NCBI RefSeq assembly: GCF_001194135.2
Contig: NC_068989.1
Span: forward strand, 81,118,217-81,170,672
DNA length: 52,456 nt
Origin: Octopus bimaculoides
Taxonomy: Eukaryota
Direction: 5' to 3'
The notes under the pieces are model-generated. The model did no database searches. It had not been told where the DNA came from and saw only the letters and a list, made by a program, of their open reading frames with translations. This document shows positions 1-52,456 of this stretch, in pieces (positions within the stretch are counted from its first letter, which is position 1; every line of letters starts with the position of its first letter). Position numbers and translations under genes: made by a program.

Positions 1-53
1 ATATATATCTATACATATACGTGTACATATACATATCTCTCTCTTTCTCTCTC

Positions 54-96
<43 letters not shown>

Positions 97-99
97 CAT

Positions 100-422
100 T
101 AAAGTGAAAGTATCTGTCATTACAGTATGGAAATGTGATTGTTTCAGTTAGTGGAATAGTTTCATTTTTAAAGTGAAAGTATTTGACATGAGTGTTTTTG
201 TTTCACTTTTGACACATAATACTTAAATAGTGGAGGAGATATGTTGCCGTGGGCTCGAACTCTGCAAGAAGTTAAAAAATTTTTTTTGACTAAAACACAA
301 CCGGAACCCTAAGTAAGACATGTGTAAAATTTAAATGAAATTGGTTGTCTAGTTCTCGAGTTTTAGGGAAACACACATACACACAGACAGACACACATTC
401 TCATTTTTATATATATAGATAG
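100..422. mobile_element. Helitron/Helentron-like non-autonomous element remnant
   Basis: Ends in gtgtaaaatttaaatgaaattggttgtctagttctcgag...acagacagacacac...tatatatagat, the architecture of rolling-circle MITE 3' ends; family assignment is inference. Confidence 0.3.
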
Positions 423-641
423 ATGACGGGATGATGAAAAGTTCCTGGCTTTGGGTAAAAGAAAATACAGGAGAATCAGTTAATTATGATTTTATTCAAC
501 ATATTTCTCTCTCAGATTTACACACTTATTACAGCAGTCTTTCTGTTTTTCTAAGCTCTATAAAAGAACTTGGAAGGTTGGGCCTCCAACTAGGTCTTTC
601 ACTATACCATTAAAGCCAGGAACTTTATAGCACCCTCTTGT
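423..641. mobile_element. Tc1/mariner-type MITE remnant
   Basis: Degenerate TIRs gacgggatgatgaaaagttcctggcttt (about 425-452) and aaagccaggaactttatagcaccctc (about 612-637). Confidence 0.65.
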
Positions 642-790
642 TTAATGTCTATTTTTCCATGCTTGCATGGATCTGACTGAGTTTATTTGAAGATTTCTTA
701 TGACCAGTTGCCCTTCTTGCTACTAACCTTTACCTATTTCCAAGCAAGGTGATATTTCCCCATGATCAGACATGTTTTTACAGAATTGGA
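640..790 (-). mobile_element. SINE family D fragment
   Basis: tttccatgcttgcatgg...gcccttc...tttccaagcaagg, reverse of the copies at 22680-22860 and 24390-24560. Confidence 0.65.
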
Positions 791-1239
791 GGTGAACAAA
801 CAAAACACATACATTGAGTATGTGTTTGGTAATATTTAAACACTGGCGCAGCTTCTAATTCATATTTGTATTTCCTCTTATGTATGCATCACCAGGGCAT
901 ACCAGCAAATGGTTTTTACACTATTTGTATAAATAGTAATGGACTGGCGATTCAGTTCACGTACATGATGTAGAGAAGCCACAAAAATAGCAAAACACTA
1001 ATGTCCATTGAGAAGTTGTGTCACTTATCTATGAATTTCAGGTGTTTTAACAGCCGGTGCTTTGGGGGAGTCATCTCCACTGTGCTAAATCGCAGCCTAC
1101 TGGCAAACTAGCAAAGCACATATATTGAGTATGTGTTTGATAACAGACCAGCCACAACTATCTTTATTTAATTACTCTACTGCTCTACAACTTAGAGTAC
1201 GCTTCTCTTTCGGATTAATGATTTACTGAGGACCTATAT

Positions 1240-1420
1240 ATATCTATCTATCTATATATATATATACAAATGTACTTCCACACAGTTTCTGCCTATGAAA
1301 TTCATCCACAAGACTATTTATTGGTTGGCTTGCGCTACACAGTAGAAGACACTTGCCCAAGGTTCCACACAGTGGAATTGAACTCAAAACCACATGGTTG
1401 CAAAGCGTGTCTCTTAACTT
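1240..1420 (-). mobile_element. SINE family A, 5' half, degenerate
   Basis: agaagacacttgcccaaggttccacacagtggaattgaactc matches family A. Confidence 0.75.
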
Positions 1421-2220
1421 CCTAACTATATCTGGGAATTTCATCAAAAGTAAATATCGTGGATTGCATGGGACTTAGAGCAGTCTCTTCTAAACTTACT
1501 TGGAGTTTACTAGGTATTATTTCAACAAACAAGATGTATGGGCGATTTTTCTGTGAAATGAATACTGTGGTTTACCGTGTAATTGTGTAGCAATTCTTTA
1601 ACTCTTTATTTTGTCGTCCACCATTATACGTACATAAACCGAAAGATTGCTTTTTTTTTTTAATTCATGAAAATATACTATAGTTATTTCTAGGCATGAC
1701 AAAAAAAGATCTTGAAAGATGATATTGAATATTTTATGCTGCTAAGAAGCTACATTTTACCCCAAAATAAACTTCTACTAAACGGATATTCGATAAGAAA
1801 TGACATGTTCGTAAAGAAGGCATAGCAATTTTGTGATTTCCGTTTAGTAACTCAAATCCTGAGTGCAACCTATTCTCGGTAATTTCCGGTAAAATTCGTA
1901 TAATATCAAATTATATCTAAACTCATATTGTAAAATGATTCTTCTATATTGTAAAATTTTATGCAATAATTGGGTTTAAAACAATGAAAAAATTGCTTGT
2001 CTGATTTTCATTTGATTCCTAATTTTTTCCACTTCCCGTATTTGAATAAAGTATATAGTGATTATGTATCTTAATTTAGAAGTCTTTAAATTAAACTATT
2101 TTATAATCTGTCTCATTGCTTACATAGTAATTATATATTCTGATTTAGAAGTACTTATCTATTCTTTTGCTGCTTTTAGTATAAATATCGCTATTATATG
2201 GTTAGTCTCTTATTAAGCAT

Positions 2221-2760
2221 TTGGTTGATAAGTTCAAATTCAGCCCATATTAAAAGCGTTCCAAGCGTGACTATCCTGTCTTTATATAGGAATCATCACA
2301 TTTTTTGGTGTTCCTTAACATTTTCTATTCCCTATTATACGGTAATCTCTTACAATTAAATATTTGGTTTAGTTCCTAATTCAACCCTCATGAAAGGCGT
2401 TCCACGCGTGACCATCCTGTCTTATATATATATTTGAGCTATTACCTTGTTTAGTGTTCCTTAACATTTTTTTATTCCCTATCATATAGTAATTCTCTCA
2501 ATATTTGATTGTTATTTAGTTCAAATTCAGCTCCAATAAAAAGCGTTCCAACCGTGACATTCCCGTCTTTTGTCAATTACCGTTTGGTATTCCTTGGCGT
2601 TTTGTATTCCCTAATTAAATATTTGGTAGTTATTTCATTTTCAGATCACACTGATCAGATGTTCCATTAGTGACGACAATCTTTTCAACATAGTCACATG
2701 TTATTGAGAGAAATTTTGGCTGCTTATATTTCAGCAGGTCGAGCGACCGCGTAAAGTTCA
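2221..2760 (+). repeat. Three tandem copies (about 115-147 bp) of an old repeat (family G) 5' part, followed by its 3' part
   Basis: Units start about 2221, 2364, 2511, each with agttc(a/c)aattca...gcgttcca..cgtgac..tcc.gtc...gtgttccttaacatt...attccct; 3' motif ttggctgct..atttcagcaggtcgagcgacc at 2717-2748. Confidence 0.75.
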
Positions 2761-2879
2761 TTAAATATCTATTTCTAATAATATAACAAGGTGATTTACC
2801 AAAATTTAATTCTGAAGACGAGAAACAATTAAAATTCAATCTAAATATATAAATATGATAATCACCACCAAACCAAAAA

Positions 2880-3205
2880 ATTAACGTTTCGGTATTTCCC
2901 GTTATTTGTTGAAACCACCAATTCCGGTAGTCGTTCGGTTGAACTCGGCAATGTCCGTCGAATCAGTTTGAATGCATTAAGTTTCCTGGTTGGACGCTTC
3001 AACTGTTTTTAGTTGCCGCTACAAACGTCATCCAAAACGTCGCACTATTATTTCAGCAGGCAGACATCAGTGAAGAGAAATACATATATACGAGTAGTAA
3101 ACCGTCTTTGGTTGATTCACAATCAACAGTTTCTTTCAATCCAGTCTTAGGATAGAGAGAGAGAGAGAGAGAGAGAGGTAGAGATCTATTTCAAAGGAAG
3201 CGAAA
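2880..3205 (+). promoter_or_regulatory. Probable LUC7L promoter/5'UTR, CpG-enriched, with (GA)n tract
   Basis: Many CpGs compared with the flanks; (GA)n at about 3152-3177 just upstream of the ATG; transcription start not determinable from sequence. Confidence 0.4.
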
Positions 3206-3266
3206 ATGTCGGCTCACGATCAGATTCGTGCTATGCTCGATGAATTAATGGGCACAGGTCGAGATG
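3206..3266 (+). CDS. LUC7L: LUC7L coding exon 1
   Basis: ATG 3206; MSAHDQIRAMLDELMGTGRD(G); donor ATG|GTAAGT, phase 1. Confidence 0.95.
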
Positions 3267-4088
3267 GTAAGTAAAAAACATGAACATGAAACAAAAAAAA
3301 AATCCTTGCGAAATTTTTATAAAAAAAAAAAAATAATTAATTTTCCTTCTCTTGTCTTCAGTTTTTCGTCTCTTTCTTCCCTCCACGCAAGCTCTTTTAC
3401 TTGTTTCAGTTCTTTTGACTGCGGCCATGCTGGAGCACCGCCTTTTTTAGTCGTGCAAATCGACCCCGGGACTTATTCTTTGTAAGCCTAGTACTTATTC
3501 TATCAGTCTCTCTTTTTGCCGAACCGCTAAGTTACGGGGACGTAAACACACCAGCATCGGTTGTCGAGCGATGTTGGGGGTAAAAAACACAAGCACACAC
3601 GCATATATATACATATATACGACGGATTCTTTCAGTTTCCGTCTACTAAATCCCCTCAAAAGGCTTTGGTCGACTCGAGGCTATAGTAGAAGACACTTGC
3701 CCAAGGTGTCACGCAGTGGGACTGAACCCGGAATCATGTGGTTGGTAAGCAACCTACTTACCATACAACCACTCCTGCGCCTATATTATATTTTTAAAAC
3801 CATTTTCCCCCCCAAATCAACGAAGGAGAGAAAAAAATCATATCGAAATCTCCAAATATCAAAATAATTTTGTTACTAATTTTGAAAAAAAAATCTAACT
3901 CGAGAAATTTGAACTAAAGTCGCCTTTTTTTCATCTTCAAAAATTGTGTAAATATATTTTTGGTAATTATAAAAAAGCTGTATCGATGTCGGTGTTTGGA
4001 TGATGTTTGTTCGTTCGTTGATTTTTGTCTGCTAATATAAGTATGAATGTGTAAATTTTTTCCCCTACCCCTTGTACATATATGTATG

Positions 4089-4126
<38 letters not shown>

Positions 4127-7100
4127 GAAAGACTTGGAATATGAGACATTGAAATCTCTCTGTCTGTTGAAAAATTTTGGCAGTGACGAACGGCCATATT
4201 GAGTCGTTTTTACTCTTGTTCAGAATCAAACGCAAAGCAAATTCAGTTAAATAACACCAGACTATCCTCGTTTATAGCATTATTTTTGTATGTTTTAACT
4301 ATTCTCTCAATCATCGACATTTTATTGCTAATGTTCCCCCTATTTACGTTGAGATTTATTTTCATATTCTTACTATCTGCGCTAAATTCTGGTTAATTGC
4401 ATTTCTGGTTTCTTCTAATTAAAAAAGGATAATCATCGGTGAATGACTACGTGTCACTCAGTTGTTTCTACAATGGATTTTATTGATGAATTTTTAATTT
4501 GAAATAGCAAAACACCTCGAAATAATTTAGCTGACGGGTCAAACTCGTATATATATATTTTCAATTATGATTTTTTAAATTTAGACCTGCGTGTCACTCA
4601 AGGATCTAAAAAGCTGGTTAAGATATTTATCTCACACATCTTTATATGTCACAGTCCTCCTTGACGAACTTATTGATATTAAATTAATGTGATTTTTGGG
4701 TTTCGATTTTTTATTGAAATAAAAGTATGTTCAAACTCCCGAAGATAAAAAGAACGACAACAAAAAAACAACTGTCGAATATGTTCCACTTAATTGATAG
4801 TGCTTAATTGTCATATTTCCATTGTATTTTCTGTTTGCTTTGTTCTCAATAATTGACTAATTATAACAATAATGCTGTTAATGGATCGTTGCGTTATTTT
4901 TTTCTGGTGTTTTTCTTTTTAAGTTTCCTAATTATTTTCTTTTGTGCAATTGAATAATGGCGTAGTATTTGGAATCTGGTGTTTTGGTCGATATAGTTTG
5001 AAGACAGCTAACCTCTTATATTTATATATATATATATGTATGTATATAAAAAAAACTGGAAACCTATATAAATTATAATTGTCAGTTGCATTTACAGCAA
5101 GCTTATATTGTTTTATTAGATACATACAACTGGTCTTTTTAGCAACTGCAGCACCCCTTTACGTCTTCATCATGTAATAACCCCTCCTCTCCATCACTTG
5201 GCAGTGAAAGTAGTTAAGAAAGAACACCATTCGTTTTTGCGTCTTTTTACACTGCAGAAAGAAGATCCCTTTTTCTTGGTCGTCAGACCACAGTCTTCTC
5301 GGTTTCACATTCTTACAATATTTTTTAGTATTTTTAAAAAATTCTGTTTATTATTATAAGGGTAAAAATTGGTTCAGAAACCAAATGGTAGTCTAGTTTT
5401 AAACAGCTACAATGATAATGGATTATATATCTCGTTGGTTTAGGACGAATTGCTGACCTGATTTTCTCTTACACACAGACACACACACACACACACGTAA
5501 TTTCCTGTAATTGCTTATAGGTAATCGGTTTGCGACTAGAAGTCAAAAGGCAGAAAATAGAATGTGCATTATTTATTAAAGCTTCATTGCGATAGGAAAT
5601 TTTCCCAAGTACGTCATCGGAATAAAATATCTTAAGTGCATTTCATTGTGTAAGGTTCCTTTGTAGAGGCAGTCGTCAGCAAGCTTAATCGGATCCGTTT
5701 TTATTATATTACACTGAGAAGTTAAGCACTAAAATAAAATAAGATTTTTTTAAAAATCCACATATATAAGATCAACACTATGTCCAGTAGTGTCTATTAT
5801 ATATTAATAAAACTGCATTATGTAATGTATTTGAATGTTCCATTGTTAGAATAATAAAATAACTTGAAAATCGGATAAATCATATTAGTAAATATTTCAT
5901 TTAAAGGTATGATGAGATATCAATTAGATCTTTAGTGTCTGAATTGCATTTCATAAAAATTTGATCGTGTATATATTATATATATTGATCTGTGAAGTAT
6001 ATAGATTTCTTTCATATTTTCTGGAAATTGCAATTTTATCTTATGAAATATAACAGTATAAGTTGACATTGAGTTAGCATTATGAAAATAAGCAAGTTTT
6101 TTTTTTCATGTTTAATTCTAAATTGTGAATTGCCAATTGTTCCTGCTTCAGATTTAAGGGTTTTGTTGCTTCCTTTTCGAAAGTTTTAAGAATACAAAAT
6201 GGCTGAATTAAGTCCTTGGCAGAAAAATGGTTGGTGAAAATACTTTGTTGAATTGTTGCTGGAATAATTTCTGCTAGTAATGCTGCTGAAAAATCTTTAG
6301 GTTGTAGCAAATACTGATTTTTATTTTAACCAGAGGTATTGAAATATTGCTATTTTACAAAATGTTGGTGATTTGTTCAAGTATTGAACAAACCTCTTAG
6401 GGTTGAGGACTTCAAGTATATAAATAGTACCTATTATTATATTCATATGAATATATAAATGTTTTTACTTTTAAGTAGCTTTTTCTTTTTTTTTTTAACA
6501 CTTTATACACAAATACTGCTTTTTTTTTTTTTTTTAATTAATGACATTTGGCTTGATTTTCTAGTGTGGATTTCTTAGATTTTAGGTATGTATTTGTATA
6601 AAGTTGCTGCCAAAATTCTGCCTGAATACCTTATTTATTAATGTCAATCCCTATTTTTAAAGGGGAGAATGTTATGTGGTGTTATCAAGTCAATATTGCA
6701 AAGCTGGTGAACCCCAAGCCGTGAGTTCAATTTCCTAACTATTTCCAGAGGATCCTTGTTTGCATTATTTCCAAGTAATCACTGTCATGCTACTACTGCT
6801 ACTACCTCTTCTACTGTGTTGGTCCAACAAACTGGTCTTTATTATGAGTGTAAATTTTTTTTGTTTGTAATTTGGCATGTAATGTATATTGTCAAATTAA
6901 TTTTTCTCCTTGATAAATAATTGCTGTTTATATTTGTAATTGGCTCTGGCTATTTTAACAAGAGAGAAAAACATTATTAGGTAATTTGTTTTAATTATAA
7001 TTTGTAAGTGAAATAATGCTAATTTTTATGTAGTTAGTTGTTTTCTTTTGTTTAAAAAAAAGGGAAGCAATGAGCTGGAAATCTTTTTTCAGATGAGGGC

Positions 7101-10100
7101 TCAGGTTGAGGCCACACCATCATACCCTGGCGGCAATAGGTGGGGATTTTGCTGTTGCAAAAATGGATTAATCGCAGTGTGTATTTAATGTATATACTCA
7201 GTGGAGATTGCACATAGTTACTGTGTGCAATGTTTTGACTTTTTTAATACATATTTTTAAAATAAATTATAACTATTTTAGACTGACATTTTACATCATA
7301 AAATTCATTTAAATTTCTGCTTACATTTTAACCAGTAACTTTTTGATAATTTAGGAATATTTCATTTGCATAAATTTTAATGCCATTAAAAATACTTGAG
7401 ATAGTGATTTCACTCTAAAATATATAACCCTTCTCAATGTTTTAACTTACTGATGGAATATAATTTTAAAAAAAGGGTTTGTATTATATAGAAACACACC
7501 CAGTTCTACTTTACAACTAGAATAGTTAAAATTAGATCCTTCCAAGGTTATCATTTACTATTTAAAAACATTGATCATAGGAATCACTCTATTACTGAAC
7601 AATTAGTTGTTTTTTTTTTCCTATTAACTTCAATTTCCAAATATACTGTAGCTTTGTTGAATATATTGTTAGTTTACTTATGCTATGGTAGATTAATCAT
7701 GAATTTATGCTATAAAACTCTAGCTGTTGTATGATGAATGCTGAAGAAAGCATGGTGTCCTGATCAAGTTCTGGTAAGTTTGCACAATAACATGTCAATG
7801 TCATCATGATATGGATACAAAAGCAGTTTTCAAAATAATCTGCTTTAACTCTTTCATTGCTTTTCCCCCTTCATCTTTTCATAACTACCCTCATTATTTT
7901 ATTGTGCTGACATTTTGCTACAGGCTAGTAGTATTGATGATCAACAGATTTTGAATGAATGCTCCTGTTTGCTTACCTGGTTACTTAAATCTGTCATACT
8001 TTTGGGAAGCTTACGTAAGTGTAACCTTAGTCTGTTTTTCCCACCCCAAATGTGTCAGCACCCCATGCCACTTAAATTTTTTTTTTTTTAATCTCTTTTC
8101 ATGAAACTTAGCTTTGGTTAGTGCCTCATTTCTTCAGCAATATAAAATGGAAGAGTTAAAGCAAGTATTTTTATTCCTTGTAAATGGACTTGTTCTGCAG
8201 TATGAACATTAGAAATCAAAAAGATTCCACAGGTTGCTACAAGGCAGGATTTCAAACCAGTGATTTGATAAGTACTTTTTAAATCTTTGTGTGCTCACAT
8301 CAAGGAAATCAAAATTATATGGATTGATTTTTTTTTTTTTTTTTTCTATTTTTCTCAATTTATATTTTGGTATTCCTAGATTTTCTCTTAAACTTTTTTG
8401 CCTTGCAAAACTTTGTGGAACCTTTTTATCCTCTATTAAAAAAAAAGAAAAAGAAAAAAAGTAACAAAGTCCTCGAGTTGATAATTCTTAGATAGTACAT
8501 TAATTTATCTTTCTACAGCAATTTATAGTTTTGTCATTAAAGGAAATGCAAGCAAGATGTTTGCTTTCACATTCTTGAAAACTCTCTATATATGTATTCT
8601 CATTAGTTTTTACATCTTTCTCTCATGCTCACATGGGTTTGGTCACAACCCTTAATTGTTTTTCAAGTAAGGGATCTCTTATTTCATATATGTCTTTAAA
8701 GGCACAAATATATTTCTTCTGACTAGATGTCAGATGTCTTTCAAAAAATAAACAAGCTAATCAGAATTGTAATGATATCGATTCCATAAAACAAAAAAAG
8801 AGGTCTTTGTTATTTTCTTTTTGTTTTTTTTAATAGTAAAAAAAAGATACCCTTTGCAATAAAATGCTTTATCGTTATTGTTACTGAGAAGTTTGGCTAT
8901 GCTGGATTGCTTTTAGGGGAAAACAACAAGTACAAGGTGAAGTTTGATGATCCTCGGGTATGTAAGAGTTTCCTGCTTGGCTGCTGCCCCCATGACATAC
9001 TCTCGAGCACGGTGAGTTTCTCTTAAATATTTACTAATAAGGCTGAGCAAAATGATTTCTTCATGCTGATTTTGGTACGTAGTTGGCTTGATAGTGTGTA
9101 TTCTTTAGGGGCTCATTTTCGGGATTTTCAATTTTAATAAACTACAACTATATATGTAGATATCAGATTTAAGTTACAAATACTTTGTAACTATTGTATG
9201 GTAAATTTTACAGTTTAGCTTTTACAAGAAATTAAGTGGATGACACATAGTCACAGAAAATTATAAGCATATGTGTATGTAGTCTTCATAAACTTTTTGG
9301 TTTTAACTTAAATTTCATGTGCTATGCCAGATATATATGGCGTTATTTTCTTGAACTGAATCTTCAGCCGCTTTTTGATTTCCAGTTAGAGCTGTTGCAG
9401 TTATGTGACTAATGCCTTTGCAATGATACTCATTACTTAATTATCATTTGGCATATTCTAAAAGTTGCAGTATTGTAGCTGTGAAATCATAGATTTATCT
9501 ATGCTGTTTTATTATAAAAACAGAATGGTTGAACATTTGTGAAAAGATATTTAGAACTATCTATTAGAATATAAAAGCATTGTTTTTCTAATAACTGAAT
9601 GCTTAGTAATGTTATGTCTAAGAGTATTAGTTGTTTAACATACAATTTTAGGCCAAATGTCCTTGAAAGGCTTTTGACAATGCTTACTTAAAAAATCCTC
9701 ATTGTTAGCAATAGAGAAAGCAGTTTGTAATTTCATTAGTTAACGTGCTGTATTAGAACAACTAAACTTAGAAGTGTTAAGTACTAGGTGTAATTCAGTA
9801 CTACGTCTTTGTTAGATGACACTTTTTTTTCTTTTAGGGTTTTCATGCATGGCAAGGGCATCTGGTCAGTCTACACTGCAAACATTTTGACTAATTAAAA
9901 TTGTTACAGTCAGATGTAATTACAAATTGATAATGAAGAATTGACTGATTGTTTTCAAAATGATGCGGCAACTATCGATCTTGTATAGTGTGCTGCTGTT
10001 ATTTTTTCTAATTTGACAAGTTTCTAGTTAATATAGATAGCTATAAATTCAGTCATTGTGTTGATACATTAGAACTATCTAATATTGTTTCCATCTCTTG

Positions 10101-13100
10101 CTGCCAGCTGCTAAGTCATGCTGGGAAACCCTATTATATGTTTACATTCTCGATCATTGGAACAGGGTTGCTTTGTCTTCATTTCAGTAAACCATTGCTA
10201 CAGGTTTGATGGAGTCTTCTTGGTACTAGCAAATTGCTATTAAATCAGTGCTTTTTACTACATGTGAGTAGCACTATCAACTGTTTTTGTGATGATAGTT
10301 TGGGATTAGCTTTGGCTTGTAAGTTGACTGGTTTGGTTGGGTGGGAGGGTGTAACAAAAACAAAATGCCCACTGACTATATATATATTATATATATTTGC
10401 TTTGGATCTGCAAGTACAGTTTTAAGAATTTTTTTTTTCATGCATGGTTTCAGCAATAGAATTTGTCCCCCCAACACACGTCAGAAAATCACAACTCACT
10501 ACTTCACATTTTTTTTTTCTCTCCACTTTGTCTATTGGGTTACATCAGGGAATAAGTAATGTGAAGAACATTCTAGTTGGATTACTGGTACTGAAGGTGC
10601 TTTAGAAGAGAAGAAAATATTTTTTTAGTACATTTTGAATTGATTCAACAGCAGATATTCTAGTTTTTTTTTATTTTTTGAATCGTGGATAATTTTAATC
10701 AGTTAATTGTATTTTTATCTCTTGCAGCGCATGGATTTAGGAGAATGTCCTAAAATACATGATTTAGCCCTCAGAGCTGACTATGAACAAGCAACCAAAG
10801 GAAAAGACTATTATTATGACATTGATGTGAGTAAAGCTATGTTTTTATTTTAACACTTATCTTAGATGCTTCAAATTATCACCTAGTTGCTAACTGGATT
10901 GATAATAAGGGTACTAATCTCAGGACCTTGTGCACACAAAACAAAATATCTAATTTTAAACCTAAAGCATTGGCTTTTGTTTCTTGTCTTTAAACAGTGA
11001 TCTCTGGGTTGGCCTTCCTTTTCCAAACTCTTTATTTTTGGCTATCTGTCATAGCTTAGAAGGCACTTACAGGTTTCTCTATCTCAAAGGAGGAATCTTA
11101 TCTGAACTTGCTAGCTACTGATCTATCACTTGCACTTCTGACAATCATAATAAACTATTTCATCATGTTGAGTCTTTTCCCCGGTGGTTACCAATATTGT
11201 TTTCATAAGTCTAGCTCTGCTAGAAATCTTCATATCACAGCTAGTGATTTCAAGAACTTACCTAAAAGTATTGTTGCTTTTGATATTAGCAAAGCCTTTC
11301 CACATGTCTGATGTAATCACCTTAGCAAAGCTGTTTGTCTGTAGGCTGTACTTGAGTATGTCAATAGGATTTTCTCCAACTTGCATTCTATCTTCAGCAG
11401 TTGTTAGTCTAGTCCTTCTCTACACCAATAGCTCACTATAGTGTTATTCCAGTGAAACACTCCATGCAACAATGCCTAGTTTTTGATGGAACAGGAACTA
11501 CTTCAGCTCCAAACAGATGTTGATTCTTTGCAAACTATAAGTGCCTTTCTCTCTAGAACACTTGTCAAACATGTCTGGGACAATAACTCCTTTATACATT
11601 CTATGATCCTGTCCAGATAACAAAAACTGACCAATTAGAAAGCTCACTAGCACAATGATAAATTGTATCCTTCCACTTGTTTCTAAATGTCATTCAAACC
11701 TGTCTCCCAATAATTGGAGCTCTTTGGTGCTCCCATTTTTCTTCAGAAATTTTAAGTTAAATATTGAATCTCACCAAAATAAAAAAATTTTTTTTGAAAG
11801 AAAGCAAAATTGTGATTCTTCTTCTCATGCAAAAACATGTCTATATTTTATATTTCTTTAGGCTATGGAACATCTTCAGTCGTTTATTGCTGAATGTGAC
11901 AGAAAAACAGAACTTGCAAAACGACGGTTGAAAGAAACCCAAGAAGAGCTTAGTGAAGAAGCAAACCAGAAGGTAAGTGTTTACTGATAGTTAGCTTTTT
12001 AATCCCTATCACTTATTTTCTTTTGCAACCCCTTAAATCACTAAAACAGTTGGGTCTGGAGTCGTTTCTTAAAATGGGAGGACAAGCATTATATAATGCC
12101 TAAATTTCTCAAATATTGGAGAAACAATCTATACATAATTTCATCTGGCAATTTCTACAAAAAAAAACATCTTAGTTCTTTAGGTTCTTTCTTTTTTTAT
12201 ATAAACTGGCCAGTAGGTGTGGTGGAGTGAGGGTTCATGCTACAGGGAGAAATATTTTAAAGAGTTTCATTTCTAATTTTGTGTTTGTTTTGAAAAGAAA
12301 TAATTTGTGGGATGATGTCATAAAACATTTACATTTTTCAGAAATTTTTTTTGTGTGTGTGTATTAGGAGTATATTATTTAATTTTAGAAAATGTGTAGA
12401 AAGGGAAGTGTTGAGGGTGACACATAGCTAATGTATATTAAAATTGTATGTCAAGTTACAAATAACAATTGTAAAATGTTTTTTGGTTAGTCAGTATAAG
12501 AGACTTTCTGTGGCAGCTAAATAATTTTATAAAGAAGGGTACAATCATGGTTAGCTGTTAACCTTAGCAAGGAGAAGGCTTGCTATCTAAGCTTGACAGT
12601 CATTTTTGAGAAAAAAAGGCAAACAGGAATGGCAGCAAACTCAAATGGGTGCTTTTGGAAGTTTTCTTTTCTGAGCAATTTTTATTCCTTGGTACTATTA
12701 ACTTTCCACTGGATTTGTGTGAAACAGCTTTATGATTATCACTGAGGCTACTGTTACTGCTATCTCTGTTATCATTGATAGTCATTCTTCAAGACAACAT
12801 ATTCTTTTCTTTATTGTTTATCCAGTCATTTGGCTGATGTGTCTTATGTAGAAAAGTGAAGCATCAAGAATGAAGAAATGTAAATGAACTGAAGCAAACT
12901 CTTCTAGCTAACTGAAGGCATGAAATAATGGACATTTTTAGAACCAAAATTAATTGATGTGCAGGCTTAGGCAAAAGTGGTCATATTGATATTGCAATTT
13001 TTAGGCAAAGTCCTGATGATGAGGAAAGATAGAAATTCTTTTAAATAAACAGAATTTCTACAAACATTTAAGAACATATTTCACAACATATCTTTATAGA

Positions 13101-15431
13101 TTGTATTTATGAACTTGAGTCCCTCCATAAAATTCCTCAAAATATGGTTTTGGCCCATTACTGGTAATACATAAGTACAAAAGCATCAAGCCACCACTTG
13201 TATCTTGCAATATTATCAAATGCCATTTTTACATTTGCAACTGCTTCAGATTCTACTAAAAATTCAGTCATTACAACCATAATACATAATAGATTGACAT
13301 TTCAATTGATTGAGAAAGCATTGAACATTTAATTTGCACTTGTTTTGCCATTAATATGAAATTGCTTATTACATGCATTTCTTATAATTATAGAGGCTTC
13401 TTTGTTACAAGAATGTAATTGGGTCATTATAATGCAAAATATGTTTCTTCAGAAGTGCAGACTATAAATATAATGGTCCTTAATCTATACTCTCAATTTG
13501 TGATGGCTTGTTTGTAGGCCCTTTAAACGTTCAAAGATTTTCATTAAAATTTTTGAAGTTATTACTGCTACTAAATGATTTTATTCTGAAAAAGAATTTT
13601 TTTTTAAATCATTGGAAATGAGATAATTGAGGTTAGAATTTCTCAATAGAATGTGAAAATTATCTTAATAAACTAAATTTTGATGTTGAAGCACAAATGG
13701 CTGGGTTCCTACATTGCCTGATAATGTTGTTTGTTGAAATTGTCATATGTCCCCTCCAACACTTTGATCTTAGATCCTCTGCCTGTGTTTGGCTTAATGG
13801 TCAACTGTAAAATGATAGCAGGAATAACAGCACACTTGAAGAATAAAACTTTCAAAAATATTTCTTTCTATAAAACCAGTGCAATGGTATTTTAATCTCG
13901 TGAATTGAGTTAAAAGGTTAGGTCATAATTGTAAAATACATAATGTTGATTGCAGATGTGAATGTCCATCTAAAATAAGAGTTCATTTGTCATATTTTTA
14001 TTTCTAGGCTGAAATTATTCATCAACTTGGTGAACAAATTGGTACTAAATTAGCAAAAGCTGAGACTGTTGGAGCTGAAGGACATGTAAATGAATCTCTA
14101 AAATTGATGGAAGAAGTAGAAGAGTTAAAAAAACAAAAAGGACAAGCTGAGGTAATATTTCATGATTGGATTTTTTTTTTTAATGTTTTATTTCTTTTAG
14201 TAAGATTTTCAAACATTGAGATATTCAATTTGTAAAGTTTTAATCAAATCAGTGGTAACATTTAATTGAATAATTTAATAATAAATTTATAACATCCAAA
14301 TTGAACACAGAATAATAAATTACCTTGGTAGACATTGAAACTGAATCCAAATATCTTTGGAAAATTCAGTTTGTACTGATTGAGGAGTGCACTTCAACAT
14401 GTTATGTTGCAGCATTAGGACTTATTGATAACTTATAGGTCATTACATAAACAAGCATACTTGCTTTTTATTGATTTGTTTGTTCATAAATTTATTTCAC
14501 ATTAAGAGCAAGTAATTTTTTTCTGGTGAGCTGAAAAAGCTTTACTGTAACACTTAAATGAGTTAAATGTAACTAGGAGTAAAGGTATTCAGATTAGGAC
14601 CAATTAGTTAATGTAAGTTTTTAGAACAGTATTTGTTTGTGATGTAAATATTATTTTCTTTACAGATTGAATATAGAAATTCAATGCCAGCTTCCAGCTA
14701 TCAACAACAGAAACTCCGTGTTTGTGAAGTATGTTCAGCTTATTTGGGTATCCATGATAATGATAGACGGCTTGCAGATCATTTTGGAGGCAAATTACAT
14801 CTTGGCTTCATCACAATTAGAGAAAAATTAGAAGATCTCAAGGTAATCAGTGATTTAATTATTCTGTCAATCTCTTGAATTTAATTTGTATTCCTCTTTC
14901 TTTAATCATTTTGCAATTTCTTCAGAAAAGCGTTGCTGAAAGAAGAGCTCAGAGGGAGAAGGAACGAGAAGAACGTCGTAAAAGAGAACAAGAAAAAATA
15001 GGTGACAGGGAAAAGGAAAAACGAAAGAGCCGCAGTCCTAGCCGAAATCATCGCAGTAGCAGAAGTCATAGCAGAGATAGAAGGAAACGGTCTCGGAGTC
15101 GTAGTCGAAGGTCAGTATTGGTTATTGCTTTTAGAAAAATATAAATTGCTTAAATTACTTGCAGATGCCTTTCACGTAGAAAATGAAGTTTCTGTTGATA
15201 TCATATAACAAAGAGCTTCAAAAATTAAATTTTACTTAGGCCAATGGCTAATATTTTCTTGCTGTTTTTATTTTTCATTTCCTCCGTTGTATATAATTAG
15301 ATTTATTGTTATATTGTAATTCTTTATCTTTCAGATCTTGCAAACGTTCCCGATCTCGGTCTCATTCTCGACGTTCAGGATCTCGTTCAAAGCGCTCACG
15401 GTCTCGTTCTCGATCTAGATACTCGAGGTGA
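3206..15431 (+). CDS. LUC7L: LUC7-like U1 snRNP splicing factor (LUC7L/LUC7L2 type), complete; join(3206-3266,8917-9011,10728-10826,11862-11972,14008-14151,14666-14842,14926-15110,15335-15431), 322 aa
   Basis: Manual splicing gives MSAHDQIRAMLDELMGTGRDG-ENNKYKVKFDDPRVCKSFLLGCCPHDILSSTRMDLGECPKIH (ZnF1) ... QQKLRVCEVCSAYLGIHDNDRRLADHFGGKLHLGF (ZnF2) plus an RS tail. All introns are GT-AG and phases are consistent (969 nt). The N-terminus is of the LUC7L/LUC7L2 type, not LUC7L3. Confidence 0.96.
3388..3781 (-). mobile_element. tRNA-derived SINE, family A, near full length, antisense in LUC7L intron 1
   Basis: Head ggcgcaggagtggttgtatggtaag...ggttcagtccc (A/B boxes); body recurs many times in the window. 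Confidence 0.9.
6663..6720 (+). other. Candidate LUC7L poison cassette exon (58 nt, frameshifting)
   Basis: ctatttttaaag|GGGAGAAT...AAGCC|gtgagt. Confidence 0.45.
7093..7139 (+). other. Candidate LUC7L poison cassette exon (47 nt, in-frame TGA)
   Basis: tcttttttcag|ATGAGGGCTCAGGTTGA...AATAG|gtgggg. Confidence 0.35.
7724..7773 (+). other. Candidate LUC7L poison cassette exon (50 nt, in-frame TGA)
   Basis: aaactctag|CTGTTGTATGA...TTCTG|gtaagt. Confidence 0.35.
7924..8014 (+). other. Candidate LUC7L poison cassette exon (91 nt, immediate TAG)
   Basis: ctgacattttgctacag|GCTAG...CTTAC|gtaagt. Confidence 0.5.
8917..9011 (+). CDS. LUC7L: LUC7L coding exon 2
   Basis: ttttag|GG GAA AAC...; ENNKYKVKFDDPRVCKSFLLGCCPHDILSST; donor GTGAGT. 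Confidence 0.96.
10728..10826 (+). CDS. LUC7L: LUC7L coding exon 3
   Basis: RMDLGECPKIHDLALRADYEQATKGKDYYYDID; cag|...|gtgagt. Confidence 0.96.
11050..11620. mobile_element. Decayed LINE reverse-transcriptase fragments (CR1/L2 superclade)
   Basis: + frame YQYCFHKSSSARNL...IVAFDISKAFPHV* resembles the RT motifs QYGFR..RST and ALDISKAFDRV; stops present. Confidence 0.5.
11862..11972 (+). CDS. LUC7L: LUC7L coding exon 4
   Basis: AMEHLQSFIAECDRKTELAKRRLKETQEELSEEANQK; tag|...|gtaagt. Confidence 0.96.
14008..14151 (+). CDS. LUC7L: LUC7L coding exon 5
   Basis: AEIIHQLGEQIGTKLAKAETVGAEGHVNESLKLMEEVEELKKQKGQAE; tag|...|gtaata. Confidence 0.95.
14666..14842 (+). CDS. LUC7L: LUC7L coding exon 6 (second zinc finger)
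   Basis: IEYRNSMPASSYQQQKLRVCEVCSAYLGIHDNDRRLADHFGGKLHLGFITIREKLEDLK. Confidence 0.97.
14926..15110 (+). CDS. LUC7L: LUC7L coding exon 7 (RE/RS region)
   Basis: KSVAERRAQREKEREERRK...RSRSRSR; cag|...AG|gtcagt, phase 2. Confidence 0.93.
15335..15431 (+). CDS. LUC7L: LUC7L coding exon 8 (RS tail, TGA 15429-15431)
   Basis: tttcag|A TCT TGC AAA CGT TCC CGA...; (R)SCKRSRSRSHSRRSGSRSKRSRSRSRSRYSR*; the stop overlaps a possible donor. Confidence 0.88.
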
Positions 15432-16470
15432 AATAGTGCTTTGATGTGAGAATTTGTACATACTGTCTTTAACTGAAAACTTAAGATCTCGGTAAGGGAG
15501 GCTGCATGGTTAAAAAAAAACAAAAGTGGAAGACAAGGAGATAATAAAAATACTAAGTTCAGAATGTCTGGTCACATTTTGCTATTATAGGCTTCCACTG
15601 GACTTTGCTAGTTAAGACTTTTTATTAAAGATTTATATATCTTAATAAACTTGGTTGATAAAAACTGATTTTATTTAATATATTTTCCCCCTACAAAGTC
15701 AAATCTCTTTTACTGGAAAAGTCTCTTGCTTTCAGATTTGACATCATTCACATGAGGAGGTTTGCTTGAAAATTTATAACAGTTAAAGTATTAGATCATA
15801 AAGAATTGGCAGGTGAACAACTCGATGTCAAGTGACATTGTATTTAAGGATAGATTTAAGTGTAGCCCTTAAGTTGTATAGTTTTGTTTAAATTTCTAAA
15901 TAAAATTGTTGACAATTGACTTGGTCTGGAATGGTTCAATAAATTTGCTCTTTATATAAAAACATTAGTAAATCCACTTGTTTTCATTCACAAATTGTTC
16001 ATACCAGTATTCTATGGTTGTCTTAGGTGACATTTTCAGATGAGTTTCATAGTGCTTTCAGATTAACAGGAGATTGAATCTAATATTTTATTAGTTTCAT
16101 TAGAAATATAGAGCTTGTGCATTGTAAATAAGGTCTGTCAATTCTGGCCCAAGTCTATAATAGGTAGCCTTTTTCAAACATAAAACATTTGTAAACTTTT
16201 TCTCAAGTTAAAAAGTTAACCTTCATGAAATTAGAAAGATATATTACATTGAGCTCAGTACAAGACTTGTTTATTTTGAGTCGAGGTTAGTTAAAAATGA
16301 AATGCCTTCCGTAGATTAATGAATTTTTTGGTAGTTTGATTGTGATTCAGTTTAATTTTCTTTTAAATGTCAGATTATAAAATTGAAAATTCAGCTTCTT
16401 TATCCATTTGTAAAACAAATCTGCTCCACTTTGTGAGGAGCAAAAAAGTAAAGGCTGACAAATTTGTATA

Positions 16471-16491
16471 AATAAAATGTAGCATTTTATT
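16471..16491. terminator. Palindromic pair of poly(A) signals (AATAAA + at 16471-16476; AATAAA - at 16491-16486)
   Basis: AATAAAATG-TAG-CATTTTATT, a perfect 9-bp inverted repeat midway between the LUC7L and GBF1 stop codons. Confidence 0.55.
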
Positions 16492-17581
16492 GAATAACAT
16501 CAAAATTCTATTCTTAAAACCTTCACAAGAATAGAATTTTGTAGGGGTTAAAAGAAATAAGTATAAAGCAAATACCTTCAACAGTGATAGGTATTTACAT
16601 GAATTTAGTTTAACAGCAAAGTAAATAAGGGAAGGGGACAGAGGTGAAGGTGGTAAATTCTAGGCTGCAATCATTATTTTCAATTGCAGCAAGTGGAATT
16701 TAGAATTAATTTCAATGTAAAATCTGAATAGGCAATATTGGCACAGTCCATTTATTATGTCTATTAAGATTTAAACATTTATCTAAAAAATCCTTTATCC
16801 AGTACTTAGAAAGTCCAATACTTTTTTTTTATGCGGGTATTTTTTGCTGTAAACTATGCAGAAAGTCCAATCAGTGTTAATGATGCTATGGATGGTTGCT
16901 TGAAAATAAATCTTATGATAGCAGCAAAAGAGAGGAGGGGGGCTGCACTTAAGAGGTTGTAAGTGTTGAAAAAAAATTTTTTTTTTTTTTTTTCCAAACA
17001 TAATAGCTGATTTCTCTAGGAAATAGATTACTAATTTTGTAATAAGCAATAAATCACTATCAAATTTTACATTACATTGTTAAGGAATGATGTATATATA
17101 ATTATATTTTCATGGGTTATTCAGATTCTTTTTAAAAATAGAATTAGGTATTCCATTTCCAGTTTCTGTGATTCACAGAATCTAGTCACTGAGAAAAATC
17201 TCATTAGAGGGAGTGTCTGTATCTTGAAGTTCTCCTCCAAGTTACTTTTAAGAAGTGTATTATGTACAGAGAAGAAAATAAGGCTATTAAAATAAATATG
17301 TTGGTCAGTGGGTAGCAAGAGAAGTTGGCACCAATGGAAGGTATTCAGTAGTTGAGGGTTTTGAATAATCATGAAATTCAGTCCAGATAACTTTGACCCT
17401 GATAAACCAAATTTTTACTTAGACCATTATTATCTTAGACTGAAGAAATCAAAGATGGTCAACAAGCATTGCAGCATTGATGGTGAAAAGTTTTATCAAC
17501 ATAAAGAGGGGGGGGGGGGGATCAGCTTCAAACTGCAAGTAGGCACCAGTAGAGAGTCGAAGTGACCGGTCAGTTGATTTA

Positions 17582-17605
17582 TCACTGGCTTTCATGTCTT
17601 TCCAT
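17582..17605 (-). CDS. GBF1: GBF1 probable terminal coding exon (MERHESQ*)
   Basis: tatttaaatttttag|ATG GAA AGA CAT GAA AGC CAG TGA TAA; phase 0 fits the donor at 20191; followed by about 1.1 kb of repeat-free sequence ending at a minus-strand AATAAA. Confidence 0.6.
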   Translation of the reverse strand: MERHESQ

Positions 17606-20600
17606 CTAAAAATTTAAATATCAAGGTATTAACAATAAAGCATATGAAAAAATCTTATTATATAGTACAAATGATTTATGACTGCTATTGTTGATCTTAG
17701 AGCTATCATCAAAGTGCAGTGATGATAGCAGTGTGCACTGGTTAAGAGTATGATATACTGAGCAAATATTGAAGAAATGATAAACAAGTTTACATCATTT
17801 GTTCCTATGTATGTTTCACCACTGGCTGTGTATTGGATGCTTTATCAAAACTAATCATCAGGGAACACTTTAGTTCCCTGTAACACTGCAATAAAATGTT
17901 ACCCAATGATCAGTTGTGATTCCACTGGAAATCCAGGCCATCTCAATGATGCAATGTACACAGGAACAAATATGAACTTGTAATTTCTTCTACATTTGAT
18001 TTGTATATCAAAACAAGTAAAACTATTAAGTACATAGTATTTGCAAAACCACCTCACAAAAACATTATGTAAACTGGTGTTTATTTGTCTGTTTCTTCAA
18101 GCTAGCAGAGGTTGGATGAATATTTTGAGGTATTTTATTGTCAAATATCCTTGCTAACCTTTACCTCTTTTCAAGTTAGGATGTCCTCATCTTTGTTGTT
18201 AACACATTTCGGCTGATATACCCTCCATCCTTCATCAGTTGTACATGGAAAAATACCTTAGGAATGAGAACCCAGGTTCAAAATTTCCCCAAGACACCTG
18301 ATAAAGGCTGGAGGGTATATCAGCCGAAACGTGTTAACAAACAAGACAAGGACAAATATCCGTCAAATGTAAATAATGTACATAATTTACTCATCTCTTA
18401 AATATAGAACTGTATATATATCCATCGTCAGCTGCCTAACAGGTATCATTCTTGATATATATATGATATGTTAATGTCTACTTCACACCTGCACATCAGA
18501 CAAAGGTGTGTTGGATGCAGAGTTTTCATAGCAGATTAAGAAAACCCAGATATACTTCATGACATGTCTCAGCAAAGCCATTATTTACAAGCAATGAATG
18601 AAACATGCAAAGTGGACACAAGGGAAATGCAAAATCACTTAGACAAACACTTGCACATATATGTAAACTCACTTCTAAGGTAACAGGGACAACCATTAGT
18701 TGGCATAAAGACATATATGATGGGCTTCTTTCAGTTTCCGTCTACCAAATCCACTCACAAAGCTTTGGTTGGCCCAAGTTTATAGTAGAAGACTTGCCCA
18801 AAGTGCTCAATAATGGGATTGAACCCAGAACCATGTGTTTGGGAAGCAAGCTTCTTAACACACAGCCTTGCTTGTACCTTTAATAGGTGCACGTCCTTAG
18901 TATAGCTAGGACCATATCCCAAAGACAATACTTTCGATTCAGGGCCAAATGATATTTCTCTCACCAACAGGCTTACATTCTACAAGGGTCAAGGTAAGCC
19001 ATGGCGGAGTATCATTTCCACATCTGGAACAACAGCAGCTAGACACTGCATCCAGAAGAAATCCACTTGATTGATTGGTATTTAGTCATCAATGACTCCA
19101 GCTTCTCATCTGCAGGTGTGCTGTCTCTTCTCCACATTTTGTATGACTACAAGTCAGCAAATTATATATATATATATATATATATAATTATTATTATTAT
19201 CATTGTATATAGTTATTGTTTAAATGTTCACTTCTCCAAGCTTTATGGGTTTCACAAAAGAAACTTTTGTTTCAAACACTGGTAAAATAACAACAAAGTT
19301 AATTGAATGCTTGATTATTTTCAAACTTAATGTATTTCATTAGAAAAGTAATGGAAGCGTCTTAACTCTTTTGTAACTATTGTTGAGGCAAGTGAATTTG
19401 GAATTTGAAATCTGAAATGGAAATCGAACCGAATCCAACGACTGGAACTCATGCCAACTTTTCCTTCATTGGACACTAAACTCTGCTTGCGAAGACCAGG
19501 TGGGGCAAGTGAAATCATAATTGAACCACACTCAATGACTGGTCACCACGCCAGTGGAGCACTAACAGCACTGTCAAGCGTGTTCATTGCCAGAGCAGCT
19601 GTCTGGCTTCCGTGCTAGTGGCCCGTAAATAGCACCATTTGAGCATAATCATTACCAAGGTTGCCTTCTAGCACTTGTGCTGGTGGCACGTTAGAAAATC
19701 ATTTGAGCGAGGTCATTGCCAGTGCTGCGGGACTGGCTCCTGTGCAGGTGGCACGTAAAAAACACGTTTTTGAGCATGGCCGTTGCCAGTACCATGTGAC
19801 TAGCCCTCATGCCGGTGGCACGTAAAAGCACCCACTACACTCAAGTGGTTGGCGTTAGGAAGGGCATCCAGCTGTAGAAACTCTGCCAGATCAGATTGGA
19901 GCCTAGTGCAGCCTTCTGGCTTGCCAGTCCTCAGTCAAATTGTCCAACCCATGCTAGCATGGAAAGCGGATGTTAAACGACGATGATGATGATGATTTCT
20001 GTTGCAGTACACTGCCTTTGATTTGATTAATTTTAAAAATAGTAAAGAATTTAATTGCAATAACTTTGTCATTATTAAACTGGTGTTTGGGACATAAATT
20101 AACATGGAATTTTGCTGGAAGGTTTAGATTTAAATCACTTAGAAATAAGGAATTTGTATCATAGTAAAAGTAAATGCAAAGTGTTACTTACCTGAGGAGA
20201 AATAAAAGGAATTGTAGTCCCTTGCATGATATCTGGGTTCAGAAGTAACGGAACGGTGCTTGCAGTAGAAGCTATGGAACCAGAAGTGGAAGAAGAGTTG
20301 TTTACAGTCACTGAGTCTGTAATGTTAGGGCGTGGTGCAACTGGTGAACTGTTTACTGACATGTTGTCTGCCATGCTACTGCGAGAGGCAACTTTAGGCA
20401 AGGGTGGCTGAAGAATGTAAGCGGATGTCATGGTGGCACTATTCCCTCCAACCAATGGACTTTCTGAACGAGGAGATTTGCCAATTCCTGAAAAAATAAA
20501 AGAAACAATAAACGGTGAAGATAAGGTGATGATTGAACTGATTAAGGATTAAAACCTGATCAATGTCTGGATTAATAATAAATAATAATTAAAGATATTG

Positions 20601-23600
20601 TGTCTGGGCTGGGCACTTCATCAGTTATGATGGTAAGTGTTCCAGTTGATTCAATCAACGGAACAGCCTGCTTTTGAAATTAACAAGCATGTGGCTGAGC
20701 ACTCCACAGAAACATGCACAGTTAACGTAATTTGTAGATTCATCATGACACACCAAATGTAACACGGCCAGCTCATTTGAATTACAGGTACAACTCATTT
20801 TTACCAGGTAAGTGAACTGGAGTAATGTGAAAAAAAAAAACTGTCTTGCTCAAGGACACAAGGCGTTGAACTCACAACCTTATGGTCAGGAGTTGAATAG
20901 ACAAATCACTAAGCCACTCACCCTCAAAGATACTATAACACTAGCTAATTCGTGAAGAATAAATATGTAGGTAGGATCCCATATCTATATCCGTCAAGTC
21001 AGAAAGATCCCTTATAATTAGTCTGCTTGATTAGGGCTAACCCCAGATTAAACATCTAGAAAGGAAACATCAATCCTTCAACCCACATTTCAACATTTCT
21101 AATGACTCAACTAATTAAAATTCTAAACAATTTTCCCTATATACTAAATTACAATTAGCAAAATTCACTGAAGCTAACAATAACAATAATATAAAAAAAA
21201 AAAACTAAAAAAATTATTTAAAAAATAATCCGAAGTCAATTTTACAAAACTTAATGAAGAAGGTAGAAACATTTTCAAATAAAATGATGTTAGATCTAAC
21301 TTACCACTGTCCGGACTTGGCGTTTGAACATCTGAGTTTTGAGAACTTGGAGAATCAGGCACTTTTGCTGTACCATTGTTATTCGTGACTGGCAATGTTA
21401 TTTGAGGGTCTGGTTGGATGTCTTCGTTAGCTACCATTACTACCACTTTTTCAAGGCTAGCATTATTACGATCAATGTTTCTTGGTTCTGGAACACACAC
21501 TAAACAAGAAAAAAAGAATATTATTTTGAGAATAAAACAAAATATTTATATATAAGATACAGTAGATTGGTGCAGTCTTCTACTTGGCTGGCTCTTGTCA
21601 ACCGTCCAACCCATGCCTGTCTGGGAGACAGATGTTAAACAATGATGATGATACACATAGAGACTTCTTCGTTAGCTTGAGAATTAAGAGATTGTTGGGG
21701 TGGGGGTCCCTACAGTTTAACAATTACAGCTAGAAATTAAATGTTTATTGTATAGAAATAACCCCCAGAAAAAGTAAAATATGACATTTCTAGTATTGTT
21801 ACTGCTTAGCCTCAGCTCAGTCATGACCTAGTAAGTCTATGATAAAGGGTATTCCAGCCATGACCTCTCCACCTTTTACTCAGATATTGTGTATCCAGGT
21901 TTGATACACTAAACCCAAATAGGTCCTTCTTATATAAGACAGTAAAGTATGGTTTAGGTGCTTGAACAAAATACCAGGGCAGAATACTGAAAATATATTA
22001 TCTTTTACTAGTTTCAGGGGCATCATCATCATCGTTGTTTAACGTCTGCTTTCCATGCTAGCATGGGTTGGACGATTTGACTGAGGACTAGTGAAACCGG
22101 ATGGCAACACCAGGCTCCAATCTGATTTGGCAGAGTTTCTACAGCTGGATACCCTTCCTAACGCCAATCACTCCGAGAGTGTAGTGGGTGCTTTTACGTG
22201 CCACCGGCACAAGGGCCAGTCAGGCGGTACTGGCAATGGCCATGCTCGAAATAGTGTATTTTACGTTCCACCTGCACAGGAGCCAGTCCATCAGTACTGG
22301 AAACGATCTCGCTAGAATGTCTTTTCATGTGCCACTGGTAACTGGTAACGTTATCTTGAAAAATTATAATCAGACGAATCGATCCCAGTACTTATTTGTT
22401 TTTAAGCCTGGTACTTATTCAAGTGGGGAGAAACAGGTGCAAAGACACACTGACACAATGGGCTTCTTTCAGTTTGTGTCTCCCAAGTCCACTCACAAGG
22501 CTTTGGTCAACCTGAGACTATAGTAGAAGACACTTGCTCAAGGTGCTATGCTGTGGGACTGAACCCAGAACTGTGTGATTGGGAAGCAAACTTCTTACCA
22601 CACAGCCATCCCAGCACCTTTCTTTATCTTTACAAGATTGACTATGATGGTAGTTGTAGGTGAGCATCACTGTCATACAAGAAATGTTATTCATTTCCGG
22701 TCTTCCATGAAAAACATGTCAAGCCATGGGAAATATCTTATTTGGAAACAAGTAAGGGTTAGCAACAGGAAGGGTATCTTGCTGTAAAAAATTTGCTTCA
22801 ACAAACTTCATCTGACCCATGCAAGCATGGAAAAATGGATGTTAAATGATGGCGATGATAATTTTCCAAACATATAAATTGAGAAATAAAATAAAATGGC
22901 ATCAAGCATGACTCAGCTTAACAGAAGCTTATTCTACAGTGTTTTCAAAACATCTCTTTTTTCCAGTAACAATGAAAAATAGTACTTAGCGTAGTAATTT
23001 TCACTCAATTTCGGAGGTATTATAACAGTTCCTCAAGGATTGTCTCAAAGTAATGGTCAAAAAGAGATAGTTACCAGGTTCCTGAGTTTTAAATAGTTCC
23101 TCTTGCAGTTCTGGTAAGAACGTGTCAATACGGTCCCATGTCAACTTCCAGAGTTGTGAGTCTGTTGTATCAGTGTGGAAAATTCCAGCTGTGTCCATAA
23201 CTAGTAACATATTTTTTAAGGATTCTCGTATTGCATCTGACTGTAATAGTAATAATAATAATAATAATAATAACAACAATAATGATAATGGTTTCAATTT
23301 TCGTTAAGGCGGCAAGTTGGCAGAAATGCTTAGCAGTATTTTGTCTGTCTTTACATTCTGAATTCAAATTCCGCCGAGGTCGACTTTGCCTTTCATCCTT
23401 TTGAGGTCAATAAATTAAGTACCAGTTGCGTACTGGAGTCGATCTTATCAACTGGCCCCCTCCCCAGAAATTTCAGGCCTTGTGCTAAGAGTAGAAACGA
23501 ATTTTGGTACAAAGCCAGCAACTTTGGAAGAGGGGGTAGTTGATTACACTGACCCCAGTATCCAACTGGTGTTTATTTTATTGACCCCGAAAGGATGGAA

Positions 23601-23802
23601 GCTGCAAAGTTGAACTCAAAATGTAAAAACGGATGAATCTATTTTAGGCACAAGGCTGGAAATTTGGGGGAAGGGGCCAGTTGATACCTTAACTTCAGTG
23701 TTCAACTGGTACTGTTTATTAAACCCCGAAAGGATGTTAAGCATTTTGCTCAGCATGCTAACAATTCTGCCAGCTTGCTGCCTTAATGATAATAATAATA
23801 AC

Positions 23803-23836
<34 letters not shown>

Positions 23837-26607
23837 TTAGTAATACTCACCAAGAGATCACTGCCTTTGTGCATGTATTTATCCATGAAATCTAATATAG
23901 TTAGCCATAGTGCTGTAAAGGTACTCAATGATAAGAGAGGAGACAGATGCTGTAGGAATACCTGTAGACAGAAAAATATATATAATGAGTTAATTAAATT
24001 GATGTTCACAAACGAAATTTAGTGGTTGTTGTTGTTTAGCCTCACTGAAGCTTTGAATGATGAGATATAAACAGCAAAAGGTATTCAAGCTACGACCATC
24101 CTTTGTTATATTCAGACAGTTGTGTGGTTAAAAAGCTTGCTTCCTAAGCATGCTGTCTCAGGTTGAAGTGTCTTCTACTATAACCTTGGTCTGTCCAAAG
24201 CCTTGTGAGTGGAATTATTAGATGGAAACTGGAAGAAGCCCATCATATATATATTTCTGTACTTATGTGTTTATACATATATATGTACATGTGTGTGTGT
24301 GTTTGTGTGTAGTCTTGCCATCCTGTGAAGATCGTAAACAAGCATCACCATCATACAAGAGGTGTTGTTTGTTCCCAGCTTTCTTTGAGGAAACGTGTCT
24401 GACCAGGGAGGAAATATTATCTCGCTGAGGAAATATTATCTAACTGGTCAGAGTTAGTGATAGGAAAGGCACCCAGTTGGAGAAAACCCGTCTCAACAAA
24501 TTCAGTGTGATCCATGCAAGCATGGAAAAGTAGACAGTAAATGATGATAATGATGATGAAAATGATTATAATATATCTAGTAGGACTACATTATCCTTAT
24601 GTCAGTAGGATATGATTTGAAGATTTCACTGCTATATCTGGCAGACTGAGAGACCATGTAGAGGCTTCTACATTCTGTTTGATTCCAAGTCAACTCGGAA
24701 TGAGCAAATTTATGATTAAAGTCATTCAAGTTATGACCACATCATCCAGTGCCATTTTTTAAATAAGATAGTGGGCTTAATTTTTTACACAATCACAAGG
24801 CAAGAAACTGGGGTTTAAACAATTAAATCACTTCTAGTACTTGATAGATAATTATTTTATTGATCCAAGAAGAATAAAAAATCAAATTTGACTTCTGCTA
24901 GGATTTGAACTCAGAAACATAAAGAGCCAGAATAAATACTGCAACAAATTATTTTCTGTTGCTTTAATGATTCTGCCAATCAATAGCCCCACCAATAACA
25001 TATCATCGAAGAAAATCTTAGTTAATTGGCAAAAATGAGAAGGACGTTTGGTGTTGTTTATCTATAGCAGTTACTGCTTTTTTTGAATATCTATAAACTT
25101 ACTCACAAAGCAAAGTAATGATAACAGAATAAACTTAATATTTGCTTCATTTAGGGTAACAACAATAAAATACTAGATGTAGTGAAAAATAAATCATTTC
25201 AATTAATTACTCCATGATACCATCTACAGGAAATGCCATACTTAATATTAAAATATAGTATTTAATTTAGTGTACTGCGTGACTTTTTCAAGGCACCAAT
25301 TTTACACACACACATCGCCTGTGCTGGTGCCACGCGAAAAATACTCAGTCCACTCTGTAGGGTGGTTGGTGTTAGGAAGTACCCTTCCTAACACCAACCA
25401 GTCTTCTGGGATCTTTTTTAAAACGGGGGCCACATTTTTCATTAACGAAACACTTTGAAACTTGGAACACTGGTAGAATGTGTCATATAAAACATCTTTT
25501 TCTCTTAGTCTTCTTAAAAAAAAAAGAAATCCATAAATTATTCCAGGTTAAAGTTGTCGTATTTCTGTAATTTCAACCAATCACTGACGTCCATTCAGCC
25601 GATATACATTAAGTGCCGACTACATAAACAAACGATTCTGAAACAATTAACCCTAACCCTAACCCTAGGGTTAGGGTTAGGGTTAGGGTTAAAGCAAATT
25701 TAAAATGAAAAAAGCAAATAAAACGAAGGTATGGAGATTAAATATGCTTTACATCGCTTAATGAGCCAAAGGAGTAAATATAAACAACTGAATACTTGTC
25801 AGTGATTGGTTGAAATTATCGAAATAAGACAATTTTTTACATGAAATAAATTCGAATACAAAAATATTTTTCTGTTCTATAACACAAAATAGATAAGTAT
25901 ACGAAGTTTGAAAGTCTTCCCGTACCAAAAAGACTACGTAAAACATTAATGAAAAATGTGGCCCCCGTTTTAAAAAAGATCCGTCTTCTGACTTACAAAT
26001 TCCTGTCAAACCATCCAACCCATACCAGCATGGAAAGCAGACATTAAATGAAGATGATTCATATATATATATATATCGTAAGTGTGTACATGTGCATAAT
26101 TATGTGCATGCTTGTATCAGTATCCAAGTTTATATATATATATATNNNNNNNNNNNNNNNNNNNNNNNNNNNNNNNNNNNNNNNNNNNNNNNNNNNNNNN
26201 NNNNNNNNNNNNNNNNNNNNNNNNNNNNNNNNNNNNNNNNNNNNNATTGCTAATCCCTGTATATTTATAATGATATATATATATATATATATGTAACGAA
26301 CCAATGACTGGCCATTTGGAAACCTACAGCCAATCACTGATATAAAATTTAAAAAACACAAAAATGTAAAATTGTAAAATGCCCTTAGCCAGCTCACCTT
26401 ACAGATTAATGTTGATGCTCTGACACGGGTCTCTTCCATTCCAGAAGGATCCTGGCTATTTATATTACTTAGCAGTTTGGTGAGAAGTGGAAAGAGAACC
26501 TTCAAAGAAACAGTTGCAAAAACATTTGTAGTTTATCGAATATGTGAAGTATACTGAATATTTAGTGATAAGGATTCAAGTTTTTGGTTTTAATCATTTC
26601 AATATTT

Positions 26608-26639
<32 letters not shown>

Positions 26640-26976
26640 TGGGATAAAGACTCATTTTGATTATGAATGACCAAGAGATTGCACTTAGAAAGTTTCCCTC
26701 CAAAGCACAAGTCTGGGCAAAGTTGTTTATGGAAGACAAGCAATTGCCCATGGATACCAGCCTCCCCTCTTCATGTCACCAATGTTATCCAAGGGAAAGG
26801 CAAAGGCCAATACAGCTTGGCACCAGTGACATCACAACTTATTTCTACAGATGAGTGAACTGGAGCAACGTGAAAATATTGTTTTGCTCAAGAATACAAC
26901 ACACAGCCCGGTTTGAAAATTGAACTCACTACCTCATGATTGTAAGCCCAATGCTCTAACCACTGAGCCATGCACC

Positions 26977-27007
<31 letters not shown>

Positions 27008-30000
27008 GAAGCATGAATTTAATATTCCCTTATTTCATCTGTTACACATGTTCCTATGTTCAATAACCATTCACTTAAAACCTACTTCACTAGATATTTA
27101 CAGAAATTTAGTCTGAGTATTTAGTCGATTTTTTCAGCATTAACACACCTGATTCACATAATCCTAAACCTTCATAGAAAATGTCAAAACAGGAAGGTTC
27201 CATACACACCTTATTAAAGCAAGCTTCCCACTCACTAGCAGAAAGAGTCTGAAGATCATGGACAAGTAAAGCTCTTTGAAGGTAGGTGAGGGCTTGACTT
27301 CGAACTTGTCTACGAGAATCACAACACAGCCGAGCAATTCCTGAAAGTGATGACAAATAATATGAGACACATATCAATTATCAAGATAAAGAAATGACAG
27401 ACTGTTATTTAGTGTTGTTGACTGGAAGTAAAAGTAAGTTTTATCTGAATCCTTTTGATAACAAAACCCATCTGAGACTGACTGTGGTTCTAAAATACAA
27501 ACTTGATTTAAAGTAATCTAAATTAAAGTCTTCTATCAAAATTTCATGTTAATTTATGTTTCAAACACAAGCTTTAATAATAAAATCATTTTACTAAATT
27601 CATTATTATTTTCAAAATAATTGAAATAGAAGCAGAAATATGGAAAGAAAAAAAGGATTAACTATTAAAGAATGGTAGTAATATTTTTCCTTAATTTATT
27701 TTCAGCAACAGTAAATTTTATATAAATCAAATATAACCAGGTCTGTTTTTTGTAGCAGCAATTTCCATTTCAAACTGTCTTCATAATTTATAATTAACAC
27801 TTTGCAATAATTAAGCAATTACATATTATTAACTATGACTGATTTAAAATAATTGAGTAAGAAAATTTTGGGAAAAAGAGTTGTTTAATAAAGTTAATTA
27901 AATAAAGACAAGTTAGTGCCTGTGAATTAGAGATTTGTGCATACCTTGTAAAAGAGGGCACCAACACTTTGCCCACAGAGTACTAGTACCAGCATCAATA
28001 GTGGCATCACTGACTTCTCCACTAGAATTGCCTTCCTCTGCCCAATAACTGAAGATAGATGCAGCCCTTGTGTGCAAAGTGTGCATCAAGTCCAGCAACT
28101 GTTTTGCAATACATAAAAAAATAATTAAATTCATATATAATCATGATTTTTTTTTCCTCTTAGAAACACATTAATAAGCTTTATAATTTATATACAACCT
28201 AATCTTCGAAGAACTAAGTTGCATTTATACAAAAAAGGGTGGAAAAAAAAACGTTTACTCTAAATGCTGAATAATTTACCTGAATGGAGAGAGAGTGTAA
28301 GCCAGCAGCCAATGTTTCATTGTCGTTTTCATCATCAGAAATTTGCGTCTGATTCTGCTGGCTGGCATTAGAGTAGGATCTTTTTGTTCTGTATTGTTCT
28401 TTCTTTGGCCGGTTTGATTTAGAATGATGTTTCTTATCACGGGGAGTTTGAGTAGTTTTACAAATATTTTTTTGTTGTCCTAAAAAAAATAATAAATAAA
28501 TTAGGTGCTGGAATGGCTGTGTGGTAAGTACAGGCACAGGAGTGGCTGTGTGGTAAGTACAGGCACAGGAGTGGCTGTGTGGTAAGTACAGNNNNNNNNN
28601 NAAGTACAGGCACAGGAGTGGCTGTGTGGTAAGTACAGGCACAGGAGTGGCTGTGTGGTAAGTACAGGCACAGGAGTGGTTGTGTGGTAAGTACAGTTTA
28701 ACCCTTTCACATTCAGATTTCTTTGACAAATGTGTTGTTTATTCATTCACATCAATTCGAATTAATCGTGCATTATCTTGTAGCTTCAAGATTTCAACAG
28801 TGTGTTTGTATATTTTCAGAATGACATTGTAGGGTAGGTGTGAGGGGTTGGATCAAGCCAGTTTTAACATAAAACAGATAGAATATTTGGGCCGTATATG
28901 ACCAGATTAAATACTAAAGGGCTAAAAAGAATTTCAGAGATGTATTGGTTTGGCAAGTAATTTGATCTGAGGCTATCATCATCATCATTTAACGTCCACT
29001 TTCCATGCTGGCATGGGTTGGACGGTTTGACTGAGGACTGGCAAGCCTGCTCCAGGCTCCAATCTGATCTGGCAAGGATTCTACAGCTGAATGCCCTTCC
29101 TAACACCAACCACTCTGAGAGTGTAGTAGGTTCTTTTTATGTGCCACAGGCATGAAACTAAAACAATTAGTGTAGAAGACAGATATTGGCCATTCAAAAA
29201 CACACAAAAATTGTTAACTTCGCTTAAACATTTATTATTTGGTGTCAAATTTTTTGACACACTAATTGCAACCTGGTCACTGACACAGCTCTACAATGCT
29301 TTTAATATATTTTCAGGCTTGTTTGGGATAATGTTGAAAATTTTGATACGTTTATAAATTACTGAATCATATGTTATACAGCAGGTTGACATGAAAATAG
29401 TAGTAGTAGTTGAAAAACCACGAATGGTTCAATACAGGAGCAAGATATTTTACTAACCTCCATTGATACTAGCTTCAACAAATGCACGGATGGCATGAAT
29501 ACAGCTTTCAAAGTTGTGTGGTGTTACATGTACTGCATCTCGTACCAGAAAAGCCAACGTTTCTGACGACCGGAGTAAAGCTTTAGAATCACAGTAAAAA
29601 ATATCTTCGTTGAGATCAATAGAGTATTGGTTACGTGGAGGACGGTGGGTGGTGGGGGAAGTCAAAGAATTTGTAGAACCACTGCTTACAACTTCTTTCT
29701 CCACCTGAAGCAAATGACAGAAAAAATACATAAAACCTTGAAGTAAAAAAATGGTAAATTACTTTTGAGAAATTTCTAAACGAATGCCACCCTGTATTTA
29801 CAGTTTGTATTTATCACTGACCTGGAATACTTCTATGTATGTGAAAGCATAACTAATATTTGATTATATTAAAGTGAAGCTCATAAAGATCAGTATTAAA
29901 AGTAACTAAAAACATTCAAAATGTTATTTACTTTAGATTTAAGAATGTATGACAGTCACTTCATTACAAGAAATTAGGTGTTTTTTTTTTAAATTTAAGG

Positions 30001-32766
30001 CTGAATGTTTGTATGTGCTATTAATAACATGTGCCCCAGTGTAACCTGTTGCATGGTCAGGCCATTGGTGACTAAACTGGCAACACCACCAAGCCTACTT
30101 AGTGAATAAGGTTTTTGGTCACTCTGTGGGATGAAAAACAAAACCCATTAAAGGACTTAACATTTTTTTTTAGGTACCCAGGTGGACATTTAGCCTATCA
30201 GAGTGAGTTGCACTCTATGCTGAAGTAAAGGCAACTAATCCAGGAGATGGAGAACTGTAACAGAAAAACCTGTGGTATGTTGTTCATTGAGTTTGTAGCA
30301 ACCATTTGTACCAATTTTCTACCTGCATTTCCATAAAATATGCGGTTGGTTCTACATAAAGCATTCACCACTGAAAACAAATCATTTGTGTGGGTATCTA
30401 GCAGTATAATAATAATAATAATAATCCTTTCTACTATAGGCATAAGGTCTGAAATTTCGAGATGGGGGATAGCTGATTACATTGACTTCAGTGCTCAACT
30501 AGTTCTTATTTCACTGATCCTGGAGGGATGAAAGGTAAGGTCAACAGAGGCAGCATTTTAACTCAGAATGTAAAGCTGGAAGAAATGCTAAGTATTTTGC
30601 CTGGTATGCTACCATAATAATAACGATAATAATGACAATGATGATGATAATAACAAAAGATAAAAACAATAAGAGCACTCGTTACTATTTAAATGAGGTA
30701 ATTTTTTTTTTACTGAGGAATTTTTTTCTTGCAAATTTTTGCAATTAAAAGGAAATAAATGCTTCCAGAAAAATCTGAATCTTTGATCTAAAACAATTTT
30801 GCTTCAAAACAAACTTTGGCACTAGACAAGAAAAAAAAAACACAAAAAACCCCCCATACAACACATACCATGAGCCAACTGACATTGTCTGGGGCAGGTT
30901 TAACTTCCAATTCTGTATGACAGGTTCGATGGTGTTTTGACTGAGTGTCATATAACTCGCTATCGGATGTGTAGCCTCTCTCACCTGATTCAGATGGAAT
31001 GTTCACACTTTGAACTTCACTGTCACTTTGAGCTCCTGCAAAATACAATGGTTTACAGAGATATAAAAAGCAAAGTCAAATGTTTTAGTAGTTGTTGTTG
31101 CTTAACCTTATGTCAATCAAGGTCGAACAGGCTTTTAATAAAAAGGACTACTACCATTCTTCCTGAGATTTGCCAACACTACACCTGATTTTCTCCCCTC
31201 CATACACACGCAAGCATGTCTCTGACTCATACACTGTTCACTTTCCAGACATTTGTACGTTACTTCATATGCTTTATCCGCACTTTTGACAAGTTGTAGT
31301 GCACCTGAGCACTGTATACAATAATTTCATTATTATCATTATTATTATCCAATGTGTCCTTCCAATGTTAAGATGATAAAAGTTGATTTGAGAGAGATTT
31401 GGCTGCTATCTCTAACAGGTTAAGTAACCATGTAGACTGATGATTTCATTCATTGAGAATGAAGTACAAATGTTTCTTACATTAGAGTTACTGCTCATGC
31501 ACACAGACATGCACATTCGTACACATTTTCAATTACNNNNNNNNNNNNCCCCAGTTCATCAGGTTGCTTAAGTAAGCACTCCTTTTCAAACAGTGACTGC
31601 AACTAAGATGCATTTCACAATGCCATGCCAGGACTCTGAACCCCAACCCCAACAAATACCCAGTTAGTTTTGGTAGGGCCTGAATTTCATGTCTCATGTC
31701 TGCTGAAACAGCAATGTAGTTGAGTGGTCTTTGTTCTCCATAAAGGAACGAACGTCCCCAAAATGTAACAACTGATATAGCTTAGTGTTCAGTGCAATAG
31801 TGGTCAACAAAACCTGCTCTGCATTGAGCAGCAATAGTAAAGATTGGTGGAAATGTGTCCATAAATCATCATCATCTTCATTTAACATCCACTGTCCTTG
31901 CCGGCATGGGTTGGATTGTTTGACCAAGGCTGGTAAGCTGAAGGGCTGCACCAGACTCTAGTCTGATTTGGCAAGGTTTCTATGGCTGGATGCCCTTCCT
32001 AATGCCAACCACTCTGAGAGTGTAATGGGTGCCTTTACGTGCTACCAGCATGGGTGCCAGTTGGTGACACCAGTATCTGCCATGACTACAATTTCACTTA
32101 GCTTGATGGGTCTTCTTCTCAAGTATGGCATATTGCCAAAAGTCTCAGTCATTTGTTATTGCCTCTGTGAGGTCCAACACTCAAAAGGTGCTTTTTATGT
32201 GCCACTGATACAGGTGCTAGTTATATGACACCGGCATCAGCCATAACTTTGATTTCACTTGACTTGATGGGTCTTCTCTTTTTTCATGCTGTGCTCATAA
32301 CGTAAGATGTTTTGAACCTTCATGAGAAGCCTAATCAATGTACCATCAAATCAATCCTAAAAATGCATACAACCTTCACCAATAGCTAACGACTACTGAT
32401 TCACCAACGTTTTGCCTCCTCTAGCTGTCTCTTCTAAAGTAACAAAATGGTCTATGATACACGGAACATTCAATTCTTATACCACTTATTGTTTAAATCC
32501 ACTTGATGTATCTACCTCTATGCTTCCCAGTAATTCTATGGCATTTGCTCTTATGAAAAGTATGCTAAACAGTCAGCCAAATTCTTTCTCTTGAGAGATG
32601 CATCTTTCTGGTAATATTTAAGCCTCAATTTTACCTCCAGCTGTCAATGTGTCTGAAAAGTTGAAGCTGACCAACATCAATATCAACATCACCCAGATAC
32701 TTGTACCAACTACTGAAGGAAATCTTGCCCTCCCCACTACTATCTTATATCAGGTTTGTTCCTTAG

Positions 32767-32799
<33 letters not shown>

Positions 32800-35700
32800 G
32801 GTCTATGCTTCAGTATAGAATGGTTACTTAAACATAAACATTTAACTAACATTATTTCAGACTGTTATTACTAGTTAAGATGGTTAAAGAATGTACAAAG
32901 TTTAAGATAAGAAAATATTTAAGAAAAATTATTAGTCAAATGTACCAGAGTCTGTTGCAGCATCATTTGTAGCATTAGAGGTACATAACTGCATAAAGTT
33001 TGGTGGTTTAGCGCCAGCTCCAACTACTTCAAGAACTGTGAACAAAGTGTACCAATCTTGCGTTGAATGAATGTTGGCAGCATTAGTGCGCAAAAGATCA
33101 TGAAGACCGTATGCCACTTGCTGGCAGATGGAATGGATCACAGCTGGTTTCATCATTAGCAAGATACGTAGTGAAGCAAGGACCTACAACAAAGTGAGAG
33201 AGATAGATAGAAAGATACAAGATATATAGATAGAGATATAAATACATAGAAAGAGATATATAAAGAAATACAGATAAAAAGACAGGCAGAGAGGTTTAGT
33301 TTATAGAAGTATATGAAAAAATATGTTGACAACAATGAAACGATTTAATATTAATGTGATGGTAAAAGAATATTAAGTACTGGACATCTTGGGAGTCTGC
33401 CAATTGAGTAAATTCATTATGATGATGAATTGGTGATTATAATATATATAAGTCTGTAGGCAACATAAATAATATGGAGTTTCAGTTTTATTTGCATGAC
33501 TTACCTGGGAAGCTATCTCTTCTCTCCTGAGCAGGCGTATGGCAATTCGAAGAAGACCAACAACAGCTCTTTCTACTAGGAATGTATGATCAGTAGCATC
33601 GACAATAAGGTTGTAGAGGTGATCTCGAACAGCTTGCCAGATAATTGTCACTCTATCCCTGCAAACAGATAAAACGAATGTTGAAACAATTGCATTTGAA
33701 GTTGATAAAAAAAACCAGATCAGTTAATATAATTCTTAGAGCTTGCGAAGACTTATTAGGGCAAGTGAAAGCGAAATCGGGATGGCACCTGTGCCCAGCG
33801 TCGCCTTTCTGGCACTTGTGCCCGTGACATGTGTAAGGATTTTCGAGCGAGATCGTTGCCAGTGCCCCTGGACTGGCTCTTGTGCGGATGGCACATAAAA
33901 TACACCATTTTGAGCGTGGCCATTGCAAGTACCGCCTGACTGGCCTTCGTGCGGGTGACACATAAAAGCACCTACTACACTCTCGGAGTGGTTGGCGTTA
34001 GGAAGGGCATCCAGCTGTAGAAACTCTGCTAAATCAGATTGGAGCCTGGTGTAGCCATCCAGTTTCACTAGTCCTCAGTCAAATCGTCCAACTCATGCTA
34101 GCATGGAAAGCGGACGTTAAATGATGATGATGATCATCATCATTCATTCATGTCCATTTTTCCTTGCTGGCATGGGTTGAACGGGAATTTATCTGGTAAG
34201 CTCCATCCAAGGCTAAATACAGGGACAGGTCTGATAGCCGACAAGCACCGTGAGATAGCATTTTATAATCAAATGCCTTTCCTGTTCCCAACTGTGACCT
34301 GTTTTTCAAGTAAAAGTTTTTATATTCAACCAGTCTTTGAAAGTACAGTGACCAGTTGTGAAGTTACCAAGGAACATAAACATATCACAGCTTCAGGTGA
34401 GAATCAGATGATGAGATATCGTCATCATCATGATCATCATTTAACATCCGTTTTCCACACTGACATGATTCAGTTGGTTTGACAGGATCCAGTGAGTCAT
34501 AGAGCTATGGTTTTTATAGCTAGATGTCCTTCCTAATGCCAACCATCTTATTGACACTAGTGAGGTGACTAAGTATCTTGCAAGATATAAAAAGAGAACA
34601 GAGAAAAAGGATAAAGGTCCTGCTACTAAGTTGAAGCAGAGAAATATTCAAAGTGTGAGGTGGCTTACCAACTAACCAACCAACCAACCAACCAACCAAC
34701 CAGCAGGAGGAAAATTGATGCTGTTAATAGTGTTGAGATGATAATGATGACAATGATGGTGGTGGTGGTAGCAAAGCTGGTGACTAAAACTGAAAGTTAT
34801 GTGGTAAGAAGCTTGCTTCCCAACCACATGATTCCAGGTTCAGTCCCACTGCATGACACCTTGGGCAAGTGTCTTCTAGTTGGACTGACCAAAACCTTGA
34901 GAGTGGATCTGGTAGACGGAAACTGAAAGAAGCCCATCCTATATGTGTGTGTGTGTATCTTTGTGTATGTGTTTGTCCCCCCTTCACCATTTGACAACTG
35001 GTGCTGGTGTGTTTAGTCTCTGTAACTTGGCATTTCAGCAAAAGAAACCAATAGAATAAGTACTAGGCTACTAGGCTTAAAAAATAAGTCCTGGGGTCGA
35101 TTTGTTCAACAAAAACTCTTCAAGGCGGTGTTCCAGCATGGCCACAGTCAAATGACTGAAACAGGTAAAAGAATAAAAGAATGTTATTTGTAGATTCCTA
35201 TTACAATGCACAGAGTGTAGATATTACAAACCTGTTCTGCAAGACTACTTTTATAAGAAGCTCAAGGAAAAACACAGCAGAATCCTCATCTCCTTGCATG
35301 CAGAGGGCTTCGTCAGAATCTGGCACCTGGGAACCAATGAGCAGTGTCTGAAGTACACAGAAAAGATTGTAAGATGTTGGAAAAAAAAAAGAAAAAAACA
35401 CAAAGAAAGGGTCATAGAAAAAAAAAAAAAAAGAAGCAATGTCATCTCACCCCAAATGACTGGGTTATGGTTTATGAGAGAATAAAAGATGATCAAGACC
35501 ATCTTTTATGGATGGACTGATCAAATGTCAACAACATAATCATTTTAATGTCCACATTTCCATGCTCATATGGGTTGGATGAAATTTGTGGAGGTACATT
35601 TTCTATGGCTGGATTATGTATGTGTATAAATATATAGTTGTATGCCCCTTAGATAGGGGAAAAACATCACCTTGCTTGGAAATTGGTGAGGGGTCAGCCT

Positions 35701-38700
35701 CAGGAAGGGCATTCAGCTGTAGAAAGCCTACCATACAAATAATGCTGTTCACACACATATACAGGGGCAGGCATGGCTATGTGGGTGGGAGGGTGAGAGA
35801 GATGACAGAAGGGGAGAGAGAAGGGCAGGAGGGGAGAGAGGGAGGTGAGATGAGGAGAGAAAGAAATCCATTAATTTAAGCCACCTTAACCAGCTCTTGC
35901 AGAGCTTCTTCCCGTAGAAACTTGCTGTCCATAATCAGCTGTTCAAGGTGACAATCATGGATGCAATTGCGAGCCTGTTCAGTGGCTTCTTGTTCTTCTG
36001 GTGTTGGACCTTTAGTGTTAGCAGATTCTGATAATGCAAAAAATCCATAGAAGGAACTAAGCATTCCAGTTTCTGGTCTGAAAAAAATCAAAGAGAAACA
36101 GTCATTTAGTGAAAATAATTTAGAACAATGGTTCTTAGTCTTTTGTAATTCAACATACCTTTTTACTGAATACAAATAAATACTAAAAAATAAACCAAAA
36201 AAAAAAAAAAAAAAAAAATTGCACAGGTGTGGTTGTGTAGTGGGAAGTTTGCTTCTTAACCACCCAACCACATGGTTCAGGTTTTATCCTACTGTGTGGC
36301 ACATTGGGCAAGTGTCTTCTACAATAGCCTCAGGCTGACTAAAGATTTGGTAAATGGAAACTGAAAGAAGCCAGTCATATATTGGTGTGTGTCCTATCAG
36401 TGCTTGACAACTGGTGTTGGTTTATGTCCTTATAACTTAGCAGTTTGGCAAAAGAGACCAATAGAGTAGGTAACAGGCTTAAAAAAAAGTACTGGGATCG
36501 ATTCATTTGACTAAAAACTCTTCAAAGCAGTGCCCCGGTGTGGCTGCAGTCTTATGACTGAAATGAGTCCCCTTCTCCTGATCTTAGGTCCATTCCTTCC
36601 CTGTTTTCCAAATACGCCTGTGGCCTCATGGGTTACCTCCTTACTTTGACTATTATCCTCCCACTAATACTTATTTCTTCCTCATTACTCTTCATTTCTT
36701 TCTATCTTTTCCTCAGTCTCACTACTTCCTTACAACCTTATCTGATCATTATCCAACTAATAACTTGATTTACAAATGAAATACTAACCTGCTTGTAGAA
36801 GTAGTCTCTTCTTTCATAATACAGATCTTTCCTTTATCGTCGGCAAAATCTTCCACCTAAGAAACAAACGATAAATGTGATAAAACAAAACAAAGCTTGC
36901 CTGACAGAGAAACCAGAAGAGAAATAGAAAACCATACAAACTGTTATGCTATGTGTCATATTTAACTAACTGAGGCTAAACATGGTAACTATTAATAGTT
37001 TGTACGAACACCAAAGATAGGCTAGATTTAACAGAATCATTGTAAGTTAGACACCTCAGCAATTACAGCTGTGAAACTTCATAAAAATGTTCAAGTGTTT
37101 CATTTTAGTATTTTCTTCTATAACTTCTTTCCTCTATAATTATTCAAGCACACAGCAAGAAAAACGTTTCATCACATATTTTAATTTTAGGCATGGCTGC
37201 ATGGTTAAAAGAGTTACTTCTCAATTACATACTTTTGGGTTCAGTTCCATTGTGAGGGTTCTCAGTTCAGTCTTACTGTAACTCTGGACTGACTAATACT
37301 TTCTGAGTGAATTTAATAGATGAAAATTATATGAAGCCCTTTGTATGCATGCGTGTGCATGTATGTATATTTGTGTGTGTATATGAATGTTCACATTCTC
37401 CTCATAGTATGAAAGGTGCTGAGCTACAGACGAAAGTTTATTGTCATTGGTTCGCTCTGGTGCTTTCAAAGACATGTAGAACAAAAAAAAAACCCTTATG
37501 TTTGAAAAACAAATAAGGAAATTCAGTAGTAAGAAAAATGACTGATGAGTTGGTTAGCTTTAAGAAAGATACAAAATTTTAAAAGTAATTGTTCCAACAA
37601 TAATAATAAACACTCCTTAAGTGAATGCTAGCTCAGGAAAATGGATGTAAGACAATGAAAAAAAAAAAAGAAAATTCTATAAAAGATATATTCCATTCAT
37701 GCTCATAAATTGGAAAAGTAAAATAACAGTTACCTCTATGAGGCTTTTGGGGACAAGTTTTGCTCGATAGAGCTGTAACAAGCAGTCAAGAATATTTTTC
37801 CAGCCTTCTCTTAAAATATCACCATGCCGATGAGCAAGTCCAAAAACAGTTCTTGCAGCAAGCTGAGCCTTGGAATTACCACCAAAAGAGACTGAAATGT
37901 TTTCAGGTGCCTACAATATAAAAAAAAGTTAATAAGAAAGTATGCAATAATCAAGTCAACAAATTGCTCTACTATTTTCATTTAAATGAAAACATTTGAT
38001 TAATTAAAGAAGACATGATGATATTTAAATAAACTCCAGAATGAAGATGAAAAAAATCCCACTTCATTTCATTATTCTGAGTATTTATCTTAAGTAAATT
38101 ACAGACATTGCAATTAAGTCTTTATTGAGGTTAAAAACTCAAATCTAAAGATAATATTCCTGAAATTGCTTATGACAAACCATTCACTGCACCATTAAAA
38201 GCTCGTTAAATCAGACCCAGTTACAGTCACTCCAACAACATGGAGGGACCCCAAGCAAAAGAGTCACTTGCCATGCTAAAAAATCTTCCTCTAGTCACAC
38301 TCTACCATTTTGAAAAGGAAGGACACAATGGCTAATGTAGTCCTCAAACTCATAATATGGAATAGTCATGGATAGAATATCATTAACCATAGTTTGGCTT
38401 GATCAAACGAATGTTAAATGATGATGATATTGAAGGAATTCCAGAGACAATGAGTAATAAAAAGACAAAATTACTTACATCAGCAGAACTAAGTAATGTT
38501 GTAAATTTACAGAGTGAGATAACGAGATTGTCAAATACATCACTCATACCATAATGAGCAGAGATCATTGCACACTTCCTGGAAAAGACGAAAAAGAAAA
38601 GAAAATTATCTCTGTGGACAGAAAACACCCTTCCTCACAGCATACACAAAATGAAACATGAATATTTTAAATTAAGGTTAATATTTTAAACAGCTAATAT

Positions 38701-41700
38701 GTGACAAAATCTAACAGGAACACTTGAAAATATCTAAAATGCAGAGTACTGGGTTAAACTTTTAAGAATTAATTAGAACTATTTTAGTCTGGTTATGAGT
38801 TAAATCTCAACACCTGGATAAATAATGTAAGCACTTAGTAACAGTAATATATTTGTCTGAAGTAATTTAATCAGCTACTTGTAGGCATGTTCATACTCCC
38901 AAATCATTTTCATATTCCATTCATTTGCTAATGATCCACTGCTGGATGAAGCCCCAATATGTTGTTACTAGTTTATCTATGCTTGATGTTGACCAATTGC
39001 ATGTTTGAAGGGGTACTTATCATTGGCCATTGGTGCCTAGGCAGAATTTGAACTCAGAACATAAAGTTTTCTGAATGAAGGCATCTTGTTCTTGTTTGAA
39101 GCTCTAACAATTCTGCCAAAGCACCACTCTGGACTGGTGCTGTATTCATTAATCACAAAAAAGATGGAATGTAAAGTTAACCTAGGCAGGATTCGATATT
39201 TGTGTGCAAAGAACCAGAATGAATACAGCATGGCATGCTATCCACTGCCTTAATGACTCCGCTAATATCCCTCTTAGTCATTGATATTGTTTTAATTATT
39301 ATTTATAATTACATATTGAAGGCAGTAATTGGCAGAAACAAAGTACTAGACAAAGTATTTTAAAAATGCCTTGTAATATTTAATTATGCTCATTTTCAGT
39401 CCAAGTTCAAATCCTGCAGAGGATGACTAAGTGAAAATGTTAAAGGAAGAGAAAAGAATGAAAAGTAAATAATTCTTGCCTGAAACCTGAGATTGCTTTC
39501 TGTATGATGCCTTCATCTGAACTTTTGTCAAAGATAAATGAAAGAGCAGCAACTGTTGGCCCCCAAGCTAGAGTGAATAACTCATGGTCAAAAGAACCTG
39601 TGGGAGCATGTATAAATGACCCTTCCTTGCCACTTCCCCTTTTGAGTAAAACCTGAAACGATAATAAAATAATAGAAATATTTATCATGTTCAATGAATC
39701 AACTAACATAAAATTCATTACTTTGTTCATTAGACATCCATTTTATCCACCTTGGGAACTTTCTCTGGCACCGCCTCACTACCATCTTTATTTTCTACCT
39801 AGCTACTCCCACCCACCCTTATATAATGTAGGGTAGCCATGTATCTTCTCTATAGCAAGACACCTGCACTTGTACCTTTATCATACTTCAGCCTCTCAAA
39901 ACCTGACATAAAGTCACCTAAAATACTATCTCCTGTTTCTGTCTTGCAAGTTACTTGGTGACCTCACTAATGCCAATGGTATGAAGAAAGCATCCAATAC
40001 ACACTATAAAGTGGTTCGCATTAAGAAGAGCATCCAACCATAGAAATCCCACCAAAGCTGAAATTAAAGCTTTAAGCAGCCCTGTGGCTTCCAAACCATC
40101 CAACCTATTTCCAAGGTATGGAAAATGGATGTTAAACGATGATGATGATGAGCTGGGGTTGGACAGGGACATATTTGAAACTGGATTTCACAGCTGAATC
40201 CTCTTCTTGTTGACAACCATTACTCATTTTTCCAGTAAGAGGATTTTAAAAAAATTTACATGTCTTCAAAAGCACAGAGCAACCAGTCATAACATCAGCA
40301 AAGAATGCAGACACCATATCAACAGTGGTGACAAGTGAAGTTGTGTAATGTCAATATTCACACACACACATAGTTTCTGTTGATCAAATTCACTCACAAG
40401 ACATTGGTCAGTCCAGAAGACAGTTGTCCAAGGTGTCATATAGTCAGACTGAACCTGGAATCATATGATTGCATAGTGAACTTCCTAACCACACAGCCAT
40501 GAATAATCACTAGAAACTGTTGATGATAAAAGTGATTTGCATCAACAAGAGTTACTTTGATAATAACTAAAAAGTGAGGCATAGTTGTGATTCAGGTATG
40601 ACTTCACAGAAAGGCAACCTGAGCAAGTGTCTTCTACAAAAGCCTTAAGTTGACCCAAAGGCTTTTATAAGAAATTTGGTACATGGAAACTGTGTGGAAG
40701 CCTATCAAAGAAACTGTTCCTGGTCTTGGATGATAGATTTAATCTAGCAGCCAGTTTAACATCACACATCACTGCATAGTCTTTGATCGCATTTAGTAAG
40801 AGTTCAGTCTGTGGCAAACGTTTGATTCGTGTCTCCAATATGAGAGTAACTTCCACTGATCCTGTCACATTAAAGTCAGAGACTTTAATGAGGGTTATGA
40901 ACACTACTCTCCTTCCTCTGACTAAACCATTTAAAAACAAAACACAAAATCCTCACAGAATCCTCCATCAAAGTATTCTCTAATAAGGTTTCTGTATACT
41001 ACCATCACAAAACTTTCACTTTGTTCTCACATGAAATAAAATCGCTAAAAAAAAATAAATCTCTTATTTTCATGATTTGAAGAAGTGGTCAAATATTTTA
41101 CTTACTTTCCACAAATAATTTTCCTTCACCAACCCAGTGTGTTCTGCAGGCATCACTATTTCTTCATTCCTGAAATAATGCAATATATAAGTTAAAAATG
41201 GAAAAAGTGACAATAAAGAAAAAAAAACAAAAAAAAACAGAGTAATACTTCTTTTCATTGTTAATATTTACACAGAGTAACCATAGAGTAGCAATACAAT
41301 CAAAGAGAGATTGTTATATAATATTTCATTTTATTGTTTGGATACTCTTCATGATAACTCTGTGAAACATGAAAATACATTCATGGTATTAGAGAGAATT
41401 ATGATTAATTAGAGATAAGTTATAAGCGACAAAGGACAAATGGATTTTATCTCGTTTCTAATGCAAGAGAAAGTGGTGACAGAAATAACTTTCTTAATTT
41501 TCATAAACAGCAGTTCACAATGAGATCCATATGAACTCAGTGCTAAGGCTGAGAGAATCAAGTTTACACCATTATGAGTTAGTATCGTGAATACCAGTCA
41601 TGGCTATGTGGTTAAGAAGTTCACTTCACAACTATGAGGTTTCAGGTTCAATTAAACTGCATGGCATCTTGGCCAAGTATATTCTACTATGTCTCAGGTT

Positions 41701-44298
41701 AAACCGAAACCATCTGAATGAAAATTTAGCCATTAGATACTGTATGGAAGCCTATCAAAGGGACCATTCCTATTTTGGGGGAGTAGATTTAAATAGTTTC
41801 CTGGTTCAACACAACCATTTGGCCCATGGGGTACCTTCAGCAGTGGCCATGCTGTTGGAAGCTTTCAAATAAGGCCTCCAGTCTGAGGTTAATTTCCTCC
41901 CATCAGATTTGGAGGCACTGAAAAAGGGCCTTCAAGACTAATTAAGAAGATGATAACCTCTTCTCACCAGGCCATGGCCCCTCCATTTTGAAATAGATAA
42001 ATAAATAAATGAAGTGTGAATTTGTATTTCCTTTGTTGCAGAATTTTCTACATGGTCTTGAGCAAGACATTTAGCACCACTTATCTCACAGAAAATCATG
42101 TATTAACACATCTTAGAAAATTAACATGATAAAAATAACAATAATGCCATATTTTTGAGGAAATTTAATCTTTATCTTCCTAATATTTAGGGTTCCATCA
42201 AAGGAAAAAGAAAGTGCTAAGTAAGATTTCTGTAAAAATATCCCTTAGTTATACAAATTAGCAACAGAATTTTATTTTAAAAGGCTAATTTCACCATTAA
42301 ATTGGGTTGAATACCTACCGAATAGCATTATAAATATCTTCCAACATATCCTCATCAAAATCATTACCACCATTGGTTTTTGAGACATTTCTCTTGTATT
42401 CCTGAGGAAAAAAAAGTTCAATATTTTATAAGCATACACATTTTAATACTGTATGAGAGCTTGTCAACACTCTACAAAGCAAAGGTCAGATAAGGCTCAT
42501 AGTGAAATATTGCTCTCACATTTGAGACAGTACTACTGCTGCATATACAGACATCCTAGATGACATCCAGAAAAGGATGTGGTCTAGAACATCTTGATTG
42601 GCATAAAGGTACTTACAGACACACTCCAGCCAGTGGCCCCATATACTATAGCCTCCAGCCTATGGCCTTTCTCTACTTTTTCTACTATAACTATAATGGC
42701 TTTTGCTCCTTGGAGATGGCTGAGGTACCAGATCATTTGGGAATATTCTTCCTCCAGCCAGAGACTAGTCATCATTGCATTTGGACTTGGGTTCTGATTG
42801 CCAGCTGTCTGTGATTACCAGTGTGTTGCAGCACACTATATTACATCCATTCCGCACAGGCATCCAACACGATGGCAGAATGTAACCACTGTAGGTAGGA
42901 CTGTGTTAATTTAAACAGACTAATACAATTATATATACTGTTGTTCAAAGGCACAATATGATGGCTGTAACAAGGTTTGAATTTGCAATTATTGGCTCAT
43001 TACTGAATCACTTTGAAACGACTGTTTCCTTTCATTGTCCCAATTATATCTCTAACTTATTCGTTTATTTATTGCAATTCATTTGTTTGTTCATTTCTTT
43101 TACAACTGTTATTCCATGTTAGCATGAGTTAGATGAATACATGTGATTGAGGCATCATTCTATAGTCAGGTGTCTTCCTGTCTCTAGCCTTTACCTCGTT
43201 TTCAAGTAAAAGATACTTTAATCACGCCTTCAAAAGTGTGGAGTTAGCAGACAATTTGTTGACAAGGAATTGCTAATAAAGTTCACTGTTTATAGCAAAG
43301 TGCATAGCATAAAGATCAATGCAAACACACATACGTGTGTGTGTGTGTGAGTGAGAGAGAGAGAGAAGCCTTATAGCGTTTTCATGTATCAAATTCACCT
43401 GGTACTACAGTAGAAGGCAGTTGCTTAAATATAACTATATATTATGGAGGATGACAAACAAATGTTATAGGCAGATCAATGTGGCCATATTTACAAGACT
43501 TTAATATATCATTTAATTAACATCTACCCCTATGATGACATGACAATTCTATTCAATTATCCACGTTTGTCAATTTTTCTATCAAACCTAACAACTTTCC
43601 TGCAGGCCTTTTTTTCATGGCCTATCGTTACTCTTTTAATTCCTAGTCATTTTAGATAACCATTCAGAAGTTACTATTGTATAATGAACTAACAAGGCCT
43701 TGGCCCTTTGCTCTAGAAGTTGCAAGCTATTTAATTATTAGTCTACATCCATTACAGTTTATCACTCTTAACACTTCAGACAACAGCAGACATACAAGAA
43801 ACTAGTTCATTAGACAGACAAGATAAATACTCACATCAACAGTCATAGGTGTACTCTGTTTCTTAACATTGTGGTTGTGCTGGTCCACATTTAACATAAT
43901 CACAGCATATGCCAGTGTAAATGCAGCATCAGAATCAGCAAAAGGTTCCCCGTTGGTTTTCTGAAACATTAACATAATATATTATGATATATTATAATTC
44001 TGAGAAGACAAACAGGAAAAGATTAATGTCAACAGCTTAATTTAAGGGAAAGGCTATAATCTGACAACTCTATTTCACATAAGCCAATAAAGAAGCCTTA
44101 ATATGGTTGCTTGATTAGCTAGAAATAGCAACCAAACAGCAGAAAATATGGAATATTTACACACAAGTTTACAGACACACACGTTTACTAAGTGATATGT
44201 ACATAATTTTATTTTAGAGATATGCAATTTTTGTAGAAATAGTGTTTACGAATTATGGATTTTACATTGACACATTTACACTCATACACACACACACG

Positions 44299-44342
<44 letters not shown>

Positions 44343-47300
44343 NNNNNNNNNNNNNNNNNNNNNNNNNNNNNNNNNNNNNNNNNNNNNNNNNNNNNNNNNN
44401 NNNNNNNNNNNNNNNNNNNNNNNNNNNNNNNNNNNNNNNNNNNNNNNNNNNNNNNNTATTATTATTATTATTATTATTATTAAAGCAAGTTTAAGAACCA
44501 TCCTATCCATGCTAACATGGGAAACAGATGTAAGATTTGATATATTTTTTTTTATTTGTTTCAGTCATTTGACTGCAGCCATGCTGGAGCGCTGCCTTTA
44601 GTCAAACAAATCGACCCCAGGACTTATTCTTTGTAAGCTTAGTACTTATTCTATTGATCTCTTTTGCCAAACTGCTAAGTTACGGGGACGTAAACACACC
44701 AACATCGGTTGTCAAGTGAGGATGGTGATGGTGGTGGTGGTGGTGGGGGGGCGACAACCACAGTCACACAAACATATACATACATGTACTAGACAAAGAA
44801 TAAGTCCTGGGGTCGATTTGCTCGACTAAAAGTCAGTGCTCCAGCATGGCCACAGTCAAATGACTGAAACAAGTAAATAGATATAAAAAGCCAATTGATA
44901 CTTACATGCCAATGTTCAGCAAACATTTCAATGATGTAGGATATTACAGGAGCCTCCCCAGGTAAACGGAATGTTTCTAAGTAGAGACGCAAAGCTTCAT
45001 CCAATCGCGTGTCATTGAAATTGAAGGATCTACAACAGAAAAAAGTTTTTTTAAATAAAAAAAGATAAAAAGACACTTATTTTAGTCATTGGACTGTGGT
45101 CATACTGGGGCACCACTTTCAAGAATTTGATTATATCAACCCCAGTACTTGTTTTTATGTTTGGTTCTCATTTGAGCAATCTCTAAGTCATAGGACATAA
45201 AACAGATACTACATTATTATCTTAAACTGCAACAATGTAAAAACAGTCACACAGATACAGGCACACAAACACACACATGCTTGCTTTGCAATGGACCCTC
45301 AACTACTAATGGAGCACTGTTGTGATATACAGTGTCTGTTGGGTATATAAACCAAGTGGTACTCTCTAAGCTTGATCAGCTTATTTCTAGTTGGGAGAGA
45401 GAGAGAGAGAGAGACAGAGAAAGGATGAGAATGAGAAACAAAGAAAGAAAAATCAACCCCATTGCTGGACTGGTACTTGGTTTACTGAAAGGATGGAAGG
45501 TAACGTTGACGTCACAGCCAAGACAACACAAATGAATACAGCAAAAGCATTCTACCTGATGCTTAACACATATATAGACACACACATACCAACAAATGCA
45601 TACAGACACACAGTGCAGCTCTCTGGCTGGCCAGCTCCTGTCAAACCATCCCAACCCATTTCAGCATGGAAAACAGGTGTTAAATGTTGATTATGATGAT
45701 AACGATGTAAAACACGTACTTGACAAAAGCTTCAAATATCTTTGCATTTTTCTTGTTACTGATGTATTCTCCGATTTGTCTCTTGTCCAATTTAGGATTC
45801 TCTCTTAAAAATGTGACCACTTCACCTGGATCTAAAGGAGTGGAAAGGAGGCCCTGTTCCTGTAGGAAGTGTATACCTTTCACAGGTTTTACATTAAATT
45901 GTTCAGTTCCACTCTGATACATCTGAAAATCAACAGATAAGACCAATCAAATTAAATTAATCTGTTTGAGAATTTGATATTAAAAAATAAAAACAAAAAT
46001 AAAAGTAAACATGAAAATTTTTATTAAGATTTTTTTTTTTAACACTTCAAAATTTTCAATTTAATAAGACATGAATTTTTAAAAGCTGAAATCAGAGGCT
46101 GAAAAGTAATAAAAAAAACCTCAAAACCTGCAAATAATTGAAATAAAAATTTAAAATATTAAAAATCGAAAAATTTAACCCAATTTAATTTCAATTTCAG
46201 TTAGTAAAATGTGTTCAATTTGTGCCACAAATACTCACAGAAACAATTCTATTATTACTGAACACAAAGTTGAACAAAAAAAAACAAAAACCAAAGGGTT
46301 AAATAAAAACAGAAGAAAGACAACACAATTCTTTTCTCTATTTTATCAAAGTGTACTTGGATTAAATAATTATGTATTTGATAGCAAAACAGACACAACC
46401 CAATTTCAGCAGTACATATTCAAGAAAAAGAGTATCAAATACAAAATTAGTTTATGGGAAGCCCAACTTTTGCATTTTGAACTGGGGTAATTTTCGAGAA
46501 ATTTTTGTAAAAAAAACTGCACCTTATACGAAATTAAATATGGTTTATGTCATTGCTCTTAATTAAATACTTGCCTTCTTTTTATGTTTCAGTGCAGCTA
46601 GCTCCTCAGATGTAGGTACTTTTTCAGTAATTTTCATTCTGTTTGGTCGGATCTGGGGTCCCTTTTGAATCTCTTTGGCTGGTTTTTGAGGCCAGGTATG
46701 TTCTGTTAAAAAATTTGGAACTTATAAAGTAAACAGACCATTAAATTAGAAAAAAAAATATAAATAAATAAAAAATAAAATATAAATCTACAAGAGGTAT
46801 AGCCATGTGGTTTAAGAAGCTCACTTTACAACTGCATAGGTTCAATCCCATGGTGCCTTAGGCAAATGTCTTCTATAACCTTTTGAGTGAATTTAGTAGA
46901 TGGAAACTGTGTGGAAGCGAGCTGGCAGAAACATTAGCACACCGGGCGAAATGCTTAGCAGTATTTTGTCTGCCGCTACGTTCTGAGTTCAAATTCCGCC
47001 GAGGTCGACATTGCCTTTCATCCTTTCGGGGTTGATAAATTAAGTACCAGTTACGCACTGGGGTCGATGTAATTGACTTAATCCCTTAGTCTGTCTTTGT
47101 TTGTCCCTTCTATGTTTAGCCCCTTGTGGGCAATAAAGAAATAGGAAACTGTGTGGAAGCCTGCTGGTGCCACATAAAAAGCATCTAGTCCACACTGTAA
47201 AGTGGTTGGCACTTGAAAGGGCATCCAGCAATAAAAACCAAGCCAAAACTGACCTTGCTTGTGCTGGTACCACATAAAAAGCACTGAATCCACTCTGCAG

Positions 47301-48642
47301 GGTGGTTGGTGTTAGGAAGGACATCCAATCCACTCTGCAGGGTGGTTGGTGTTAGGAAGGACATCCAATGGTAAAAACTGTGCTGAAACAGACACAGAAG
47401 TCTGATGCAGTCTTCTGCTTGGTCAGCACTTGTCAAACCATCCAACCCATGCCAGCATGTAAGGTGCACATTAAACAATGACGATGATGATGATCATCAC
47501 CATCGTTTAACATCCGCCTTCCATGCTAGCATGAGTTGGACGATTTGACTGAGGACTGGTGAAACCAGATGGCTACATCAGGCTCCAATCTGATTTGGCA
47601 GAGTTTCTACAGCTGGATGCCCTTCCTAACGCCAACCACTCAGAGAGTATAGTGGGTGCTTTTATGTGTCACCCGCACGAAGGCCAGTCAGGTGGTACTG
47701 GCAACGGCCATGCTCAAAATAGTGTATTTTATGTGCCACCCGCACAAGAGCCAGTCCAGGGGCACTGGCAACGNNNNNNNNNNNNNNNNNNNNNNNNNNN
47801 NNNNNNNNNNNNNNNNNNNNNNNNNNNNNNNNNNNNNNNNNNNNNNNNNNNNNNNNNNNNNNNNNNNNNNNNNNNNNNNNNNNNNNNNNNNNNNNNNNNN
47901 NNNNNNNNNNNNNNNNNNNNNNNNNNNNNNNNNNNNNNNNNNNNNNNNNNNNNNNNNNNNNNNNNNNNNNNNNNNNNNNNNNNNNNNNNNNNNNNNNNNN
48001 NNNNNNNNNNNNNNNNNNNNNNNNNNNNNNNNNNNNNNNNNNNNNNNNNNNNNNNNNNNNNNNNNNNNNNNNNNNNNNNNNNNNNNNNNNNNNNNNNNNN
48101 NNNNNNNNNNNNNNNNNNNNNNNNNNNNNNNNNNNNNNNNNNNNNNNNNNNNNNNNNNNNNNNNNNNNNNNNNNNNNNNNNNNNNNNNNNNNNNNNNNNN
48201 NNNNNNNNNNNNNNNNNNNNNNNNNNNNNNNNNNNNNNNNNNNNNNNNNNNNNNNNNNNNNNNNNNNNNNNNNNNNNNNNNNNNNNNNNNNNNNNNNNNN
48301 NNNNNNNNNNNNNNNNNNNNNNNNNNNNNNNNNNNNNNNNNNNNNNNNNNNNNNNNNNNNNNNNNNNNNNNNNNNNNNNNNNNNNNNNNNNNNNNNNNNN
48401 NNNNNNNNNNNNNNNNNNNNNNNNNNNNNNNNNNNNNNNNNNNNNNNNNNNNNNNNNNNNNNNNNNNNNNNNNNNNCCTGTTGTAGTCATTTCTTTAGAT
48501 ATTATCTTTTGTCCGACATCATAACCAGAAGTAAGAGGTAAGTCTACAACTTCAGGAGGCGTCAATGGCTTAACACTTGAATTTGAATTATTGGTTTCTG
48601 GCACATTCTCTGAAAGAATTCATAAATATTTATATATTGTTT

Positions 48643-48680
<38 letters not shown>

Positions 48681-51642
48681 GTCTATCTACGTCATTTTAT
48701 CTAAACTGGAGCGAAGGTTTTCCATGTTCATATTTGAATTTTTTGTTTTTATAATATTTTTTGCTTTTATTCATTCTCAAACTGGATGGGCAGGTAACAA
48801 CAAGCCAGCCAACACAAAATAATCTCTAGTGAGACTTCTTTATCAATGTACCTGAAGAGACCCAGACTGATGGGGTGAAACATATGTTATACCTAATAAA
48901 AGTCTAATATGATATCCATCTCGCTATTAATTAATACCCTAACTGCCACTGTTGATACCAAGAAAGATGTGGATCAAGAAAAACTCGAAATAAAATATAC
49001 ATAGCCCAAATACTTATAAAGCTAAACATTATAATTAAGACAATGCAAGATAAACATATATTAAAATATTAGTTAAATAGATCAAATGCATTCCAACTGT
49101 GACCATCACTTCTTTTTCCTCTGTAAAGGGATCCCAGGACATCATTATCTAACATATTTTTCTAAGACAGTAGATAGAGGGTGATTTGAGAGTAATTTGA
49201 CTGCTATTTCTAGAAGCTCAAACAACCACATAGTGGCTCTCTTGTTGGTTCACTAGTAGTTGTTGAAACATGCTGGGGAATTAAGTCAAATGCCTTTTTA
49301 AAAATTTTTAATGTGGTATAGGGTGTTTAGCTGTAAAATATATTTATTCTTTATCTGCTCCAAACTATCTCTTTAGTGTCAGTGGCATAAAATGCACTTG
49401 AATCTATATTGTGAAGTGGTTCACAGCATGAAAAACATCCTGTCATAAAAAGTGTGCAGGCATACACACACACACACACACACAAATGGAGGACATATGA
49501 ATTTTGAAAGCCAAAATGTATGTAACCTGTCTAGGAGATCAATAACTCCAAATAAAAATTGATACAGGGTTGTGAGTATTCTTTCGTACTGCCTTAAAAA
49601 TTCATTTGATCTATGTTGTAAAGAGGGTGATGACAGGAAGGGTGTCCAGCTGTTAAAAACTATGACATATGCACAAAAGCCGATAGTTTTCTGTTGTTGA
49701 GTGTACATGCACATGACTAAGTACTGTGACTAGTGTCAGGGTATTATGAGACCCATCCAACTCATGCCAGTACGACCCCTGCACCAAAAGAAAAGAAAAC
49801 AGATGAACAGATGTGCAGTGACGATAATGCTAAAATAATAACAATGCACTTATTGTGCACAGGTGCACTACCACTCATCAGAATAAGTAGCCACAAGTGC
49901 ACAAACAGCATAGAATAATGTACAGGAAGTTGTTAAAAAAAAAAAAGAGCGGGGTTCAGGTATACTGTTGGCAAATTCCAGGAAGTATGGAAGTTTTGAA
50001 GGCTGTAGGGTCCTGACAGCTAACAACTGATGTGGGTAGTTTATTCCATGCTTCAGCAATTCTGAGTGCGAAAACATGTTTCAGAAAGTCATGGGTGCAG
50101 TGTTGCTTTTCTGATTTTGTAAGCATTTCTGGGAGGTGTTAGACATATAGAATAAGAAAAGGTGCCCAAAGTTGCAGTTGGAAAGATGGTGGATAATCTT
50201 GTGGGGTATCAACCAAAAAGTAGAATAATTAGGATTACGTTATAAAGTACTTCTACATACCATTCGTGTTTGAAGTAGTTTGTTGTCCGGCATCAACTGA
50301 CTCACCATTGGTTGCTGAAGCCGCTGAAGCCGCTGCTGCAGCAGCAGCTTTGGTGGAGGAGAGGATTCGGCTGTGACAGTGTTGTTCGATTGTGTCAACA
50401 ACAGTGAGAAGGGCATCCAGTGATAATAAATGAGTGGTAAAAATACCCGACACTGGGAATGCATTCTACAAGCATACACAAATTAGAATTAGAAATAATA
50501 ATAATTACAGAAGGCTACATTTTTATAAAAATCAGAGACAATTTTTCTTAATGGCTTTGTCAAAGGAAAAAGAAAAGGTAACAACTACCCAGCATTCCCT
50601 TTATATTTTCCCAACTACTAAGCAGAACATTTGCTGCTTTGAGCAAATATATTTTAAAATTCAAAGCCAATGTGCAGAATTTAAACTTTCATGCAGCTTA
50701 TCAAGCACGTTTATAAATTAAAATGCATGACAACATTTTGATGTGAGTGACACCAATTCAACAACTGTGTGGTTGTACACCAAAACGGCTTTGAGGGAAC
50801 ATCGTTCATAATTCATTTAAGTGTCTCTAAGGCTCATGGGGAAAAAAATTATCCTGAGCCTAGAAACCTGACTGAATACTTACACCAGAATGAATTCTGC
50901 TAAAAACCCTCAGTGGCCAGGGAATAGAGTTAAACGAGGTAACAGGTTAAGCCTATCATTTCAACTACATGACACATGGCCCACTCAGGCATGTTTTCAC
51001 CACATGAAATGCACTGTACACCAATTTCACTTAAGTTTAATCAACCAACCCCCAACTCAGTATAGCTGATGTAATTAAACATTTATACTGATTACATTAT
51101 AGAGTAGTTTTACAGTCATCTGACCTTTCTATGTTAGTAATAAAATAGTGACTAATGAATAGTAGCTTATTTACTATGGCTAGGTCAGAGTTAAGCATAA
51201 ACTTATATGTACAAAAATACTTTTTCTAGTAATGAAATAAGCAGGAGTCTAATGTCTTCTCAGTCAACAGAGGCAGTCTGTATCAATTAGGTCAGCTAAG
51301 ATATACACAAATATCTTATAGTAAGTTTAGAAACAACTAAATGTCTTAGTGATGCATTAGTAGCTAGTTACAAGTATGAGCATGTTATGTTTATAACTGA
51401 AGAACAAAGATGAATATAACAATCCATATATATACATATATACATACTTTTGAAAGAAGTTTGGTAAGGTCCTCAAATAAGTTTGAGCAGTAGAGATCAC
51501 AGTCATAGTTAAGAAAGAGTTCAGTAACAAGTCCAGGGATTCGCCATAGGTGAACAACAGCTTCCAGAGAAATCTCACGCATTTCATAGGGTATTCTAGG
51601 AGCTTCTGATACAATTATGTCGCTTAGTTTGGTCAGGTACAT
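17582..51642 (-). CDS. GBF1: Golgi-specific brefeldin A-resistance Arf guanine nucleotide exchange factor 1, 5'-partial (28 exons in window, 4272 nt)
   Basis: Exons encode the HUS end ([15 protein letters not shown]), the Sec7 domain (FRLPGEAP glutamic finger, [14 protein letters not shown]) and HDS1-3 motifs ([43 protein letters not shown]) recognisable as GBF1. All junction phases close. Confidence 0.96.
18160..18415. mobile_element. Penelope-like element remnant with inverted ends carrying hammerhead-like cores
   Basis: Arms 18197-18238 and 18298-18339 (3 mismatches in 42 nt); motif CTGAT(G/A)A-A-GG(C/A)TG..CAGCC-GAAA. Confidence 0.55.
18700..18875 (-). mobile_element. SINE family A, 5' half
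   Basis: gggcttctttcagtttccgtctaccaaatccactcacaaagctttgg...gaagcaagcttcttaacacacagcc. Confidence 0.85.
18950..19145 (+). mobile_element. Decayed LINE RT C-terminal fragment
   Basis: Frameshifted YKGQ...[23 protein letters not shown] resembles the YKAQVRP.MEYCSHIW...IQRKAIRLI motif of CR1/L2-group elements. Confidence 0.4.
19465..19996 (+). mobile_element. SINE family C (GAT-tailed), long copy
   Basis: ggttggcgttaggaagggcatccagctgtagaaactctgcc...catggaaagcggatgttaaacgacgatgatgatgat. Confidence 0.9.
20192..20487 (-). CDS. GBF1: GBF1 exon (C-terminal tail)
   Basis: [14 protein letters not shown]...YILQPPLP...[21 protein letters not shown], resembling the GBF1 'LILQP...PIILNP' tail; donor CAG|gtaagt. 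Confidence 0.88.
20625..20920 (-). mobile_element. tRNA-derived SINE, family E
   Basis: ttccagttgattcaatcaacggaacagcc...gtcttgctcaaggacac...gaactcacaacc...cactaagccac. Confidence 0.75.
21305..21499 (-). CDS. GBF1: GBF1 exon (disordered C-terminal tail)
   Basis: tttag|TG TGT GTT CCA...; (V)[17 protein letters not shown]...QTPSPDS(G); donor gtaagt; phases 1/1. Confidence 0.82.
22021..22340 (-). mobile_element. SINE family C
   Basis: (CAT)n tail at 22021 then reverse complement of the family C body. Confidence 0.9.
22455..22617 (-). mobile_element. SINE family A, 5' half
   Basis: gggcttctttcagtttg...agaagacacttgctcaagg...gggactgaacccag...cttaccacacagcc. Confidence 0.8.
22670..22860 (+). mobile_element. 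SINE family D
   Basis: ggaaatatcttatttggaaacaagtaagggttagcaacaggaagggtatc...gcatggaaaaatggatgttaaatgatg. Confidence 0.75.
23075..23240 (-). CDS. GBF1: GBF1 exon
   Basis: [55 protein letters not shown](G). Confidence 0.95.
23244..23289. repeat. (AAT)n microsatellite abutting a GBF1 acceptor
   Basis: Read directly. Confidence 0.9.
23308..23500 (+). mobile_element. tRNA-derived SINE, family B
   Basis: ggcggcaagttggcagaa...gaattcaaattccgccgaggtcgactttgcctttcatccttttgaggtcaataaattaagtaccag. Confidence 0.88.
23515..23780 (-). mobile_element. Two antisense SINE family B fragments
   Basis: gaccccagtatccaactggt...ttgaccccgaaaggatg and aactggtactgtttattaaaccccgaaaggatg...aattctgccagcttgctgcc. Confidence 0.75.
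23788..23836. repeat. (AAT)n microsatellite next to a GBF1 donor
   Basis: Read directly. Confidence 0.9.
23851..23961 (-). CDS. GBF1: GBF1 exon
   Basis: [37 protein letters not shown]; donor gtgagt. Confidence 0.95.
24110..24570 (+). mobile_element. SINE family A head followed by family D tail
   Basis: tgtgtggttaaaaagcttgcttcc...gtgtcttctactataacc...; aggaaatatt...gcaagcatggaaaagtagacagtaaatgatgat. Confidence 0.7.
25409..25981. mobile_element. Non-autonomous DNA transposon (MITE), 573 bp, 37-bp perfect TIRs, 8-bp TSD GTCTTCTG
   Basis: TIR GGATCTTTTTTAAAACGGGGGCCACATTTTTCATTAA at 25409-25445 and its exact reverse complement at 25945-25981; TSD at 25401-25408 and 25982-25989. Confidence 0.92.
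25648..25691. repeat. Interstitial telomeric repeat palindrome (TAACCC)3-TAGGG-(TTAGGG)3 inside the MITE
   Basis: TAACCCTAACCCTAACCCTAGGGTTAGGGTTAGGGTTAGGGTTA read directly. Confidence 0.95.
26398..26499 (-). CDS. GBF1: GBF1 exon
   Basis: [34 protein letters not shown]; donor gtgagc. Confidence 0.95.
26690..26978 (-). mobile_element. tRNA-derived SINE, family E/F-related
   Basis: gagtgaactggagcaacgtgaaaat...ttgctcaagaatacaacac...gaactcactacctcatgattgtaagcccaatgctctaaccactgagccatgc. Confidence 0.75.
27210..27340 (-). CDS. GBF1: GBF1 exon
   Basis: [43 protein letters not shown]. Confidence 0.95.
27945..28098 (-). CDS. GBF1: GBF1 exon
   Basis: [23 protein letters not shown]...[12 protein letters not shown](G). 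Confidence 0.95.
28280..28479 (-). CDS. GBF1: GBF1 exon
   Basis: [20 protein letters not shown]...[20 protein letters not shown]; donor gtaaat. Confidence 0.9.
28503..28696 (+). repeat. 29-bp minisatellite GTAAGTACAGGCACAGGAGTGGCTGTGTG, at least 6 copies, with internal gap
   Basis: Near-identical units read directly; the unit equals the head of SINE family A. Confidence 0.92.
28974..29155 (-). mobile_element. SINE family C
   Basis: atcatcatcatttaacgtccactttccatgctggcatgggttggacgg...gcccttcctaacaccaaccactctgagag. Confidence 0.85.
29458..29704 (-). CDS. GBF1: GBF1 exon
   Basis: [10 protein letters not shown]...[58 protein letters not shown](G). Confidence 0.95.
30869..31035 (-). CDS. GBF1: GBF1 exon
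   Basis: [33 protein letters not shown]...NVSWLM; donor gtatgt. Confidence 0.94.
31862..32285 (-). mobile_element. SINE family C, long degenerate copy
   Basis: (CAT)n tail then gatgcccttcctaatgccaaccactctgagagtg; internal duplicated gatttcacttgacttgatgggtcttctc. Confidence 0.8.
32946..33183 (-). CDS. GBF1: GBF1 exon
   Basis: [48 protein letters not shown]...AATDS(G). Confidence 0.95.
33505..33658 (-). CDS. GBF1: GBF1 exon
   Basis: [51 protein letters not shown]; donor gtaagt. Confidence 0.95.
33738..34133 (+). mobile_element. SINE family C, young
   Basis: gcttgcgaagac...ggttggcgttaggaagggcatccagctgtagaaactctgc...ggacgttaaatgatgatgatg. Confidence 0.9.
34670..34701. repeat. (CAAC)n microsatellite
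   Basis: Read directly. Confidence 0.85.
34797..35181 (+). mobile_element. SINE family A, near full length
   Basis: gtggtaagaagcttgcttcccaaccacatgattccaggttcagtccc...ccagcatggccacagtcaaatgactgaaacaggtaaaagaataaaag. Confidence 0.9.
35232..35347 (-). CDS. GBF1: GBF1 exon
   Basis: [38 protein letters not shown](R); donor gtttgt. Confidence 0.93.
35885..36077 (-). CDS. GBF1: GBF1 exon
   Basis: [31 protein letters not shown]...[15 protein letters not shown]; donor AAG|gtggct. Confidence 0.93.
36221..36566 (+). mobile_element. SINE family A
   Basis: gcacaggtgtggttgtgtagtgg...gggcaagtgtcttctacaatagcc...gtggctgcagtcttatgactgaaa. Confidence 0.85.
36789..36856 (-). CDS. GBF1: GBF1 exon
   Basis: [22 protein letters not shown](R); donor gttagt. 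Confidence 0.92.
37734..37910 (-). CDS. GBF1: GBF1 exon
   Basis: [59 protein letters not shown]; donor gtaact. Confidence 0.95.
38479..38578 (-). CDS. GBF1: GBF1 exon
   Basis: [33 protein letters not shown]; donor gtaagt. Confidence 0.95.
39480..39652 (-). CDS. GBF1: GBF1 exon (HDS1 start; GC donor)
   Basis: [57 protein letters not shown](R); donor CAG|GCAAGA. Confidence 0.92.
39945..40152 (+). mobile_element. SINE family C-related
   Basis: gtggttcgcattaagaagagcatccaacc...catccaacc...tggaaaatggatgttaaacgatgatgatgatg. Confidence 0.7.
40750..40910 (-). mobile_element. Possible decayed LINE endonuclease fragment
   Basis: [11 protein letters not shown]...[11 protein letters not shown] resembles APE motifs GDFNARIG and NGELLL; weak. 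Confidence 0.3.
41106..41169 (-). CDS. GBF1: GBF1 exon (Sec7 end)
   Basis: [21 protein letters not shown]; donor gtaagt. Confidence 0.94.
42319..42401 (-). CDS. GBF1: GBF1 exon (Sec7)
   Basis: [27 protein letters not shown](R); donor gtaggt. Confidence 0.94.
43835..43960 (-). CDS. GBF1: GBF1 exon (Sec7 motif 2)
   Basis: [42 protein letters not shown]; donor gtgagt. Confidence 0.95.
44557..44880. mobile_element. Inverted pair of SINE family A 3' halves (- at 44557-44720, + at 44790-44880)
   Basis: tttcagtcatttgactgcagccatgctggagc...caggacttattctttgt versus acaaagaataagtcctggggtcg...ccagcatggccacagtcaaatgactgaaac. Confidence 0.85.
44906..45029 (-). CDS. GBF1: GBF1 exon (Sec7 catalytic Glu finger)
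   Basis: [41 protein letters not shown]; donor gtaagt. Confidence 0.96.
45720..45922 (-). CDS. GBF1: GBF1 exon (Sec7 start)
   Basis: [26 protein letters not shown]...[23 protein letters not shown]; donor gtacgt. Confidence 0.95.
46575..46702 (-). CDS. GBF1: GBF1 exon preceding Sec7 (GC donor)
   Basis: (E)[42 protein letters not shown]; donor AAG|GCAAGT. Confidence 0.88.
46917..47143 (+). mobile_element. Young SINE family B nested in a family A copy, with 15-17 bp TSD
   Basis: GGAAACTGTGTGGAAGC at 46902-46918 and 47144-47160 flanks gcgagctggcagaaacattagc...gcaataaagaaata. Confidence 0.92.
47161..47490 (+). mobile_element. SINE family C with internal 40-bp tandem duplication
   Basis: aatccactctgcagggtggttggtgttaggaaggacatcc occurs twice in tandem (about 47288-47367). 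Confidence 0.8.
47491..47773 (-). mobile_element. SINE family C, young, running into the 703-N gap
   Basis: catcaccatcgtttaacatccgccttccatgctagcatgagttggacg... Confidence 0.9.
47774..48476. other. Assembly gap (703 N); other gaps at 26146-26245, 28592-28601, 31537-31548 and about 44343-44456
   Basis: N runs. Confidence 0.98.
48478..48609 (-). CDS. GBF1: GBF1 exon (low-conservation linker; donor truncated by gap)
   Basis: tttcag|AG AAT GTG CCA..., [44 protein letters not shown]; phase 1 to phase 1; only the G of the donor (48477) precedes the N gap. Confidence 0.75.
48644..48690. repeat. (TCTA)n microsatellite
   Basis: Read directly. Confidence 0.9.
49956..50150 (-). mobile_element. CR1-type LINE ORF2 C-terminal fragment
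   Basis: [50 protein letters not shown] has the CR1 F..R...WN.LP..VV...FK motif. Confidence 0.7.
50261..50465 (-). CDS. GBF1: GBF1 exon
   Basis: [51 protein letters not shown]...TNG; end phase 1, gtatgt. Confidence 0.93.
51448..51642 (-). CDS. GBF1: GBF1 exon (HUS domain)
   Basis: [65 protein letters not shown]; tag|...|gtatgt. Confidence 0.95.
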
Positions 51643-51778
51643 CTAGATATTGAAAAAACAAACAAATATATAAGTAATGAACCAATGATGGAACTTGTAC
51701 ATGGCTACTCAACCTGCCACAAATGCAGTCAAATCTCTCTCAAATGACTCCTTGAAATTTTGGGTATTTGAGTATATT

Positions 51779-51957
51779 TAAGAATTTAAGGATTGGAGAA
51801 AACGCATGTTATAATTGCATACTTTATTCCTACATATGTTTCAAAAGATTACAACCTGTGTGATTCATAGGGATCTTTGATATTAAAATTGTAACCTTCT
51901 ATGTAGGAATAAAGTATGCAATTATAACATGCGTTTTCTCCAATCCTTAAATTCTTA
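51779..51957. repeat. Perfect 58-bp inverted repeat with 63-nt spacer
   Basis: 51779-51836 is the exact reverse complement of 51900-51957. Confidence 0.93.
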
Positions 51958-52092
51958 TAAGTCTTAAGAAAGAAAGGATACGTTGAAAAATGTAATCCTA
52001 AATATATATGCCTGTAAAACATAAAGGGAGAGTTTTATGACTGGAATGCCTTTAAATCAGATGTATCTTGATCAGGGCAACCTGGGATTAAA

Positions 52093-52093
<1 letters not shown>

Positions 52094-52144
<51 letters not shown>
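52094..52144. repeat. (GT)n microsatellite
   Basis: Read directly. Confidence 0.9.
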
Positions 52145-52146
<2 letters not shown>

Positions 52147-52325
52147 AACCCATGCCAGCATGGAAGACAGATGTTAAATGATGATGATATATATTTATTA
52201 TGTATGCTACGTATGTAGCTTGGTGCAGCTATCCAGCTGGTCTGCTTCTGTCAAACTGTCCAACCCATGTCAGCATGGAAATCAGACATTCAATGATGAT
52301 GATGATGATAAAGATGATACACATA

Positions 52326-52456
52326 GGCGCAAGAGTGGCTGTGTGGCACTTTGGGCAAGTATCTTCTACTATAGCCTCGGGCCGACCAAAGCCTTGTGAG
52401 TGGATTTGGTAGACGGAAACTGAAAGAGGCTCGTCATATATATATATATATATATA
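52326..52456 (+). mobile_element. SINE family A with internal deletion of the B-box segment
   Basis: ggcgcaagagtggctgtgtgg^cactttgggcaagtatcttctactatagcctcgggccgaccaaagcc. Confidence 0.85.

Follow-up and report, generated by a model that had tools for sequence, protein, structure and literature searches.

Does intron 1 of the octopus LUC7L gene contain exons that make its mRNA unproductive, and could LUC7L limit its own production in this way? The initial annotation of this locus had proposed such a feedback circuit, built from at least five stop-introducing exons. We analysed the window, a stretch of 52,456 nucleotides from Octopus bimaculoides (contig NC_068989.1). A tblastn search with a LUC7L probe showed that it carries a LUC7L orthologue on the + strand, whose 5' part is arranged as follows.

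3206–3266, + strand: coding part of LUC7L exon 1, MSAHDQIRAMLDELMGTGRD plus 1 nt, placed by tblastn and by reading of the sequence
3267–8916, + strand: LUC7L intron 1, 5650 nt, phase 1
8917–9011, + strand: LUC7L exon 2, containing the premature TGA at 8945–8947

The final three bases of exon 1 are ATG and its donor is ATG/GTAAGT (a slash marks a splice border). Two Logan mRNA contigs (L004 and L005) splice 3267^8916, and the phase 1 previously assigned to the intron was confirmed from the sequence. The extent assigned to the proposed module, 5500–8916, covers only the 3' 3.4 kb of this intron. This region was indeed free of SINEs, as none of the window's repeat families has a copy there, and no part of it is copied elsewhere within the window. 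Nor does it behave like a transposable element in its position, which is colinear and orthologous across four octopod genomes. A SINE-like repeat of the window lies at about 3393–3800, outside this region.

The five proposed exons are listed below, with the 5' splice-site (5'SS) Balance computed by the definition in PMC11842720.

6565–6585, + strand: candidate 1, 21 nt, TAG/GTATGT, Balance 0, in the conserved flank upstream of candidate 2
6663–6720, + strand: candidate 2, the putative poison cassette exon, 58 nt, 58/58 identical in Argonauta
7093–7139, + strand: candidate 3, 47 nt, TTTTTTCAG/ ... TAG/GTGGGG
7724–7773, + strand: candidate 4, 50 nt, CTG/GTAAGT, weak acceptor
7924–8014, + strand: candidate 5, 91 nt, TAC/GTAAGT, Balance +2

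The AG and GT borders of all five were exact, but the pyrimidine tract of 7724–7773 was poor (PWM score −6.2). Placed between exons 1 and 2, every segment led to a premature stop, as had been claimed. The stop lay inside the exon for four segments, and 6663–6720 was stop-free in the exon 1 frame and acted via a frameshift. Acceptor/donor pairs were then counted with thresholds fixed at the weakest candidates, and the count was compared with dinucleotide shuffles and with the antisense strand. The region held 11 pairs versus 8.3 ± 4.4 in the shuffles (27% of which reached 11), and its antisense strand also held 11. A premature stop also resulted from 93% of all AG..GT segments of 15–200 nt in intron 1, and from 97% of the scored ones. 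With pair numbers at chance level and such a stop rate, neither paired borders nor premature stops can discriminate an exon here, and counting AG..GT pairs that yield stops carries no evidential weight. The non-random feature of this intron is conservation, which is invisible from a single sequence.

Conservation was strongest around 6663–6720, where the following elements were delimited.

6548–6850, + strand: intron 1 core that is ultraconserved among octopods; aligned to Argonauta hians, it differs at 12 of 301 bases (4%)
6643–6662, + strand: 3' splice-site region of the putative poison exon, ending in TCAATCCCTATTTTTAAAG/, 20/20 identical in Argonauta
6718–6726, + strand: 5' splice site of the same exon, GCC/GTGAGT, 5'SS Balance +3 ('right-handed')
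6721–6792, + strand: intron stretch directly 3' of the exon, 1 substitution in 72 nt versus Argonauta

Between octopus and Argonauta the background intron is unalignable, and 4-fold sites, which served as the neutral yardstick, differ at 40.5%. Against this, only 1 substitution was found in the 150 nt of 6643–6792 (exon plus flanks). Within the exon itself there were no changes (0/58) and no conserved reading frame, which indicates noncoding constraint. Octopod conservation extends over about 650 nt, and over 6600–7000 both O. sinensis and O. vulgaris show 100% identity. The stretch 6721–6792 includes CCTAAC..TTTCCAG and CTA repeats and is presumed to be splicing-regulatory sequence. No conserved ORF was found in the element. 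An Rfam search of 5500–11000 gave no match at E ≤ 1, and the RNA fold of 6630–6800 was not more stable than shuffled sequence (z = +1.84); these two results speak against an intron-hosted structured noncoding RNA (snoRNA, miRNA and the like). Inclusion of 6663–6720 would bring translation to the TGA at 8945–8947 in exon 2. From this stop to the exon 2/3 junction there are 64 nt, beyond the 50–55 nt threshold for an NMD-inducing stop, and six further junctions lie downstream. A stop before a junction is, however, also what 93–97% of arbitrary segments would give.

A homologue of 6663–6720 was found in oyster (L012, 2291–2347; blastn E = 1.7e-12). The sole significant match to the element in oyster intron 1 is to 6624–6727, beginning at the 3' splice site and ending at GTGAGTT. 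The exon is flanked by CCCTATTTTTAAAG/ and /GTGAGT; both sites are kept in Argonauta and oyster, and similarity stops at these borders. In the alignment, octopus and oyster have the 3' splice-site core CCCTATTTTT(A)AAG in common. The oyster 5' splice site is TTC/GTGAGT, again with Balance +3. The exon measures 58 nt in octopods and 57 nt in Saccostrea, with inferred lengths of 58 nt in Crassostrea and 59 nt in P0269, a transcript-derived Logan ORF from a third mollusc. Every mollusc version leads to a frameshift or an in-frame TGA, and the stops fall in different frames.

Sequence encoded by mollusc versions of this exon also occurs in an annotated protein and in a transcript-derived ORF. The C. 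virginica protein XP_022316485.1 starts with MGAFSCAVTQSNLKGDEGQP-R-ENSKYKV, which is encoded by the oyster version of the poison exon; this N-terminus matches 18/20 of the Saccostrea exon translation read from the ATG that ends exon 1. Version.2 of XP_022316485 is a Met54-start protein. P0269 joins exon 1 to the poison-exon homologue and reads through GCC/GTGAGTTT. For octopus the evidence of inclusion is indirect and comes from Met54-start 'isoform X2' proteins, which the annotations of three species contain: O. bimaculoides (XP_014767579.1 and XP_014767580.1), O. sinensis and O. vulgaris. The oyster annotation also has a Met54-start isoform. The octopus X2 models could instead begin at an internal promoter. 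No octopus transcript with a 3266^6663 or 6720^8917 junction was retrieved, and the predicted octopus isoform peptides had zero matches by exact look-up in the protein collection. From its conservation, 6663–6720 is best read as a real and ancient poison exon shared from octopus to oyster. The proposal of an invertebrate NMD-type exon in LUC7L intron 1 is thus supported for this segment, with its octopod invariance, exon-shaped oyster block, mollusc models and a right-handed 5' splice site like that of the vertebrate exon, but is not established for the other four.

Those four are accessory at best. The multi-exon module was not established, as each of them is unproven. The splice sites of 6565–6585 are kept in Argonauta, and the segment has no similarity in oyster; it is indistinguishable from conserved flanking intron and has no independent support as an exon. 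In the alignment of intron 1 across octopods and oyster, 7724–7773 and 7924–8014 were conserved modestly and within octopods only, whereas 6663–6720 was conserved through to oyster. The former retains its AG and GTAAGT core in Argonauta amid 34% substitutions, and it likewise has no independent support as an exon. For 7924–8014, Argonauta has the same acceptor and the same donor 9-mer, and the body is 26% diverged with indels. Read in the exon 2 frame, starting at the ATG ending exon 1, the segment has no stop; it is a possible octopod-specific second alternative exon. A further conserved block was found outside intron 1.

10092–10322, + strand: second ultraconserved block, located within intron 2 and differing from Argonauta by 5 substitutions over 231 nt

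It has exon-like signals, with acceptors before 10108 and 10188 and a donor CAT/GTGAGT at 10263/10264, and an exon from 10188 would open with an in-frame TAA. The block was not found in oyster or vertebrates. Judged by these signals, it is probably another poison exon.

Segment 7093–7139 keeps both splice sites in Argonauta, and its body is variable (23% substitutions and a 10-nt indel). The deeply conserved feature nearby is a 12-mer 37 nt further on.

7173–7184, + strand: CGCAGTGTGTAT, the sole 12-mer common to intron 1 of octopus, oyster and guppy

The rodent version is CAGTGTGTAT. The 12-mer always lies 270–450 nt downstream of the poison exon, and the probability of any shared 12-mer in shuffles was P = 0.003. 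It can be read as GCA/GTGTGTAT, a 5'SS-like site of the right-handed type with a weak 5'SS match. It could serve as donor for another cassette exon (7093–7176) or as a U1/RBP-binding element, and an extra alternative exon at 7093–7139/7176 is plausible. A possible model comes from ENOX1/Enox, for which a pseudo-5' splice site that is ultraconserved and follows an alternative exon has been described (PMC13100119). As reported there, the motif is likewise a short 5'SS-like intronic one, conserved across animal phyla and located 3' of a conserved productive-versus-PTC alternative exon. The LUC7L 12-mer differs in being a weak 5'SS match, and it is a candidate at most for splicing or U1 binding. 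That paper lists eight host genes, and in its main text LUC7L appears only as a knock-down control. Taken together, the exon, its splice sites and this downstream element form a module that is older than the cephalopod–bivalve split.

The same module is probably older than the protostome–deuterostome split as well. When guppy and rodent LUC7L are compared, the noncoding block with the highest conservation (164 nt, 90%) corresponds to an intron 1 exon of 71 nt, and poison exon 2 of mouse Luc7l is 71 nt long and frameshifting (PMC11648925). The PTC exon of vertebrate LUC7L (exon 2 of mouse Luc7l) and its paralogous copy, LUC7L2 AE2, likewise lie in intron 1, between the N-terminal-helix exon and exon 2. 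The intron 1 position and phase 1 of the exon are the same in octopus, Argonauta, oyster, guppy and rodent. Like the octopus exon, the vertebrate LUC7L exon is short, frame-shifting and more conserved than coding exons. As in molluscs, it has a CAGTGTGTAT-containing element a few hundred nt downstream, and annotated isoforms begin at the next in-frame Met. The 9-mer GCC/GTGAGT is identical at the octopus, Argonauta, guppy and rodent poison exons, all with Balance +3. The human PTC exon also has Balance +3, and minigenes showed that LUC7L/LUC7L2 regulation depends on the right-handed site (PMC11842720). The lengths differ, 58 nt in octopus (57–59 in molluscs) versus 71 nt. No significant alignment of the mollusc and vertebrate exons was obtained by blastn, nhmmer or Smith-Waterman, so the case for orthology depends on position together with the 9-mer and the 12-mer. 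In sequence, molluscs and vertebrates are linked only by the 9-mer at the 5'SS, the downstream 12-mer and a 3'SS context, CCCT.TATTTT, that is similar in both. On these grounds 6663–6720 looks like the octopus counterpart of the self-limiting LUC7L exon of human and mouse.

Our main reading, to which we assign a probability of about 0.72, is that 6663–6720 is a 58-nt LUC7L cassette exon that makes the mRNA unproductive, via NMD and negative feedback by LUC7L. Splicing of the exon between exons 1 and 2 would shift the frame, and translation would stop at the TGA in exon 2 and give a 49-residue peptide with neither of the two zinc fingers. The mRNA with the included exon would be degraded by nonsense-mediated decay, which is expected from a stop 64 nt before the next junction with six further junctions beyond. 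The site GCC/GTGAGT is right-handed, with no exon-side consensus and full consensus at +4 to +6, and would belong to the class enhanced by LUC7L/LUC7L2-type proteins in the U1 snRNP. More LUC7L protein would therefore raise inclusion and lower productive mRNA, a negative feedback like that demonstrated for the human LUC7L PTC exon and LUC7L2 AE2 (PMC11842720). Unlike the vertebrate LUC7L/LUC7L2 pair, the octopus locus has a single LUC7L/L2-type gene, so that the regulation would be auto- rather than cross-regulation. LUC7-protein control of the exon has been demonstrated only in human and mouse cells; for octopus we infer that the exon is included, that the resulting isoform undergoes NMD and that LUC7L protein controls the process.

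The five segments might instead be chance pseudo-exons in an AT-rich intron, and the conserved block an enhancer or other DNA-level element. This would agree with the pair counts in shuffled and antisense sequence, with the stops given by arbitrary segments, and with an octopod conservation that reaches far beyond one exon. It is nevertheless very improbable, since conservation in oyster covers only a single, strand-specific exon unit with AG and GTGAGT as its borders, translations of the sequence occur in the annotated oyster protein and P0269, and the corresponding vertebrate exon has been studied by experiment. The element could also be an alternative coding exon, in which a start at the ATG ending exon 1 would give a new N-terminus that lacks the SmE-binding helix; such an isoform has been proposed for human LUC7L2 AE2. 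XP_022316485.1 fits this description exactly, this ATG is present in octopus, oyster and guppy, and the Crassostrea exon is open in frame from the alternative ATG. Yet in octopus and Argonauta the frame closes within the exon (MGRMLCGVIKSILQSW followed by a stop), the 57-nt Saccostrea exon puts it out of register, the canonical upstream ATG would be used first, and RefSeq has replaced XP_022316485.1 by the Met54-start form. Lengths of 57, 58, 59 and 71 nt also mean that no frame is conserved, and we regard a coding role as improbable.

A real NMD-type exon could also be set by factors other than LUC7L, acting as a switch rather than an autoregulatory loop. Such factors would be PRPF40A-like U1 components, a LUC7L3-type paralogue, or tissue-specific RBPs on the flanks and on the UGUGU-containing 12-mer. 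Knock-down of PRPF40A in mouse strongly lowers Luc7l exon inclusion (PMC11648925), the human exon is repressed by LUC7L3 (PMC11842720), and the conserved sequence (about 250 nt of flanking intron and the distant 12-mer) goes beyond the needs of a 5' splice site. On the other hand, the invariant from molluscs to mammals is the right-handed 5' splice site, and in human LUC7L2 cannot control the exon without such a site (PMC11842720). We think a switch of this kind unlikely as the alternative to LUC7L feedback, and the two are not mutually exclusive.

With 6663–6720 read as a LUC7L-controlled poison exon, a wider and tentative proposal can be made, which we hold to be possible but rather doubtful. 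LUC7 autoregulation may be a bilaterian-ancestral two-part device, consisting of a short frameshifting exon, whose right-handed 5' splice site C/GTGAGT has been frozen for more than 550 million years, and of CGCAGTGTGTAT, which would act either as a U1/RBP decoy or as another right-handed donor. Octopods may have added further ultraconserved unproductive exons (7924–8014; intron 2, 10108/10188–10263), which would make this a multi-sensor gene. The resemblance of SYLMGCYP in P0269 to SFLLGCCP in exon 2 hints weakly that the poison exon arose by tandem duplication of exon 2.

The usual view is that splicing-factor poison exons turn over from one lineage to another. Lareau and Brenner, for their part, describe the unproductive-splicing regulation of splicing-factor genes as evolutionarily flexible (PMC4379411). 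Like the ultraconserved poison exons of SR and hnRNP genes (AS-NMD), the LUC7L element is a noncoding cassette exon in a splicing-factor gene, its inclusion would lead to a premature stop, and exon and flanks are constrained more than synonymous sites. It differs from them in that one exon can be traced across molluscan classes, and probably to vertebrates, and in that the proposed sensor is the class of the 5' splice site rather than exonic enhancer binding. For annotation, the poison exon would account for the octopus and oyster RefSeq Met54-start 'isoform X2' proteins as products of unproductive transcripts, and the work also points to the second ultraconserved element in LUC7L intron 2. 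With 58 nt, one invariant 9-mer and one 12-mer, the module is a compact natural test object for how LUC7 proteins read 5' splice sites. If the deep ancestry is true, feedback via 5' splice-site 'handedness' would be an ancient form of U1 snRNP homeostasis and not a trick of vertebrate paralogues.

The gene on the plus strand encodes a LUC7L/LUC7L2-type U1 snRNP factor, as identified by a tblastn probe and protein search, and the O. bimaculoides assembly GCA_001194135.2 matched the window with 100% identity across 18.2 kb. The exon borders were matched exactly by splicing in two Logan mRNA contigs (L004 and L005), therefore intron 1 spans 3267-8916 (5650 nt, phase 1). The initial annotation had considered only the 3' 3.4 kb of this intron.

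Coding exons of LUC7L (window positions)
3206-3266, + strand, exon 1, coding part
8917-9011, + strand, exon 2
10728-10826, + strand, exon 3
11862-11972, + strand, exon 4
14008-14151, + strand, exon 5
14666-14842, + strand, exon 6
downstream of exon 6, + strand, two RS-rich exons

Annotated Octopus LUC7L has 322 aa and ends in RYSR and a stop, where TCGAG/GTGAAA could serve as a donor (window 15335-15433 and beyond; slashes mark splice junctions). The Logan protein P0001 from a close relative (388 aa) extends the C-terminus by about 65 RS-rich residues, which suggests a choice of alternative 3' terminal exon or intron retention. A convergent gene on the minus strand, from about 17580, encodes a protein of ~2000 residues with Sec7 domains, of the large ARF-GEF type (Pfam PF12783, PF01369 and PF23325, read in the orthologous loci). 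The GC content was 17% in the 1-kb bin 48001-49000 versus 29-42% in the other bins; this bin probably represents a long simple repeat, rich in AT.

Intron 1 had been proposed to hold a poison-exon module of at least five segments, here candidates 1 to 5 (6565-6585, 6663-6720, 7093-7139, 7724-7773 and 7924-8014). AG lies directly 5' and GT directly 3' of all five, and each introduces a premature stop as claimed, internally in candidates 1, 3, 4 and 5 and through a frameshift in candidate 2 (TGA at 8945-8947). The segment region was also found to be free of any repeat family present in the window. The SINE-like repeat of intron 1 maps to about 3393-3800, with ~12 more copies in the window (e.g. 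18705, 22461, 34796, 44550, 52339); O. sinensis and O. vulgaris lack it at the orthologous site, so it inserted recently in the lineage of O. bimaculoides. Splice sites were scored by a simple PWM, with thresholds set by the weakest candidates and with dinucleotide shuffles, the antisense strand and other introns as controls. The region contained 11 acceptor/donor pairs, versus 8.3 ± 4.4 in dinucleotide shuffles and 11 on the antisense strand. Counting splice sites was dropped as evidence, since no enrichment over shuffles, the antisense strand or other introns was observed. Of the AG..GT segments in intron 1 with a length of 15-200 nt, 93% would place a stop over 55 nt ahead of the final junction, as would 97% of the scored segments, so that the presence of stops was equally uninformative. 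The five-segment observation is correct in its coordinates and statistically empty.

The orthologues of this locus in O. sinensis, O. vulgaris and Argonauta hians were aligned over 3100-11000. Between Octopus and Argonauta, 40.5% of the 4-fold sites in coding exons differ (32/79), and intron 1 is mostly unalignable. The conservation was distributed as follows.

Difference from Argonauta within intron 1 (window positions, + strand)
6548-6850, 4%
6643-6792, candidate 2 with its 3' splice site and 72 nt downstream, 1 substitution in 150 nt
7093-7139, body of candidate 3, 23% and a 10-nt indel
7140-7200, 7%
7724-7773, candidate 4, 34%
7924-8014, candidate 5, 26%

Candidates 1, 2, 3 and 5 have donor 9-mers identical to those in Argonauta, and the candidate 4 donor retains its GTAAGT core next to a 3-nt insertion. 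Other 5' splice-site-like sequences of intron 1 are unconserved in Argonauta. This conservation is a non-random feature of the region.

In the locus of the oyster Saccostrea cucullata, the sole significant match of the element was window 6624-6727, located in oyster intron 1 (E=1.7e-12). The octopus-oyster similarity runs from CCCTATTTTT(A)AAG/ to /GTGAGTT, and these limits define the unit under selection, one strand-specific exon plus both its splice sites. The exon is 57 nt in oyster, with in-frame TGA TGA, and 58 nt and frameshifting in octopods. The element yielded no conserved open reading frame, no Rfam match and no stable fold (z = +1.84), and a metagenome pattern scan with the exon core gave 0 matches.

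Inclusion of the exon was also sought in transcripts and proteins. The Crassostrea virginica RefSeq protein XP_022316485.1 (P0035) begins with MGAFSCAVTQSNLKGDEGQP-R-ENSKYKV. The final three bases of exon 1 make up an ATG, and translation of the Saccostrea exon from this ATG gave MGAFSCAVIQSNLKGDEGQF, which matches the start of XP_022316485.1 at 18/20 residues; this model therefore joins exon 1, the poison exon and exon 2. Version.2 of XP_022316485 has 336 residues, with Met54 as its first residue (MDLGEC...). Annotations of Magallana gigas, C. angulata, S. echinata and Ostrea edulis carry this isoform too. Its octopus equivalent, 'isoform X2' (269 aa), is annotated for O. bimaculoides as two transcripts (XP_014767579.1 and XP_014767580.1), for O. 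sinensis (XP_029641416.1) and for O. vulgaris; a Met54 start is the expected annotation-pipeline output when the canonical ORF is broken upstream. Querying with the octopus peptide predicted for exon 1, the poison exon and exon 2 found the Logan ORF P0269, encoded on a 911-nt contig; this ORF reads MSAHDQIRAMLDELMGTTRD/GSYLMGCYPGIFEKLVKVQ/AVSF... Its exon 1 is intact, the sequence that follows has M-CY..KLV in common with the translated octopus exon and GS..P..FE in common with that of oyster, and AVSF is the translation of GCC/GTGAGTTT. P0269 shows exon 1 joined to the poison exon, with the intron downstream retained, in a third mollusc. No octopus transcript carrying poison-exon junctions was obtained, and exact look-up of eight predicted octopus isoform peptides in the protein collection found none; these covered exon 1 with candidate 2 and exon 2, exon 1 with candidates 2 and 3, alternative ORFs of candidate 5 and of candidates 4 and 5, GTG/TTG starts, the exon 1-exon 2 stop and intron-2 retention. 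Several other proteins were rejected as evidence for alternative exons: P0117 and P0041, whose N-termini had resembled such exons, only retain the 3' end of intron 1, P0270 is exon 1 read-through into the intron, and P0254 (MLSLQ-RMDLGEC) probably retains the 3' end of intron 2, as judged from its protein sequence alone.

Of the remaining segments, candidate 1 lies within the conserved upstream flank, without separate support. Candidate 3 has conserved sites, yet the deep constraint falls at 7173-7184. The splice sites of candidate 5 are perfectly conserved and its body has diverged in Argonauta, an exon-like pattern; read from the ATG that ends exon 1, it is open in the frame of exon 2. Candidate 4 has diverged at a near-neutral level, and its acceptor is poor. 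The proposal of a poison exon in intron 1 was right in kind for one exon (6663-6720); a multi-exon module is possible but unproven, because none of the other four candidates was detectable in the oyster locus.

A second ultraconserved block, in intron 2 (10092-10322), has 5 substitutions in 231 nt versus Argonauta. Positions 10100-10299 are 100% identical in O. sinensis and O. vulgaris, and 10300-10399 about 92-99%. It contains strong acceptors before 10108 and 10188 and a conserved donor, CAT/GTGAGT, between 10263 and 10264; an exon from 10188 would open with an in-frame TAA. This block looks like a further poison exon. No counterpart was found in oyster or in guppy/rodent intron 2, and a weak oyster match (E = 0.002), falling in oyster intron 1, was treated as chance.

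The poison exon was compared with exon 2 as a possible origin. In the exon 1 frame, it reads SYLMGCYP in P0269 and SFFLCCNP in oyster (L012 2291-2347), and exon 2 reads SFLLGCCP; in octopus, GGGA(A/G)AA opens both exon 2 and the poison exon. The peptide likeness was inconsistent (P = 0.001 for P0269, 0.06 for oyster), and nucleotide tests in octopus and oyster were not significant. These weak, inconsistent statistics give a hint that the exon may have arisen through duplication of exon 2.

Octopus, oyster and guppy have a single 12-mer in common in intron 1, CGCAGTGTGTAT (window 7173-7184; L006 8388, Saccostrea L012 2622, L014 2921, L015 1876). It also occurs in Argonauta, and the rodent version is CAGTGTGTAT. 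Each intron 1 has one copy, which in every species compared follows the poison exon at a distance of 270-450 nt, and it lies at the 3' edge of a second vertebrate conserved block. A shared 12-mer arose in 0.3% of shuffles (P = 0.003). The motif can be read as a weak right-handed donor, GCA/GTGTGTAT. Because plausible acceptors lie 60-110 nt upstream in each lineage (in octopus, that of candidate 3), it may serve as donor for a second cassette exon (7093-7176) or as a U1/RBP-binding element. It may act as a right-handed donor of weak strength, as a decoy for U1 or as a site for a UGUGU-binding protein. Long-range pairing with sequence upstream of the exon, proposed by eye, was rejected: the octopus partner is deleted in Argonauta.

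Human LUC7L2 and LUC7L promote inclusion of LUC7L's PTC exon and the homologous LUC7L2 AE2; these exons have a common 5' splice site with a Balance (5' splice-site handedness score) of +3, and the regulation requires its right-handed character (PMC11842720). In mouse, the exon has 71 nt and shifts the reading frame (PMC11648925). In our guppy-rodent comparison, the best conserved non-coding block of LUC7L lies in intron 1 (90% over 164 nt; coding exons about 80%) and includes a 71-nt exon ending in GCC/GTGAGT. The octopus exon has this same vertebrate 9-mer, whereas oyster has TTC/GTGAGT, and Balance is +3 in all. Neither blastn, nhmmer in both directions nor windowed Smith-Waterman gave significant homology between the mollusc and vertebrate exons, and the vertebrate exon was not the top match in these searches. 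A rodent sequence annotated as LUC7L, P0146 of Peromyscus californicus (375 aa), is 87% identical to a human LUC7L probe; its 1128-nt ORF is intronless, and it is therefore a retrocopy rather than the parental gene. A literature search of limited scope, which is no proof of novelty, found no paper tying LUC7L unproductive splicing to invertebrates.

The exon might instead supply a coding alternative N-terminus, but its frames are closed or shifted in octopus and Saccostrea. An internal promoter might underlie the X2 models. Inclusion might also be controlled mainly by factors other than LUC7L, against which stands the invariant class of the 5' splice site. The best-supported reading, drawn from sequence rules and the human and mouse experiments, is that including 6663-6720 would yield a 49-residue peptide and an NMD substrate, and that inclusion would require a right-handed 5' splice site, the class favoured by LUC7L-type proteins, to be recognised. 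The exon at 6663-6720 thus probably belongs to the known class of LUC7L poison exons, as a new member with deep conservation. Since LUC7L-type proteins favour the right-handed site that would gate its inclusion, we infer that in molluscs the LUC7L gene may restrict its own output.
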